Shown piece by piece: positions 1 to 64,000 of a stretch of 64,000 bases of DNA (the stretch's first letter is position 1; each line of letters opens with the position of its first letter). The notes under the pieces are model-generated. The model saw only the letters and a program-made list of their open reading frames with translations. It was not told where the DNA came from and made no database searches. The stretch lies in contig CAXBMO010000017.1 of assembly GCA_963977015.1 (NCBI GenBank), positions 64,001 to 128,000 on the forward strand, read 5' to 3'. This DNA is from an uncultured bacterium (GTDB taxonomy: Bacteria; Verrucomicrobiota; Verrucomicrobiia; Verrucomicrobiales; DEV007). The position numbers and the translations under genes were made by a program.

Positions 1-408
1 CAATTCGTCGAATCCAAGCCGACCGGAACCGCCTACATTTATCTCAACTACGGGATGTATTGGTTGAGCAATGTTTTAATCAAAGGCGGACCTTCCAACG
101 GATTCGTCCTGATCCGGGCACTCGAGCCGCTTGAGGGAATTCCCAAAATGCAGAAACGCCGAAACAAGGAACGATTGACCGATCTATGCTCCGGCCCGGG
201 CAAACTGAGCATGGCGCTCGGAATCAGCGGAGAAGATCACGGTCGCTCCTTCGTCAGGTCATCCAAACGAGGATTCTTCACACCGGCCAACCAGCCTCCC
301 AAGGTCGAGGCCGATGTCCGGATTGGAATTTCGAAAGCCGTGGATCTGCGCTGGCGATTTCTGGCGAAGGATTCGCCCTACGTCAGCGTTCCACCAACGG
401 GCAATTAA
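1..408 (+). CDS. mpg: DNA-3-methyladenine glycosylase (MPG/AAG family), 5' part outside the window
   Basis: Frame open from base 1: QFVESKPTGTAYIYLNYGMYW...VLIRALEP...LCSGPGKL...RIGIS...WRF, all typical MPG motifs. Confidence 0.9.
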   Translation, partial: QFVESKPTGTAYIYLNYGMYWLSNVLIKGGPSNGFVLIRALEPLEGIPKMQKRRNKERLTDLCSGPGKLSMALGISGEDHGRSFVRSSKRGFFTPANQPPKVEADVRIGISKAVDLRWRFLAKDSPYVSVPPTGN

Positions 409-1181
409 GCGACGGACTGTTCAGCGGCCGAAACGATCTCGAAGAAGCTATCGGCTTCCAAACTCGCTCCACCAACCAAACCGCCATCGACGTCGGGCTG
501 AGCCATCAACTCGGCTGCGTTGCCGGGCTTCATGCTGCCTCCATACTGGATTCGCACTTTCGCGGCGGCATCCGCGCCAAACGTTGTTGCAACGACGCTG
601 CGAACAAAGGCGTGAGCTTCCTGGGCTTGCTCTGGAGTTGCGGTGCGTCCGGTTCCAATCGCCCAGACGGGTTCGTAAGCGATCACGATGTCGCCCACTT
701 TGTCCGCAGCGACTCCGGCGAGACCGCCTTCGATCTGGGTTTGGCAGACGGCTTCCAGTTTGCCGGCATCGCGCTCTTCCAGAGTCTCACCAATGCACAA
801 AATCGGGATCAGGTTCGCTCCAAGCGCCGTGTGAACCTTCTGATTGATGAAGGCATCGGTCTCACCAAAAATCTGGCGTCGCTCGCTGTGGCCCAGCACG
901 ACATACTGAACATTGAGCGCGTTGAGAAACTCGGCACTCACTTCGCCGGTGTAGGCTCCGTTCGCCTCATTGTGCATGTTCTGGGCGCCCAACCCAACCA
1001 CCGTATTTCCGGCCAGAGCCTGGGCAGCAGCGGGAATCGACGTGAAAGGCGGAACGATGACGGCGTCACTCCCACAGGAATTACCAAACTTCGGCAAAAA
1101 GGCGCTCAAAAACTCCTCAGTCTGCGCTGGAGTCTTGTTCATCTTCCAGTTGGCGGCTACGATGGGTCGGCGGGATGACAT
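405..1181 (-). CDS. tpiA: Triosephosphate isomerase
   Basis: ANWKMNK, GHSERR, AYEPVWAIGTG, YGGS and GGLVGGASL motifs. Confidence 0.98.
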   Translation of the reverse strand: MSSRRPIVAANWKMNKTPAQTEEFLSAFLPKFGNSCGSDAVIVPPFTSIPAAAQALAGNTVVGLGAQNMHNEANGAYTGEVSAEFLNALNVQYVVLGHSERRQIFGETDAFINQKVHTALGANLIPILCIGETLEERDAGKLEAVCQTQIEGGLAGVAADKVGDIVIAYEPVWAIGTGRTATPEQAQEAHAFVRSVVATTFGADAAAKVRIQYGGSMKPGNAAELMAQPDVDGGLVGGASLEADSFFEIVSAAEQSVA

Positions 1182-1284
1182 GTTTTAAATTGGGCTAGAT
1201 TTTAGGAAAAATTCGCAGGACTTATGCGCAGGCTGGCCCGAATGACAAAGAGCGAATTCGGAAAAATTCCTAACGCAGGCAACC

Positions 1285-2955
1285 ATGCTAACGGCGCTCA
1301 AAATCAAAAACCTGGCCTTGGTCGACGATTTGACTTGGGAAGTGGGCTCTGGACTCGTCACCGTGACCGGAGAAACCGGAGCTGGAAAATCGATCATCGT
1401 TGGAGCCTTGAAGTTAATTCTGGGCGAACGCGCCGGTCGAGACTTACTTCGATTTGGGGAAAAACACTGCACGGTGGAAGCCGTTTTTGAGATTTCCAAT
1501 CGCGATGAAGTCAATGCGATTCTTGAAAACGCCGGGCTGGAGCTTTGCGAAGAAAACCAGCTCGTTTTGAAACGCGTTTTCAGCATCGCGGGTTCCAACA
1601 AACAGTTTGTGAACTGCGGCCCGGCAACGCTCGCCGCCTTAAAACAGGTGGGAAACGTGCTCGTGGACCTTCACGGCCCGCACGATCACCAATCGCTCCT
1701 TTCCCAAGAGCGCCAGCTTCAGATGCTCGACGCCTATGCCGGTCCGGCGGTTCGAAAGTGCCTGGCCGCCTACCGCACCGCCTACGATCGATGGACGGAA
1801 GCGAATCGGGATTACCTGGCCCTGCGCGACGCGGAGCAAACCACCGGCCATGAATTGGAACTTCTCCGATTTCAGGTCGAAGAAATCCAGAACGCCGGAC
1901 TGCGAACCAACGAGGAGGCCGAGCTGGAGCAGCAATACGCCGTCGCCTCCAACAGCCAACGCCTCATCGAAACTGCGAGCACCATTTCCAACAAGCTCAG
2001 CGAAGGCCCCATGGCGATTCTCAGCCAACTCGCCAGCCTGCAAAAAAGTGTGCGCGAATTGGAACGCATCGACGACGCGACGAGCGAACTCCTCAGCGGG
2101 TTCGACACCGTCCAAGTCGAACTGGATGAGCTTTGCCACGGCTTGCAGGACTACGTCTCGAATTTGGAAGTGAACCCGGAAGAAGTCCGCCGGCTGGAGA
2201 ACCGCCTCGATTTGATCCAGGGATTGAAACGCAAATACGGGCAGACGGTCGAAGACATCATGGAGTTTGGCCAACGGGCCGAGCGAAAGCTGAATGCCAC
2301 GAAAAGCCGGAGCGACGAATTGCATCGCCTGGAAGAGTTGATCGATGAAACGCGGCAGACGGTCGACAAGGCGGGAAAAGCGCTCAGCAGGAAACGCCAT
2401 GAATTTGCTCCCAAACTCGCCAAAGAAGTCTCCGGCCACCTCAAAGACCTCGGCTTCAAGCAATCCAAGTTTGAGATCGCGGAAGAACCGCACGAGCAAC
2501 CTTCGGCAACCGGTTTGGAACAAATCGATTTTCAGTTCGCGCCAAATCCGGGGGAACCGTTCAAACCGCTTCGCGTCATTGCCTCGAGCGGCGAGATGTC
2601 GCGCGTGATGCTCGCCGTAAAAAACGCGCTCGCCGATCAGGACCAGATCCCACTGATGGTCTTCGACGAAATCGACGCGAACGTTGGCGGACAAATCGCC
2701 CGGGCCGTCGGGCAAAAAATGGCCACGCTTGGCGAAAAACACCAGGTCGTCGCGATCACCCACATGCCCCAGGTCGCCTCGCTCTCCCAATACCACTATC
2801 TCGTCCAGAAAGAAGTGCGCAGCGGGAAAACCCGATCCACGTTAAAACGCGTGGATGGCGAAGCCCGCGTTGCCGAAATCGAACGCATGTTGGGCGGCGG
2901 AGGCGAAACGGCGAAGGCCTTGGCCGAAGAGATGCTGAAGAACGCGGCTCCCTAA
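1285..2955 (+). CDS. recN: DNA repair protein RecN (SMC-like ATPase)
   Basis: 556 aa; TGETGAGKS Walker A, long coiled coil, ASSGEMSR signature, VFDEID Walker B, ITHMPQVA. Confidence 0.96.
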   Translation: MLTALKIKNLALVDDLTWEVGSGLVTVTGETGAGKSIIVGALKLILGERAGRDLLRFGEKHCTVEAVFEISNRDEVNAILENAGLELCEENQLVLKRVFSIAGSNKQFVNCGPATLAALKQVGNVLVDLHGPHDHQSLLSQERQLQMLDAYAGPAVRKCLAAYRTAYDRWTEANRDYLALRDAEQTTGHELELLRFQVEEIQNAGLRTNEEAELEQQYAVASNSQRLIETASTISNKLSEGPMAILSQLASLQKSVRELERIDDATSELLSGFDTVQVELDELCHGLQDYVSNLEVNPEEVRRLENRLDLIQGLKRKYGQTVEDIMEFGQRAERKLNATKSRSDELHRLEELIDETRQTVDKAGKALSRKRHEFAPKLAKEVSGHLKDLGFKQSKFEIAEEPHEQPSATGLEQIDFQFAPNPGEPFKPLRVIASSGEMSRVMLAVKNALADQDQIPLMVFDEIDANVGGQIARAVGQKMATLGEKHQVVAITHMPQVASLSQYHYLVQKEVRSGKTRSTLKRVDGEARVAEIERMLGGGGETAKALAEEMLKNAAP

Positions 2956-3005
2956 TGAAAGTCGTGCGAATACGACTCTTTCACCACACCGAAATGCAAG
3001 CCTTC
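2952..3005 (-). repeat. Displaced duplicate of the dnaE2 3' end (EGLHFGVVKESYSHDFH*)
   Basis: 22 bp AATGAAAGTCGTGCGAATACGA identical at 2954-2975 and 3594-3615; gapless in-frame similarity continues to about 3005 and 3645. Confidence 0.9.
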
Positions 3006-3056
3006 TGATCGGTGAAAATCACTTGGAAAGCATCTTTATTTGCGTCACCTTTAGAC

Positions 3057-3278
3057 ATGATCGCTTCCTTTCCGGAACTGGAGCAATTGACCCCTCAAGA
3101 GAAATTCACCCTCGCCAGTGAGCTTTGGCAACAGGCGATGGAAGGCAACGATGCTTGCGCCAATCCGGACCCTCAAATCGTCGAACTTCTCGAGAAACGG
3201 CTCGATCACTACGCTGAGAATCCGGAGTCTGGATTGCCTTGGGAAGAGGTGAAACGGAAAATTCTTGCGACCAAATGA
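3057..3278 (+). CDS. Addiction-module antitoxin (TIGR02574-like)
   Basis: LTPQEKFTLASELW...ELLEKRL...NPESGLPWEEVK pattern; stop overlaps the toxin start (ATGA). ATG at 3057 preferred over GTG at 3012. Confidence 0.85.
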   Translation: MIASFPELEQLTPQEKFTLASELWQQAMEGNDACANPDPQIVELLEKRLDHYAENPESGLPWEEVKRKILATK

Positions 3279-3598
3279 TCGATGAGGTCGTTTGGACGCA
3301 AGGCGCGTCCGCCGATCTTCAGGAACAGTTCGAAAAACTCGAAGACACCGCTGACGGGCGAGGACTGGAGTTAATCGAGCGGGTGGATGCCGCGATGGAA
3401 CTGCTGAAAGCTCACCCGGAGATTGCCTCGAGATATGGCACCCGGCTCAGGCGGAAGCTGATTGGCAAGAACTGCGAGTTTGGATTGTTTTACTCGATTG
3501 TTGGCCACAGGATCATTTTGGCCGCGCTTTTGGATTTGCGCCAGGACCCGAAGCAAATTCTACGCACGCTCAAACAACGTGGAGTGGGTGATCAATGA
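3275..3598 (+). CDS. RelE/ParE-family toxin
   Basis: 107 aa; VVWTQGASADL N-terminus, LLKAHPE, RRKLI..GLFYSI..IILAALLDLRQDP; translationally coupled to the antitoxin. Confidence 0.85.
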   Translation: MIDEVVWTQGASADLQEQFEKLEDTADGRGLELIERVDAAMELLKAHPEIASRYGTRLRRKLIGKNCEFGLFYSIVGHRIILAALLDLRQDPKQILRTLKQRGVGDQ

Positions 3599-6500
3599 AA
3601 GTCGTGCGAATACGAATTCGTCACCGAGTCGAATCGTAGCCCTTCCACCACTTCGGTGTAGATCGAGGTGACTCCGTCGTTGTTTTGCACGCGACCGCCG
3701 ATTTTGAGGAAGGTTTCCTGGGTGATGATGAGGCGGAATTCTTCGAATTTGGGGCCGGGGACGAAGGCGTTGGAGATGCCGGTCTCGTCTTCGAGGCTGA
3801 TGAAGACGTGGCCTTTGGCAGTGCCGGGGCGTTGGCGGCAAATGACGAGTCCGGCGATCCAAATCCGCTCACCGTCCTTCGCCTGGCAGATGTCGGAGGC
3901 TCGCCAGATTTCCGGAAGGTTCTCACGAATGTAAGCCATCGGATGCGGGCCCGTGGTGAGATGCTGGGTTTCGTAATCGGCAGCGAGGCGTTCGTTGGGG
4001 AGCATGGGGGTTAGCGGCACCAGCCGTCGTCCTCGTCCCTCGTTCTCGTCCTTCGTCCTCGATGCGGATGGCTCAGGCAGCGCGGAATCGAGGACGAGGG
4101 ACGAGGAGGAGCACGAGGACGATGCCTGGGCGAAGAGGTCCAATTCCACGTGACGCTCGACTTCCCACAGCGCGGCTCTTCGATGCTCGGCCAACCCATT
4201 GAGCGCGCCGGCTTTCGCCAAAACGCGGCGCTCGTCCTTGTGAACCCGGGTTCGCAGCAAAAAATCATCGAGATCGCGAAACGGCTCACGCGAGCGTTCC
4301 ACCAGGATTCGTTCCGCCGCATCCCGGCTTAGCCCTTTGATCTGACTCAAACCAAGGCGAATCTGGTCATCCGCCAGCACGATTGCGCCGAATTCCGACG
4401 AGGCCACGTTCACCGGCTTGATGCGAATGCCGTGATGCCGGGCGTCTTTGATCAACGTCGCGGGAGAGTAGAAACCCATCGGTTGGTTGTTGAGCAATCC
4501 GACGTAAAACTCGGCGGCGCGATGCACCTTGAGCCAGGCGCTGGCGTAGGCGATGAGCGCGAAACTGATGGCGTGCGATTCCGGGAAGCCGTATTGCGCG
4601 AAAGCCTGGATCGAGTGCACGATTTCGTCCTGCAGCACCGGATCCACGTTTTTCGCATCCATCGCCGCGCGCAATTTCGCCATGACGCGCTCCATCTTTT
4701 CGCGCGAGCGATTGAAGCTCATGGCGCGGCGCAACTCCTCCGCTTCGGAGCCGGTGAAGTCCGCAATCACCATCGCCATTTTGAGAACCTGCTCCTGAAA
4801 CAGCGGCACGCCCAAGGTGCGTTCAAGGATGGGCTCGAACAAGGGATGGATGTAGTTTGGTTCCTCGCGCCCCCGTTTTCGGTTGATGTAAGGGTGGACC
4901 ATCTTCCCGACAATCGGCCCCGGACGAATCAACGCCGTTTCCACCACCACATCGTAAAAACAACGCGGCTGAAGTCGCGGCAAGGTTGCCATCTGGGCGC
5001 GACTCTCGACCTGGAACAGTCCAATCGTGTCGGCCTCGCAGAGCATGTCGTAAACCTTCTCATCGTCGTAGGGCAAATTGTGGATCTCGACCGGACGCCC
5101 GCGTTCTTCGCACATGGCAACCGTGTCCTGAACTGCCGAGAGCATGCCCAACCCCAACAAATCGACCTTGATGATCCCGAGGTCTTCGCAGTCGTCCTTG
5201 TCCCACTGAACCACGACGCGATTTGGCATCGATGCGTTCTCCAGCGGCACCACCGTGTCGAGCGGCTTGTCCGAAACGATCATCCCGCCGGAATGTTGGC
5301 CGAGGTGACGCGGCAGGCCGTAAACGCTCTGGTAAAGGTGAATCAATGCCGGCAAACGTGGATGCTCGCCGGACAATCCAGCCTGGGCGACATGGTCGCG
5401 GAGTTGCATCGTATCCGGATAATCGCCACGCCCGTAGAGATCGGAAAACCGCCCCAACACGTCTTCAGGGATTCCGAGCACCTTGCCCATCTCGCGCATC
5501 GCGCTGCGCCCCCGGTAGGTAATCACGTTCGCCGTCATCGCGGCGCCGCGTGGCGAGTATTTGCGGAAGACTTCCTGAATCACGGATTCACGCCGGTCGC
5601 CGCTCGGGAGATCGATGTCGATGTCCGGCCAGGACTCGCGTCCTTCGCTCAAAAACCGCTCAAACAGCAGCTTGCCGCCAACGGGATCGACGTTCGTGAT
5701 TCCGAGGCTGTAACACACGGCGCTGTTCGCGGCACTGCCTCGCCCTTGCGCGAGAATCCCTTCCCGTTTCGCGAAGTTCATGATGTCCCAAACGATGAGG
5801 AAGTAACCGCAGAAACCGAGTTTACCGATCAACGCCAACTCGTGCTCCAACTGCTTCTTAACCGCTGTGTTAAACTTTTTCCCGTAACGCGCCTTCGCGC
5901 CGAGCCAGGTTTCGCGACGCAAAACGTCGCTCATCGTTTCCTCATTTCCGGTTGGATATTTGGGAAACTGGTAACCCAGGTTCTGCAGCGAAAACTCCAA
6001 CCGCTCCGCGAGACGTTCCGTGTTCGCAATCGCCTGCGGCAGATCCGCGAACAGCGCCGCCATTTGCGCTGGAGACTTCAGATAGCGCTCCCCATTTCGA
6101 CTCAGCAAGGCGCCGGCATCGTCGAGCGTTTGATGATGGCGCAAACAGGTGAAGGCATCGAGCAACGGACGCTCCGCTTTTCGCGCAAACCGGGTTCCAT
6201 TCGACGCCAAAACCGGCAACCCCAGGTTTTCCGCCAGATCCACCAACGCGCTCACCACCCAGTTTTCCCCACGAACGCGATGGCGCTGGATTTCGACGAA
6301 AACCTGGGGTTTCCCAAAAATCGCGATCAACTGGCGCATCGCCTTCTCCGCACCATCCCGGTCGCCACGCTCCAGCGCAGCGCGCACCGGACCATCCTCA
6401 TCGCCGCTTAACGCGACCAAACCCGGCGCAAACTCCTCCAATTCGCGCCACGTCACCATTCCCTCCCCTTTCGGCGCCCGCAGTTTGGCCCGAGTGATCA

Positions 6501-6774
6501 TGCGACACAGATTCTGGTATCCCGCGCGCGACTCCACCAACAGCGGGATCGCGCAGCCGCATTCCATCGTCACCTCCGCGCCAACAATCGCGCGAATCCC
6601 GGCTTCCTTCGCTCGAGCGTTCGCCCGCGCCGAACCGTAAACCCCATCGCGATCGCAAATCGCCAATTCGGCCATGCCAACCTCGGCCGCACGTTCCACG
6701 AGCACCTCCAGTTGGGACGAACCGCGAAGGAAGCTGAACGCCGAATTGGCATGGAGTTCGATGAATCTGGACAA
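3592..6774 (-). CDS. dnaE2: Error-prone DNA polymerase DnaE2 (ImuC)
   Basis: PHP start ELHANSAFSFLRGSS, GRGSAANS, PDIDID, PRHLGQHSGG, GFPESHA, NNQPMGFY, RQRPGTAKG and C-terminal SHDFH. Confidence 0.96.
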   Translation of the reverse strand: MSRFIELHANSAFSFLRGSSQLEVLVERAAEVGMAELAICDRDGVYGSARANARAKEAGIRAIVGAEVTMECGCAIPLLVESRAGYQNLCRMITRAKLRAPKGEGMVTWRELEEFAPGLVALSGDEDGPVRAALERGDRDGAEKAMRQLIAIFGKPQVFVEIQRHRVRGENWVVSALVDLAENLGLPVLASNGTRFARKAERPLLDAFTCLRHHQTLDDAGALLSRNGERYLKSPAQMAALFADLPQAIANTERLAERLEFSLQNLGYQFPKYPTGNEETMSDVLRRETWLGAKARYGKKFNTAVKKQLEHELALIGKLGFCGYFLIVWDIMNFAKREGILAQGRGSAANSAVCYSLGITNVDPVGGKLLFERFLSEGRESWPDIDIDLPSGDRRESVIQEVFRKYSPRGAAMTANVITYRGRSAMREMGKVLGIPEDVLGRFSDLYGRGDYPDTMQLRDHVAQAGLSGEHPRLPALIHLYQSVYGLPRHLGQHSGGMIVSDKPLDTVVPLENASMPNRVVVQWDKDDCEDLGIIKVDLLGLGMLSAVQDTVAMCEERGRPVEIHNLPYDDEKVYDMLCEADTIGLFQVESRAQMATLPRLQPRCFYDVVVETALIRPGPIVGKMVHPYINRKRGREEPNYIHPLFEPILERTLGVPLFQEQVLKMAMVIADFTGSEAEELRRAMSFNRSREKMERVMAKLRAAMDAKNVDPVLQDEIVHSIQAFAQYGFPESHAISFALIAYASAWLKVHRAAEFYVGLLNNQPMGFYSPATLIKDARHHGIRIKPVNVASSEFGAIVLADDQIRLGLSQIKGLSRDAAERILVERSREPFRDLDDFLLRTRVHKDERRVLAKAGALNGLAEHRRAALWEVERHVELDLFAQASSSCSSSSLVLDSALPEPSASRTKDENEGRGRRLVPLTPMLPNERLAADYETQHLTTGPHPMAYIRENLPEIWRASDICQAKDGERIWIAGLVICRQRPGTAKGHVFISLEDETGISNAFVPGPKFEEFRLIITQETFLKIGGRVQNNDGVTSIYTEVVEGLRFDSVTNSYSHDFH
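4025..4124. repeat. About 100 bp imperfect palindrome (TCGTCC/GGACGA-rich) within the dnaE2 coding sequence
   Basis: Left arm 4025-4063 is an imperfect reverse complement of right arm 4087-4124; translated in dnaE2 as ASSSCSSSSLVLD...SRTKDENEGRGRR. Confidence 0.85.
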
Positions 6775-6775
6775 C

Positions 6776-6789
6776 TACTCAAATGAACA
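6776..6789 (-). promoter_or_regulatory. Candidate LexA box upstream of dnaE2
   Basis: Minus strand TGTTC-ATTT-GAGTA; 8/10 match to the Verrucomicrobia LexA motif TGTTC-N4-GAACA, abutting the TTG start. Confidence 0.5.
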
Positions 6790-6856
6790 GTCTTTCTGGG
6801 CAATTTCAATGAGAAAGCGACTTGCGAACCCCCGTCTCGACCGTCCCAGTAGAACC

Positions 6857-7609
6857 ATGAAATCCCTTTTCATCCACGCCCTTCTCCTCTTCGGGTTGGC
6901 TCAGGTCAGCCTGGCCCAGCACATCGTTTTTCTGATCGGTGAGCGGGAATACAAGACTGCCGAGTCGCTGCCGGCTTACTTTGAGTCAGATCTCAAGCCC
7001 GCAGGTTTCACCGCGACCTTCATCACCGCTCCGCCGGAAGGGGAGGCAAAGAACGACTTTCCCGGGTTGGAGGAAGCGCTCGCGAAGGCTGATCTTTGCC
7101 TCGTCAGCGTGCGCCGGCGAGCCCCCAAATCCAGTCAAATGGCGGCATTGAAGGCATTTGCCAACGCCGGAAAGCCGATCGTCGGAATCCGGACCAGCAG
7201 CCACGCCTTTCACCTGGGAGGCAAAGAGGTCCCGGAAGGGCATGCACTTTGGGAGGAATTTGACCCGGTCGTCCTGGGCGGAAACTACCACGGACACTAC
7301 GGCAACGAGCCGGCGCCCATTTCGATCGCCAAAGGAGCCGGGTCGCACCCGATTCTTGCCGATATCGGCGAACTGGCCCCCACTTCGAAACTCTATCGCG
7401 CGGCTCCCTTGGCCGAAAAGGCGCAAGCCCTGCTCTTTGCCACGGTTGAGGGCAAGGAGCCGGAACCTGTTGCCTGGACCCACACGTTTGGCCCCAACAA
7501 CGCCCGCATTTTCTACACTTCGCTGGGGTTGGCCGATGAGTTTGCGAACCCCGAATTTCGCAAATTCCTGACTCAGGCGATCCTTTGGGCGCTGAACGAT
7601 CCGGCTTGA
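6857..7609 (+). CDS. Exported ThuA-like (class I glutamine amidotransferase fold) protein
   Basis: Signal peptide MKSLFIHALLLFGLAQVSLA; GKPIVGIRTSSHAF, GGNYHGHY, EPVAWT, RIFYTSLG. Confidence 0.8.
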   Translation: MKSLFIHALLLFGLAQVSLAQHIVFLIGEREYKTAESLPAYFESDLKPAGFTATFITAPPEGEAKNDFPGLEEALAKADLCLVSVRRRAPKSSQMAALKAFANAGKPIVGIRTSSHAFHLGGKEVPEGHALWEEFDPVVLGGNYHGHYGNEPAPISIAKGAGSHPILADIGELAPTSKLYRAAPLAEKAQALLFATVEGKEPEPVAWTHTFGPNNARIFYTSLGLADEFANPEFRKFLTQAILWALNDPA

Positions 7610-7655
7610 AAATCGCGGGACGGCTGGCAGTTTGTTTGCCGAAAATCGTCCCAGA

Positions 7656-8735
7656 ATGATCTATCAGCGACAACAACTTACCACTCTCGAGCCGGAAGAG
7701 TTGGATCGCTATCTGGAGGAAGGCTGGTATCGCTGGGCCCAAACGATCTTTACCGGGCACATCCTTGCCTTTCCCGATGCACTTTACCCGGCAGCGTGGA
7801 TTCGGTTGGCGCTTCCAGACTACAAGTTCCGGAAGAGCCTCCGCCGGATCATGCGGCGCAACGGGGAAAGCCTGGTGGTCAAAATGGGGCCGGCAAAGAT
7901 CACGGCCGCGAAAAATCTGCTCTTTCTGAAGTACCGCGCCAGTTTCAAGGGCGATTTGTTTCCGACCCTTCAGGATGCACTGTTCGGTTCACCGAAGAAG
8001 TCGTCGGTGTTCGACACCCGGCAACTTGAGATTTACCACAACGATCGCCTGATCGCGTTCAGCTTTTTTGATGTCGGCGGCGAGAGCATCGCCAGCATCA
8101 TGGGCATCTACGATCCCGACTACTCGCGATTTGGCTTGGGGTTTTACACCATGCTGCTCGAAATCGAGTGGGCGAAGGAGAATGGGAAAGACTACTTCTA
8201 CCCTGGCTATGCGGTTCCCGGCAATTCGCGGTTTGATTACAAATTGCGAATCGGCGATGTCGAGTTCTTTGAGGCGCGCTCCCAATCCTGGTTGCCGTGG
8301 GACCAGTTCCAGATTGAGAAGACGCCGTTGGCGGAGCTTCGCAAGAAAGTCTCGGACCTGAAGGTTACCGCGACCAACGCCGGTCTTCACTGGCTGATCG
8401 GCCACTATGCCAACTTCGAGGATCCCTGTGAACGCCTCAAAGGCAATCACCTGCTGCAGTTCCCGCTTTATCTTTCGGCCGACGACCATGCTGAAAACGA
8501 GAATCCCATCATCATTGAGTATGATCTGATCTCCACCCAATACCGGCTGAGTCGTTACCAAACCGTCAAAGCGCTGCCGTTCCCCAATCACACCAAACAA
8601 CTGGCGATCTACTCCTACCCGATCAGCTACGATCTGGCAGACTTCGTCTTTCTGGGGTCACTCGTCCGAAAAGAGATCCTTTTTGAGCATCCTGAGGCGC
8701 TCCCGGTGATCGAGCACCTCAAAAATCTGGGATAA
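7656..8735 (+). CDS. Ate1/Bpt-like aminoacyl-tRNA-protein transferase with C-terminal extension
   Basis: LDRYLEEGWYR, KSLRRIMRRN, IYDPDYSRFGLGFYTMLLEIEWAK, YFYPGY, FDYK. Confidence 0.7.
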   Translation: MIYQRQQLTTLEPEELDRYLEEGWYRWAQTIFTGHILAFPDALYPAAWIRLALPDYKFRKSLRRIMRRNGESLVVKMGPAKITAAKNLLFLKYRASFKGDLFPTLQDALFGSPKKSSVFDTRQLEIYHNDRLIAFSFFDVGGESIASIMGIYDPDYSRFGLGFYTMLLEIEWAKENGKDYFYPGYAVPGNSRFDYKLRIGDVEFFEARSQSWLPWDQFQIEKTPLAELRKKVSDLKVTATNAGLHWLIGHYANFEDPCERLKGNHLLQFPLYLSADDHAENENPIIIEYDLISTQYRLSRYQTVKALPFPNHTKQLAIYSYPISYDLADFVFLGSLVRKEILFEHPEALPVIEHLKNLG

Positions 8736-8824
8736 CAGGGCTCGTTCTCATCGTTGAGACCCGAAACTGACTCAGATTGATAATTTTCATAATAAAATGC
8801 AATTATAAGGTTGCCGCGCCTCTG

Positions 8825-8843
8825 GATTATGATAATTATCAAT
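8825..8843. promoter_or_regulatory. Fur-family-like box in an AT-rich promoter
   Basis: GATTATGATAATTATCAAT matches GATAATGATAATCATTATC at 14/19; perfect core palindrome TGATAATTATCA; related site TGATAATTTTCA at 8778-8789. Confidence 0.45.
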
Positions 8844-8880
8844 AACTTAGTCATTCAGAACTTAGAAACGGTCTCTCAAC

Positions 8881-9870
8881 ATGAAAGCACTCAAACTTCC
8901 AACTCCGAAAAAGGTCCTCGTCACCGGGGCTGCTGGATTTATTGGTAGTCACACCGTCGATCTCCTCCTCAGAGAAGGGCACCAGGTGGTCGGAATCGAC
9001 GACCTCTCCACCGGCAATCTGGACAACGTGCAGACCGCCTTGAAAAGCGGACGCTTTCACCTCGAACAAGCGGATATGCTGGACGAAGGCCTCATGGATC
9101 GCCTCGTCGCTGAGTTTCTCCCCGATGCCATCATCCACCTCGCCGGTTTGGTCAGCGTAACGTTGGGGCAGGAACAGCCTGAGCGGAATTTCCGCCTGAA
9201 TCTTGAATCCACCAAGTTGGTTGCCGAGGCAGCGCGCAAGCACGGTTGCAAACGCGTCGTTTTCGCCTCATCCGCCGCGGTTTACGGAGATTTGGAGCAA
9301 TTGCCCATTCAGGAGAGCGATCCCAAGGATCCGAAGAGCAACTACGGTACGGCCAAGTTGATGAGCGAAATGCTTCTCCAGAGCTACGCCAAGAGCTACG
9401 GAATGACCTGCATTTCCAATCGCTTCTTCAACGTCTTCGGTCCTCGCCAGGATCCGCATTCCCCCTACAGCGGCGTGATTTCGATCTTCGCAGAGCGATT
9501 CTCGACCGGACGCGAAGCAACGATTTTCGGTGACGGTCAACAAAGCCGCGACTTCATCAGCGTTTACGACATCGCCGCCGGCAATGTGCTGGCCGCAACG
9601 CAGAAAGATGTGCCAAGCGGTGCCTACAACCTCTGCAGCGGCGAGCGCCAGAGCCTGCTGGATTTGGTCGATGCCCTTGCCAAAGCGCTTCCAACGGCTC
9701 TTCCCGTCAATTTTGCGGAAGAGCGCGAAGGCGATATCAAGCATTCTCAAGGTTCGAACGACAAGGCTCGCGTCTATCTCGGTTTTGCCCCCAAGATCGA
9801 GTTCGAGGCAGGCATCGAAGACCTCGTTGCTTCGACCTGCGAATCCACTGACGAGCTCAGAGTCGCATAG
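8881..9870 (+). CDS. NAD-dependent nucleotide-sugar epimerase/dehydratase (GalE/WbpP-like)
   Basis: VTGAAGFIGSH, ASSAAVYG, YGTAK, RFFNVFGPRQDPHSPYSGVI. Confidence 0.92.
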   Translation: MKALKLPTPKKVLVTGAAGFIGSHTVDLLLREGHQVVGIDDLSTGNLDNVQTALKSGRFHLEQADMLDEGLMDRLVAEFLPDAIIHLAGLVSVTLGQEQPERNFRLNLESTKLVAEAARKHGCKRVVFASSAAVYGDLEQLPIQESDPKDPKSNYGTAKLMSEMLLQSYAKSYGMTCISNRFFNVFGPRQDPHSPYSGVISIFAERFSTGREATIFGDGQQSRDFISVYDIAAGNVLAATQKDVPSGAYNLCSGERQSLLDLVDALAKALPTALPVNFAEEREGDIKHSQGSNDKARVYLGFAPKIEFEAGIEDLVASTCESTDELRVA

Positions 9871-9902
9871 TCTCATTTTTCATGGTTTGTGTTTGCTGTG
9901 CG

Positions 9903-9930
9903 GGCGGGTCCAAGTGGACCCGCCTTTTTT
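9903..9930 (+). terminator. Rho-independent terminator
   Basis: GGCGGGTCC-AAGT-GGACCCGCC followed by TTTTTT. Confidence 0.85.
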
Positions 9931-9983
9931 CGTTTGGGGTCCGTGGGGGTTCCGAATTATAGGAAACGATCGTTTTACCTTAG

Positions 9984-11300
9984 ATGAACCTACCCGAAGA
10001 GCCGTGGCGGCTTTCCGCCTCTGAACTGGCAAACCTGGATCAAACCCACATTTGGCATCCGTTCACCCAGATGGCGGATTGGTGTGCGGATTCCCATGAG
10101 CCGCTCGTCCTCGCCAAGGGCAAGGGCGCCCGCGTAACCGACCTCGCCGGACTGGAATACATTGACGGGAATTCGTCGATTTGGACGAACATCCACGGCC
10201 ACAATCACCCGACGATCACCGCTGCGATTCGCGATCAGCTTGATCGCATGGCGCACAGCTCCTTTCTCGGCCTCACCCATCCCAACGCCGCAGTTCTGGC
10301 GCGGGAACTCGTGGCTCGAGCGCCGGGAGACTCTCTCACCAAGGTCTTTTTCTCCGACAACGGTTCGACCGCGAACGAAGTCTCCCTTCGCATGTCACTT
10401 CAGGCTCGCGCCCTGCGTGGCGAAACTCAGCGCACCCAGTTTGTCGCGTTTGATCAGGCGTATCATGGAGACACCGTCGGCGCGGCGAATCTGAGCGGGA
10501 TCCCGTTGTTCAGCGCCCCGGTCGCAGCTCCGTTTCCGCCGGTAACGCGAGTTGCCAATCTGGAGGAATTGGTCTCGCTCGGAAGCGACTTCGCCGAAAC
10601 CGTCAACGCGGTCATCATCGAGCCATTGGTTCAAGGTCCGGCCGCGATTCGTCCGTGGCCGAAAGGGATGTTGCGCGGATTGGCGGATTGGTGCGAAGAA
10701 CACGGCGTGTTTCTGATCCTCGACGAAGTCCTCACCGGATTTGGCCGGACCGGAACCCTCTTTGCCTGCGAGCAGGAGAATGTCGTGCCCGATTTCCTCA
10801 ATCTCGCCAAGGGAATCACCGGCGGATATCTGCCACTGGCCGTCACGCTCACAACGCAAACGGTCTTCGATGCCTTTCTCGGTGGTGCTGACAAGACCTT
10901 CTACTACGGCCATTCCTACACCGCGAATGCGGTGGGTTGCGCAGCGGCGCTGGCTTCGCTCCAGGTTTTCGATGACGAGGACGTTCTCGCCAACCTTCAG
11001 CCCAAAATCGCGGAACTAACCACGGGCCTGGCCAATCTTTCGGCCCTGCCGCAGATTTCTGAGATTCGGCAATGCGGCTTCATGGCCGCCCTCGAAGTTC
11101 AGGGGATGACTCCGACAGCGATTGAGATGGAGAACAGGAACCAACTCGGAGCAGCAGTCTGCAACGCGGCTCGCGACTTTGGGCTCCTGACCCGCCCGGT
11201 CCGCAACGCCGTCGTCTTGATGCTTCCGCTTTGTGCAACGAGCGAGGAAATCAGTGCCGCTTGCGCCGCCATCGGCCAGGGCATCGCCCAAGTTTGCTAG
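9984..11300 (+). CDS. bioA: Adenosylmethionine-8-amino-7-oxononanoate aminotransferase
   Basis: IWHPFTQM, DGNSSIWTNIHGH, FFSDNGS, YHGDTVGA, DEVLTGFGRTG, LAKGITGGYLPL, GHSYTAN. Confidence 0.93.
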   Translation: MNLPEEPWRLSASELANLDQTHIWHPFTQMADWCADSHEPLVLAKGKGARVTDLAGLEYIDGNSSIWTNIHGHNHPTITAAIRDQLDRMAHSSFLGLTHPNAAVLARELVARAPGDSLTKVFFSDNGSTANEVSLRMSLQARALRGETQRTQFVAFDQAYHGDTVGAANLSGIPLFSAPVAAPFPPVTRVANLEELVSLGSDFAETVNAVIIEPLVQGPAAIRPWPKGMLRGLADWCEEHGVFLILDEVLTGFGRTGTLFACEQENVVPDFLNLAKGITGGYLPLAVTLTTQTVFDAFLGGADKTFYYGHSYTANAVGCAAALASLQVFDDEDVLANLQPKIAELTTGLANLSALPQISEIRQCGFMAALEVQGMTPTAIEMENRNQLGAAVCNAARDFGLLTRPVRNAVVLMLPLCATSEEISAACAAIGQGIAQVC

Positions 11301-11504
11301 GGGGTGTTTGAAAATGAGGTCGAGACGCGCTGCGAGTGATTTTGTCGACTGGGAATGATGGCTCGGGGCGGCGATGAGCCTTCTCACAAAGCCCCGAACA
11401 GCATTTCCAGGCGGGAAAAGCGCCGCATCTCAAGATCATGCGAAGCCAATCTTCGAAAAAGAGGAACAACTTGCGCGTCCGTCATCATTTTAAAACGCTC
11501 CCTA
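11298..11504. mobile_element. MITE-like element with terminal inverted repeats, full copy
   Basis: Left end TAGGGGGTGTTTGAAAATGA; right end TCATTTTAAAACGCTCCCTA; right half recurs at about 48598-48704. Confidence 0.7.
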
Positions 11505-14500
11505 AGACGCCAACGCTTCGTCTTCTTTTTCAAACGGACGCTTGTACCAGGCCCACGACCACGCGATGCCCCGTTTGATGTCTTCCAGGATCATGTAGCT
11601 GACCGGAACGAGGATCAACGTGATCGCCGTCGCGAACAGAATCCCAAAACCGAGCGAAATCGCCATCGGAATGAGGAACTGGGCCTGGGTGCTTGGCTCG
11701 AAGAAAATCAGGGGAATGAGCCCCGCAAACGTCGTGAGCGAGGTTAGAATGATCGGTCGAAAACGGGCCGTGCCGCCCGTGCGAATCGCTTCCAACAACG
11801 TTGCTCCCTCTGCCCGTCGCCGGTTGATCCAATCCACCAAAACCAGACTGTCGTTCACCACGACGCCACTCAAGGCGAGCATTCCGAACAGGCTCATTGA
11901 ACTCAGCGGCATATCCGGCATGGGATGATTCGTGAGGTAGCGGAGTTTCTCGATGAAGATGTGGCCGGCAATCGCCCCAACCAGGCCAAATGGAATCACC
12001 ATCATGACCATGAACGGCTGGAGCCAGGATTTGAAGGGAATCGCGAGGAGGCAATAAATCACGAAGAGGACGAAAATGGTTCCAGACACGAGAACCTGCT
12101 GCATTTCGCGAGCTTCCGCCGCCTCACCTTCCTGGCTGTAGCTAACGCTGGGAAAGGGTGCCAGAATTCGCTCCATATCCTCGTTGATGGCCGCTTTGAT
12201 CGCTCCCAGGTCGACCTTGTCCTTGTCGGCATCCGCCTTGATGTTGACGGTTCGTTGACGGTCAACCCGACTGATTCGCGCCGGACTTCGGCCAAACTCG
12301 ACTTCGGCAACATTCGCAAACGGAACCCTGGCGCCATCCGGAGTCCGCACCCGCATCTCATTCAAATTGGGCAGGCTCTCCCGTCCATCCGGCGGGTAGC
12401 GAACCATCACCCTGACGTCATCCCGACCGCGTTGGATGCGCTGCGCCTCAAATCCGAAAAACGCGCCCCGCGTCTGGCGCGCCAGATTCTCCGAATCGAT
12501 TCCCAGCAGCTGGGCTTCAGGCTTCACCTGCAGCTGAATCTCCTGCTTCCCATCATCCACGTTGCTTGCGATATCGAACAATCCGTTGAACTCCGCCAAC
12601 CGTGACTTCACCGCCACCGCCGCGCCTTCCAGCTCAGCTTCGTTCAACCCGGAAAGCTGAACATCAATCGGATCACCATAACGACCAATCTCTGCCTTGA
12701 TGTTGAAATCCTCCGCACCGGGGATTTGCCCAATCATGCGCCGCAACTCCATCGAGATGCTTCGCGGCGTGACGTCGAGGAGGCCAAGCTTCTCCCGAAT
12801 CTCGCGATCGACGACTTCCAGGCTCAACTCCCCGACATGACTTTGCCCTGAACTCAAACCACGGCTGCCACCGGGTCCCCCGGTTGTCGCGATCCCCTGC
12901 CCTCCCGTGGAGCTGAAAATGTGACTGATGAGCGGACTCCCATCGGGGCCGACGTACTTTTTCTGCAACTCGAAGGCCGCCGCCTCCATCCGGTCGACAT
13001 GGCTTTTGGTGACTTCGAAAGGGGTCCCGATCGGCATGTCGAGGCGAACCGTCAGGTACTCACTGGCGACGCGTGGAAACCAGACATAGCGGATGCGTCC
13101 ACTCTTCCACCACGCCAGTGAAACCATCAGAATCACCACGAACGTGGCGAGAACAATGAAGCGATTCACGATACAGCGTTGCAGAAACGGTTGATAAATC
13201 GACGCGATAAACCACTCCAATCCGTTCGCCACTTTCTGTTGAAGGCGGAGCAGCCAATTCCATTTCCCAATGTTGGTCGCCGCCTTCTTCATGTGCTTCA
13301 GGTGAGCGGGGAGAATCAGCTTCGATTCGATGAGCGAAAAGATCAGCACGGGAATGACGACGGCGGGGATACTCCGAAAAATCGCGCCACGATGCCCGGG
13401 AATCAGCATGACGGGGATGAAGGCCACAATGGTGGTCAGCACGCCGAAAATCACCGGCCGAGCGACCTCACGCGTTGCTTCAATGGCGGCCAAGGTTGGG
13501 TCGCCATCTTCATCATTGCGCATTCGGGTAAAGATGTTTTCTCCCGTGACGATGGCGTCATCGACCAGAATCCCGAGCACGAGAATGAAACCAAACAGGC
13601 TGACGATGTTGATGGAGGTATTCGTCAGCGGCATGCAGATAAACGCACCGCACAAGGCGACCGGAATTCCCAACATGACCCAGAATCCCAGCTGAAAACG
13701 GAGAAACAGGGAGAGAATGATGAACACCAGGATAAAGGCCCCCACCCCGTTTCGAACCAAGGTGTCGAGACGGGCTTGAACCAGGTTCGAGCGATCCCGC
13801 CATGTTTCGATCGAAACGCCCTGGGGCAGGCTGTTGCGCCGTTTTTCAACAAAGTCGCGAACCGTATCGGAAATGATGATCGCGTTTTGCTCGCCGACGC
13901 GTTCCACCGAAATCAACACCGACGGCTTGCCGTTGAAACGCGCCACCACCTCGTTTTCCTCGAACCCATCGGTCACCACGCCCAGGTCACGAACCCGCAC
14001 CTTGGTTCCGTCCGGATTGGAACGAACAACGATGTCTTCAAAATCCTTCCCCACATAGGCTTTGGACTTGGTGCGAAGCAGGATCTCGCCACCCGCAGTC
14101 TTGATGGTTCCCCCCGACAAATCGACCGATTGAGCCGAAACCGCAGCCGCAACTTCTCCCAACGTCAGGTCGTAGCGAAGCAACGTTTCTTCGGGAACTT
14201 CAATCGCGATTTCGAAAGGCCGCACCCCGATGATCGTGGCCGAGCTCACCGTCTCGGTCTTGCTCATGGCCTGAAAAACCGAGCTGAAGACCGGCAATTT
14301 GTGGAGCGGGATCCAACGCGGCATTTCAACCGTCGAAGACCCGACGAGACCGACGATTTCGTCCCGAAGACTGTCGGCCAACTCTCGAAGCTGAGCTTCC
14401 TCCAAATCGCCGTAGACGAGCACCTTCACGACACTGTCGGTAAATTGCTGCAGCGAGACGGTCGGTATCTCGGCTTCGAGCGGAAACGTCACAATGGCGT

Positions 14501-14834
14501 CGACTTCCGATTTGATGTCATCGAGCGCCTCCCTGGGGTCATAACCCGATTTGATTTCGACGCTGACAGAGCCGCCCCCCTCACTTGCGTTCGATCGAAT
14601 TTCCTTGATCGACTCGATCGACTGAATCGCCTCTTCAATGGGAACGATGACACCCTCTTCAACCTCCGCCGGAGTCGCGCCTCGAAACACCATCCCAATA
14701 TTCACCGTATTCACTTCGGAATCCGGAAAGACTTCGAGCGGAATCTGGGTAAACGCGGCCCAAACGCCCACCAGAACGATGGAAATCATCAGCAAATTCG
14801 CTGCGACATCATTTTTGGTAAACCAGGCGATCAA
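11502..14834 (-). CDS. RND efflux transporter permease (AcrB/AcrD/AcrF family)
   Basis: 1110 aa; GATPAEVE, GILVDDAIVTGENI, GVVVNDSLVLVD, RFRPIILTSLTT, AQFLIPMAISLGFG. Confidence 0.93.
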   Translation of the reverse strand: MIAWFTKNDVAANLLMISIVLVGVWAAFTQIPLEVFPDSEVNTVNIGMVFRGATPAEVEEGVIVPIEEAIQSIESIKEIRSNASEGGGSVSVEIKSGYDPREALDDIKSEVDAIVTFPLEAEIPTVSLQQFTDSVVKVLVYGDLEEAQLRELADSLRDEIVGLVGSSTVEMPRWIPLHKLPVFSSVFQAMSKTETVSSATIIGVRPFEIAIEVPEETLLRYDLTLGEVAAAVSAQSVDLSGGTIKTAGGEILLRTKSKAYVGKDFEDIVVRSNPDGTKVRVRDLGVVTDGFEENEVVARFNGKPSVLISVERVGEQNAIIISDTVRDFVEKRRNSLPQGVSIETWRDRSNLVQARLDTLVRNGVGAFILVFIILSLFLRFQLGFWVMLGIPVALCGAFICMPLTNTSINIVSLFGFILVLGILVDDAIVTGENIFTRMRNDEDGDPTLAAIEATREVARPVIFGVLTTIVAFIPVMLIPGHRGAIFRSIPAVVIPVLIFSLIESKLILPAHLKHMKKAATNIGKWNWLLRLQQKVANGLEWFIASIYQPFLQRCIVNRFIVLATFVVILMVSLAWWKSGRIRYVWFPRVASEYLTVRLDMPIGTPFEVTKSHVDRMEAAAFELQKKYVGPDGSPLISHIFSSTGGQGIATTGGPGGSRGLSSGQSHVGELSLEVVDREIREKLGLLDVTPRSISMELRRMIGQIPGAEDFNIKAEIGRYGDPIDVQLSGLNEAELEGAAVAVKSRLAEFNGLFDIASNVDDGKQEIQLQVKPEAQLLGIDSENLARQTRGAFFGFEAQRIQRGRDDVRVMVRYPPDGRESLPNLNEMRVRTPDGARVPFANVAEVEFGRSPARISRVDRQRTVNIKADADKDKVDLGAIKAAINEDMERILAPFPSVSYSQEGEAAEAREMQQVLVSGTIFVLFVIYCLLAIPFKSWLQPFMVMMVIPFGLVGAIAGHIFIEKLRYLTNHPMPDMPLSSMSLFGMLALSGVVVNDSLVLVDWINRRRAEGATLLEAIRTGGTARFRPIILTSLTTFAGLIPLIFFEPSTQAQFLIPMAISLGFGILFATAITLILVPVSYMILEDIKRGIAWSWAWYKRPFEKEDEALAS

Positions 14835-15065
14835 GGGGCAACTCTAGGTTTCGAGGAGATTGGAGACGAGGAGTAAACCATCACAGTTTCAAACTTTCCA
14901 GCTTTCGCAAGGAAGCTCTTCGGGTTGAACTCCGGCTATTCCCAAAAGTTTCTCAACCCAAATGGACACCATTCCCACGGAAGGAGGGTTTACAGCGAGT
15001 CCGGATCTATGATAGGGTTCTTCCCTGATAACGAATCAATCCCAACCTCCACTGCGAAATTGCCA

Positions 15066-15665
15066 ATGAACCGTCTCAAACTCATCTTCGCCGCTTGTCT
15101 TGCCGCACTTTTCATCGTCCCTGCGGCCTTCGCCCAGCAGAAGAACCCAACCGTCAAGGAAGTCTACGAAGAGGGCAAACGCGCCTACCTCAGCAAGGAT
15201 TACGCGAAAGCGCTGAAGGCGTTTGAGTACGTGAAGAAATATTATCCGAGAGATCCCCGGGTTCGCAGCTACATCGCCAAAACCCAGATGGCGTTGAGGG
15301 AAGATCGTCCCCAGGCAACCATGGAAGCCAAGTTGCGTGGAATCGTGATCCCCAATGTCGAATTTGAAGATGCCACCCTGGAAACCGTTCTGGACTACCT
15401 GACTCAGAAGACCTCGGAACTCAGCGGAGGTCAGGTCCGCCCCAATTTTGTCTACCGTGGCAGCCCTCAGGAAAAAGCTCAGGGCGGGATCACGCTCAAA
15501 CTGAACAACGTGCCGGTTTCGGAACTCATTCGCTATGTCGGACAGATGACGAGGACGCAGTTCAAGTATGAGCCCTATGCGATCACCGGCGTTCCGTTGC
15601 GGATGCTTTCTCCGGTCCAGCCCGAGGCGCCGGCCGCAACCGAGTCGTTTGACCCGTTTGCGTGA
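15066..15665 (+). CDS. Exported protein with a TPR-like helix pair and an STN/secretin-N-like domain
   Basis: Signal peptide ending AFA|Q; YEEGKRAYLSKDYAKALKAF; KLRGIVIPNVEFEDATLETVLDYL...ITLKLNNVPVSELIRYV. Confidence 0.6.
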   Translation: MNRLKLIFAACLAALFIVPAAFAQQKNPTVKEVYEEGKRAYLSKDYAKALKAFEYVKKYYPRDPRVRSYIAKTQMALREDRPQATMEAKLRGIVIPNVEFEDATLETVLDYLTQKTSELSGGQVRPNFVYRGSPQEKAQGGITLKLNNVPVSELIRYVGQMTRTQFKYEPYAITGVPLRMLSPVQPEAPAATESFDPFA

Positions 15666-16315
15666 GCCAACCACCCGTTGCTCTCATCACAGGTGGCGAA
15701 GGCGACCTGGCCCAGGCGATTTCGCGGCAGCTTGATTCCAGTGGCTGGCAAGTCCTCGCACCCGGACACCGCGAGCTGGACGTCTCCAGCCGGGATTCGG
15801 TTCGTGCCTATTTTGATCAGCAGATTGGTGGCCGAATCGATTTGCTCGTCAACAATGCCGGCATCACTCAGGATCGAGCCTTCCTCAAACTGTCCGAGTC
15901 GAATTGGGACGAGGTGGTGGATACCAATCTGAAGGGCGCCTTCCTCTGTTCCCAGACGGCGCTACGTCTCATGCAAAAACAGCGAGACGGCCACATCATC
16001 AACATCGGATCCTATTCCGCGATCAACCCGCCCCTTGGCCAAGCCAATTACGCCTCAGCCAAAGCCGGACTTTTCGGACTGACCAAGAGTCTCGCCAAAG
16101 AAGTGGGGAAACGGAATATTCGGATCAACTGCCTGCTTCCTGGCTTCCTCGAAACCAAAATGACGACGGGCTTACCTGAGAAGGTCATTCAACAGGCGAG
16201 GGAAAACCATGCCTTGGGGCGATTCAATACCTGTGAGGAAGTCGCCCGCTTTGTCGGGTTTCTCGCCTCCACCGAAAACGTCTCCGGCCAGGTCTTCCAA
16301 CTCGACAGCCGTTAG
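15662..16315 (+). CDS. FabG-like short-chain dehydrogenase/reductase
   Basis: ALITGGEGDLA, LVNNAG, GQANYASAKAG, PGFLETKMT. Confidence 0.9.
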   Translation: MSQPPVALITGGEGDLAQAISRQLDSSGWQVLAPGHRELDVSSRDSVRAYFDQQIGGRIDLLVNNAGITQDRAFLKLSESNWDEVVDTNLKGAFLCSQTALRLMQKQRDGHIINIGSYSAINPPLGQANYASAKAGLFGLTKSLAKEVGKRNIRINCLLPGFLETKMTTGLPEKVIQQARENHALGRFNTCEEVARFVGFLASTENVSGQVFQLDSR

Positions 16316-16321
16316 CCGTTT

Positions 16322-16921
16322 CTAAAGCTTTTCCTTGGTGCTCGGAATTTTCCCCGCGATCCGCGGATCAATCTGGATGGCCTGATCGATCGCCCGGGCG
16401 GTTCCCTTGAAGAGCGCCTCAGCCATGTGATGACCATCGCGTCCATCCAGAATCGTCATGTGCAAATTCATGAGCGCATTGAAGGAAAACGCCCGGAAAA
16501 ACTCTTCCACCAGCGAAAACGGGAAATTCCCACCAATGGGATCGATCCGGTCCGGCGCTTCGAAAACGAGATAGGGTCGCCCGCTGAAATCCAGCGCGAT
16601 TCTCGCCAGCGTTTCGTCCATCGGCAGCATGAAGGAGCCGTATCGGGTTATTCCCTTCTTCTCCCCCAATGCCTGGCGAATCGCCTGGCCGAGCACGATG
16701 CCGACATCTTCAACCGTGTGGTGAAAATCGACTTCCAGATCGCCATTGGCCTTGATCGTGAGATCGATCAGGCTGTGGCGCGAAAAGAGCGTCAACATGT
16801 GATCGAAAAAACCGATCCCGGTTTCGATTTCACATTCACCGGTTCCATCCAGGTTCAGCGAAAGCTGAATCTGAGTTTCGGCGGTATTCCTCTCAATACT
16901 TGCGGTACGCGTTTTGGCCAT
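16322..16921 (-). CDS. hisB: Imidazoleglycerol-phosphate dehydratase
   Basis: TGIGFFDHML, DFHHTVED, LPMDE, DFSGRPY, HHMAEALFK, PSTK. Confidence 0.97.
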   Translation of the reverse strand: MAKTRTASIERNTAETQIQLSLNLDGTGECEIETGIGFFDHMLTLFSRHSLIDLTIKANGDLEVDFHHTVEDVGIVLGQAIRQALGEKKGITRYGSFMLPMDETLARIALDFSGRPYLVFEAPDRIDPIGGNFPFSLVEEFFRAFSFNALMNLHMTILDGRDGHHMAEALFKGTARAIDQAIQIDPRIAGKIPSTKEKL

Positions 16922-16992
16922 TGCAGCTAAATTCGCTCAACTGTACGGCGAAAAGGAGATCGCCGCAAACCGGGCGCGCCGGTAAATCCGGC

Positions 16993-18504
16993 TTACTCTT
17001 CCCCTCCGCCAGCCTGCGCCTTCTTCTTCTTGTCCATGAAGTAGAGCCCGACTGTCACTCCAATCAGCAAAACCGGAACCAGGAAGAGGAAATTGAACCC
17101 ACCGCCCGAAGATGGTGCGGGTGAAGTTGTCGAAGCCGCCGTTGAACTGGTCTTTTTGGCCGTCGATGAAGTGGAGCTCTTTTTGGGCTCGGGCTTTTTG
17201 GGCTTCGCCGCCTCCACAGCAGCCTGTTTCTGGCGAGCCATTTCGGCAATCGCTTGAGACGCAGAAAGGGGTTTGTCTTCACCGTTGGCGGCTTCGGGCG
17301 ATTCTGCTTCGCCGTCCTTCTTCACGGCATCCGCGATCTTGCTGGCCTCCATCGCATTGCGATCCGCCAGGGCCGCTGCTTTCGCCGCCTTTTCCTCAAC
17401 CTGAGCAATCTTCGATTGGATTGCGGCCAGAACCTTGAGTGAATTATCCCGCGTATTCTTGGCGCCGCCCTTCACCTTCAGCGCTTCGGCCAACTGCAGC
17501 TTCGCTTCTTCAACATTCTCCTCAGCCAACAAGCCCTCCACTTCCCAAAGTTGATCCGCCTGGGCGCGAATGGCTTCCAGATCATACTTCCCAACTCGCT
17601 CGATCTCCTTGCGGACACGATCAATCCCTGACTTCAGGCTCGTTTCATCGACCAAATTCACCGTCGTCCAAAACAGCCCCCGCTTCGTCTCCGCCTCCAC
17701 TTGTCTTGTGTAGCGCTCTTTCTCCTGGGCCAGCACTTTCTGGTATTCCGTTTTCTGGTAATTCCCCATCCCCGCCAACGCCTTCTGGCGCTTCGCGATC
17801 TCATGCCTTGCATAACCAATTTCATTGGTCAGAAAACCACCATACTTGGGCAGAACCTGCCGGGCGAGTTCGACCGCCTCAGGAAAGGCCAACGTCCCTT
17901 GATAATTCTTCTCAATCCGCTCAAACAATCGCAACGCAGCCAATTGCCAGCCCGTCTCTGAGCCTTCCACCACAGAGCGCATCTGGTTCAATGCCGTGTC
18001 GGCCTCCATATTCACCCGGTGCGAAAGCTGCTCACTGGGACTCAACCACTCACTGCGGAACTTGCGGAACCCGAGCTCCACCTTCTTTCGCTCGTCTTCC
18101 AGCTGAGCGATGACCTTCTCGATTTTGTCTTTGCGAGAACTCTCAGGATACTTCTCCAAGAACTCTTGGGGCCTTTTGATGAGCTGATCGTACTCATTGA
18201 CGGTCAGACCAGGGGCGGTGGGAATCACCTTAATCGCCACCTCATAGGCAAAATCTTCCGGCGTGGTCCGCTCGATCCGCTCGATCTGGATTTTTTTGTA
18301 AAGCTTGGTGTCCTTGATCGTTCCCGTGATGATGCTGATTCGAACATCATCGTCGGTTTCCGTGGTGATTTTGCCGCTAACGACCGTGCCGTCCTTCAGA
18401 TAAATTTTGTCCGCCCAGGCAGATGGAATGGCAGAAAGAAGGGCAACAGCCAAGAGCCATTGGGCGATCAGCTTGCATTGGGGCAACAGAGAAAAACGGG
18501 TCAT
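16993..18504 (-). CDS. Membrane-anchored exported helical protein, PTPDL-family-like
   Basis: Signal peptide then ADKIYLKDGTVVSGKI; IPTAPGL motif; helical body, S/T/K linker, C-terminal TM followed by KKKK. Confidence 0.55.
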   Translation of the reverse strand: MTRFSLLPQCKLIAQWLLAVALLSAIPSAWADKIYLKDGTVVSGKITTETDDDVRISIITGTIKDTKLYKKIQIERIERTTPEDFAYEVAIKVIPTAPGLTVNEYDQLIKRPQEFLEKYPESSRKDKIEKVIAQLEDERKKVELGFRKFRSEWLSPSEQLSHRVNMEADTALNQMRSVVEGSETGWQLAALRLFERIEKNYQGTLAFPEAVELARQVLPKYGGFLTNEIGYARHEIAKRQKALAGMGNYQKTEYQKVLAQEKERYTRQVEAETKRGLFWTTVNLVDETSLKSGIDRVRKEIERVGKYDLEAIRAQADQLWEVEGLLAEENVEEAKLQLAEALKVKGGAKNTRDNSLKVLAAIQSKIAQVEEKAAKAAALADRNAMEASKIADAVKKDGEAESPEAANGEDKPLSASQAIAEMARQKQAAVEAAKPKKPEPKKSSTSSTAKKTSSTAASTTSPAPSSGGGFNFLFLVPVLLIGVTVGLYFMDKKKKAQAGGGEE

Positions 18505-18679
18505 TTGGGAAGTCGATGGAGTTTGGTCTTACGGTAGAAAAAGACGTATTCAGAGGGTCTTTATCATAAACCAATTTTACCCAATCATGCCAATCCTTAA
18601 TTCGATCGATTCCAAACCGGGATTTTCGTGATGCCAGAGTGTTGCCAAAGGTGGAATCATCGTAGAGTGAAGACCTTCC

Positions 18680-19297
18680 ATGATTCTCGCGATCGAGACC
18701 TCAACTCCCAATGCCCACCTCGCGGTTCTCAGCCCCGACGGGTCTGACGTCGTCTTCGAAACGCGGTTTCACTCGGACCGAGCCCACAATTCGCGCATCT
18801 TTGATCCGCTCAAGGAAACCCTCGACGCCGCCCCCCAACTTTCGCGCCTCGTGGTGGGAACGGGGCCCGGCTCCTACAGCGGAGTTCGCGTCGGAATCGC
18901 GATCGCCAACGGACTCGCCGTAGCCAAAGGAGCCGGTGTTATCGGCCTGCCCTCCATTTGCACCCTGCTGCCCGATGGGTTGGTCGTGGGCGATGCCCGC
19001 CGAAACGCCTTTTTCGTGGCTGAAATTGCCGGCCATCAGATGGTTTCGGCTCCGGAAATTCACTCCGGCGACGAATTCACGAAGCTGGTCCACCAGGCAC
19101 TCACCGATGGCACCAGGGTCGTGACGATGGATGCGAAACCGCCGCTTGGGATCGCCGGGATCGAAATCCAATCCCCCAGCGCGACCAAGCTGGGCGCCCT
19201 CGCCGCAGAATTGGCGATTCCCGATCAAGCGATCGAACCGGTCTACGTTCGCGAGCCCTACATCACCAAGGAAAAACCGAAAGCGGCCCTCGGTTAG
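18680..19297 (+). CDS. tsaB: tRNA threonylcarbamoyladenosine biosynthesis protein TsaB
   Basis: MILAIETST, AHNS, VGTGPGSYSGVRVGIA, GDARR, EPVYVR. Confidence 0.93.
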   Translation: MILAIETSTPNAHLAVLSPDGSDVVFETRFHSDRAHNSRIFDPLKETLDAAPQLSRLVVGTGPGSYSGVRVGIAIANGLAVAKGAGVIGLPSICTLLPDGLVVGDARRNAFFVAEIAGHQMVSAPEIHSGDEFTKLVHQALTDGTRVVTMDAKPPLGIAGIEIQSPSATKLGALAAELAIPDQAIEPVYVREPYITKEKPKAALG

Positions 19298-19345
19298 GGC
19301 GCCGATTGTGAGGTGGCTGAAAAAGTGTTGCCAGGTTTTCCAAGA

Positions 19346-19987
19346 CTATGGCTGAAACTCTTCGGATCTCTCATTCCATTCCCAAAGAGTGGACAAAAGA
19401 GCATCTACTCCGCCTACCGAACCCATCGAGACGCTAAATGCTGTCGTGGAATTCAGATAGTGTTGTGATATTCGATTCAAAACACTATCCAACGCAGTCA
19501 ACGCTTCCCTGATTTTCTGTCTAGTCGTCTCGGGTAGTGGTTCCGTTCTTCTCCCACCAACTAGCGGCATTTCCCGATGCGCCAATCGCCTATTCCTCCT
19601 CACCCTAGCGAATTTGCATTTCTCGATTGCATTCTCCACTAGCGTATCCACTTCATTTTTCAATTTCCTGTCAGTAATATTTCTGGAGAACCTCTTCACT
19701 GTCAGCGTTTCGTTCCCTGCGACCGTAACATTGTCAGTTATTCGACAAATATGGAGGACCACATCCTCTATCATCATTCTCTGAGTGTTATGAAAAAATG
19801 CCGGCGCAACCTTGTTAAGTAAATTGATAACTTCGGGCGTGTCCGCAAACAGACTTTCGTAGTCGTTCCACTTTAGATGAATCCAAGTAAGCTGATTTCG
19901 AAGGTCATCGTACAGTTCTCCGAGGTTCTCGCCCATCTGTGCGATGCACTCTTCCCTTATTTCTTCTGGTGACTTTATCCTGCTCAT
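19346..19987 (-). CDS. HEPN-domain protein, AbiU2-like
   Basis: RNRRLAH fits the RX4-6H HEPN motif; LLNKVAPAFF and VLHICRITD pattern; DNA visibly more AT-rich than its neighbours. Confidence 0.7.
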   Translation of the reverse strand: MSRIKSPEEIREECIAQMGENLGELYDDLRNQLTWIHLKWNDYESLFADTPEVINLLNKVAPAFFHNTQRMMIEDVVLHICRITDNVTVAGNETLTVKRFSRNITDRKLKNEVDTLVENAIEKCKFARVRRNRRLAHREMPLVGGRRTEPLPETTRQKIREALTALDSVLNRISQHYLNSTTAFSVSMGSVGGVDALLSTLWEWNERSEEFQP

Positions 19988-20197
19988 CACATTGTTGCCA
20001 AAACGCAAGGATCTGAAAATCCTCCTCAGTCCTCGCTTATTCCCTCACTAAAGCAGAATTCTGTCAGCCTGCAAAAACCATTAAGGAATTCTTGACTTTA
20101 AGGATTTTTGAAACTAGATCTGCGGCCGCAGCGAAACCGGCAATCATCAAATCTCAAATTCAATAGGGCAATCGACGCGTTGATCCATTGATCGTCT

Positions 20198-20435
20198 ATC
20201 CCAACGGGATTGCGCACCACAAGCCCAAGGTTACCGCCGGCTACCTTGGGCCCGATCCCCGAAAGAGGAATCAATCCTGAAGGGCTTGTGGAAAGGTGAG
20301 GAGATGAAGGAGCAGGCCGGCAACGAAGATTTCGCAACCACGGTGTGGTTGATGGCTCATGGCGACGGTGTTCCTGGAGTAGGCCGCTTCGCTGGGCCAA
20401 CCCCAGGCTTTCCCTGCGCAACGGCGTTGCCGTTG
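20198..20435. repeat. Two inverted REP-like multi-hairpin units
   Basis: Unit 1 (20198-20290, +): ATCCC-AAC-GGGAT-TGCGC..AAGCCCAAGG-TT..CTA-CCTTGGG. Unit 2 (20333-20435, -): ACGGC-AAC-GCCGT-TGCGC..AAGCCTGGGG-TT..CTA-CTCCAGG. Same scaffold with covarying stems. Confidence 0.7.
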
Positions 20436-20605
20436 TTCCCTTGTGGCTGGCGGCTTCGCTAAGCCATCCCAGTCGGTTAGTTTGACATCCGGAGATACTT
20501 CGATTCGGAGATCCGGTAGGGCGATGTGGTTTGGGCGCGCGATGAGGTGACCGATAAGGAGGGCAGGAAGAAGGTGCTTTCCTGAAATCCCTGATGGAGT
20601 CCTGG

Positions 20606-22336
20606 CTAGGTCAGAGCCAGCCAGACTGGACCAAACGGCGGAAGCTCGATGGCTTTGCCGGGTTCCACCATCGCTCCGCTGAGCACTTCCCGGGTTGATT
20701 CCACGGGATCCGATCCAGAGACACAATCGCTCCAATTCACGGTCAACGGTTTGGCGGTCAAATTGGCGAGGCAGACAATCGTTTCGGAGCCATCGTGTGC
20801 CTTGCGAACGAAGCCAAAGCACGCTTTCCCGAGGTCGAGAACCTCCATGGCCGCTTCCGGATGGAACGCGGGATGGTTTTGCCGCCGAATCAGCCAGCTC
20901 GTCAGGATATCGAAAATTTTGCTCTGTTTTCCCTCCCGATCGTCCAGCACTTCATTCAGTTGATCCAATTTATACTGGCGGCGATTCAGGGTTCGGTTGC
21001 GCTTGGTCTCTTCGAAACCCTCAACCCAGTTTGGCGTTCCCAACAAACTGTGAATGTAGAGTGCGGGAACGCCGCGCATCGCCAGCATGATTGCCTGTGA
21101 ACAGAGGAAGCGGGCAATGCTGGTTTCCTCGTCACCCGGTTCGCTCATGGCATCGACGTAGGTGATGTTCAGCTCATAGGGCCGCTTTGAGCCATCCGGC
21201 ATGGAGCGCTGCGAGACTTTTCCGCCACGCTTCTTGACCTGACCAACCACCCAATCCAATTCCGAGTCGTCCAGGATTCCCTGCAAGGGGCGAACGCCAA
21301 CTCCGTCGTGCGACGCGGTGAAGTTGAGAAAGGTCTGCCCTTCGGGAAGGTCCGGAAGCGTCTTGGCCCAACCGGTGAGATGAGATCCATCCCCACGCAA
21401 CAGGGCATGCAGCAACAGCGGAGGCAGGCTGAAATTGTAAACCATGTGCGCCTCATCCCCATCGCCAAAGTAGCTCACATTCTCTTCGTGCGGCACATTT
21501 GTTTCGGTTAGCACGACGACGTGAGGAGCGACGACTTCGAGGACGTCGCGAATCAGCTTCACCACTTCATGCGTCTCGGGAAGATGCAGGCAATTGGTTC
21601 CAATCTCCTTCCAAAGAAATGCCACCGCATCGAGCCGCAGAATGCGGACACCTTTGGCGACGTAGAGAAACAGGATGTCGAGAAATTCGAAGAGCACGTT
21701 CGGATCCTTCCAATTCAGATCGACCTGATCCGCGCTGAAGGTTGTCCAAACGTTCTGATTGCCCCCACGCGTCGCCACCGTGGTTAAAAGCGGAGTTTCT
21801 CTCGGCCTAACGACTTCCGATAGATCCACGCTTTTGTCTGCGGTGACAAAATATCCCAAGCCCGGCTCCACTCCGGTAACGAATTGACGGAACCAAGGGC
21901 TCTCGCTCGAACAATGATTCAAGACCAGATCGAACATCAGCGAAAAGTCGCTCCCCAGGTCTTCAATGTCTCTCCACCCCCCGTATTCCTCTTTCACCTC
22001 ACGGTAGTCCACCACACTGAATCCATCGTCCGAGGTCCAGGGGCAAAAGGGAAGAATGTGAACCGTCCGAATCGCATTCTTCAGCCGTTCGCACAAAAAT
22101 CCCCGCAGCGTTCGCAAGGGATTCTCTCCGCCCTGAACCGTATCGGCATAAGTGATCAGCACCGTATCATTCTCGGTCCAAAGCGGCGTTTTGGGTGGCG
22201 AAACTTCGCCCACGCCATAGCGACCTAACATCATTTCGAAGCGCCGAATCAACTTTGGCGCCATTTCGACTCCATAGAGCCGTTCAAGACGGGCTTGGAT
22301 TCGGTTGGATTGGCCTTTGCCTAGTACAATGCTCAT
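20606..22336 (-). CDS. GH13_18 sugar phosphorylase, probably glucosylglycerate phosphorylase
   Basis: LITYAD, SDDGFSV, DLVLNH, WTTFSADQVDLN, RLDAVAF, TETNVPH, NFTASHDG, YELN. TETN/YELN rather than EIH/YQxN favours the glucosylglycerate clade. Confidence 0.85.
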   Translation of the reverse strand: MSIVLGKGQSNRIQARLERLYGVEMAPKLIRRFEMMLGRYGVGEVSPPKTPLWTENDTVLITYADTVQGGENPLRTLRGFLCERLKNAIRTVHILPFCPWTSDDGFSVVDYREVKEEYGGWRDIEDLGSDFSLMFDLVLNHCSSESPWFRQFVTGVEPGLGYFVTADKSVDLSEVVRPRETPLLTTVATRGGNQNVWTTFSADQVDLNWKDPNVLFEFLDILFLYVAKGVRILRLDAVAFLWKEIGTNCLHLPETHEVVKLIRDVLEVVAPHVVVLTETNVPHEENVSYFGDGDEAHMVYNFSLPPLLLHALLRGDGSHLTGWAKTLPDLPEGQTFLNFTASHDGVGVRPLQGILDDSELDWVVGQVKKRGGKVSQRSMPDGSKRPYELNITYVDAMSEPGDEETSIARFLCSQAIMLAMRGVPALYIHSLLGTPNWVEGFEETKRNRTLNRRQYKLDQLNEVLDDREGKQSKIFDILTSWLIRRQNHPAFHPEAAMEVLDLGKACFGFVRKAHDGSETIVCLANLTAKPLTVNWSDCVSGSDPVESTREVLSGAMVEPGKAIELPPFGPVWLALT

Positions 22337-22406
22337 GGTCAGTTGAACCGGAAATAAGCACACTTTTACCGAGTGGCGAATCCCCGATTCAAGAAAAGCC
22401 AGAGCG

Positions 22407-23429
22407 CTAACCCGGCTTCAAGACCGACTTGACCACTTCGCCTTGGTGCATTTTTTCGAAGGCCGTCTTCCATTCCGAGACGGGCCAGACTCCGCCGATA
22501 ATCGGTTTCACATCAAACTGGCCACTGGCGAGCAATCGAATCACGCGCTCCCAAATCGGCCAGTTGTGACTGAAACTTCCCTGGAGGGTGATGTTTTTCT
22601 GAACCAGAGGATCGAGGTTGTACCCCAGCGGCTGGGGGCCCCACCCTACCTTGCTGATCCAGCCAGCAGGTCGAACCAGGTTCAGCGCGATCTGCAACGT
22701 GGCGCTGGCTCCAGCGGCGTCGATCACCCCATCACATCCCAATCCATCCCGCTCCAAGGCCCAGGACCCGGCATCTCCCACGATGACTTCACAGCCGTAT
22801 TGTTTGGCGATTTCCAGTCGGTGCCGATCGTTCTCCAAACCAACGATCGCAACTTCCGCTCCGCAAAGTCGAGCCATCCCGGCACACAGAATTCCAATCG
22901 TTCCCGGCCCCAGCACCACAATGCGATCCCCCGGTTCGATACGCGCGTTTTTGACCGTGGCATTGTAGGCAACGCAGCACGGCTCGGTCAGACATGCCTG
23001 CTCGAACGGCAAGCTGTCGGGAATTCGATGAAGGACCCGCGCCGGCACGCGGACATGCTTTGTCATGGCCCCATCCACTCCGTAACCAAATCCCTTCCGG
23101 GTTGGGTCGAGATTGTAGAGACCTTGTCGCGTCATCGGATTGTCCGCACCGATGATGGCGGCGGTTTCGCTGACGACCCGATCACCTTCCTCCCATCCTT
23201 CCACGTCTTTGCCGACTTCCACGACATAGCCGCCAAACTCGTGCCCCAACACCACCGGATAGTTGACCGGCCAGGAATGATCTGCGGTCCATTGATGAAG
23301 ATCGCTCCCGCAAACGCCGACATTGGCGACTTCAACGAGGACGTCCTGCGCCCCAATCTCCGGTTTTTCGATCTCCCGAATTTCAACAGAACCTTTCTCA
23401 GGAGCAAAGTTAACGACAGCGGCATTCAT
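22407..23429 (-). CDS. Zinc-binding (MDR) dehydrogenase, sugar alcohol/aldonate type
   Basis: GVCGSDLH, LGHEFGG, LTEP, GPGTIG; lacks the four-Cys structural zinc loop. Confidence 0.9.
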   Translation of the reverse strand: MNAAVVNFAPEKGSVEIREIEKPEIGAQDVLVEVANVGVCGSDLHQWTADHSWPVNYPVVLGHEFGGYVVEVGKDVEGWEEGDRVVSETAAIIGADNPMTRQGLYNLDPTRKGFGYGVDGAMTKHVRVPARVLHRIPDSLPFEQACLTEPCCVAYNATVKNARIEPGDRIVVLGPGTIGILCAGMARLCGAEVAIVGLENDRHRLEIAKQYGCEVIVGDAGSWALERDGLGCDGVIDAAGASATLQIALNLVRPAGWISKVGWGPQPLGYNLDPLVQKNITLQGSFSHNWPIWERVIRLLASGQFDVKPIIGGVWPVSEWKTAFEKMHQGEVVKSVLKPG

Positions 23430-23432
23430 GAG

Positions 23433-24128
23433 TTAGTTGGATACGGTTTGTGCATGGACGGCTTCGCAAATCAGGCGGAGCGAGCTTTCCAGATCGCCAT
23501 CAGCGGTTTTGAACGCATCGGCATCGATCGTCAGCGGAGCCCCGAGAACGACCAGCGGCGCCCCGTATCCGGGACATTCAATCGCCTGTTCCAGGCTCAG
23601 GCCACCGACGGCTTGAACCGGGACCTTGACCGCTTTCACCACGTCTCGAAGCTGATCCAGCGGGCTGGGCATGCGGTTACCAGCCGCGGCGATTCCCCGG
23701 CGTTCATCATAACCAATGTGATGAATCACGTAGTCACAGCCGAGCTGCTCGAGACGCTTTGCTCCCTCCACCATGTCCGCGCTAACCATGTTATCCCCCA
23801 TCACCTCACAGCCAAAATCACGCCCCGCCTTCACCACGCATTTGATCGTTTCCTCGTGAGCCTGCGCCATTACCACGACATGGGTTGCGCCCGCTTTCGC
23901 CATCATCTCGGCTTCCAGATAACCGCCATCCATCGTCTTGAGATCCGCGACAAGCGGCACCTTGGGAAACGCTTCGCGCAATTTGCGAACGCCGTGCAAT
24001 CCTTCCGCCAAAATGAGCGGGGTTCCGGCCTCCAGCCAATCGACTCCGGCACGCATGGCCAATTCCGCCGTCTCCAGCGCTTCATCAATCTTCGTGAGGT
24101 CCAGAGAAATCTGAACGAGGGGTTTCAT
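23433..24128 (-). CDS. HPS/KGPDC-family enzyme (OMP decarboxylase suprafamily)
   Basis: VQISLD, WLEAGTPLI, VADLKTMDGGYLE, HIGYD, AVGGL; alternative GTG start at 24143. Confidence 0.88.
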   Translation of the reverse strand: MKPLVQISLDLTKIDEALETAELAMRAGVDWLEAGTPLILAEGLHGVRKLREAFPKVPLVADLKTMDGGYLEAEMMAKAGATHVVVMAQAHEETIKCVVKAGRDFGCEVMGDNMVSADMVEGAKRLEQLGCDYVIHHIGYDERRGIAAAGNRMPSPLDQLRDVVKAVKVPVQAVGGLSLEQAIECPGYGAPLVVLGAPLTIDADAFKTADGDLESSLRLICEAVHAQTVSN

Positions 24129-24187
24129 CCCTTGAGATGCCACAGGCCAGCGAACCTGCCAAGCAACGTTCCTCGCGATTTTTTTGT

Positions 24188-25024
24188 CTAGGCCAGTTGG
24201 TATGCCTCTGTGGCAGTCCCACCCATGATCCAGGCTTGCTCCGTAGTTGAAAGCTTCGAAGTCCAGCTTCTCACGGTTTCGATCCAGCGATGGTAGTCAC
24301 TGGCCAACAGACAAACCGGCCAGTCCGACCCGAACATGAGTCGATCGGGGCCAAACGCCTCCAACACCGTCTCGAAATACGGCTGAAGGAGTTGAGGCGA
24401 CCAGTTCACCCCTTCGACAACTTCGGTGACCATCCCGGAGACTTTGCAATAAACATTGCCGCGCCGGGCGATCTCTCGCATTCCACTCACCCACGCCGGA
24501 TCGGGAGTGTCCGTCTCAATCCTGGGTTTCGCGATGTGGTCAATCACGAAAACCTGCCCTTCATGTTGATCCACAAATGCCGGTGTGTGGGGCAAATGAA
24601 AATGCTTGATCAAGATGTCATAGACAAATCCGTAGTTGTGCAGCATCGCGACTCCACGATTGAAGTCTTCGCGCAACATGTATCGCTCGTCGGACTCACC
24701 CTGAAGGACGTGGCGAAAACCTTTGATCAGAGGCTCCATGGAACACTTCTCCAACGCATCGCCGACCTTGGGATCCGTCAGCTCGATCCAACCAACGACG
24801 CCCTTGATGAAAGGATGCTTTTTCCCAAATGCGAGCAAGGATTCCGTTTCCTCGGGAATCGTTCGCGCTTGGACGGAAACGACGCCATCCAGCCCCTCGC
24901 TTTCCGCGATTTCCAGCAGGTCACCCGGCCCGAAATCGCGTTTCAGCACATCCATTCCCTCACCAATCCACCCATACTGTTCGGGGCTATACTTCCAGAA
25001 ATGATGATGGGAATCGATAGTCAC
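24188..25024 (-). CDS. Amidohydrolase-2 family sugar lactonase (L-fuconolactonase-like)
   Basis: IDSHHHFW, GFRHVLQ, IDHIAKP, CKVSGMVTE, RLMFGSDWPVC. Confidence 0.88.
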   Translation of the reverse strand: MTIDSHHHFWKYSPEQYGWIGEGMDVLKRDFGPGDLLEIAESEGLDGVVSVQARTIPEETESLLAFGKKHPFIKGVVGWIELTDPKVGDALEKCSMEPLIKGFRHVLQGESDERYMLREDFNRGVAMLHNYGFVYDILIKHFHLPHTPAFVDQHEGQVFVIDHIAKPRIETDTPDPAWVSGMREIARRGNVYCKVSGMVTEVVEGVNWSPQLLQPYFETVLEAFGPDRLMFGSDWPVCLLASDYHRWIETVRSWTSKLSTTEQAWIMGGTATEAYQLA

Positions 25025-25051
25025 GAGACTTGGTCCACTGAAAGCATACGG

Positions 25052-26578
25052 TTAATCCAAAACGTCTCGACCCGGTTCCGGTTTCTTCGTAGGTGGCGGC
25101 GCGGGTTTGCTTTCAGGCAACGGCTTGGTGGGAACACTCGAATACTTGGTGAAGAGATAGATGTGAGGAATATGCGGAAGTTGAGGCTCCACCAAAATGG
25201 ACTCGCGCCCAACCCTGGAAGGATCGACATGCTTCAAATGATGGGAAACCTCATAGAACTGCCCACGGTGCGACCTCGCCCAACGCTCGACCGCGGGCAC
25301 GACTTTGGGGTCCGCGGTTTTGGGAATCTCGGCCTCGGCTGCGGTGGCCAATGTGTCCAAGCGGCTTTCAAGAGCGGTGGCGTGAGCCTGGGTCTTTGCA
25401 AAGGGCACAAAACGATCCGACGCAAAGTCGTAGTCTTCAAACCGGCGTTTGATCTTCACCGCTTCCGGAACTGATGGCATAAACGTTCCCTTTTCATCAG
25501 GACTCCACGGCGCCCAACCATTCGGAACCCCGGTTCCCCCTCCCAGGGAGTTGGCCAGATCCCGCGCCGCGATGTAGACGTCAAAACTGTCGGGCGCGAC
25601 GTGGAAATAGATGTAGTTGCGATTGTTTGAAATGGTCTTGAAGGCATTGACCAGAGGCGAACCTGCGGAGCGAAACTCGCTGATCGCCATTCCTCCGTCC
25701 GGCCGCGGCACAAAGGCCAGTTTCAACCTGTCGCGATCAACCGTGACCTGGTATTCAACATCCTTGGTTCCCAACTTCCCGGCGTTGGACTTGAAATAGG
25801 AAGCAACCTTGGCGGAATCATAGCGTAACTTCTTCAGCGCTTTTCCGTCACGATTCACAATCGACTCATAGCCTCTTCCGTCCCGTCGTTCTTTGTCACT
25901 TTTGAACGAGTAGGTATAAGATCCCGCTTCCCCACCGGAATATACCAGATCGTCAAAGTTGCTGTCCACCAAGTCGCGAATCTTGAACGCATGCTGATAG
26001 ATATCACCGACATAATAGAGTTTTCCGAAGACGCAGAGAACGTAGCGCGGCTCGGCGGCTTCCGGGGCGGTCCTCGGATTGGGCAGCATGACGACGGTCG
26101 GGGCCGGGCCCTCATCCGACATCGCGACTTCGAGTTTTTTTCGCAACTCGGTCAGTTCATCAACCTTGATCTGGTTTTCCGTCGATTGAGTCTCCTTCTT
26201 TTCCTCCTCGGTCTTGATCGCCAGCTCGATGGCCTTGAGTTTGTTCTGCAGATCATCAACTGACTCGTCGGATTTCAACGCTTCCAATTGGAGCTCCAAC
26301 TCTCTTTTCTGCTTGTTGATTTCGTCCAGCGAGCGGTTTTGCGCCAACGCACTCTTCAGATTCGCCTTGTCTTCCAATCGCTTGTCGCGAGTCAATATAT
26401 TCGCCTGCAACTCTTCCGGTGAGACCGGCTTGAGTTCGGAAACGATGCGATCCACCACATCGCTCATGCTGATGCTGGTGAGAATAAGAACAAGGAGCAG
26501 GATCCCGACCACGTTCGTCAACGCATCGAGCAACGAGTCCATGTTCGCTTCTTCATCTCCTTTGTTTCGGCGGGCCAT
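25052..26578 (-). CDS. Single-TM coiled-coil protein with an ExbD/MotB-like anchor
   Basis: MARR...DSLLDALTNVVGILLLV (Asp in TM), coiled coil, then a YFHVAPDSFDVY ExbD-like module. Confidence 0.6.
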   Translation of the reverse strand: MARRNKGDEEANMDSLLDALTNVVGILLLVLILTSISMSDVVDRIVSELKPVSPEELQANILTRDKRLEDKANLKSALAQNRSLDEINKQKRELELQLEALKSDESVDDLQNKLKAIELAIKTEEEKKETQSTENQIKVDELTELRKKLEVAMSDEGPAPTVVMLPNPRTAPEAAEPRYVLCVFGKLYYVGDIYQHAFKIRDLVDSNFDDLVYSGGEAGSYTYSFKSDKERRDGRGYESIVNRDGKALKKLRYDSAKVASYFKSNAGKLGTKDVEYQVTVDRDRLKLAFVPRPDGGMAISEFRSAGSPLVNAFKTISNNRNYIYFHVAPDSFDVYIAARDLANSLGGGTGVPNGWAPWSPDEKGTFMPSVPEAVKIKRRFEDYDFASDRFVPFAKTQAHATALESRLDTLATAAEAEIPKTADPKVVPAVERWARSHRGQFYEVSHHLKHVDPSRVGRESILVEPQLPHIPHIYLFTKYSSVPTKPLPESKPAPPPTKKPEPGRDVLD

Positions 26579-26592
26579 GGTGAGTCTTTCGG

Positions 26593-27426
26593 TTATTTCA
26601 TCAGGTTCTCAAAATAGCTGAGATCAATCTCGCCCTCACCGGGAAGGGGGAGCTTGCCAGCTCGAAAATTGGATCGTCGCGCGATGTTGGCGGCATACGT
26701 ATTCACCACCGAATTGGCTTTCGTGTAAGCGGCAATGGACTGCGGATTGTTCCTCACCAGGAACACGATCTGCGTTCGCGGATTGGCGTCGATGAAGTCG
26801 AGAAATTTGCGGAACTTTTCGTCGGTGTTGAGCGTTGCGGTCGACAGCTTCACCGGCTCCTCCCCTTTCCTCATGATCGAAATGGTTTGAGCCGATGCCT
26901 CGATGAAATAGGGCACCAAATTCCGTCCCGAACCCGCGGGGCGAACCTGGATCGGAGGCGCCTGATCCGCAGGTTTCTCCTGCGCGGCGAGTTTCTTCTT
27001 CAGCTCCTCGATATCGAGCAGCAGTTGCTGATACGACGTCAACAGACTTTCATTGTCGACTTTGAGTTGTCGCAGCTTCGCGTCTTTCTCGGCCAAACTC
27101 CCTTCCGTCTCCTCCACATTCTCCATGATCTCGCGAAGCCGGTTCTTCTCGGTCATGGCGAAGGTCAATTCGTTGACCGATTTCGAGATGGTGTCGAGCA
27201 ACTGACGAAGCTCATCATTCTGCTTCTTCAGCTCCTCGCTTTCGGCGAGAACTTCCTTGTTTTGCTCTGAGCGGTCCTTTTCCTCCGGCTCAATATCATC
27301 CGCCTTTTGCAGCTGGATAATCGCCATCCCGGAAATGATCACGACCAAGGCCCCGATGAGCGCCGCGAGGATGCTCAAAAACGGGAACAGAGAAATCGTA
27401 GTTCCGCTATCTTTGCGTCGTCCCAT
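26593..27426 (-). CDS. Second single-TM coiled-coil protein, ExbD-like but without the TM Asp
   Basis: MGRR...ISLFPFLSILAALIGALVVII, coiled coil, C-terminal IVFLVR...GKLPLPG domain. Confidence 0.6.
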   Translation of the reverse strand: MGRRKDSGTTISLFPFLSILAALIGALVVIISGMAIIQLQKADDIEPEEKDRSEQNKEVLAESEELKKQNDELRQLLDTISKSVNELTFAMTEKNRLREIMENVEETEGSLAEKDAKLRQLKVDNESLLTSYQQLLLDIEELKKKLAAQEKPADQAPPIQVRPAGSGRNLVPYFIEASAQTISIMRKGEEPVKLSTATLNTDEKFRKFLDFIDANPRTQIVFLVRNNPQSIAAYTKANSVVNTYAANIARRSNFRAGKLPLPGEGEIDLSYFENLMK

Positions 27427-27460
27427 AGGGTTTGAAGTGCGGAGTCAGGCTAGCGCCGGA

Positions 27461-28972
27461 TCATCCAAATGGCCACATTTTCTTCTTCACCACCACTTGC
27501 TTGCCGTTCAGCTCCTTCAGCACGTTGTTCAAATTGGTGATTCCTTCCGCCAGGTTCTTCACACTGCCGGAAATGTCTTCGTCCAACTTGGATTCGTAGC
27601 CTTTGGCGCGATCCTCGATCGCGGAAAGCTGCTTATCGACTGCTTCCGCCACCGTTTGGTAGTGCTCGGTCTGCTTGTCGTAGACCTCTTTCATGTTGCC
27701 ATGAATCTCACCGAATTTGCCAACCACATCCTTGTTGCTGGCCGAAATGGCCTCGCCAAGTGACTTCAACGCGGCCGAATCCGTGAACTGACCACCGGCA
27801 CCACCATCGTTGAGGCGCTTGATTAGGTTATCATTGCTGTATTCGTCTACCAGGTTCAGCACGTCTTCCTCAGTCGCCTGAAGAGAACTGGCCGGAATCA
27901 TCAGCAAGATACTGAAAACGAGGGCAAGGAACGTGGTATCGAACGCCGTTCCCAAACCGCCCAGAACAGTTTGCAGGCCACCCATCATCGCTTCGGGATC
28001 CGAGGCGTTGGCCAGGGTTTCCGCAAAGCTTCCGATGGCGCCACCGATACCGAGAACGGTTCCGATGAATCCCATGATCGGGATCGCCCACAGGAAAACC
28101 TTGGCCTGAGCGTAACTGCTGGCAATTGAGTTCGCGTCAATGTCCGACTGCGAAGACATCATCCCGGCAACCTCGCTGTTGCTCTCCCGAACGTAGAAAT
28201 ATTCCAACCCCTTGCGTAAGCGCTTGTGCATGAAGCTGTCATGCAATTTGCGGGGCAGATTGATCACATGGTCGTAGAAATCCGCCACATTGTACATGTT
28301 GATCTCAGGGCTGATATCCTGAGGCAAGGCATCGAGAAGCATGGCTCGGCGCTGCTTCTTAATATGAACCACTTTCAAAATCAGGATTCCCAATGTCCAT
28401 CCCGCCAATCCGGTGGTGACGAACTGGACCCAACTCCGCTCGATAAAGAGCTGGTAAAGGTAGTTCGCGGGTTTGTCAGGAGTGCTGGGACTGTCTGACA
28501 GAAAGATTGCCATCATGACCACCCCCGCGATTCCCAATCCGATGGCCAGCGACAACCAAAAGCTCACCTGGGCAATGTTCCCCAGGGTTCCGGTGTAGAA
28601 ATATTCGATGGGCCGGGGAGCTTCGTCAGAGATCTGGTGCTCCAGAGTCTGTTCGTGCGTTTGCTCTTCCTCCTCGGGTTCCGGAGCGGACTCCGTCGTG
28701 GGCGCAGGTGCCGAAGTGGCTCGGCCAATTCCCAAATTAGGCGGCGGAATGGCCGGCGAAGTATCCGGAGACGGGATGCTCGGCTTTGGAATCGATGGAG
28801 CGGGAGGCTCAGCAGCGCTGGGCGCGGGAGGAGCGGCCGCACTCGATGCGGGAGTCCCCGGTGCCTCCGGGATCTTGATCTTGGCACTACAGCCAGGACA
28901 CTTCACGGTTTTGCCGGCCGAATCCGCTTCGGCCTGCATTTGAACGCTACATTTTGGGCAGCTAAATCTCAC
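27461..28972 (-). CDS. MotA/TolQ/ExbB proton-channel protein with N-terminal zinc ribbon and Pro-rich linker
   Basis: CPKC-x16-CPGC, P/A-rich linker, four TMs including WAIPIMGFIGTVLGI and GLGTAFDTT, helical C-tail. Confidence 0.85.
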   Translation of the reverse strand: MRFSCPKCSVQMQAEADSAGKTVKCPGCSAKIKIPEAPGTPASSAAAPPAPSAAEPPAPSIPKPSIPSPDTSPAIPPPNLGIGRATSAPAPTTESAPEPEEEEQTHEQTLEHQISDEAPRPIEYFYTGTLGNIAQVSFWLSLAIGLGIAGVVMMAIFLSDSPSTPDKPANYLYQLFIERSWVQFVTTGLAGWTLGILILKVVHIKKQRRAMLLDALPQDISPEINMYNVADFYDHVINLPRKLHDSFMHKRLRKGLEYFYVRESNSEVAGMMSSQSDIDANSIASSYAQAKVFLWAIPIMGFIGTVLGIGGAIGSFAETLANASDPEAMMGGLQTVLGGLGTAFDTTFLALVFSILLMIPASSLQATEEDVLNLVDEYSNDNLIKRLNDGGAGGQFTDSAALKSLGEAISASNKDVVGKFGEIHGNMKEVYDKQTEHYQTVAEAVDKQLSAIEDRAKGYESKLDEDISGSVKNLAEGITNLNNVLKELNGKQVVVKKKMWPFG

Positions 28973-29175
28973 GGTTTAAGTAGTTGGTTTCGAGGGTTGA
29001 ATGGGAGCCTGCGTTTCCCCAGATTCGATTCTGGATGTATTTGGGACGTTTGAGGCGGAAAGACAAGCTTTTTCAGTCAGGAGCATGAAACTCACGACAG
29101 CATCGCCATCCTGGAAAATTGATTTCTTCCATCTCAATTTGGGTAATTGAGGGACGCCTGACCGTACAATCCTCT

Positions 29176-29679
29176 TCAACTCGCCAATTGATGCCGAATC
29201 GTTGAGGGGGCCAAGCCGAAATCGGCAGGAAGCTCCGTTCCCATTGATTGGCACATGATTCCGATGATCGCAAAGTGATGAACCATGTGGGAGACCAGAA
29301 ATTGCAATTCACGCCCCACGGTTGATTTCTTCCAATGCGTCTCATTTCCTCCGCAATCCGATTTCACGAGGATTTCCTGGCCTTCATCAATCGTTCCCTC
29401 CCCCAGAAGCAACAGATTGATCATCCGCTGAATCCGCAACCCCGCCGTCTCGGGATCCAATTCCGAAGGAACGCCTCTCTCACGTGCGTCATAATCCACT
29501 TTTCCTCCGGGAAGCCCCTCAACAAGACACTCAAAATGGTCGAGGCAATGGCGGATATGACCTCCCACCGTTCCTCCAAAACACGTTGCATGAGGCGATG
29601 TGTATTGAACCGTATCCAATCCAGAAACGAGATCGTACCCCTGTTGCAGATAGATACGGCAGGAATTGAGCAAAGTCAT
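29176..29679 (-). CDS. DinB-family metalloprotein
   Basis: VGGHIRHCLDHF, VDYDARER, RELQFLVSHMVHHFA, FGLAPST. Confidence 0.85.
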   Translation of the reverse strand: MTLLNSCRIYLQQGYDLVSGLDTVQYTSPHATCFGGTVGGHIRHCLDHFECLVEGLPGGKVDYDARERGVPSELDPETAGLRIQRMINLLLLGEGTIDEGQEILVKSDCGGNETHWKKSTVGRELQFLVSHMVHHFAIIGIMCQSMGTELPADFGLAPSTIRHQLAS

Positions 29680-29852
29680 TGCGAAGAAGGGGTTTGAACG
29701 CCCGTACGGACACTACCGACGAGATAACCTAACCCGTCTCCGCTCTTTTAGCGAGACTCGCTCAAAATGCAATGCCAATCTAGCAAACTTCCCAAGGGGA
29801 TCCGATCGGGAGAACTTCGGGAGGTATTTCCCAAACCTGGAGGGAAGCTCCG

Positions 29853-32822
29853 CTACTTCGCAGCAACGGTTTCCTCTTCCCACTCGCGATACATCCCCCG
29901 GTATTTATTCTCCAGTTCATCAACCCGGCGGGATTGCTGCTGGATCTCTCCTTCCTGGCGTTTCTTCAACTCCAACGCCTTCTTTAACTCGGCCTCTTTC
30001 TGAAGCTTCGCTTTTTCTCGATCGGAGATCATTTGGGGAGCTTTCGTCACCGTTTCGGTGGCCTGGGTCAGACGCTTGGTGGTTTCCTCAACCTTTTTGT
30101 AGGTGGCTGCGAGCACTTTCTCGAATTCCGGCGCCTTCGCATCTGGCTCTGCCAGGGACCGCGCCGCAACCAACTGCAGCGCGACTTCCACAACATCGTC
30201 AGATGCGGTGTCCAGCAGTTCGGTGGTTTCTGCAATGGTCTTTTGGGCGCCCTCCAAGGTTTTCTTTGCGTCTTCCACGGCCTTGGCGGCCGCCTCTTTT
30301 TGAGCGATGGCCTGCTGTGCCTGCCCTTCGACGCTCATCAGGCGTTCGTGATAATTTTCGAGTGTTTCCTGCTCTTTGTGGAGCACGACATTGACTTCTG
30401 CAGCAGCCCATTTGTCGACTTGATACTGCATGAACGCCAAATCAAACTTGGCCTGCTTTGCATCGTTCTGGGCCTTCGTCTGGGCCGCAACGAGTTGATT
30501 GTAGCGGTCGGTTGCCGCTTTGGCAGCCGCTTCTTTGGCCTTGATCGCCGCATCCGCACCGGCCAGAACCTTTTTCGCGTCTTCAATCCGCTTTTGAGCA
30601 TCGGCAACATTCTTCTTGGCTGCGTCGACCTTGGCTTTGATACCTACGAGTTCTTTCTTCACAACCTCGGCATCTTTTTCAGCCTGCGGCATCGCTTTCT
30701 TCTCAGCCTCATCGGCGACTTTCTTTTGCTCTCCAATGAGGAGTTGGGCCACTTTCAGTGATCTCTCTCCCTCAACGACCGAATTCTTGGCGTTCATGAG
30801 CCCGGCTTCGGCGTTTTTCAGCTTGTTTCCAATGTCCCGGCGCTTCGCGTCAGCCGCCTTCATCGCGCCATCCGCTTTGGCAAATGCGGCCTTTGCTTCG
30901 GACAGAGCTTTTTGAAAATCCTGATTTTCAGGAACTTGCTCAACCTGGAGCTGCAACCCTTTGACCCGGGCTTCAAGATCGACCCGATTCTTTACGGCCT
31001 GCTCATACTGCTGCTCGGCGACCGGAAGATCCTTACGACCCTGCGCGATCTGCGCGGTGAGTTGGCCCGCCAATTCCTTCTGCTTCGCAATTGCCGCCTC
31101 CTTGGCTTTGGCATCATTGGTCAACGCCGCCAATTTCTGATGTTCAGGCGTGTTTTTGGCGGAATTCAGTTTCGCCGCCACTTCAGCATTCTTTTTGTTA
31201 TACTCGCCCTCGGCGGCTTTCACGGCGTTGCCAAGGTCTGCCAGCGTCTTGCCGGCACCTTTGACAACTGAATCCGCATCTGCTTTTTGCTTTTTCACCG
31301 CCGCGACTTGTGAATTGGCATCATCGCGAGCCTTTTTTCCTGCATTGGCCGCATCCGCGGCTTTCTTGATCGCCGCCTCAAGCGCGGGCAAATTCTTGGT
31401 GATTTCAGCAACGCGAAGCTTCGAGTCCTCCATTTGCTGGGCAATGGTCGGCGGATTGCTGATCAACTCACCAATCAGTGTGCCATCCTCGGCGTTCCAA
31501 ACCTTGAGTTGACCGTTCCAGTCCCCGCTAATGACCTTCTTATTGTCAAAGGTGAAGACGACCGAGGTCACAACGTCCGTGAACTCCTTGATTTCGCGGA
31601 GAAGCTTTCCGTTCAGATCCCAGATTTTCACGCGGTTATCGCGGCCTGCTGTCGCGATTTTCGATCCATCGGGAGAGAAGTCGATCGCCAGGGCGCCACC
31701 ACCATGAGCGGCCCATTTCTTGATCTGCTTTCCATTCTGCATTTCCCACAAGGAAACGTTTCCATCTTCGCTCGACGCCCCGACAACGTTCGAATCACCT
31801 CGCCAGCTAATTCCGGTGATCGCCTGTTGGTGCTCTTTCAATTCGTAGAATTCCATTCCAGCCTCAGCTTCCCAAACATAGAGACCACCATTGCGTCCTC
31901 CCGTGGTCAGCAACACGCCATCAGGACTGTATTCTGCTTCCATCAACCAATCCGGATGCTTCTTGATGGAGTGAAGCTGCTCGCCCGTCGTGGTATCGAA
32001 GATTTTGATATTCCGACCGGGGCCACCCAGCGTTACGAACTTGTGATTCGGACTGATATCAGCCGCCAGCGCGGTATCGAATTCGCGCCCGACTTCAACG
32101 ACCCGATCTCCGGTTTCGACATCCCAAGCGACCGCTTTCCCTGATTTGCCACCTCGTCCCCCGCCGGCAATCAGCAATGACCCATTGGCGCTGAAGGAAA
32201 CCGTCTCCGGAAATCCTTCTTCGAACGGCAAGATTCCCAGGAGCTCGAGGCTGTCGGAGTTGTAAAGAATGACCTGCTTTTGCCCACCAATCGCAACCAA
32301 AGGCGCCCACGGGCTTGCCGCAATCGCCGTCACGGCATTTCCTCGCGGAGTCACGACCGTCGGCTCCAGAAGGAGATGCTCCGGCATGGCCGGATCTTCG
32401 GGTTTTCCACCCACTTCAACGGTTGACGCAATCGTTGGGGCGCTCGATTTTTTGGCCTTGCTGTTCGTGGTCTCAAGCAGTCCGCCCTCAATCCACTTTT
32501 TCATCATCGCGAGATGTTTGTCCTCCGATCTGGGCTTGTTCGGTGGCATCTTCGGCTCATCGGTGTGCGCAGTCAGGGTGTAGAGTCGGCTACTGTCGGG
32601 GTTGCCTGCCTGCACAACTTCTCCTCCTGATCCGCCCGCCATCATGGCTCCATAACTCGTCAAATCCAAACCTCCCTTGGCCTCGTCCGGATTGTGACAG
32701 TTCAAACAAGCACTTTCCAGGAAGGGCATGACGTGATCCACATAGGTGATCTTTTCCTGGGCGTTGGCGCTCCCCAACGCAATCGATAGGGCAAATAGAA
32801 TGAGCGATGTGTGTTTTTTCAT
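29853..32822 (-). CDS. Exported planctomycete-type cytochrome c + WD40 propeller + long coiled-coil protein
   Basis: Signal peptide ANA|Q; CLNCH...KGGLDL...KMPP...KWIEGG; about 7 WD repeats; about 500 aa A/K/E/Q-rich coil. Confidence 0.88.
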   Translation of the reverse strand: MKKHTSLILFALSIALGSANAQEKITYVDHVMPFLESACLNCHNPDEAKGGLDLTSYGAMMAGGSGGEVVQAGNPDSSRLYTLTAHTDEPKMPPNKPRSEDKHLAMMKKWIEGGLLETTNSKAKKSSAPTIASTVEVGGKPEDPAMPEHLLLEPTVVTPRGNAVTAIAASPWAPLVAIGGQKQVILYNSDSLELLGILPFEEGFPETVSFSANGSLLIAGGGRGGKSGKAVAWDVETGDRVVEVGREFDTALAADISPNHKFVTLGGPGRNIKIFDTTTGEQLHSIKKHPDWLMEAEYSPDGVLLTTGGRNGGLYVWEAEAGMEFYELKEHQQAITGISWRGDSNVVGASSEDGNVSLWEMQNGKQIKKWAAHGGGALAIDFSPDGSKIATAGRDNRVKIWDLNGKLLREIKEFTDVVTSVVFTFDNKKVISGDWNGQLKVWNAEDGTLIGELISNPPTIAQQMEDSKLRVAEITKNLPALEAAIKKAADAANAGKKARDDANSQVAAVKKQKADADSVVKGAGKTLADLGNAVKAAEGEYNKKNAEVAAKLNSAKNTPEHQKLAALTNDAKAKEAAIAKQKELAGQLTAQIAQGRKDLPVAEQQYEQAVKNRVDLEARVKGLQLQVEQVPENQDFQKALSEAKAAFAKADGAMKAADAKRRDIGNKLKNAEAGLMNAKNSVVEGERSLKVAQLLIGEQKKVADEAEKKAMPQAEKDAEVVKKELVGIKAKVDAAKKNVADAQKRIEDAKKVLAGADAAIKAKEAAAKAATDRYNQLVAAQTKAQNDAKQAKFDLAFMQYQVDKWAAAEVNVVLHKEQETLENYHERLMSVEGQAQQAIAQKEAAAKAVEDAKKTLEGAQKTIAETTELLDTASDDVVEVALQLVAARSLAEPDAKAPEFEKVLAATYKKVEETTKRLTQATETVTKAPQMISDREKAKLQKEAELKKALELKKRQEGEIQQQSRRVDELENKYRGMYREWEEETVAAK

Positions 32823-33035
32823 GACTTGACCAGCTTTCAGGGCTTTGCGAAAAATTAGAGGCAGTTAACAGTTAATTTTTCTGAATTTACAGTAATTCCA
32901 CAATTTCTGCAGGTTTCCTGCCGCCGCAGGACTGAGTTAGTATCTTTGCGGGTTGGTTCGTTCAATTCAAGTACCGTTCGATTTTCCTGAAAAATCGCAC
33001 CCCAGATACACGTCCCAAACCAGCCTCCTGTTGCA

Positions 33036-33653
33036 ATGTGTTGCCATTTAGGACATTTATCCAACGTGCGGCCCCCAGATTCACCAATTCCCGAACCCGA
33101 TCAACTGCTCCTCGCGGCCCAGCAAGCGTCCATCAAATTCAACGTCGAGGACTATTGGCAGACCATTCTTGTCCTGCGACAGAAGCACTATTCGTGGCGA
33201 GATATCGCAGCTTGGTTCAAGCGGGAGGGCCTTCCTTGTGACCACACGAGGATTTATCGGTTTGGCCAGAAATGTGTCGCGCTGCAAGTGGCGACCATTC
33301 CCGAAGAAGAGCGCCCTTTCGCCGTTGCCGACATGCTTGGAGAAACGATTCAAGAACTGACGGATCTTGGGAATCTTCCTGAAATGATCCGTGAAGTTGA
33401 CCTCTCAGACGCTGGTGTCGATGAATACGAAGTCCCCACCGTCGAAGTCGATCCCTCACAAGGGCTGGTAATTTCCATTCGATTTACCATCACCAGCGCG
33501 CACGCCACAGGCGAAGACTACCAGGGCCCAAGAATCCGCGGAACCGCGACCGGAATCCTCCGTCCCGACAACTCGGTGGAATATGGCAACATTGCCGCAA
33601 CCGCGGAGGAACCTGAAAAGCCCAAGGTTTTGGGCCGCTGGTTAAGCAACTAG
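33036..33653 (+). CDS. Hypothetical two-domain protein (HTH-like N-terminus, acidic beta-rich C-terminus); start uncertain
   Basis: ILVLRQKHYSWRDIAAWF...HTRIYRF is HTH-like; the ORF fills the gap upstream of lhr on the same strand. Confidence 0.6.
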   Translation: MCCHLGHLSNVRPPDSPIPEPDQLLLAAQQASIKFNVEDYWQTILVLRQKHYSWRDIAAWFKREGLPCDHTRIYRFGQKCVALQVATIPEEERPFAVADMLGETIQELTDLGNLPEMIREVDLSDAGVDEYEVPTVEVDPSQGLVISIRFTITSAHATGEDYQGPRIRGTATGILRPDNSVEYGNIAATAEEPEKPKVLGRWLSN

Positions 33654-33714
33654 CCGTCCCGCTCAGGAGACATTTACGGTCGACCAATCGTAGCGTAGGT
33701 AGTTCCGCCGAATC

Positions 33715-36246
33715 ATGGCCGACTTCCTTCATCCCCGTGTCGCAAAATGGGTCGAATCGCAATTTGGCGAGCTGACACCGGCCCAAGAGCAGTGCGTTCC
33801 GAAAATCATCCAAGGGGAATCGACGCTTCTTTCCTCCCCTACCGGAACCGGAAAGACGCTGGCAGGTTTTTTGGGAGTTCTGGACCGGCTCTACCGCGAA
33901 CAGGCGGAACAGCGCCTGCGCGTAAACCAAATCCGCGCCGTCTATATTTCGCCGCTTCGCGCCCTGACCTATGACATTCGCAAAAACCTTCAGATCCCCC
34001 TTGAGGGACTGGATCTGACGGAAACGATTCGGGTCGCCTCCCGAACCGGCGACACGTCCCAGCACGAGCGCGCCAAACAACGGCGTCAGCCTCCCCACAT
34101 TTTTCTAACGACGCCGGAGAGCCTGGCCATCGTCCTTTGCCAGAAACCGTATCGCGAGGCGCTTCGCTTCTGCGAAACCGTGATTATTGATGAGCTGCAT
34201 GCGTTGGTTCCCAACAAACGCGGAAGCCACCTCATGCTGTCCCTCGAGCGACTCGAGGAGCTGACGGAAAAGCCGCTCTGTCGCGTCGGACTTTCGGCGA
34301 CCGTTGCGCCGCTGGAATTGGTCGGGGATTTTCTGACCGGCGGAAGAGGATGCCATCTGATCGAACCTGAGTTTGAGCGAAAGAGCCTCGTCGAAGTGCT
34401 GACTCCGTTGCGCAAAACGGCCTACCCTCCCAGCGGCTGGACGGGCTCCCGCGTGATTCGGGACATCGCGCAAATTGTGGAACGCAATCGCTCAACCATC
34501 ATTTTCTGCAACACGCGTTCCAGCACGGAAAACATCACGATGCGCCTCAAGCAGGTGCTGCCGCATTGCGCCCATCAAATCGAGACCCACCACTCGAGTC
34601 TGGATCGGGACATGAGGCTGGAAACCGAGGATCGGCTCAAAGATGGCGAGCTGCGCGCCGTCGTTTGTTCAACCAGCCTCGAACTGGGAATCGATATCGG
34701 CTCCATCGACACCGTCATCATGATGTCCACACCCAAAGGGGTTTCGCGGGCTCTGCAACGCATCGGCCGGAGCGGACATTCCATCAAGGAGATGAGTCAC
34801 GGCGTCCTCGTCGCAACCAACATCAACGACCTGATCGAATGCGTGGTTTGTGCCGAAATGGTGAAGCGGAAGAAGCTCGATCCGGTTTCGCCATTGGAGA
34901 GCGGGTATGACGTGATTGCCCAGCACATCGTCGGCATGGCGATGGGCGACGGCATCACGAAGGAGGATGCGTGGACCATGATCAAACGAAGTTGGCCCTA
35001 TCGAAACCTTGAACGCGCCGATTTCGAGCGAATCCTGCGTTACCTGGAAGGCGGGGGAGAAACGCTCGAGCAGCAATATCGCGACACGTTCGGCAAGATT
35101 GTCGAAAAAGACGGCGTTTTTGAGACTCCGAGTCGAAAGGTCGAACGCGATTACCTGGTCAACATCGGCACGATTGCCGCGGAAGGCATGGTCAGCGTAT
35201 TATTGGGCCGCAAGCGGCTTGGCGGAGTTGAAGAAGGTTTCGTAAAGGGACTCAAGATCGGGGACATTTTCGTGATTGCCGGTCGCACCGTCAGATTGGA
35301 GCAGACCGGCATCATGGAAATTCACGTCACCGCCGCAGATGGACGGCAACCGACGGTACCCACGTGGAACGCCAACAAAATGCCGCTGGCTTCCGGACTG
35401 GCGCACGAAGTCACCCGGTTTCGCAGCGCGATGCACGACCGATTGAAGTCGGCAGACAACGAAGACGCGATTCTGGATTGGCTGGTCGAAACCTGGAACA
35501 TCTCCACGCTGAACGCCGAAGCCGTTTTGGAGCATTTTCAGAATCAAAACAAACTTTCCGAGATCCCCAGAGAAGACTTCTTTCTCATCGAACAATTCGT
35601 TGATGCGCAAAAGGATCCGGATCGGGTTCACTTCTTCTTCCACTCGCTCATCGGCCGCGCCGCCAACGATGCCCTGTCCAGAATCGTCGCCTACCGGCTG
35701 AAAAAAGCCGCCGGAGGAAACGCCATGGTCACGATCGATGACTACGGTTTCCTCTTGAGCGTCCGCTCCTTCCAAACCCTGGAACTCGAAGCCTGGCGCG
35801 AACTCTTTCAGCCCGAAAACGCGGAAAAAGATCTTCGCGAAGCGCTGCAGACTTCGGAACTCGTGAAGTGGAATTTTCGCGGCGTCGCCCAGACCGGTCT
35901 CATGGTCCCGAGAAACATCCCGGGTCAGGAACGGCGCATCAAACAACTCCGCTGGAGTGCGGAAATCCTCTTTCGGGTCCTCCACGAGCACGAACCTGAA
36001 CACCCGCTGATTGAGCAAGCCGTCCAGGAAGCGCTACACACGTTTCTCGACACGAACCGCGCCTGTGAATTCCTCTCCCAAGCTCAGAAGTATACTTGGA
36101 AACAGATTGAAGTTCCGGCAGTGACTCCGTTCAGCTTCGGGATCCATGTCAGCGGCATTCGCGAAGGAATGATGTTGGAAGATCCGGATGAAGCGATCGA
36201 GCGCTTGTTCCATCAGATGAATCAGAAGATCTCTGAACTCAGCTGA
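33715..36246 (+). CDS. lhr: Lhr-family SF2 helicase (core-length)
   Basis: SPTGTGKT, YISPLRAL, RTGDT, TTPESL, IIDELH, GLSATV, TSLELGIDIG, LQRIGRSGH, NIGTI. Confidence 0.92.
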   Translation: MADFLHPRVAKWVESQFGELTPAQEQCVPKIIQGESTLLSSPTGTGKTLAGFLGVLDRLYREQAEQRLRVNQIRAVYISPLRALTYDIRKNLQIPLEGLDLTETIRVASRTGDTSQHERAKQRRQPPHIFLTTPESLAIVLCQKPYREALRFCETVIIDELHALVPNKRGSHLMLSLERLEELTEKPLCRVGLSATVAPLELVGDFLTGGRGCHLIEPEFERKSLVEVLTPLRKTAYPPSGWTGSRVIRDIAQIVERNRSTIIFCNTRSSTENITMRLKQVLPHCAHQIETHHSSLDRDMRLETEDRLKDGELRAVVCSTSLELGIDIGSIDTVIMMSTPKGVSRALQRIGRSGHSIKEMSHGVLVATNINDLIECVVCAEMVKRKKLDPVSPLESGYDVIAQHIVGMAMGDGITKEDAWTMIKRSWPYRNLERADFERILRYLEGGGETLEQQYRDTFGKIVEKDGVFETPSRKVERDYLVNIGTIAAEGMVSVLLGRKRLGGVEEGFVKGLKIGDIFVIAGRTVRLEQTGIMEIHVTAADGRQPTVPTWNANKMPLASGLAHEVTRFRSAMHDRLKSADNEDAILDWLVETWNISTLNAEAVLEHFQNQNKLSEIPREDFFLIEQFVDAQKDPDRVHFFFHSLIGRAANDALSRIVAYRLKKAAGGNAMVTIDDYGFLLSVRSFQTLELEAWRELFQPENAEKDLREALQTSELVKWNFRGVAQTGLMVPRNIPGQERRIKQLRWSAEILFRVLHEHEPEHPLIEQAVQEALHTFLDTNRACEFLSQAQKYTWKQIEVPAVTPFSFGIHVSGIREGMMLEDPDEAIERLFHQMNQKISELS

Positions 36247-36261
36247 TCGCGGAAAGACTCT

Positions 36262-37674
36262 CTAATATGCCCGGCTCGATGGCCAAACCGTCTCGCGAAG
36301 CGTCATCATAATGATCTTCAGATCCAGCCATGGCGTCCAGCTGCGGATGTATTCGATGTCCCAGCGCACACGATTCAAAAGGTCAGCAGGCTGCTTAATT
36401 TCCCCGCGGCAACCGTTCACTTGAGCCAGGCCAGTAATGCCAGGCTTCGTGAACTGTCGGACCGGGTAATTCTTGGCCACCTCCTTGAACGACTCATCGT
36501 GGCTGATGTAGTGAGGGCGAGGCCCTACCACACTCATGTGACCGAGCAGCACATTGATGAACTGTGGCAACTCATCGATGCTCACCTTGCGGAGAAAACC
36601 TCCACCAGGAAACAGTCGCACATCATTTTTGGTAGCCTGCACCCCATCCTGATCGTGAGCGACCGTCATCGTCCGGAACTTGAAGATTTGGAAACGCTTT
36701 CCATCCTTCCCGACGCGTTCCTGCCGATAGAACAACGGACCAGGAGAATACATGCGATGGATCGTAAAGACGAGCAGTGACGCGAGCGGCATCGTGACCG
36801 CCAAGGCGAACAAGCTCACGGCAATATCAAGCCCTCGCTTCAACAGCTGGTTGACCGGATCTTCCAACGGCTCTGGAATCGAAACGTAGAAATTGTTTCC
36901 ACCGAATTGGTAGAATGCATAGTTTTCGCCCAATCGGTCGCGAACCCCGTCTACGACCACAAAGCGGATGGAGCGATACTCGCAATACTTGGCCAGCGAA
37001 TCGAATACATCGTCAAACTCATGGTAATTGACGACTGCCAAGCCACTCACTTTGGCTTCGTCACAAATGGATTCGATATCTTCCAGGGAACCGAGGCATG
37101 GCACAACGCCGTCTTTGCTGGGTTCCCCATTCCCGATTTCGATGTAACCCGCCAAATCAATTCCCAGGAACTCTCCGTTGGCTACCCGCTGGGCGAAATT
37201 GTCAGCGTCCGCCTGGTTGGCGACCAACAAAATGGACTGCACCTCCTTGTTTGTTTTCGAGATGCAAAAGTTCGCGAGGTAGGGAAGAAACCGAAAGTTG
37301 GAAATTGCGATCAATCCTGAAAACAGAGCACCGAAGACGAGAAGGTAACTCCGGGAGAGCATCGTCTCCTTGAGCAGGAACATCGCTCCCAGCAATGCCA
37401 GGAATGGAAAAACGACCTGCCGGCGGCTCAGGACCGCCATCATGCGAGCAGGCATGCAGTAGACGTTTTGGAGCCGGATTGGTCGAGTCAGAAACTCAAC
37501 AACCATCACAGCTACAAAAAGCACCATGTAACTGAGGTATTTCGTGTACGCGAATCCTTCGTAATGAATCCACGGTCGCAAAATCGCGAAGGTGATCAGC
37601 ATAAGCGTCATCGCCATCATGATTTGCAGAATTACCAGCATTCTGGCGAGGCCCAAAGGTCGTTCCAACAACAT
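36262..37674 (-). CDS. Polyprenyl-phosphate sugar phosphotransferase (WcaJ-like priming glycosyltransferase)
   Basis: Four N-terminal TMs; KRGLDI, FKFRTM, LRKVSIDELPQF, MSVVGPRPH, KPGITGLAQVNG. Confidence 0.93.
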   Translation of the reverse strand: MLLERPLGLARMLVILQIMMAMTLMLITFAILRPWIHYEGFAYTKYLSYMVLFVAVMVVEFLTRPIRLQNVYCMPARMMAVLSRRQVVFPFLALLGAMFLLKETMLSRSYLLVFGALFSGLIAISNFRFLPYLANFCISKTNKEVQSILLVANQADADNFAQRVANGEFLGIDLAGYIEIGNGEPSKDGVVPCLGSLEDIESICDEAKVSGLAVVNYHEFDDVFDSLAKYCEYRSIRFVVVDGVRDRLGENYAFYQFGGNNFYVSIPEPLEDPVNQLLKRGLDIAVSLFALAVTMPLASLLVFTIHRMYSPGPLFYRQERVGKDGKRFQIFKFRTMTVAHDQDGVQATKNDVRLFPGGGFLRKVSIDELPQFINVLLGHMSVVGPRPHYISHDESFKEVAKNYPVRQFTKPGITGLAQVNGCRGEIKQPADLLNRVRWDIEYIRSWTPWLDLKIIMMTLRETVWPSSRAY

Positions 37675-38194
37675 AATTGCTTAGTTTTTAGGTTAGGTTC
37701 ACAACCCAGAAAGACGACATCGAGGGGAGGAAGTGCTCTTCCTGCTATTCGCAACAGCGTCAATCTGGCTCCAAATGACTAAGATCTGTAAATACCATAT
37801 CTACTCTGATCTCAGTCCTGAGTTATTATAGTAATATCCGCAAATCTGCAACTCAGTTTTTGAATTTTTGTAATTTCACAACAGGGAATTACTACCGTAT
37901 TTGATTCTTTTATTACATTTTTGACACAAAAAGGACATTATTGTCATTTTTTAGACACTTTCCGGTATACCTGTAGCTTTTCGCCATTACCGCGAACGAT
38001 CAGATTTACCCATTCAATTGGATTCCAGAAAATAGACTCGGCGTCTGCCTCTCTGAAAAACCTCCACTCGCCTCCAAGATGAGTGCGTTTCCGTAAATCG
38101 AAATTCCTCCAATCCCTGCAAAAATAGTTAAGACATTTTAAGAACCTTCCTTTGACAGTGGAAGGGATGAAGGTTCAAGAGTTACTGCTTACCC

Positions 38195-39928
38195 ATGAGA
38201 TCGGCCATTCTCCAGATCCTCAGTGATAGTGGTTGCACGGACGTGAACAAAGTTCGCGACTTGGCTCGCACGTCCTCTCAGGGCCTTTCTTCGCTGAACG
38301 AGTCCATCCTTTCGGCTGATCTGGTGGAGGAGGAAAATTTCCTGGAGAAGGTGAGCCACCACTTCAAGATGGATTGGCTACCGGAGCCAGAGCCGGATCT
38401 CGATCAACGAAAAGCCCTTCAAAAGGCCTGCAAAGCCGGGGTGGTCGTTCGACACCGCATTCTTCCAATCCGATTTGAGGGGGATCCTGACGATTCCTCC
38501 GCCAAACTCATCATCGCAACGTCCGATCCTTTCGATGTGGTAACCCGCCAGATGGCGACGCGAGAGTTTGCCTATCCCCTGCGCTGGGTGTTGGCGCCGC
38601 AAAAAAGAGTCCTGGAAGGAATCCAGGCGCTTTATGGCGTTGGGGCCGATACCTTCGAAGCCATTCTGGAGGGAAGAAGCGATTTTGACTCCAATTCTGA
38701 TCTCAAAGAGGAAACCACGGACCTCGATGAGAACGATGCCGAGGCTTCGGTCGTCCGATTTGTGAACGACATCATTCGTGATGCCCTGAACCAGCGCTCG
38801 ACGGACATCCATTTGGAGCCGTTGAGCCATGACTTGAGAATTCGCTACCGAATTGACGGAGTTCTTCAGGAAGTTCCGGTTCCGGAGCAAATCAAGACGC
38901 TTCAGTCTTCCGTCATTTCCCGGCTCAAGGTCATGGCTCGCCTGGATATTGCCGAGAAGCGAAAACCACAGGACGGCCGGATCGCGTTGCAACTCGACGG
39001 CAGATCGATCGACGTCCGGGTCGCCACCATCCCATCCGTAGAAGGGGAAAGCATCAGCCTCCGATTGTTGGGACAGGAATCCTTCAGCCTGGATCGACTG
39101 GGATTGATCGAGGCTCACCAGAAAACGATCGACCAGTTGCTGAAAGAGCCAAACGGCATCGTTTTGGTGACGGGACCAACGGGTTCGGGAAAATCGACAA
39201 CGCTTTATACGTTCCTATCAGCTCTCAATGATGGCAGTCATCGTATTGTCACGGTGGAGGACCCGGTTGAGCACAAGTTGCCGGGAGTCATCCAGATCGC
39301 CGTGAAGCCGGACATCGACCTGACTTTTGCCGCCGGATTGCGAAGCATTTTGCGGGCAGACCCGAACGTCATCATGGTGGGGGAGATTCGCGACCTCGAA
39401 ACGGCGGAAATCGCGATTCGATCCGCACTGACCGGTCACCTGGTTTTCAGCACGCTTCACACCAACGACGCCATCGGCGGAATTACCCGCCTCGTTGATA
39501 TGGGCGTTGAGCCTTTCCTCGTCGGAGCATCAGTCCGCGCCTTCATCGGCCAGCGTTTGGTCCGCCGCCTCTGCCCGGATTGCCGGGTTCCCGCCAATTA
39601 TTCGACCCCTGAACTTGATACCGTGGAGTTTCCGTCAAATCTGCGGACGGACGGGAATCTGCACACGGCCAAGCCCGGCGGGTGCAAGTCCTGCCGTGGA
39701 ACGGGTTACCGTGGGCGCATCGCTATTTTCGAGATTTGCCGGATATCCGAAGCCCTCCAAGATCTGATCGTCGGGCAAAAACCGTATGCCTCACTCCGTC
39801 GGCAAGCCGAGGCGGAGGGATTCATTTCGATGCGCCAGTATGGCTGGATGAAAGTCGCGGAAGGCGAAACCACGTTGGAAGAGGTTGTGAGCGCGACTGC
39901 GGACGAACGAAACGCCGGTCCCAAGTAG
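38195..39928 (+). CDS. gspE: Type II secretion ATPase
   Basis: TDIHLEP, RKPQDGR, VTGPTGSGKSTT, TVEDPVE, ILRADP, STLHTND; CPDC/CKSC zinc site. Confidence 0.93.
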   Translation: MRSAILQILSDSGCTDVNKVRDLARTSSQGLSSLNESILSADLVEEENFLEKVSHHFKMDWLPEPEPDLDQRKALQKACKAGVVVRHRILPIRFEGDPDDSSAKLIIATSDPFDVVTRQMATREFAYPLRWVLAPQKRVLEGIQALYGVGADTFEAILEGRSDFDSNSDLKEETTDLDENDAEASVVRFVNDIIRDALNQRSTDIHLEPLSHDLRIRYRIDGVLQEVPVPEQIKTLQSSVISRLKVMARLDIAEKRKPQDGRIALQLDGRSIDVRVATIPSVEGESISLRLLGQESFSLDRLGLIEAHQKTIDQLLKEPNGIVLVTGPTGSGKSTTLYTFLSALNDGSHRIVTVEDPVEHKLPGVIQIAVKPDIDLTFAAGLRSILRADPNVIMVGEIRDLETAEIAIRSALTGHLVFSTLHTNDAIGGITRLVDMGVEPFLVGASVRAFIGQRLVRRLCPDCRVPANYSTPELDTVEFPSNLRTDGNLHTAKPGGCKSCRGTGYRGRIAIFEICRISEALQDLIVGQKPYASLRRQAEAEGFISMRQYGWMKVAEGETTLEEVVSATADERNAGPK

Positions 39929-39929
39929 A

Positions 39930-41156
39930 ATGCCCCAGTTTTACTACGAAGCGATTCAACCGGATGGGAGCAAGGTCAAAGGAACGGCCGAAGCTTCCAA
40001 TCGCGGTGAGGCAATGCAGTCTCTCAATGCGCAGGGACTTCAACCGTTCGTTCTCAAGGACAGTCAGGCGAAGCCGGGAACCTCGACTCCCACTTCCGAT
40101 AACGGGGGACAGATTCGACTTCGCAATCGCGACGTCATTGAATTCACCGAGGAACTTGGCGATCTGCTTCACGCTGGCCTGCAATTGGAACCGGCTTTGG
40201 GGGCAATGGCGGAACGCGATGACCAATCCGCGCTCAAACGGGTGATTGATCGCAGTGTCGAATCGCTTCGCGAAGGCTTGAGCTTTTCCGAGGCTCTCAG
40301 CAAGGCGTCGCCGAGTTTCGGCCCGATGTATTGCTCGCTGGCTCAGGCCGGGGAAGTCAGTGGCTCGCTGCCGAAGATTCTGCGCCGCCAGGGCGAACAT
40401 CTCAAAGTGATTCAGGAATTGCGATCCAAGGTCGTTACCTCCCTCACCTATCCGGCATTTCTTCTGATTTCGGGAATCGCGCTCTGCATTCTCTTCATGA
40501 CGTATTTGATTCCGCGGCTCGCCGAGATGTTGGACCGAAGTGGAGCCAAGCTTCCACCTCTCGCCTCGGCGCTCATCGCCATCAGCAACTTCATTCGTGA
40601 AGACGGACTCTTGGTCCTCGGAATTCTTGCTGTTGTCGGCGTGGTTGGCTGGCGCCTCCTCTCGTCCAAGGCATTTCGTCCCCACTGGGATCGAATTCAG
40701 CTAAAGCTGCCGTTCGTCGGCCCATTGCTCACCATCTACTTTCAGGTTCGCTTTCTTGAGACCATGGCCAATCTGCTGCAGAACGGAATTCCGCTTCTCA
40801 GAGCCTTGGAGTTGGTGCAGAACTCCTCCCAAAACCTCTTCATCCGGGAGAAACTCGCCAAAACCGTTGATCAAGTGACCGATGGAATGAGTCTGTCGCG
40901 CTCGCTCCAGCAATCCGAGTCATTTCCCAGACAATTGACGGACATGCTTCGAATTGGTGAGCAATCCGGGCAGCTTGGAGAAAAGCTGAGTCGAATCGCC
41001 GAAAAGTACGACCGGGAATTCTCGCAGAGGATCGCAAATATCAGTGCACTAATTCAACCTGTTATTATATTAATGATGGCAGTACTTGTAGGAACCATGG
41101 CTTATGTCATGATTTCTGTAATATACGACACCGTCTCGACCCTGCGTTCGCGATAA
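39930..41156 (+). CDS. gspF: Type II secretion inner-membrane platform protein
   Basis: Two GspF repeats (AGEVSGSL, IGEQSGQL), TYPAF TM, C-terminal TM. Confidence 0.92.
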   Translation: MPQFYYEAIQPDGSKVKGTAEASNRGEAMQSLNAQGLQPFVLKDSQAKPGTSTPTSDNGGQIRLRNRDVIEFTEELGDLLHAGLQLEPALGAMAERDDQSALKRVIDRSVESLREGLSFSEALSKASPSFGPMYCSLAQAGEVSGSLPKILRRQGEHLKVIQELRSKVVTSLTYPAFLLISGIALCILFMTYLIPRLAEMLDRSGAKLPPLASALIAISNFIREDGLLVLGILAVVGVVGWRLLSSKAFRPHWDRIQLKLPFVGPLLTIYFQVRFLETMANLLQNGIPLLRALELVQNSSQNLFIREKLAKTVDQVTDGMSLSRSLQQSESFPRQLTDMLRIGEQSGQLGEKLSRIAEKYDREFSQRIANISALIQPVIILMMAVLVGTMAYVMISVIYDTVSTLRSR

Positions 41157-41186
41157 CGATTTCAACTCTGATCCCTATCATTCCGG

Positions 41187-41624
41187 ATGAAAACTTCAAT
41201 CAATCCCCCCTCAAGTAACACCCAGTCAGCCATGACACTGATGGAGATGATGCTGGTTCTGGCGATCATTGCGCTCCTTCTGGGATTGGGTGCCTTCAAG
41301 ATGAAGAACGTTCTCTCTGATGCTGACGTGACCGGTGCAAGCGCCGACGTCGAGAACATTGAGACCAATCTGGTCCGCTACAAGGCCAAGGCGATGTTCT
41401 ATCCTACCGAAGAACAGGGGCTCATTGCATTGGTTGAGCCTCCCACCAGCGGGCCGAAGCCAAGGACCTGGACGCAATGCCTCGAAAAGGAGGCCCTCAT
41501 TGATCCCTGGGGAAATCCCTATCAATATCATTATCCTGGGCGAAAGAACTCAGACAGCTATGACGTCTACTCGATGGGACCAGACGGGAATCCAGGCACC
41601 GAAGACGATATTGGGAACTGGTAG
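41187..41624 (+). CDS. gspG: Major pseudopilin
   Basis: A|MTLMEMMLV, YPTEEQGL, DPWGNPYQY, YSMGPDG...DDIGNW. Confidence 0.95.
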   Translation: MKTSINPPSSNTQSAMTLMEMMLVLAIIALLLGLGAFKMKNVLSDADVTGASADVENIETNLVRYKAKAMFYPTEEQGLIALVEPPTSGPKPRTWTQCLEKEALIDPWGNPYQYHYPGRKNSDSYDVYSMGPDGNPGTEDDIGNW

Positions 41625-42069
41625 TCAGCCGCGCCAACCGGCCGCGTTTACGCTGCTGGAGGTCGTCATCGTCATCTCGATTATGATGGTGTTGATCGGA
41701 ATTGCCGCAGTCAGCTTCCGGGGCCTCGACCAAGAGCAGGTTCTCACTCGTTATGCCGTCGATATTCAGGACCTGGCAGGCCAGGCGCGACGCACCGCAA
41801 TCTCAGAAGGTAACCCGGTTTTTTTGCAGGTTGGAACCAGCGCCGTTCGCGCTCGGGACTACCAACTTCCATTTGCCGATTGCACCCTGGAGGTTCGCCG
41901 CTGGGGGAGCACCAAGTGGGTCTCTCCCGCCAATTTTGCGTGGCGGTTTGAGCCCAACGGCGTTTGCGAGCCCATTGGACTGCGAGTGATCCGAGGCGAC
42001 GCTTCTTACGAAATGCAGTTTCATCCGCTCACCGCGATGCCGCAGGAAGAACGATTATGGATTCCGTAA
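41611..42069 (+). CDS. gspH: Minor pseudopilin, GspH-like (TTG start inferred)
   Basis: A|FTLLEVVIV N-methylation motif, ARRTAI, FEPNG; follows gspG. Confidence 0.75.
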   Translation: MGTGSQPRQPAAFTLLEVVIVISIMMVLIGIAAVSFRGLDQEQVLTRYAVDIQDLAGQARRTAISEGNPVFLQVGTSAVRARDYQLPFADCTLEVRRWGSTKWVSPANFAWRFEPNGVCEPIGLRVIRGDASYEMQFHPLTAMPQEERLWIP

Positions 42070-42476
42070 GCCCCAACCTTCGCCGTTCCCGGAATACCGG
42101 CGTCGCCTTGCTGGAAGCGATGCTGGCGTTGGCCGTTTTTGGGCTCGTCACGGTTTCCCTGGTCGGGGCCCTTCGCAGCATGAGTCTTTTGACGATCGAA
42201 TCCGCGCAGGAAGCTCACGCGGTTCAAGCAATGCGAACCCTGATGGAGCAACAACTGCATTCCCAGGAAGTTGAGCCGGGCGTGACGCGAATCGGGCCTG
42301 ATGAGTTGGGAGTGAGCTATCAGGTCAACATCAATCCTGAAGTCTCAATCATCGATGGGAATGGCATTGCGCTTCCAGATCTCTACCAAATTGAAGTGAT
42401 TGCGGCCTGGAAAGAAGGAGACCGAACCCAATCTCGCCGCGCTGAAACCCTCAAGAATGCCCTGCTCTATCCATAG
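42057..42476 (+). CDS. gspI: Minor pseudopilin, GspI-like
   Basis: G|VALLEAMLALAVF motif; size and gene order. Confidence 0.7.
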   Translation: MDSVSPNLRRSRNTGVALLEAMLALAVFGLVTVSLVGALRSMSLLTIESAQEAHAVQAMRTLMEQQLHSQEVEPGVTRIGPDELGVSYQVNINPEVSIIDGNGIALPDLYQIEVIAAWKEGDRTQSRRAETLKNALLYP

Positions 42477-43113
42477 ATCGAATCAGTCCGGATTTACCCT
42501 GATTGAAATTTCTCTGGCGGTCGCCATCACCGGGATTTTGCTGGCCGGCGTCTATCAGGTTGCGCGGACGACCTTTGAACTGAGCAGTGACGTCAAACAG
42601 GTTCAGGCGCTCGAAACCACGCGGACGGCGTTCGTCGATTTTGTTCGTCGCGAGCTTCGGCATTTGCCGGCGGAAGCAGGCCTCACCCATCAGGTGGAAC
42701 TCAACGATGACAAGGCCTTCTCCGCTTTAACCGTCGAAGGCGCACCCACGGCGTTTGGATTTGGAGCCGCAGCCGGGTTCAAGCGGATTGAACTCGTTTC
42801 CGAACCCGAATTGGGAGGAACGCTCCGGGTCCTGCTTCGCTACCATCAAGAGGATTTGCTCAACCCGCTGGAGCTCCCGCTTCTCCAGAATCTGACCACG
42901 TTTGAGTGGCAATTCTATGATTCCAGCCTCGGTGAATGGTCACCCATCTGGATCAATCCCGGTCGCCGCCCAAGTCAGATCGAGCTGTTGCTCGGTTTCA
43001 GCGGTGAAGCTCCCCGTCGCTACGTATTCTGGAGCCCACAGATAATTCCGCCACAGCTGTTGCTCGATTTGCGCGATACGACCCCACCTCAAGAAGAGGA
43101 GGAACAACCATGA
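42457..43113 (+). CDS. gspJ: Minor pseudopilin, GspJ-like
   Basis: G|FTLIEISLA; FYD..W..W..RP..IEL C-terminal pattern. Confidence 0.78.
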   Translation: MPCSIHRSNQSGFTLIEISLAVAITGILLAGVYQVARTTFELSSDVKQVQALETTRTAFVDFVRRELRHLPAEAGLTHQVELNDDKAFSALTVEGAPTAFGFGAAAGFKRIELVSEPELGGTLRVLLRYHQEDLLNPLELPLLQNLTTFEWQFYDSSLGEWSPIWINPGRRPSQIELLLGFSGEAPRRYVFWSPQIIPPQLLLDLRDTTPPQEEEEQP

Positions 43114-44045
43114 ATTGGCATCCTGCCAACACGAAACGCGGTTCATCGTTGCTCGCGGTTTTTTGGCTGCTCGCGATTTTGAGTTTTGCGGTTTTTACGA
43201 GCCTGAACTTTGTCGTCGGTCAGGTCGAAACGCAATCGACGCAAAAACAGGCATTTCGAGCCGAGCAAATGATCGAGCGAGGATTGGCCATTGCCGCGCA
43301 CCCCAATGTCATTGAGGGGAGTCCTCTCCTGACATTCGAATCGACCGATGACTTTGAATCTCTCGAAGTCAGCTTGAGAAGCGAAGCGGCGCGCTTCAAT
43401 CTCAACACCTTGCTCCTGAACGAGGAACGGGAGCTTCTCGAGAGTATTTTTGGATTTTGGGGCCTCGGCATGGGGGAGACGGCAGATTTGATCGACCGAT
43501 TGATGGATTGGGTTGATGGCGACGATCTCGTGCGAGCCAGTGGCGCGGAACGCGATGCCTACGAGGAAGCCGGTCTCATCGGTCTTCCCTTCAATCGCCC
43601 GTTCCAAACTCTGGACGAAGTTTCACAAGTTCGCGGCATGGATGCGGTCAGCGCTCAATTTCCCGAATGGCGCGATTGGTTCACGCTTTGGAGTTCAACC
43701 GGCCAACTGGACCTGAATGCGGCCGCCTCCCCGCTCATTCAAGTCGCCTGCGGCTGTTCGCCCATCGCCGCGGACCAATTCATTCTTTCCCGAAACGGGC
43801 CGGACGGAATCCCGGACACCGAAGACGACCTGCGTTTTCAGACACTGGACGATGTCTTGTCTCTTTTGGGAGCCACGGGGTTGCCGCCGGAGCAGATTTC
43901 ATCGCGATTAACCTTCAGAGAGCCGGTGAAGCGGGTTGCGATTGTGGCTTTGGTAGGGAACTATGGGGCGCGTCGCGACGTCGTTCTCACCAAGGGCAAC
44001 GGCGAGCTGAGATTCCACTATTGGCGCGATTCCGTCATTCCATGA
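43110..44045 (+). CDS. gspK: Minor pseudopilin GspK
   Basis: G|SSLLAVFW without Glu5, RFNLN, LMDWVDGDD, NRPFQTLDEV, LDLNAA. Confidence 0.9.
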   Translation: MNWHPANTKRGSSLLAVFWLLAILSFAVFTSLNFVVGQVETQSTQKQAFRAEQMIERGLAIAAHPNVIEGSPLLTFESTDDFESLEVSLRSEAARFNLNTLLLNEERELLESIFGFWGLGMGETADLIDRLMDWVDGDDLVRASGAERDAYEEAGLIGLPFNRPFQTLDEVSQVRGMDAVSAQFPEWRDWFTLWSSTGQLDLNAAASPLIQVACGCSPIAADQFILSRNGPDGIPDTEDDLRFQTLDDVLSLLGATGLPPEQISSRLTFREPVKRVAIVALVGNYGARRDVVLTKGNGELRFHYWRDSVIP

Positions 44046-45253
44046 GTTCCACCACTTCAGCACAAACGCTTCTCTTTCCTGGCTCGCAGGACTGGGAACC
44101 TTGGGTTGTCGATAAGCAGGGCCGCTGGATTCCTGCCGCCAAGGGCGCGTCCTTCTCGGAGGTCAGCGTCATGGCAATCCCGACGCGTTCCCTGTGCGCA
44201 TTTCCGCTGACAGTGGCCTCCGACGATCCTACGGTCGTGAAAGGCATGATTCGCGTTCAGCTGGAGAGTCGCGGCATCCTTCTCAACGAATCCGACACGG
44301 AAACGATCAGCTATCTGAAAGTTTCGTCGAACAGGGACCAAATTCAGATTCTTGCGTTCGCCCTTCTCGATCACCAAGTGAACGATGGATCGACCGAAGC
44401 GGATGAATTTGAGCCATCAGCTTATTTTCATGCCGTTCCGGAAGATGGAATTCTGCTTTGGCGAGAACTAGGCCACTGGGTCGCGATGTTTGCCCGCGGA
44501 AAACAGCCGGCCCATGTGCAAAGTCTCTCCCAGCCGGAACTGAATGAAGACGCGATTCAGGAAATCCAGTCGATTCAGGAAGGATTGATTCTTCAAGAAT
44601 TGATCGATTCCCCGAAAGTCGTCGAAATCGTCAAGACGGATACGCTTGGGCCGGAAGAAGTGGCTTTGGTCGGGCTCAACTTCAAAACCGAAGTTCGCGT
44701 TCGGGAACGTTCGCCCCTCGCCAAGGTGGAAACCAAATCACAGCTTGTTCCCGAGTCCGTCGCCGAAGCTCGCCGATCACAGACCCTGAAAAAGCGCATC
44801 ATTTGGGGAATTGCGGCCGCGTTTGGGCTCTACGCGATTTTCCTCGGCGCATGGGCCGCCCAGCTCTGGATGAAGGATCAAGAGATCGTGGCGCTGAAGG
44901 AAACCGTCGAGGAATTGGAACCTGAGGCGAGCAAAGTTCGCCAGGCGCGCCTCGAAGTTGAAGAATTGCGCCCTTCGTTCGACTACCGACTTTTTCCCAT
45001 CGAACTCTTCAATCGCTGCGTTGAAATTCTACCGGAGGAAGGGATTCGATTGACCCACTTTGAAATCTTACCCGGCTCGATCGTGCTCCGGGGCGAAGCG
45101 AGCAGTTCGACGGCCGCCGTAACCTGGAAAGCCCGCCTTCGCAGCAGTGATTCCTTCCGCGAATACCGTTGGGATTTCCCTCAGCCCGCTATTCTGCAGG
45201 ACAATCGCGCCGTTTTTACCGCAACCGGAATTTTACCAGGCTTTGAAGAATGA
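44042..45253 (+). CDS. GspL/PilN-like assembly-platform protein
   Basis: Cytoplasmic domain, one TM, coiled coil, LPEEGIRLTHFE..LRGEA; follows gspK. Confidence 0.7.
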   Translation: MSSTTSAQTLLFPGSQDWEPWVVDKQGRWIPAAKGASFSEVSVMAIPTRSLCAFPLTVASDDPTVVKGMIRVQLESRGILLNESDTETISYLKVSSNRDQIQILAFALLDHQVNDGSTEADEFEPSAYFHAVPEDGILLWRELGHWVAMFARGKQPAHVQSLSQPELNEDAIQEIQSIQEGLILQELIDSPKVVEIVKTDTLGPEEVALVGLNFKTEVRVRERSPLAKVETKSQLVPESVAEARRSQTLKKRIIWGIAAAFGLYAIFLGAWAAQLWMKDQEIVALKETVEELEPEASKVRQARLEVEELRPSFDYRLFPIELFNRCVEILPEEGIRLTHFEILPGSIVLRGEASSSTAAVTWKARLRSSDSFREYRWDFPQPAILQDNRAVFTATGILPGFEE

Positions 45254-45780
45254 TGAAGCGCTTCAACCAACGCGAATTGATTCTGCTGGGAGCGTTTTTG
45301 TTGCTCATTGCCTTTGCCATTCACACGGTGATTGCCGGGGCACTTTCCAAACGCAATAGCAACCTGCAAGCTGAACTCCGCGAGCTAACGCTTCAAAAAG
45401 TGGAAGCCGAGACCCTGCTTGAGGAGCGCAAGTTCTGGATCCAGCAGCATCAATGGGTTCAGCAACATCAACCGCAGTTCGTTTCAGATGAGGAGGCTGA
45501 AAAGGAGCTTTTGAAGCTGGCGGAATCCGCCGCCACCCGGTCTCTCAAAGTCAATCAACGGGAATTGCTTGAGATTCAGCGCAATAGCCAGTTCATTGAA
45601 GCGGGAATGCGGCTTCAAGTTTCCGGCGAACTCAAGAATTTGATCAGCTGGCTCCATCAGGTCCAGGATCCGCGCCAATTTCGCGAGGTTCGTGACTTTA
45701 CGATCACCCCGGACAAAACGGATGAGTCGCTGGTCAATTGCAGCCTTTCCTTCTTCCGTCGCTACCGAGATCCATCATGA
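45250..45780 (+). CDS. GspM/PilO-like protein
   Basis: NQRELILL plus TM, coiled coil, VSGELKNLISWL. Confidence 0.7.
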   Translation: MMKRFNQRELILLGAFLLLIAFAIHTVIAGALSKRNSNLQAELRELTLQKVEAETLLEERKFWIQQHQWVQQHQPQFVSDEEAEKELLKLAESAATRSLKVNQRELLEIQRNSQFIEAGMRLQVSGELKNLISWLHQVQDPRQFREVRDFTITPDKTDESLVNCSLSFFRRYRDPS

Positions 45781-46304
45781 AACCTTCCGCAGTTTTCCTC
45801 CTCGTTATTGGAGCCGGCATCGTTTCCTCGTTTGCCCAGGAGTCCTGGAGCCCCACCTATCCAACGTTGGAGCGTTACCGGGCAACTTGGGAAAAAAGTC
45901 CTTTTGATCGCGACACGGTAGCCTCGGTACAGCCCAGTTTTGCCGAGGACTATGCACTCACCGGAATTTCTCGAATCGGAGACGATTGGACGATCCTGCT
46001 CGTTGATCGCAAGACCCGGAAATACCTCCCCATCAGCAGTAGCGACAAAAACAGCGAACTGAAAATCGTCGAGGTCTTTCCGAACAGCGACCGGAGACAG
46101 GCCAAGGTCAAAATTGCCAAGGGAAAGCAGGAAGCAATCTTGAACTTCGATCCCAACTTCAACCAGCCAATCGGCGGGAAAAAGGCCAAGCCCAACGCCC
46201 AACCCGAGGCGGTGGAAGTGAAAGCGGCAGAGCCCCCTCCGAAGCGCCTGAAGTTGCGGATTCCGAAAAAAGACGAGGCCGTATCCAAAAAGCCTGCCGG
46301 ATAG
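45777..46304 (+). CDS. Hypothetical exported protein in the GspC position
   Basis: Signal peptide SFA|Q; RY..WEKSPF, YALTGIS, K/P-rich tail; coupled to the upstream gene by ATGA. Confidence 0.6.
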   Translation: MKPSAVFLLVIGAGIVSSFAQESWSPTYPTLERYRATWEKSPFDRDTVASVQPSFAEDYALTGISRIGDDWTILLVDRKTRKYLPISSSDKNSELKIVEVFPNSDRRQAKVKIAKGKQEAILNFDPNFNQPIGGKKAKPNAQPEAVEVKAAEPPPKRLKLRIPKKDEAVSKKPAG

Positions 46305-46382
46305 CTAAAAACCCTGCCGATCAACGGGTGACATTTGTCTTGCGACATTAGGAATTCATCTTAATGTTAAGACATCTTTACT

Positions 46383-48584
46383 ATCTACCATTCGAAATTA
46401 AATTGGCAAATTCTGATCCTCTCGATCGGAATTTTCCACGTTCAATGCGGCTCGTCATTTGCTCAAAACAATCAGGCAACCGTTAGCCTGCAGTTCTCAG
46501 ACGCGCCGATTCCCTTCATTCTGGGTGAGTATGAAAAGCTGACCAACCAGAAAATCATTCGGGATGCGGCGATCGATGGCGAGTTTTTGTCGATCGAAAC
46601 GAATGCGACGATGACCAAGGAAGAAGCGGCGGAATTCATCGAGAAAAGCCTGCTGCTGAATGGATACGTCCTGATTCCCAGTGGCCCGGACACGATGAAA
46701 ATCGTCACTGAGGAAAGAGTGCCCCGCAGCGAGGGCGTTCCGGTGATTCTCCACCCGTCCGATTTGCCCAAAGGTGACCAACTGGTGACCTACCTGATGA
46801 GCCTTTCCAACGTTCCCGCCGAACAGGTGCTTGAAGCCTTTCGCACGATTTCACCATCTCATGGATATGGCGAAATCACGGTGCTTCCAGACGGCGCATC
46901 GCTCGCGATCACCGACAATTCAGCAGTCATTCGGCGCTACATCGAGTTGCAGGGTTTTGTGGATGTTCCAACGGCCGAACAAGTGACCAAGTCCTTTCGG
47001 CTCGAGCGTTCTGACGCGTTGGAAGTCGTCGAGCAGTTGGAGAAGTTTCTCATCAAGGACGAGGATGAGCCCGCCCAGCCGTCCAACGGAGACGTTCCAA
47101 GACAAGCTGGCCAACGCGTTCTCGCGCCAACCGTCGCGGCAATTCCGCGCACCAACCGGGTTCTGGTTCAGGCTCATCCGACCCAAATGCTCTTTGTCGA
47201 GCGCCTTATCACGGAACTCGATGCGCCTTCCGACACCAGCAATCACATCACCTGTGCCCTGCGTTATCTTCCGGTGCTGGAGTTTCTCCCCATCGCACAG
47301 GATGCTCTGAACCGGGGCAAGGACGACGGCTCCAATGTGGACTTTGATGAATTCAGCCGAAACTCCAGCAACCGGCAGTCAACGTCTTCCCCCTTTTCGA
47401 CCATCAATCAGAATGGGCTCTCCGACGGTCCGCGCGAATCCCTCGGCGAACCTACGGACGTTGGCGGTCCCCGCTCGCTTGTGGTTGGCCATACCCTGTT
47501 GATCGGCGACCCAACGGCCAACGAGCTCTTCGCATCGGGTCCTCCGGAACAATTGGCGCTTCTCAGCCGCCTCATCGCTCACCTCGACAAAAAGCCCCGG
47601 CAGATTTTCCTCTCCACCGTCATTGGTCAGCTGACCTTGGGTGACAACCTGAATTTCGGTCTCGATGTCGTTCAGTCGATCGACGGATTCAATGTGGGTG
47701 GCGATTCGGTCTCGACTGCCGGCTCCTTTCGAACTCGAAATGCTGCAGCCCCAATTCTGGATCCGCTCGGGCTCGGCGCGGTTGCGGACTTTGCGGGAAA
47801 TTTCCCAACCGGCCTCACTGTTTACGGGCAAATCGGCGACCATATTTCCGTCATTCTCGACGCCCTCCAGCAGACCTCCAAGTTCACCGTGATGTCCCGG
47901 CCGTCCGTCTTTACGTTGAACAATGAGAAAGCCGTGATTCAGACGGGTCAACGAATCGCCGTTCCCGTCAACACGCTCTCCAGCCTGAATACGGGCACCG
48001 ACAACGCCGCCGTAGCCTCCAGCATTCAGTTTCAGGACGTCGTTCTTCGGCTCGAAGTCATTCCTTTGATCAACTCAGCCGACGAAGTCACCTTGCAGAT
48101 CTCCCAGGTCAACGATGACATCATCGGCAGCACGGTCGTCAGTGGCAACGAGATCCCAACGATCGGCACCCAGGAACTGCGCACCACGGTAATTGTGCCG
48201 AATAAGGCGACGATCCTGCTTGGTGGACTCATTTCCGAAGACACAACCGACGGACAAACCGGCCTGCCGTTTCTGACCCGGATTCCGGTGGTGAAACATC
48301 TTTCTGGAACCACCAACCGCTCTCTCAACCGGCAGGAACTGCTGATCTTCATCCAGCCTCAGATCGTCGGGAATGAAGAAGCTCTCGCCATCGCCAATGC
48401 CGACACGCTCGACCGAACTTCGCTTCGTCAGCAGGCCTTGGAATTCGCCTCGTCTCCCCAGACGCCGTTGATTGTTCCATCAACCAGGCCAGTTCCCCAA
48501 GGGATGGTTCGCCCGCAGGAAGCGCCCGCCACTCCCCAGAATTTCGGCCTTCGTGCACTTCTGAAGAAGAAAGAGAAACGGTAG
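46383..48584 (+). CDS. gspD: Type II secretion secretin; true start lies upstream of the ORF-track TTG at 46587
   Basis: Frame open from 46371 and encodes a signal peptide and N0 (VSLQFSDAPI..YEKLT); secretin core SRPSVFTLNNEKA, LLGGLI, GLPFLTRIP, ELLIFIQP. Confidence 0.9.
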   Translation: MYHSKLNWQILILSIGIFHVQCGSSFAQNNQATVSLQFSDAPIPFILGEYEKLTNQKIIRDAAIDGEFLSIETNATMTKEEAAEFIEKSLLLNGYVLIPSGPDTMKIVTEERVPRSEGVPVILHPSDLPKGDQLVTYLMSLSNVPAEQVLEAFRTISPSHGYGEITVLPDGASLAITDNSAVIRRYIELQGFVDVPTAEQVTKSFRLERSDALEVVEQLEKFLIKDEDEPAQPSNGDVPRQAGQRVLAPTVAAIPRTNRVLVQAHPTQMLFVERLITELDAPSDTSNHITCALRYLPVLEFLPIAQDALNRGKDDGSNVDFDEFSRNSSNRQSTSSPFSTINQNGLSDGPRESLGEPTDVGGPRSLVVGHTLLIGDPTANELFASGPPEQLALLSRLIAHLDKKPRQIFLSTVIGQLTLGDNLNFGLDVVQSIDGFNVGGDSVSTAGSFRTRNAAAPILDPLGLGAVADFAGNFPTGLTVYGQIGDHISVILDALQQTSKFTVMSRPSVFTLNNEKAVIQTGQRIAVPVNTLSSLNTGTDNAAVASSIQFQDVVLRLEVIPLINSADEVTLQISQVNDDIIGSTVVSGNEIPTIGTQELRTTVIVPNKATILLGGLISEDTTDGQTGLPFLTRIPVVKHLSGTTNRSLNRQELLIFIQPQIVGNEEALAIANADTLDRTSLRQQALEFASSPQTPLIVPSTRPVPQGMVRPQEAPATPQNFGLRALLKKKEKR

Positions 48585-48597
48585 GCGGCAACCGGAT

Positions 48598-48704
48598 AGA
48601 GCAGTTCCAATCGGGAGAGGCGCCGCATCTCAAGCTCACGCGAAGCCAATCTTCAAAAATGAGGACGAACTTGCGCGTCCCGACCTCACTTGAAACGCTC
48701 CCTA
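48598..48704. mobile_element. Partial second copy of the MITE-like element
   Basis: About 80% ungapped identity by hand count to 11401-11504; ends in AAACGCTCCCTAG. Confidence 0.75.
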
Positions 48705-49484
48705 GGCTTTTCCTGATTCAATCACCGCAAACGCGTTGTGATTGTGGATGGACTCAAAGTTTTCAGCCTCGATGCGATACCAAGTAATGTTATCCTGCTC
48801 GTTGGAACGTGCCGCCACATTGCGCACCAGATCTTCCACAAAGACCGGATTGTCGTAAGCGCGCTCAGTCACGGCTTTTTCGTCCGAGCGCTTCAGCAGG
48901 CTATAGAGTTCGCTGCTGGCGCATTGTTCCACCAATTGAATGAGATCCTCGATCCAGATCGGTTCGTTGAATCGCACGGAGTAGGTAACAATGCCGCGTT
49001 GATTGTGCGCTCCGCGTTCGCTGATCGCCTTGGAACAGGGGCAGAGTGTGGTCACCGGGACTTTGACGGTGAGCACAAAATCGATGTCTCCATTCTGGGA
49101 CTCCAACTCAAAAACGACCTCGTAATCGACCATCCCCTTGCGCTCCGTCACCGGCGCTTCCTTCGTCATGAAGTACGGAAACGCGAACTCAATGTGTGAT
49201 CGCTTTGCGTCGAGGCGCCCCAACAGCTCCTGGGGGATATTGCAGATGGTGTGAACGTTGAGCTCGGGGCCGTGCGAGTTCAAAACCTCCACAAATCGGC
49301 TCATGTGGGTTCCCTTGTACTCTTTGGGCAAATCGACCGCCAGGGAGACGGTGGCAACGGTGTGCTGTTCCCGGTTGGCCTTGTCGCTGACACAGACCGG
49401 AAATCTCAGGTTTTTCACACCAACGCGATCGATGGCAATATCTCGGTAGTCGGGCTCGTTCTGCGTGTCTTTCAATCCCTGCAT
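48702..49484 (-). CDS. folE2: GTP cyclohydrolase IB
   Basis: KGTHMSRF, VTTLCPCSK, GAHNQRG, LLKRSDEK, NPVFVED, ESIHNHNA. Confidence 0.96.
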   Translation of the reverse strand: MQGLKDTQNEPDYRDIAIDRVGVKNLRFPVCVSDKANREQHTVATVSLAVDLPKEYKGTHMSRFVEVLNSHGPELNVHTICNIPQELLGRLDAKRSHIEFAFPYFMTKEAPVTERKGMVDYEVVFELESQNGDIDFVLTVKVPVTTLCPCSKAISERGAHNQRGIVTYSVRFNEPIWIEDLIQLVEQCASSELYSLLKRSDEKAVTERAYDNPVFVEDLVRNVAARSNEQDNITWYRIEAENFESIHNHNAFAVIESGKA

Positions 49485-49529
49485 GATGATGGGAGCATTG
49501 TGGTTTCGGAACTCTACGTGCCCTGAAAA

Positions 49530-49564
49530 GAAAAGAGACGACAGAATTCACTGTCGTCTTCTCA
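49530..49564 (-). terminator. Hairpin downstream of rpsR, likely a terminator
   Basis: AGACGACAG-AATTCA-CTGTCGTCT, followed on the minus strand by CTTTTCTTTT. Confidence 0.6.
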
Positions 49565-49595
49565 TCTCAAAGGCTGTGACGAATCAACGGAGCGA

Positions 49596-49835
49596 TTACG
49601 CCATCAAATTCAGCGAACGCGCAATCTTGATCTCTTTGGTGATCCGGCGATGCAGTTTCGCGGAAACTCCCGTAATGCGTCGTGGATAAATTTTCCCGGT
49701 TTCAGTGACAAATTTCCCCAGAAATTCGGGATGCTTGTAACTGAGCTTTTCTGCAGGAATATCCAAACGCCGACGCGGCATTTTTTTGTTGTTGCGTCGC
49801 AGGTTGGCAAGTCGTTGGCGTGTCTTAGGGACCAT
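49596..49835 (-). CDS. rpsR: 30S ribosomal protein S18 (Cys-free form)
   Basis: [20 protein letters not shown]...IKIAR; no Cys. Confidence 0.93.
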
Positions 49836-49872
49836 AATAAAGGCGTCTAAAAGTTGGCGAAGATCCTCTGAT

Positions 49873-50046
49873 TTACTTCATTTCCCGATGAAGCGTCCGC
49901 CGATTCAAATGCGGATTAAACTTCACCTTTTCCAGTCTTCCTGGAGTCAGAAGGCTTTTCTTATTGCGACGGGTTACATAGCGTGAAGGCTGCTTGCCTT
50001 CCGCCTTTGCTTCCGTGCATTCTAAAATGATGATCTCACGTGCCAT
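49873..50046 (-). CDS. rpmG: 50S ribosomal protein L33 (57 aa, absent from the ORF track)
   Basis: Hand translation: [57 protein letters not shown]. Confidence 0.93.
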
Positions 50047-50069
50047 GGGGCGCGTAGATTAGATGAAAA

Positions 50070-50708
50070 TTAGTCGCTGTCAACACCTTCGTTTCCGCCT
50101 TCCATCAGGCCGAACAGAGAACGTGTCGGTCCACGACCATATCCGCGTCCAATTCCGCCGTTCTGCTTCTCCCACTGTTCCTGGCAGGTGACCGTCAATC
50201 TGGCGAATGGAACCGCCTCCAAACGAGCTTCAGGAATCGTATCTCCGGACATCTCACAGATGCCGTAGGTGCCGGATTCGAGGCGCTTGAGAGCTTCGTC
50301 GATCTCGTAGAGCGCATCCTGTTCCTGAGACAGCAGATTGAGGGCAAAATCACGGTCATAGGCATCGCTGCCCGCATCGGCCTGATGCATCCCGAACGCG
50401 GAGGCATCACTTCCTTCCGATCGGGAGCGCAAATTGTCCTGAGCGACCCCGGCCATGGCATCCACCATGTGATCGCGGAGCTCGAGCAATTTCTTTTGCT
50501 GCGATTTTTGGAAAGCGGTCAGTTTGGCCGGCTTCTTTTTCGCCGCTGGCGCCTTCTTCTTTGGAGGAGCCGGCTCCTCAGATTTTTCCGGCGCCTTCGC
50601 CTTTGCCGCAGTCACTTTTTTGGCGGCGGTTTTCTTGGTTGCCGCCTTTTTGGTTCCTGAAGCGGCTTTTTTGGCCGTTGTTTTTTTACTCGCAGCTTTC
50701 TTGGCCAT
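50070..50708 (-). CDS. DksA/TraR-family regulator with a Lys/Ala-rich N-terminal tail
   Basis: HQADAGSD coil tip; IDEALKRL..GTYGICEMSG..IPEARLEAVPFARLTVTC. Confidence 0.9.
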   Translation of the reverse strand: MAKKAASKKTTAKKAASGTKKAATKKTAAKKVTAAKAKAPEKSEEPAPPKKKAPAAKKKPAKLTAFQKSQQKKLLELRDHMVDAMAGVAQDNLRSRSEGSDASAFGMHQADAGSDAYDRDFALNLLSQEQDALYEIDEALKRLESGTYGICEMSGDTIPEARLEAVPFARLTVTCQEQWEKQNGGIGRGYGRGPTRSLFGLMEGGNEGVDSD

Positions 50709-50880
50709 GAGGGTTTTGTCTTTTTGGTGTTGTTGGGGGATTTAGAATTGCCCGAATTTCTGTCCGGTCAAAAGCCGGTCTAAGTAGGGCCTAAATTTTA
50801 GGTTAGCAAGAGCAAAACCCTCGATTTCGGGAATTTTGGAATCACAAATTTTAAAATTTGCCTACTTTGTTCCATCGCGC

Positions 50881-52683
50881 TCATCCACCGGGTTGAAGGG
50901 GCCAAAATACCGGGATCAAAAGCGAAGCGGTAATCCAAAGTATCACCGCCAATGGTGCTCCCGTACGGGCAAAATCGCTGAACTTATAGCCACCCGCTCC
51001 GTAAACATAGGTGTTTGTCTGGTAACCGATTGGGGTCGAAAAACTGGCGCTTGAGCCGAACATGACCGCAATAACGAACGGGCGGGGATCAAAGCCCATT
51101 TGCAGACTGATAACGACCGCAAGGGGCGTAAGAAGCGTCGCAACCGCGTTGTTGCTGATCATTTCCGTCAACACGGCGGCCAACAGATACACCACCGCAA
51201 TGAGGACCACGCCCGAACTCTCTCCGAAAAACCGGGTGGTTGCGGTGGCAATCTCATTGGCAAGCCCGGTCACCTTGAGAGCTTCACCAAGCCCCAACAT
51301 CCCAAAAATCATGAAGATGACTTTCCAGTCGATGGCGCTGTAGGCCTCCTTGGCATCGATCGCCCCACTGACGAGCACCAGAAACACTCCGGCGAGGGCA
51401 AAGGCAATGATCGGGGTGTCCAGTTGCCTTGCAAACGCTCCAAAAACCATGAATCCCAAAATCGCCGCCAAGGCAAACGGCGCCTTGGTTCGGCGGAGCG
51501 AAGCGTGCTTTGGCTCACTCAGGTTCACAAAATCCTTTTGATCAAAGAGTTGCGCCATTTTTCCCGCCGGTCCCTGAACGAGAAGCGTATCGCCAAACTC
51601 CAGATTCACCTTTTCAAATCGTTCCCTCAAATTCATCCCCCGGCGGTGCACGGCAAGAATGATCACGCCAAAACGCTGACGAAAATTCAGCTCCCGCAAG
51701 CTGTGCCCCACCAGCTCCGAGTCGGGACCAATGATGCCCTCCATGAGGACGGCCGATTCGGTTGAAATCTCTTCCAGACCAAAGACCAATCCCAGCTGTT
51801 CCTCAGAAATCTCAACCATGCTGGCGACTCGACTCTTGAACACCACAATATCTCCCTCTTCCACCTCCAGCTTGTTCAAGGGCGTCTCGACACGCCGGTC
51901 ACCTCGGCGCACTTCGATAATCCGAATGTTCCGAATCTTGGAAAGCGGCGTTTCGGTCACGATTTTGCCGATCAACTTCGAATCAGGCGTAATGCGAGCC
52001 TGGGTGAGGAACTCGCGAGTCTGGGCGCTTTCGAACAAGGTGGAGAGCGTTACGCGATCCGGCAACAAACGGCGCCCGATCGTGACCAGGTAAAGGCTGG
52101 TAATGGCGACAAAGACGACTCCAAGCTTTGCCGTTTCGAACATGGTGAAGGGTTCGAGCCCTTCGGTGGAAGCAATATCCGCCGCCAAAAGGTTGGTCGA
52201 CGTCCCGATCAGGGTGCAGGTTCCGCCAGCGATCGAGATATAGGAAAGCGGGATGAGGAACCGCGAAGCCTTGAGGTCCAACCGGCGGCAAAGCTGCAGC
52301 AGGATCGGCATGAAAACGACCACCACCGGAGTGTTGTTCACAAAGGCGGAGAGAGGCGCGACGATCAGCGCCAGAACCATCAGAATGCGAATCTCGCCTT
52401 TTCCGGCAATTCGCCCAAACCAGTTTCCCATGGCCTCAATCAGCCCGGTCCGTTCCAGGGATGCGCTGAGAATGAACATGCAGGCAACCACGATGGGCGC
52501 GGATCTCCCAAACACGTTGGCCAGGGAGCTATCGTCGAGAACTCCGGTCAGGAGGCAGAGCGTCAAGGCTCCCATCGCCACATAGTCAGGCCGTATCCAC
52601 TCTCGCAAAAACGCGAGGAAGACCAGCACGACTAGGGTGGCTACAAAGCATTGCTGCCACAAAATGGGTTCAACATCTGACAT
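50881..52683 (-). CDS. SLC13-family anion permease with two TrkA-C domains
   Basis: SAFVNNT, GGTCTLIGTSTNL, two RCK_C repeats, EMISNNA, TPIGYQTN, GGYKFSDF. Confidence 0.93.
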   Translation of the reverse strand: MSDVEPILWQQCFVATLVVLVFLAFLREWIRPDYVAMGALTLCLLTGVLDDSSLANVFGRSAPIVVACMFILSASLERTGLIEAMGNWFGRIAGKGEIRILMVLALIVAPLSAFVNNTPVVVVFMPILLQLCRRLDLKASRFLIPLSYISIAGGTCTLIGTSTNLLAADIASTEGLEPFTMFETAKLGVVFVAITSLYLVTIGRRLLPDRVTLSTLFESAQTREFLTQARITPDSKLIGKIVTETPLSKIRNIRIIEVRRGDRRVETPLNKLEVEEGDIVVFKSRVASMVEISEEQLGLVFGLEEISTESAVLMEGIIGPDSELVGHSLRELNFRQRFGVIILAVHRRGMNLRERFEKVNLEFGDTLLVQGPAGKMAQLFDQKDFVNLSEPKHASLRRTKAPFALAAILGFMVFGAFARQLDTPIIAFALAGVFLVLVSGAIDAKEAYSAIDWKVIFMIFGMLGLGEALKVTGLANEIATATTRFFGESSGVVLIAVVYLLAAVLTEMISNNAVATLLTPLAVVISLQMGFDPRPFVIAVMFGSSASFSTPIGYQTNTYVYGAGGYKFSDFARTGAPLAVILWITASLLIPVFWPLQPGG

Positions 52684-52789
52684 AAGATCACACCACCTGA
52701 GGAGGCCCGACTGTGGCGCGTTTCAGGCAACCGTCAACCCAAGCGCCGCGATCCGACCGATACCTGTCTCGACTTCAGGCGTTGGACGA

Positions 52790-53521
52790 CTAGCGTCGAC
52801 GCAACTTGGCCAGAAGCCGAAGAATCTCGATGTAGAGCCAGATCAACGTCACCAAAACGGCAAAGCCACCATACCACTCCATGTATTTCGGAGCACCTTG
52901 AGCCGACCCGACTTCAATCAGTTCATAGTCGATAATAAGATTCAACGCCGCAATCACGACAACAAAAATGCTGAAACCTATCCCGAACGCTCCACTTCCG
53001 TGAATGTAGGGGATGTTCACGCCGAAAAACCCGAGAACAAAGGTCACCAAATAAATCAGCATGATGCCTCCGGTGGCCGAAAGGACGACGGCCTTGAATT
53101 TTTGCGTCGGGACGATGATTCGCATTCCGTAAAGCGCGAGCATGAGCAAGGCCACGCCAAGTGTCAGCGTAATGGCCTGCACCACAATCCCATCAAACTG
53201 AGCATTGTAGATTGCGGAAAGCACGCCAAGGAACAGTCCTTCCACGATGGCGTAAATCGGAGCCGTGATCGGACTCCATTCCTTCTTAAAAACGGTCACG
53301 ACAGCCAAAATCAATCCGGCAATCAGCCCACCCCAAAAAAACGGCATGGCGGCGGGATTCCCCTCCCCTGTCATTCGCCACGTAAAACTCGCCGATACGA
53401 TGACGATGAGCAGCAGAAAGGCAGTCTTGGCCATTGCCCCTCCCAACGTCATGACACCTCCCGAAACCTGAGGCAATTCGTCATACGTTTCCGGCTTTAA
53501 TACAGGGCTTCCTCCAGTCAT
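52790..53521 (-). CDS. Bax inhibitor-1/YccA-like membrane protein
   Basis: Seven TMs; PIYAIVEGLFLG, GAPKYMEWY, TLIWLYIEILRLL. Confidence 0.9.
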   Translation of the reverse strand: MTGGSPVLKPETYDELPQVSGGVMTLGGAMAKTAFLLLIVIVSASFTWRMTGEGNPAAMPFFWGGLIAGLILAVVTVFKKEWSPITAPIYAIVEGLFLGVLSAIYNAQFDGIVVQAITLTLGVALLMLALYGMRIIVPTQKFKAVVLSATGGIMLIYLVTFVLGFFGVNIPYIHGSGAFGIGFSIFVVVIAALNLIIDYELIEVGSAQGAPKYMEWYGGFAVLVTLIWLYIEILRLLAKLRRR

Positions 53522-53732
53522 TCTGTTGGCCTAACATACGGGCCTTGGAATTCAAGCTGAAAGACCGGTCATGCCCCCTTATTTGTCAGGCAAATGGCCC
53601 TCGATCATAATTCGGTAATTTTGTGCAATCATTCCGTGACTCGATGTCTATTGGAAAATCCTGGCGGATATCCAATTGAGTTGACGAATCCTCACGAGTT
53701 GACTAAGAACTAAAGACTAACACCTCCTAATT

Positions 53733-53984
53733 ATGAACAAGACCTATCTAACTCTTTGTGCCGGCGTTCTCCTTTCCGCGTTTGCTCTCTCTTCCTGCGA
53801 ATCTCCGCAGACGACCCGGGAAGGCGCGAAAAAGGGTGCCATTTATGGTGGCGCAGCTGGACTTCTGAAAGGCGCAGTGGACGGCAAAGAAGGAAACGTC
53901 CTCAAATCGGGCGCGATTGGAGCTGGTATCGGCGCCGGAACGGGTGCTGCAATCGGTAATCGCAACGAGAAGCGCGGTTACTAG
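53733..53984 (+). CDS. Small glycine-zipper lipoprotein
   Basis: Lipobox LSSC; GAIYGGAAG and GAIGAGIGAGTGAAIG. Confidence 0.85.
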   Translation: MNKTYLTLCAGVLLSAFALSSCESPQTTREGAKKGAIYGGAAGLLKGAVDGKEGNVLKSGAIGAGIGAGTGAAIGNRNEKRGY

Positions 53985-54019
53985 GTTTCTGCACCTCAAC
54001 CTTACAGCTATTTTTTCAG

Positions 54020-54051
54020 AGAAGCCGACGGAGTCCGTCGGCTTCTTTTTT
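54020..54051 (+). terminator. Rho-independent terminator
   Basis: AGAAGCCGACGG-AGT-CCGTCGGCTTCT followed by a T run. Confidence 0.85.
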
Positions 54052-54139
54052 GGGGAGAATTTCACAAAGTATTCGCGACGGCGTCATTGAAATCAACGTT
54101 GATGCGTCCCAGTATCGTAAGCCTTATCTCCCCCTGACT

Positions 54140-57100
54140 ATGAGTTCTACCCCTGAAACGAAAGAGGAACTTGTGCACGACTTTGTCGCTCGCGCGGCAT
54201 CCGAATGCGGCTCGGTTTCTCCAGCCATTGCCGGAACGTTTGCCCAACGGTTCTTCCAGTTCGTCCCCTATTCCGATTCGGCAACTGGCCAAAACGGCTC
54301 CCTGGTGGACTCAGCCATTGCGGTATTGAACGAATATGCCGCCTATCGAGGCGATACCGCACAAATTTCCGTCCTGAAAAAGTCGGGAAAGCAAGGTGAA
54401 TCCAGCCTGATCGTCGTCGTTCAACCGGATGTCCCGTTTCTGGTCGACTCCATCCGGATGGAGCTCAATCGGCGAGATCTGCCGGTTCGCTCCATTCTCA
54501 GCGTGATCCTGAATGCCGAGCGCGCTCCGGATGGAAGCCTGCTGGATCTCAAGGCCAACAGCAATGACGCCAATCATTGCGAGTCTGCCATCTGCGTGGA
54601 AACATCGGCGCTTGTCGATCCCGAGGAGATTGCAGATTTGAAGGCCGGACTGGATTCCGTCCTGCAGGATCTGCAGCTGGCGGTGACTGACTTTCCCACG
54701 ATGCGGGAACGTGCCCTTGCCGAAGCCGCAAATTTGAAACAAACCAGTTTCGGTCAGAATTCCGCCGAGATCGCCGAGGCCGAGGAGTTTCTCCGCTGGT
54801 TGGCTGACGATCACTTCGTGTTTCTCGGCTACGATGAACACCAGATTCTCGAAGAAGACGGTCACCGCGTTTTGCAGCCTTCACCGGACTCCGCGCTGGG
54901 AACCATGAAGCGCCACCGGAAACTTCGGCACTGGGTTTTGGATGCGCTCTCCGTTGAAGCCCGAAATTTTATCGAGACGCCGAGAATCCTCAATTTCGTG
55001 AACTCGACCCACCGGTCCCGCATTCATCGCCCGGTTTATCCCGACTACATCACGGTCAAACGATTCGACGAATCCGGTGAAATCGTCAGTGCCTGCCGAT
55101 TTCTCGGGTTGTTCACCTCTTCGGTTTACAACGAATTGCCGAGCGAAATCCCAGTCATCCGCCGCAAGGTGGCCAATGTTCTGGATAAATCCACCTTTGC
55201 GCTGGGGGGGCACTATCAAAAAGCGCTGGTGGGCGTGCTCAATGCCTATCCGCGGGATGCCATGTTTCAGGCGAGCGAGAACGAAATTTTCGAGACGGCG
55301 ATGGGAATCGTCCAGGTTCAGGAAACTCCACGCGTTCGGTTGTTTCTTCGGCGCAATCCCTATGGGCGCTTCTTCTACTGCAAAGTATTCGTCCCCAAGA
55401 GCGTCTACCACAGCGAGTTGCGGCAGAAAATCGAACGCCACCTATGCAAGCGGCTGCGCGCTGACGATGTGGAGTTGAGCATGCACATGGGCGAAGGCGA
55501 ATTGGTGCGTTTGCGCTTCGTGCTGCGAGTTCCCAGCGTCGAACAGTTCGACGTGGATGTGCGCGAGTTGGAGCAGGAAGTGGTGACGATCGCCCAGTCG
55601 TGGGACGATGCCTTTCTCGCAACCCTCCGTTCCCAATATGACAGCTCTACGGCGGATTCGCGGTTTCGGACCTATCACCAAGCTTTTCCGGCCAGCTATC
55701 GGGAACACTTTTCGCCTCAAATTGCGCTCCGCGATTTGGAATCCATTGCCCAACTCGACCAAGGCTCCGAGCTCGCCCTCACCCTGGAAACTCACCCCGA
55801 AAACGAGAACCACCTCAGTTTTCGCCTCTTTCAGAAAGGCACACCAGTCCCCCTTTCCGACGTGCTCCCGATTCTTGAAAACATGGGGTTGCGGGCCAAT
55901 AGCGAACACCCCTATCACATTCGGCGGGCCGAAGGGACCGAGATCTGGATCCACGATTTTCACCTGATTCCCAGCCTGGCCGTGAAACTGGAAACCACCA
56001 AAGTGGCGGAACTGTTTCGCGATGCATTTGTCAACACCTGGCGCGGTTTGGCCGAGAACGACGGATTCAACGCGCTCATCCTGGGAGCCTGTGTTTCCTG
56101 GCGAGAGGTCGCCATGTTGCGAGCCTATGCCCGTTACAACCACCAAGCCAAGTTTGGTTTTGGCACGGTTTTTACGTCCGAAACCCTCGCCAGACACATC
56201 AACGTCTCCTGCCTGCTGGCTGATTTCTTCGAAGCGCGTTTCAACCCCGACTTCAAGGGTCGCAAAAAAGCGCAAACCCTGATTGAGGGCCGCATTCTGG
56301 AGTCGCTCGATCAAGTCCCGAGCCTGAACGAGGACCGCGTCTTGAGGCGTTTTCTCGAAATGATGCAGGCGACGATTCGCACCAACTTTTACCAGTTGAC
56401 GGAAGACGGCTCCCCCAAGGACTACCTTTCGTTCAAACTCGACCCTTCGCGCGTTCCGGGCCTTCCATTTCCCCGTCCGGCCTACGAAATCTTCGTCTAC
56501 TCACCCCGCTTCGAGGGAATTCACCTTCGCGGTGGCAAAATCGCCCGTGGCGGGCTCCGCTGGTCGGATCGCCCCGAAGATTTCCGAACCGAAGTGCTCG
56601 GGTTGGTCAAAGCCCAACAGGTCAAGAACGCAGTCATCGTTCCCGTGGGCGCCAAGGGCGGGTTCGTCGCCCATCAGTTGCCAACCCACGATCGCGGCGC
56701 CATGATGGAGGAAGGGAAAGCCTGCTACCGCAACTTTCTTCGCGGCCTGCTCGACCTCACCGACAACCTGGCGCCCGACGGCAGCATTGTTCCACCGGCC
56801 AGGGTCGAACGCCATGACCCGGACGATCCCTATCTGGTCGTCGCCGCCGACAAAGGCACCGCCACGTTTTCCGACATCGGCAATTCCATCTCGGAGGAAT
56901 ACGGATTCTGGCTGGGCGACGCCTTTGCTTCCGGGGGCAGCGAGGGCTACGACCACAAAAAGATGGGCATCACCGCCAAAGGAGCCTGGGTGTCGGTCCA
57001 GCGTCACTTCTGCGAACTGGGAATCGACGTTCAGCGTGAACCCATCACCGTCGTGGGAATTGGCGATATGGCAGGCGATGTGTTTGGAAACGGCATGCTC

Positions 57101-58951
57101 TGCTCCGAGCAACTGCAGCTCGTTGCCGCCTTCAACCACCTCCACATTTTCATCGATCCCAACCCGGACCCTGCGACGAGCTTTGCCGAACGCAAACGCC
57201 TGTTCGAAGAAGTCGCCGGATGGGGAAACTATGATACCGACCTCCTTTCGGAAGGCGGGGCGATCTACTCGCGCGAACAAAAGGTGATCGAGCTTTCCCC
57301 TCAAGCGAAGGAACGCTTCCAGATTGAAGCCGACAAACTCACTCCCGCCGAACTCATCACCCAACTGCTCAAGTCGAAAGTCGATTTGCTCTGGAATGGC
57401 GGTATCGGAACCTTCGCCAAAGCCTCCCACGAATCGCACGAAGACGCGGGCGACCGCAACAACGACGGACTCCGCGTCGATGGGAAGGACCTGCGCTGCC
57501 GGGTCATCGGCGAAGGCGGGAATCTCGGCTTCACCCAACTGGCGCGGGTCGAATTCTGCCTCAACGGCGGCTCCTGCAACACCGACTTCATCGACAACTC
57601 TGCCGGCGTCGATTGCTCCGATCACGAGGTCAATCTCAAGATCCCGCTCAACCGCATGATCGCCGAAGGCTCCATGACGCGCGAAAGCCGCAATGAGCTT
57701 CTATTTGGAATGACCGACACGGTCGGAGCGCTCGTCCTCCACAACAACTATCGCCAAACCCGCGCCATCAGCCTTGCGCAAGCACAATCCGCCAAGCGCA
57801 CCGTCGAATACATCCGCCTGCTCGAACACTGGGAGCGGCGGAATGCCATTGACCGCAAACTGGAGGGGCTCCCCGATAACGAAGCTCTCGCCGAGCGAAT
57901 TTCCCGGGGCCAGGCCCTCACCCGCCCCGAACTTGCCGTCCTGATTGCCTACAACAAGTCCATGTTGAAACAGGAGTTGGTCGCATCCGACGTCCCGGAC
58001 GATCCCTTCATGTCACGAATCGCGGAGCAGGCGTTTCCGGCGCAGTTTGTGGACCAATATCGCGAGCAACTCAACCAGCACCAGCTTCGCCGCGAAATTG
58101 TCGCAACCCAATGGGCCAACGATATGGTGAACCTGATGGGGCCGAGCTTTGTTTATCGGCTGGAAGAGTCCACCGGCGCGACTTCGGCAGAAATTACCCG
58201 CGCCTATGCTGCCGCTCGTGAAATTTTCTCATTTGGCGAGCTTTGGCCCCGAATCGAAGCGCTCGATTTCCAGGTTGAACCCAAAATCCAGCACCTCATG
58301 ATGTACGAAGTCAGCCGACTCGTGCGTCGCGGAAGCCGCTGGCTCGTTCGCAATTGCCGGGAAGAACTCAGCGACCTGCCCGCCCTCGTGAAGCGATTCC
58401 GCCCTGGAGTTCAACAAGTTGCGTATTCCATCCACAGTCTGCTACACGACGCCGCCCTGAAAAACTGGGAGAAAAATTTCCGCCAGTTTACCAAAGCAGG
58501 CGTTCCGGAAGATCTGGCCTCCACTATTTCGGCTTCCAGCGGACTCTACTCCTCATTCGGCGTCATTTTTGCAGCAGAACAAACCCAGGAACCTGTCGAT
58601 GATGCCGCACACGTCTATTATTCCGCCAGCGACTACCTCGATCTCCACTGGCTTTCCTACCGCATTCGCGATCTGAAAGTGGAGGATCACTGGCAGGCTC
58701 GCGCTCGCGAATCCTTCCGGGACGAGCTGCATATCCAGCAACGCAAGCTCACGATCAATATCATGCGAAATTCGACGGAAGAGAGCCCCGACGACCGCAT
58801 CCTGAACTGGATCCAGCCACGCCGACACTACGTCGACCGCTGGAAGGTGGTTTTGGAAGAGTTTCGCGCCGCCGGAAGCCGCAATTACTCCATGTATCCG
58901 GTCGTTTTGCGAGAACTCGCGGTCTTGGTGGAATATACCGAGGACTCCTGA
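54140..58951 (+). CDS. gdhB: Large NAD-specific glutamate dehydrogenase
   Basis: About 1600 aa; RGGLRWSDR, LVKAQQVKN, PVGAKGGF, YLVVAADKGTA, GYDHKKMGITA, GEGGNLG, DNSAGVDCSDHEVN. Confidence 0.96.
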   Translation: MSSTPETKEELVHDFVARAASECGSVSPAIAGTFAQRFFQFVPYSDSATGQNGSLVDSAIAVLNEYAAYRGDTAQISVLKKSGKQGESSLIVVVQPDVPFLVDSIRMELNRRDLPVRSILSVILNAERAPDGSLLDLKANSNDANHCESAICVETSALVDPEEIADLKAGLDSVLQDLQLAVTDFPTMRERALAEAANLKQTSFGQNSAEIAEAEEFLRWLADDHFVFLGYDEHQILEEDGHRVLQPSPDSALGTMKRHRKLRHWVLDALSVEARNFIETPRILNFVNSTHRSRIHRPVYPDYITVKRFDESGEIVSACRFLGLFTSSVYNELPSEIPVIRRKVANVLDKSTFALGGHYQKALVGVLNAYPRDAMFQASENEIFETAMGIVQVQETPRVRLFLRRNPYGRFFYCKVFVPKSVYHSELRQKIERHLCKRLRADDVELSMHMGEGELVRLRFVLRVPSVEQFDVDVRELEQEVVTIAQSWDDAFLATLRSQYDSSTADSRFRTYHQAFPASYREHFSPQIALRDLESIAQLDQGSELALTLETHPENENHLSFRLFQKGTPVPLSDVLPILENMGLRANSEHPYHIRRAEGTEIWIHDFHLIPSLAVKLETTKVAELFRDAFVNTWRGLAENDGFNALILGACVSWREVAMLRAYARYNHQAKFGFGTVFTSETLARHINVSCLLADFFEARFNPDFKGRKKAQTLIEGRILESLDQVPSLNEDRVLRRFLEMMQATIRTNFYQLTEDGSPKDYLSFKLDPSRVPGLPFPRPAYEIFVYSPRFEGIHLRGGKIARGGLRWSDRPEDFRTEVLGLVKAQQVKNAVIVPVGAKGGFVAHQLPTHDRGAMMEEGKACYRNFLRGLLDLTDNLAPDGSIVPPARVERHDPDDPYLVVAADKGTATFSDIGNSISEEYGFWLGDAFASGGSEGYDHKKMGITAKGAWVSVQRHFCELGIDVQREPITVVGIGDMAGDVFGNGMLCSEQLQLVAAFNHLHIFIDPNPDPATSFAERKRLFEEVAGWGNYDTDLLSEGGAIYSREQKVIELSPQAKERFQIEADKLTPAELITQLLKSKVDLLWNGGIGTFAKASHESHEDAGDRNNDGLRVDGKDLRCRVIGEGGNLGFTQLARVEFCLNGGSCNTDFIDNSAGVDCSDHEVNLKIPLNRMIAEGSMTRESRNELLFGMTDTVGALVLHNNYRQTRAISLAQAQSAKRTVEYIRLLEHWERRNAIDRKLEGLPDNEALAERISRGQALTRPELAVLIAYNKSMLKQELVASDVPDDPFMSRIAEQAFPAQFVDQYREQLNQHQLRREIVATQWANDMVNLMGPSFVYRLEESTGATSAEITRAYAAAREIFSFGELWPRIEALDFQVEPKIQHLMMYEVSRLVRRGSRWLVRNCREELSDLPALVKRFRPGVQQVAYSIHSLLHDAALKNWEKNFRQFTKAGVPEDLASTISASSGLYSSFGVIFAAEQTQEPVDDAAHVYYSASDYLDLHWLSYRIRDLKVEDHWQARARESFRDELHIQQRKLTINIMRNSTEESPDDRILNWIQPRRHYVDRWKVVLEEFRAAGSRNYSMYPVVLRELAVLVEYTEDS

Positions 58952-59040
58952 ATCCGGAAAATCCTGACCCTGATCTTCGTGTAGCATCAGGATTTCCCTT
59001 AGCGCGCCGTTCTCGGCGACAGGGAAAGTTTTTAAAAAAT

Positions 59041-59075
59041 GAAACAACCTCCCCGTAGAGGTTGTTTTCTTTTTT
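59041..59075 (+). terminator. Rho-independent terminator after the GDH gene
   Basis: AAACAACCTC-CCCGTA-GAGGTTGTTT followed by a T-rich run. Confidence 0.7.
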
Positions 59076-59224
59076 GAAAATGCATTGACTTCCTTGGCAC
59101 TGGTCCACTACAAGGCACCTTGATAGGCAAGCGAGGAAAGCGAGCCAACATTCCAACCAACTATTTAGACAGGCTCATCCAACTCTTCGGAGATTTTGTG
59201 GCGGGGGAGATGACCTGGGGCGCA

Positions 59225-61888
59225 ATGCAACAACTCAACAGGTCTACTCTTGGCATTCCAGTCTACGTTTCCGCAGGCATTTTGCTGCTGCTGGCTGGAC
59301 TCAATGCTCAGGAGGCAACGAAACCGCCCGCAGAAGCGTCAGCGGCCACGGAGACCGCGGTTCCCCTCCCCTCCAAACACGAAAAACGGAATGTCGAGAT
59401 GAGCCTGTTTCCCAAACCGGGAACCAAGCGGGGAATCATCACGGTCTACACACCGGACGAAGGTGTCGGAGAAGCCGCTCCAGACGACGAAGGCGAAGAG
59501 CGTAAGTCACTTCTGGCAGAAGAATGGCGACCGGAACACCTGTCCACGCCATCCAACATCGATTACCAACTTCCCGGATTGGATCAAATTGGGCTGGTTG
59601 CCGAATCCCCAACCATCAACATCGACACGATCAAGTTTGAGGGAAACACGGTCTTCACCGACTCCGAAATTGAGGAGGCCATTCGTGAAGCGATTGGCGA
59701 TTATCGCGAACATCCCCTGAGCAGTGAAGACATTGAGGCTGCCCGCATTGCCACGACCAAACTGTATATCGCGGAAGGTTACGTGAACTCCGGAGCTTTG
59801 GTTCCCGATCAGGACCTTCAGGACGGCAGCCTGACCCTGAAAATCGTGGAAGGTAAATTGAGCGATGTCCGAGTGATTCGTCGCCCCCGGGAATCTGAGA
59901 TCAAGAAACTGACTTTTTCAGGAAACGTCGCGATCCCAGATGAGGATCTGGAAGTGGTCGCCTTGGAGGTGCTGCAAGGAAAGACCATTCCGCTATCACC
60001 TAACGACACCGCCATCCTCCTGAGAAAACTCAGCGAAGTTTACTTTGCGCAAGGATTCCGAGATTCGGGAGCCCTGATTCCCAAACGTTCCTGGCTGGGC
60101 TCCGCCTTGGCAGTTCAGATCATCGAGGGCGAATCGGTCGAAACACCGGTCGAGTCCGAAACGGAGACGGACGAAAACGAGACGACCGGCGGTAACCGAG
60201 GCATCACGGTGGTGGAGACTGACGCCACCTTGCCCGCTGCGGCATCCGAGGAACCTGAGGAGGTCGAAGTTGAAGTCATCACGCCTCCGAGCTCCAAATT
60301 CGCATTCGAAGGCAACGAGGCCTACTCGGATGAGGAGCTCAAACTTGCCGTGGCTGAAAAAGTTGAATTGATCGTGGAGTCTGAGATTCGGTCCTACACG
60401 GCGGAGGAAATTCTTTCCGCGCAGGAAGCCATCAACGGTTTCTATGCTTCCGAAGGATACGTTCATTCAGGCGCCCTCCTCCCCACCTTCAACGAGGATG
60501 AAGAGACGGTGACGTTTCGGATTGTGGAAGGCGAACAGAAGCCGGCCAAAGAGCACAAATGGATGCGAGACCGTTTTTACAGCAAGCGCCTCAAATCCGT
60601 TTCCGACGGCACCTTCAACATGACCAAGGTGCAACGCCGATTGGAATTGCTGACCCTTTCGCCCCACGTCAGCCGCATCAACGCAGAAGTCAAACCAACG
60701 GCCGAGCAGGGAGATGCGTATCTGCAACTCACGGTGAAGGAGAATTTTCCGATCCAGGGAGGCATCGATTTTCACAACCATCGCCCCGTCAGCGTCGGCT
60801 CGGAACAGATCGAAGCCTGGATCCTTCATCAAAGCCTTCTGGGATTCGGAGACCGGCTCTACCTGACCTACGGCCTCCTCAACGGCGGGCTGGATGAAGC
60901 CGACTATGCAGGTTTCGACAACTACGGAGTCGAATACCGCGTCCCCGTTACCGGTCGGGATACGACGATTTTTGCCTCGTATCGACAAAGCAGCTACACC
61001 GTCATTCAGGAACCCTTCAACGAGTTGGACATCGGCGGGAGCAGTTCGACCTGGCACCTCGGAATCGAACAACCCTTGTTCCGCTCGCCGCGCAATGAAC
61101 TGATCGCCTCAGCCCAATTCGACCGCATTCACAGCGAAACGCTCGTGCTCGGGATTCCGTTCAGCGTCACGCCCGGAGCGATTGACGGCGAAATCGACAT
61201 TTCCATGTTCCGCGCCTCGCTCGACTGGGTGACGCGCAGTCGCAATCAGGTCCTGGCCCTGAGAATGTCGGGTTCCATGGGCGTGGACTGGTTTGGGTTG
61301 GAAACGACAGACGATGGCACAGACTTGGACAATGACTTCGTGATCGGCCAACTCCAGGGACAGTATATCCGTCGTCTCAGCGGATCCGCCCCCAAACCGA
61401 GCGAAGCCGATGACGCGATGGATCAGAACGAGAAGGACCGAAAGGCCTTGCTGGGCAAACTCTGGGAGCGCGATTTCCAGCTTCTGTTGAAAGGTGGCCT
61501 CCAGGTTACGGATACCGAATTGCTTTCTCCGGTTCAATGGACCGTTGGCGGCGTCAATACAATCCGCGGCTATCGCGAAAACTCGATTGTCCGTGACCTG
61601 GGTTACTATGGATCGGTAGAGTTCCACATTCCCTTGATCCAGGGGCGCTCAGGCCGGGAGATCGTCCGATTGATCCCGTTCTTTGACGTTGGCGGCGCCT
61701 GGAGCGGTGGTCAGGATCTGCCGGCCGATCAGGTCGATCTCTACAGTGCAGGATTGGGGTTTCTACTATCACCGTTCGAACACAGCCAACTTGAAATGTA
61801 CTGGGGGCATCCATTCACAGATTTGGGACAACCCAATGAATCGCTTCAGGATGATGGCATTCACTTTAAGGCAAGCCTCCAATTTTGA
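59225..61888 (+). CDS. TpsB (ShlB/FhaC/HecB) outer-membrane transporter with extra POTRA domains
   Basis: Signal peptide LNA|Q; repeated F.GN...Y...G...SGA..P...I(V/I)EG units; GGVNTIRGY motif; C-terminal Phe. Start could be 59210. Confidence 0.9.
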   Translation: MQQLNRSTLGIPVYVSAGILLLLAGLNAQEATKPPAEASAATETAVPLPSKHEKRNVEMSLFPKPGTKRGIITVYTPDEGVGEAAPDDEGEERKSLLAEEWRPEHLSTPSNIDYQLPGLDQIGLVAESPTINIDTIKFEGNTVFTDSEIEEAIREAIGDYREHPLSSEDIEAARIATTKLYIAEGYVNSGALVPDQDLQDGSLTLKIVEGKLSDVRVIRRPRESEIKKLTFSGNVAIPDEDLEVVALEVLQGKTIPLSPNDTAILLRKLSEVYFAQGFRDSGALIPKRSWLGSALAVQIIEGESVETPVESETETDENETTGGNRGITVVETDATLPAAASEEPEEVEVEVITPPSSKFAFEGNEAYSDEELKLAVAEKVELIVESEIRSYTAEEILSAQEAINGFYASEGYVHSGALLPTFNEDEETVTFRIVEGEQKPAKEHKWMRDRFYSKRLKSVSDGTFNMTKVQRRLELLTLSPHVSRINAEVKPTAEQGDAYLQLTVKENFPIQGGIDFHNHRPVSVGSEQIEAWILHQSLLGFGDRLYLTYGLLNGGLDEADYAGFDNYGVEYRVPVTGRDTTIFASYRQSSYTVIQEPFNELDIGGSSSTWHLGIEQPLFRSPRNELIASAQFDRIHSETLVLGIPFSVTPGAIDGEIDISMFRASLDWVTRSRNQVLALRMSGSMGVDWFGLETTDDGTDLDNDFVIGQLQGQYIRRLSGSAPKPSEADDAMDQNEKDRKALLGKLWERDFQLLLKGGLQVTDTELLSPVQWTVGGVNTIRGYRENSIVRDLGYYGSVEFHIPLIQGRSGREIVRLIPFFDVGGAWSGGQDLPADQVDLYSAGLGFLLSPFEHSQLEMYWGHPFTDLGQPNESLQDDGIHFKASLQF

Positions 61889-61896
61889 CCTCCCGA

Positions 61897-64000
61897 ATGA
61901 TCCGCTCCTCCACGCTATCCATCCTGCTAAGCTGCGTCCTGCCATGGCTCCTTGGCATCACTTCTGGAGGAGCCCAATCTCCAGCACAGGCACAAACCAC
62001 GCCTACCCAATATTACGAAGCAGCTACCGCCGCCTTTCAGAAGGGTAATCACAAGGAAGCAATCCAGGGATTCTACGCAGCCTCCAAAGGATTTTCCGAC
62101 GCCAAGGACTTCGTCTCCCAAGCCAATGCGATGGGAAATCTCGCCATCGCGATGCATGCAACCGGGAACTATCGGTTGGCGTTCACCACTCTGGATCAGG
62201 CGCTCAATCTCGCTCGCGATCTCAAGGATGAAGATCTCATCAGCCAACTTCGCGGGATCGCAGGCTCCATCAGTACCTTCTCCCGAAGGGCCGGCGATGC
62301 CCAACGCATGCTGGAATTCAGCATCACCCAAACCCGGAAAACCGATGATTCCGATGCTCTCGCGCTCCTCCTCCACGATTATGGCGTCATGTGGGCTGGG
62401 AGAGGCCGAACCGAAGAAGCAACCAAGGCGTTTGATGAAACCCTGGAGCTTTGTGAGAAGCAACAGCTCACCGACCTCAAGGTCAAGACGCTGGCAAATC
62501 GCGCCATGATGTATCTCAACCTCGCCCTTGAACAATTCGATTTGATGGAGATTCGAGGGGAAGAGGACTTCTACTATACGCGTTACCTCGATGCGTATGA
62601 AACCCACCTTCAGAATTGCCTCGATTCCGTCATGACTGCTCAAAAGAGCCTGGGTTCGGTCAGTGGGACTTATGACAAGTCGATCATCGCAACCACTCTT
62701 GGCGATTGCTATCGCACGATGTTGGAGAAGAAGGCCGCCAATTCATCGAAGAGCGCTGAAGAAGCACTGGCGATGTATCAACTGGCGATCAAGTCCGCGA
62801 AGGAAGCCGGCAACCCTCTCGCCCTCAGTTACGCCCTCGGCGCGATGGGCCGCCTCTACGAAGAGCGCCAGCGCTACCCCGAAGCCCTTGCCCTCACTCG
62901 CGAAGCTCGTCGCCTTGCCCAGGAACTCTCGACTCCTGACATTCTCTTCGAATGGTCCTGGCAATCCGGCCGCATCCTCAAAGCGGTGAACCAAATCGAG
63001 GAAGCCAAGAAAGCTTACGAAGCAGCCAAGCAAACCCTCGACCCCATCCGCCACGACCTGGCGATAGGCTACGGCAACCGCAATCTCGGACGCTCCTTCC
63101 GCGAAGCCGTGGGGGCGTTCTATTTCGAGCTCGCGGAAATCTACCTGGACGAGTCCCGACAAACCACGGAGTCGAATCAAGAGATTCTCAAGAACGCCCG
63201 CGGAATCGTTGAGTCCCTCAAATCCGCGGAATTGGAGGACTACTTTCAAGATGACTGCGTCAACATCGCGCTCGGCAAACGCAAAGACATTGATGAAACC
63301 CTGAAAGACGATCCCAGGACCGCCATTATCTATACCATCCCTCTCGTTCAAGGAACCGCGACACTGGTAACGATTGGCGATCGCATTCACTTTGCCCGGT
63401 CCGAAATTTCCGGACGTGACCTTCAACGGGAAGCCCTTCGGATGCGCGACTTCATCGTTCGCCCCGAAGCATCCTACTACGACTATCAGGGCCCCGCGCA
63501 AAAACTCTACGACGCGATCATCCGGCCGATCAAACCGCTCCTCGACAAGAATGCTATCGAAACCTTGGTTTTCGTTCCCGACGGTGCCCTCCGGACGGTC
63601 CCAATGTCCGCGCTCCATGATGGGGAAAAGCATTTGATTGAAGACTATGCCGTCGCCATCACCCCGGGCTTGACTCTGATGGATCCCAAAGAGATTCCGA
63701 CCGGCAATGCCGAGGTCTTGGTGGGGGCATTGAGCGAAGCGCGTCACGGTTTTTCGGCCCTCCCCTACGTGGAACGTGAAGTCGAAAAAATCACAACCCA
63801 ATCTCAATCGGCAGCCTTTAAGGACGGCAACATTCTCCACAACGAGCGCTTTTTGAAAGGCCAGCTTCAGAACTCGGTCAAGGAAGGCACGTTCACCATC
63901 GTCCACATCGCCTCTCATGGCGAATTCCAACGAGAGAGTGGAAACTCCTTCTTTCTAACATGGGATGGTAAGCTCACGCTCGACGAGTTGGAGGCGATGA
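61897..64000 (+). CDS. Signal-peptide TPR + CHAT (caspase-like) domain protein, truncated by the window end
   Basis: Not in the ORF track (no stop). Hand translation: MIRSSTLSILLSCVLPWLLG..., TPR helices, LKSAELEDYFQDDC, LVFVPDGALRTVPMSALHDG, VHIASHG. Confidence 0.9.
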   Translation, partial: MIRSSTLSILLSCVLPWLLGITSGGAQSPAQAQTTPTQYYEAATAAFQKGNHKEAIQGFYAASKGFSDAKDFVSQANAMGNLAIAMHATGNYRLAFTTLDQALNLARDLKDEDLISQLRGIAGSISTFSRRAGDAQRMLEFSITQTRKTDDSDALALLLHDYGVMWAGRGRTEEATKAFDETLELCEKQQLTDLKVKTLANRAMMYLNLALEQFDLMEIRGEEDFYYTRYLDAYETHLQNCLDSVMTAQKSLGSVSGTYDKSIIATTLGDCYRTMLEKKAANSSKSAEEALAMYQLAIKSAKEAGNPLALSYALGAMGRLYEERQRYPEALALTREARRLAQELSTPDILFEWSWQSGRILKAVNQIEEAKKAYEAAKQTLDPIRHDLAIGYGNRNLGRSFREAVGAFYFELAEIYLDESRQTTESNQEILKNARGIVESLKSAELEDYFQDDCVNIALGKRKDIDETLKDDPRTAIIYTIPLVQGTATLVTIGDRIHFARSEISGRDLQREALRMRDFIVRPEASYYDYQGPAQKLYDAIIRPIKPLLDKNAIETLVFVPDGALRTVPMSALHDGEKHLIEDYAVAITPGLTLMDPKEIPTGNAEVLVGALSEARHGFSALPYVEREVEKITTQSQSAAFKDGNILHNERFLKGQLQNSVKEGTFTIVHIASHGEFQRESGNSFFLTWDGKLTLDELEAM

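Follow-up and report, generated by a model that had tools for sequence, protein, structure and literature searches.

The described systems closest to the locus presented here are AglRQS of Myxococcus xanthus, ZorAB of Zorya, TolQR and ExbBD, and GldLM. In AglRQS, a single TolQ/MotA-like channel gene is paired with two TolR-like genes that differ from each other, and the AglR5-AglQ-AglS complex is predicted to have a heterodimeric axle (PMC11761067). Its partner GltJ has a zinc ribbon at the N-terminus, attached through a flexible linker (PMC11135422), and the membrane Asp is described as kept on both AglQ and AglS (PMC9389320). ZorAB is described as a 5:2 motor in which ZorA ends in a long helical tail on the cytoplasmic side (PMC11946911); ZorB forms a homodimer, each chain of which has Asp26, and includes a peptidoglycan-binding domain, and the ZorC and ZorD effectors are required. 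In GldLM and PorLM, also described as 5:2 units, the axle protein itself forms a long, periplasm-spanning dimeric shaft (PMC8986121, PMC9389320), GldM being a homodimer. PVC bacteria have been reported to carry tolQ operons in which two tolR-like genes are heterologous to each other, as well as TolQ-like genes that go with pairs of 'transpore-helix' vWA proteins, in which the axle proteins serve as force transducers; these systems are described with a TPR gene, vWA-domain proteins, and an Asp on each transpore helix (PMC12204202). Given the predicted AglR5QS complex and the PVC tolQ operons, heteromeric pairs of B subunits are not unprecedented.

The window analysed here, a stretch of 64,000 nucleotides from an uncultured bacterium of the Verrucomicrobiota, contains an operon that seems to specify a membrane ion motor not yet characterised, in which only one of two axle copies keeps the usual acidic residues. 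Three tightly packed minus-strand ORFs, with gaps of 34 nt (A/B1) and 14 nt (B1/B2), fill positions 25052-28972 exactly (Table 1), and they have the layout read in the earlier note: a MotA/TolQ-like gene followed by two genes with a single membrane segment. Selection acts on A, B1, and B2, which are real genes with hundreds of homologues. A has 823 homologues, annotated only as 'MotA/TolQ/ExbB' or 'ExbB/TolQ', and the B1 family comprises 351 representative clusters at E ≤ 1e-30. No published description of the A-B1-B2 triad was found.

Table 1. Genes and protein features of the A-B1-B2 operon, in window positions
Feature	Position	Strand	Description	Basis
Gene A	27461..28972	(-)	503 aa, GTG start; zinc-ribbon MotA/ExbB-like channel subunit, C-terminal helical tail	ORF, Pfam PF01618
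A residues 1-36	28865..28972	(-)	N-terminal zinc ribbon (C5, C8, C25, C28), predicted cytoplasmic	alignment, profile search
A residues 37-125	28598..28864	(-)	flexible tether, Pro-rich then acidic	sequence; gapped alignment region
A residues 133-204	28361..28576	(-)	predicted membrane helices 1 and 2	hydrophobic segments, positive-inside reasoning
A residues 246-373	27854..28237	(-)	MotA_ExbB core including last two membrane helices	Pfam, invariant columns
A residues 374-503	27464..27853	(-)	cytoplasmic helical tail	alignment, C-termini
Gene B1	26593..27426	(-)	277 aa; Asp-less TolR/ExbD-like stalked subunit	ORF, AF2
B1 residues 12-38	27313..27393	(-)	membrane helix with SLFPFLSIL motif	alignment, hhalign
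B1 residues 47-148	26983..27288	(-)	single long periplasmic helix (stalk)	AF2
B1 residues 171-275	26602..26916	(-)	periplasmic alpha/beta head, TolR-like	Foldseek
Gene B2	25052..26578	(-)	508 aa; Asp-bearing B1 paralogue, enlarged head	ORF, hhalign, AF2
B2 residues 14-22	26513..26539	(-)	polar stripe D14, S15, D18, T21, N22, membrane-helix start	alignment
B2 residues 54-154	26117..26419	(-)	periplasmic helical stalk, B1-like length class	AF2
B2 residues 170-480	25139..26071	(-)	large periplasmic head: B1-like core plus insertions	AF2, hhalign
B2 residues 481-508	25055..25138	(-)	Pro-rich tether, conserved [LIV]-Asp carboxy-terminus	C-termini of locus B2

A belongs to the channel family. Its core matches Pfam MotA_ExbB (PF01618) with an E-value of 2.1e-7 (31.2 bits versus a cut-off of 22.9), and all nine A homologues scanned from other loci also exceed the cut-off. 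Whereas ExbB and TolQ have three membrane helices, A has four predicted helices with its N-terminus inside; a basic stretch, KKQRR, after helix 2 would place the next loop in the cytoplasm. The alignment shows invariant P298, G301-F-I-G-T305-V, and A343-F-(D345)-T346-T347, and the pore-lining residues P298, G301, G304, T305, T346, and T347 are identical in all 20 A sequences. The Pro/Gly-x-x-Gly-Thr helix and the Thr-bearing last helix are the pore-lining hallmarks of this channel family. In this superfamily a ring of Thr is described as surrounding the axle Asp (PMC12204202).

The additions that the earlier note saw in A, a CxxC-CxxC ribbon on a Pro-rich tether and a helical tail, are all present. 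The four Cys residues are invariant in 20/20 aligned homologues, and the ribbon is found in 69/69 full-length A ORFs of the fetched loci (7 of the 76 A hits in these loci are cut by contig ends). In AglRQS the ribbon resides on a separate protein, but here it is part of the channel subunit. The N-terminus of the A-family profile weakly matches the solved zinc-ribbon domain of the gliding protein GltJ/AgmX (7zok_A, E 0.0072), and the single A sequence gives weak matches to the LysW and RpoP ribbons. The tether varies in length among homologues, and so does the tail (~110 aa here, ~650 aa in relatives from the Limisphaerales), whose tip is conserved: L.EGI.NLN.VLKEL.GKQVVV.KK.W.F. A match of the A tail to GldL (6ys8_G) is only at the level of chance (E 0.12), and no other sequence kinship with GldLM/PorLM was detected.

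B1 and B2 each consist of one membrane helix, a helical stalk of ~105 residues, and a globular head. The earlier note had assigned the ExbD-type Asp to one B subunit (DSLLD, now B2) and a motif free of acidic residues (FPFLS) to the other (B1), and both the sequences and their homologues agree. The B1 membrane helix has no acidic residue at all. Ser18 (codon 27373-27375) occupies the canonical Asp position and is paired by hhalign with Asp18 of B2. Among the 150 best B1-family representatives, this site is Ser in 134, Asp in 12, and Asn in 1, a PFLD motif being found in 12 of the 150; among the listed B1 homologues, it is Ser in 119/120 and Asp in one (P0090). Asp has been regained in at least five places of the B1 tree. 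Its return at this same position, together with the retention of a P-F-x-[S/D] frame, fits a pore-facing site. Pfam ExbD (PF02472) does not match B1 or B2 of the window at E ≤ 0.1; three of the 12 Asp-bearing B1-like relatives give matches below the threshold (16.9, 13.9, and 10.8 bits versus a cut-off of 25.4; best E 0.0071), which cover the N-terminal helix.

Outside the membrane, the AF2 model of B1 (mean pLDDT 87.3) contains a stalk helix with pLDDT mostly >90 and a heptad, 3.5-residue hydrophobic periodicity, followed by a confident alpha/beta head. The earlier description of the B genes as coiled-coil genes needs refinement for the heads, which are not featureless. The top PDB match of the B1 head in Foldseek is TolR (5by4; E 6.9e-3, prob 0.98, TM by target 0.51); folds of the RuvC/YqgF kind score nearly as well, and the ExbD periplasmic domain (8pek) comes at rank 27. 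The resemblance to TolQR-TolA and ExbBD-TonB is seen in the channel domain family of A, the P-F-x-D helix frame of the B subunits, and, more tentatively, this TolR-like head; the difference is that the long periplasmic reach is here on the B subunits themselves, and one B lacks the Asp. The layout of one A and two unlike B genes recalls AglRQS, from which the operon differs in its stalks of ~105 residues and in the B1 site that lacks Asp.

B2 retains the acidic residues without exception. In a 35-row alignment, D14, S15, D18, and N22 never vary, and T21 is at least 90% conserved; both Asp14 and Asp18 are kept in 67/67 locus-encoded B2 proteins and 23/23 database matches. In solved 5:2 motors both Asp residues are described as alternating (PMC11946911), and an axle with acid on one chain would depart from all of them, as it would from AglQ and AglS. 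The B2 stalk is modelled as helices 54-80, 84-100, and 104-154 (AF2 mean pLDDT for the whole protein 84.5). The head, with pLDDT mostly >90, has no PDB look-alike in Foldseek (best E-value 0.042); hhalign matches the strands and helices of its core to the B1 head. The heads are TolR-like (B1) or unmatched (B2), unlike those of the PVC tolQ/vWA systems. Nearly all locus-encoded B2 proteins (66/67) end in Asp (LD in 60, ID in 3, VD in 3), and the last 45 residues have a median Pro content of 29% (67 proteins).

Profile comparison identifies B1 and B2 as full-length paralogues, or sister copies: hhalign aligns them over 250 columns from membrane helix to head (99.2%, E 7.6e-20), pairing PFLS of B1 with SLLD of B2. 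Mean stalk lengths are 105 aa for B1 and 106 aa for B2 (67 pairs), and, across both phyla, helix and head are ~157 aa apart (150-163) in B1 and ~149 aa apart (143-167) in B2. Co-variation of stalk length was not shown (Pearson 0.40, Spearman -0.13), as lengths vary too little, and both stalks are net acidic (means -4.5 and -11.3), which leaves no charge complementarity. Co-folding of B1 with B2 gave a score of 0.56 (runs 0.56, 0.65, 0.56), compared with 0.00 for the best of three controls; the runs share at least 77% of contacts, and partner pLDDT does not fall below 73. Of solved complexes, 116/157 reach the pass mark, as do 2/215 mismatched pairs, and passing scores of 0.60 or less include only 18/157 solved complexes and both passing mismatches, although these counts are only a rough guide because custom alignments were supplied to the co-fold. 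The model lends weak support to pairing and does not distinguish a heterodimer from homodimers of two paralogues. Given the paralogy and the solved ExbD/TolR dimers, the pass may reflect only family likeness.

The triad is found across Verrucomicrobiota and Planctomycetota, with its three genes in the order A-B1-B2, so the conservation that the earlier note asked about holds in both phyla. The fetched loci are the best 80 of 348 species hits; where there is room, B1 is preceded by A in 75/77 and followed by B2 in 72/75. The triad is incomplete in four loci that have room for it: L001 has only B1, L059 has B1-B2 but lacks A, and L069 and L074 have A-B1 but no B2 next to it. Beyond the triad, the 80 loci have no conserved neighbour, other ORF clusters being common to at most 33/80. 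Inheritance looks vertical: Planctomycetota fall on one side of one branch in every gene tree (B1, 100/99; A, 99; B2, 82), and this split by phylum fits vertical descent rather than a defence island. A patchy, mobile distribution in variable islands was not observed in the three gene trees or in the flanks, which are housekeeping genes that differ between lineages.

Among the 41 window ORFs that were scanned, Pfam finds no TonB, TolA, or flagellar protein and no ZorC, ZorD, or ZorE, in agreement with the earlier note; none turned up in 10 scanned loci either. The window and these loci also lack an adjacent tolB, pal, TonB-dependent receptor, or other TolA/TonB-type partner, as well as flanking Glt-type genes and nuclease neighbours, and no vWA or TPR gene accompanies the operon there (Pfam). 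Membership in Tol-Pal/Ton was rejected on this basis and because the B1 helix has no His in 35/35 aligned sequences, and thus lacks the SHLS-type His that TolA/TonB helices are described as using (PMC12204202). An anchor of the MotB/ZorB/Pal type was likewise rejected, since B1 and B2 have no OmpA-like or other peptidoglycan-binding domain at E ≤ 0.1 in Pfam, in agreement with the earlier note. Zorya membership was rejected as well: NCBIfam ZorA_4 scores A at 16.8 bits versus a cut-off of 500, and neither PADLOC, on four operon and upstream proteins, nor Pfam, on the neighbours, finds a Zor partner. The two unequal B proteins also set the operon apart from ZorAB.

Our preferred reading, which we hold at about an even chance, is a self-contained, ion-driven motor in the inner membrane, of the '5:2' type known from MotA/ExbB/TolQ, whose periplasmic shaft would be a B1-B2 heterodimer. 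The asymmetric motor proposed in the earlier note, with a putative 5:1:1 stoichiometry, is supported in part, by co-occurrence, Asp asymmetry, the lack of an OmpA domain and of ton, tol, flagellar, or zor neighbours, paralogy, matched stalks, and the weak co-fold pass. Instead, the channel may hold a homodimeric, two-Asp B2 axle (A5:B2x2), with B1 as a swap-in, non-conducting axle for parking or regulation, or as a TolA/TonB-like transducer at the edge of the ring. This arrangement, which we consider rather unlikely, would account for the Ser that replaces Asp in most B1 representatives and for the separability of the two B genes seen in L001, L069, and L074. It would also agree with the homodimeric axles described for all solved 5:2 motors (PMC11946911, PMC9389320), with the co-fold, and with the resemblance of B1 (helix, long helical domain, globular head) to the three-part plan described for TolA/TonB (PMC12204202). 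However, full-length paralogy ties B1 to B2 rather than to TolA/TonB, and the B1 helix has the ExbD-like frame, with Asp repeatedly regained, and not the SHLS-type His. In addition, the stalks match in length, and the order and spacing of the genes suggest equimolar co-expression.

Another possibility is a Zorya-like sensor, in which B1 and B2 would be envelope anchors and the ion-driven spin of A and its tail would signal damage, such as phage attack, to effectors encoded elsewhere. ZorA models are the best match of A in the defence library. PADLOC ZorA2 (PDLC00635) matches 18/20 A homologues (best E 1.1e-12), and in 18/20 members ZorA models extend through TM3-TM4 into the tail, which is helical, variable in length, and conserved at its tip, as described for ZorA (PMC11946911); the B1 helix also weakly matches ZorB3 (E 0.0048). 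Yet PADLOC contains no MotA-like models other than those for ZorA, so this match does not discriminate. The ZorA_4 score, the absence of Zor or nuclease neighbours from the window and 10 loci, the lack of a peptidoglycan-binding domain in Pfam, the lineage-specific housekeeping flanks, and gene trees that follow phyla, unlike mobile defence islands, all make such a sensor improbable. There is a similarly slim chance that the triad evolved from a motor into a static scaffold or ruler spanning the envelope, its ion path having degenerated. The Asp missing from one axle copy would fit this idea, as would a stalk of near-constant length across two phyla, which is expected of a spacer. However, the pore-lining motifs of A and Asp14, Asp18, and Asn22 of B2 are invariant across the same divergence, arguing for a maintained ion path.

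In the heterodimeric motor that we favour, A would form the channel ring, probably a pentamer, with the N-terminal helices of B1 and B2 as its axle. B2 would carry every protonatable axle group (Asp14, Asp18, and Asn22), with B1 contributing Ser18, and the driving ion is most likely the proton. Ion flow would turn ring and axle relative to each other, while the zinc ribbon on its flexible tether and the helical tail with its conserved tip may position or regulate the motor from the cytoplasm. The ~105-residue helices of B1 and B2 would pair into a shaft of ~15 nm, bearing two unequal heads toward the cell wall and outer membrane. Through this shaft and the Pro-rich, Asp-terminated tail of B2, force would reach an envelope partner. 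The presumed job of the motor, as in TolQR-TolA and ExbBD-TonB, would be to pass inner-membrane energy across the periplasm.

The operon comprises three minus-strand genes, separated by gaps of 34 nt (A/B1) and 14 nt (B1/B2). The earlier note had described it as a MotA/TolQ-like gene followed by two single-TM coiled-coil genes, lacking an OmpA-like domain and unaccompanied by genes of known partner systems, and this description is correct, as indicated by the ORF layout, the Pfam matches, and the absence of partner genes in the window. Residues 246 to 373 of A match Pfam MotA_ExbB (31.2 bits versus a curated cut-off of 22.9), no OmpA-like domain is found in B1 or B2 at E<=0.1, and none of the 41 window ORFs scanned with Pfam is a ton, tol, flagellar, or Zorya partner gene. 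The same scan reveals an ordinary chromosomal neighbourhood (DnaE and an RND pump, for example), with genes for sugar-acid enzymes directly downstream of the operon and a DinB-like gene upstream. Scans for promoters and terminators performed no better than shuffles (2 versus 2.7 expected, and 4 versus 6.6).

Other genes of the window are worth recording. Also upstream, on the operon's strand, lies a gene for a secreted protein in which a WD40 propeller and a coiled coil of ~500 residues are combined with a planctomycete cytochrome c domain (PSCyt1); this gene is not kept beside the operon in other loci. A type II secretion/type IV pilus-like cluster 9 kb away encodes a GspE-type ATPase, GspF, pseudopilins with the N-methyl motif, a T2SS K-like protein, and a secretin. 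In addition, a HEPN protein of the AbiU2 family (E 1.6e-23) is a candidate abortive-infection gene product amid housekeeping genes.

Coordinates of the operon, its elements, and other features in the window and in related loci (L numbers, loci from other genomes)
Feature	Position	Strand	Remarks
Gene A	27461-28972	minus	503 aa, GTG start
Start region of A (GTG versus Met12)	28939-28972		
Gene B1	26593-27426	minus	277 aa
Gene B2	25052-26578	minus	508 aa
B2 residues 14-22	26513-26539		
B2 C-terminus	25055-25138		
PSCyt1-WD40-coiled-coil gene	29853-32822	minus	989 aa
Secretion/pilus-like cluster	38195-48584	plus	
HEPN AbiU2-family gene	19346-20008	minus	
Solitary B1	L001:9959-10834		
VgrG-like gene	L051:4626-7394	minus	Kolteria novifilia
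Limisphaerales-type A	L058:7122-9956		
Limisphaerales-type A	L079:7106-9961		
BamB-like propeller genes	L005, L008-L011, L013, L014, L019, L021, L023, L032, L033, L069, L074		

Several elements make up subunit A. Across 20 aligned A homologues, drawn from both phyla, C5, C8, C25, and C28 are invariant and are followed by a Pro-rich/acidic tether of variable length, two membrane helices, a basic loop of ~85 residues, and two more helices, which carry the invariant residues P298, G301-F-I-G-T305-V, and A343-F-(D345)-T346-T347. As a zinc ribbon has to lie in the cytoplasm and helix 2 is followed by basic residues, A would span the membrane four times with both termini inside. The N-terminus of the A-family profile weakly matches the solved zinc-ribbon domain of GltJ/AgmX, a gliding protein of Myxococcus (7zok_A, E 0.0072); besides this match, the PDB search with the profile yielded mainly helical-bundle noise, and an ESM Atlas search with A returned MotA_ExbB clusters. 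The ribbon is present in 69/69 full-length A ORFs of related loci, a conservation that supports the upstream GTG start. Some gene callers begin A at Met12 and so clip the ribbon, as in the ESM Atlas record of A, which has lost the first CxxC. The tail of A is helical, with ~110 residues here but as many as ~650 in Limisphaerales, and its tip (L.EGI.NLN.VLKEL.GKQVVV.KK.W.F) is conserved despite this range. In Limisphaerales-type A proteins (780 to 951 aa; L058, L079, L039, L060, and L063), the tail is extended by a long helical insert with internal repeats, yet the tip is the same.

B1 and B2 are paralogues over their whole length (profile-profile comparison: 99.2%, E 7.6e-20, 250 columns). AF2 models (mean pLDDT 87.3 for B1 and 84.5 for B2) give each an N-terminal membrane helix, a helical stalk of ~100 residues, and an alpha/beta head. 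By Foldseek, B1 is closest in the PDB to the periplasmic domain of TolR (5by4, E 6.9e-3, prob 0.98), with RNase-H-like folds as close competitors and ExbD (8pek) further down the ranking; the whole B2 model, whose head is larger, finds no PDB look-alike (best E 0.042). In sequence searches, neither protein has a convincing family match in Pfam or NCBIfam, their alignments retrieve only coiled-coil noise from the PDB, and an ESM Atlas search with B2 returns solely "hypothetical protein" clusters from the same two phyla. The C-terminus of B2 is a Pro-rich tether ending in [LIV]-Asp in 66/67 loci (LD 60, ID 3, VD 3), which looks like a docking peptide for a putative partner.

The membrane helices of the two paralogues differ in their acidic residues. 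When the helices are aligned, P15-F16-L17-S18 of B1 pairs with S15-L16-L17-D18 of B2, corresponding to the P-F-x-D frame of ExbD/TolR. The invariant B2 residues D14, D18, and N22 follow one another at intervals of one helical turn, D14 and N22 being one to two turns from D18; their counterparts in B1 are F14, S18, and A22. The presumed pair thus has its two carboxylates on a single chain, and D14 and D18 are kept in 23/23 database matches and 67/67 loci. The lack of Asp in B1, noted earlier for this operon, is typical of the family, so the earlier note's reading is not refuted by homologues that usually keep the residue. Among 120 B1 homologues listed, position 18 is Ser in 119 and Asp in 1. 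A B1 profile search over 1.84 billion representatives gave 351 clusters at E<=1e-30, and in the best 150 of these the residue is Ser in 134, Asp in 12, and Asn in 1, with the N-terminus missing in 3. In a FastTree of B1 rooted on 9 B2 sequences, several nodes of which are weak, the 12 Asp-type forms nest within Ser clades at no fewer than five places. An ancestral Asp lost once was rejected on this ground; instead, Ser looks ancestral in B1, with recurrent Ser/Asp exchange at position 18. Recurrent exchange at a single position is consistent with a residue exposed to the ion path.

Conservation of the triad was assessed by scanning 185,579 species genomes for the B1 helix pattern, which identified relatives in 348 species, and the 80 best loci were fetched. 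The gene order anticipated from the single operon recurs in both phyla: A is upstream of B1 in 75 of the 77 loci with room, and B2 is downstream in 72 of 75. The exceptions are L001 (B1 alone), L059 (A missing), and L069 and L074 (adjacent B2 missing). L001, the closest named relative, lies on a 658-kb contig, where a B1 75% identical to that of the window is flanked by M48-like peptidase and ceramidase-like genes, with neither A nor B2 within 10 kb. All-against-all clustering of ORFs within 10 kb in the 80 loci and the window, together with Pfam searches of 12 cluster representatives and 70 neighbours, found no fourth gene common to both phyla except a BamB-like PQQ_2 beta-propeller gene, which is near the operon in 14/80 loci. 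The biggest extra ORF cluster is in 33/80 loci, in divergent orientation. Both Planctomycetaceae loci without an adjacent B2 have the BamB-like gene. The operon of the cultured Kolteria novifilia Pan216 (L051; A 7992-9737, B1 9938-10822, B2 10871-11953) has just upstream of it, on the opposite strand, a gene for a VgrG-like protein (Phage_GPD, Phage_base_V, and Gp5 C-terminal domains); this neighbour was not seen in the 9 other loci of the same scan.

In each gene tree, a single branch splits off the Planctomycetota (support 100/99 for B1, 99 for A, and 82 for B2), a pattern that fits vertical inheritance of the triad from a common ancestor of both phyla rather than spread as a mobile island. 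In the trees of B1 and A, the Limisphaerales clade includes two bins titled "uncultured Klebsiella sp." (L039 and L058), whose titles are probably wrong.

The triad is most likely a proton-driven unit of the 5:2 type, that is, five channel subunits around two axle chains. The A ring would enclose a B1-B2 axle, whose paired stalks would form a periplasmic shaft of ~15 nm (an estimate that counts 0.15 nm for each of ~105 residues) bearing the small TolR-like head of B1 and the large head of B2. The Asp-ended tether of B2 would reach a putative partner, and the zinc ribbons and tail would serve as cytoplasmic handles on the ring, for placement or control. One rival is an axle made of a B2 homodimer, in which case B1 would be a peripheral partner or one that swaps in. 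B1 and B2 have similar dimensions, with mean stalk lengths of 105 aa (B1) and 106 aa (B2) and nearly fixed helix-to-head spacers (~157 and ~149 aa), and their stalk lengths vary over too narrow a range for a test of co-variation (Pearson 0.40, Spearman -0.13). Both stalks are acidic, with no charge complementarity, and their heptad phases do not discriminate. Co-folding of full-length B1 and B2 scored 0.56 (runs of 0.56, 0.65, and 0.56, which share at least 77% of contacts, with partner pLDDT of at least 73), versus 0.00 for the best of 3 controls, a verdict of "weak support". The mark was reached by 116/157 solved complexes and 2/215 mismatched pairs, and scores <=0.60 by only 18/157 solved complexes plus both passing mismatches, counts that apply only roughly to B1-B2, which was run on custom alignments. 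Because B1 and B2 are paralogues of a dimer-forming family, this result is compatible with a heterodimer and with homodimers alike.

A Zorya-like sensor is another rival to the proton-driven unit. PADLOC ZorA models match 18/20 A homologues (best E 1.1e-12), over the last two helices and on into the tail; the match of A to the curated NCBIfam ZorA model is 16.8 bits, far under the threshold of 500. A static scaffold is the remaining alternative. The earlier note had favoured an asymmetric 5:1:1 motor or swappable B dimers. A fuller version, possible but rather unlikely as a whole, holds that the motor is obligately asymmetric, with B2 (Asp14, Asp18, and Asn22) supplying the whole proton relay and B1 permanently neutral, which would make it a one-legged form of 5:2 stepping. 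The shaft would be a rigid two-chain rod of ~15 nm, the Asp-terminated, Pro-rich tail of B2 would dock on an outer-membrane partner, and the ancestral machine of the Planctomycetota and Verrucomicrobiota would do the envelope job done elsewhere by Tol-Pal, which is described as largely reduced in Planctomycetes (PMC8871954).

The triad mixes traits of AglRQS/GltJ, ZorAB, and GldLM, uniting in one operon a tethered zinc ribbon (known from gliding), a cytoplasmic tail (Zorya), and a shaft-like axle (type IX secretion motors). The GltJ ribbon is on a flexible linker and is reported to work as a protein-binding switch (PMC11135422). Heteromeric axles have been proposed for AglRQS (PMC11761067) and for tolQ operons of the PVC group, which have either two heterologous tolR-like genes or paired vWA "transpore-helix" proteins (PMC12204202). 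Both AglRQS and the PVC tolQ operons keep Asp on each axle chain (PMC9389320; PMC12204202), unlike B1 here. The accessible portion of a survey of MotAB relatives mentions neither a zinc ribbon nor a coiled coil (PMC12505986), and no description of the operon was found in the full-text literature, supplements aside. In public databases, A has a generic name and B1 and B2 are "hypothetical".

To our knowledge, all solved motors of the superfamily (flagellar MotAB, ExbBD, TolQR, GldLM, and ZorAB) have an axle of two identical chains, with the Asp residues of the two acting alternately, and current rotary models rest on this alternation. A family kept across two phyla, with no Asp on one of its axle chains and two on the other, offers a natural experiment that asks if a single protonatable chain suffices. 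The envelope biology, division, and surface organisation of Planctomycetota and Verrucomicrobiota are poorly understood, and the operon marks an apparently ancestral, unstudied envelope machine of these two phyla.
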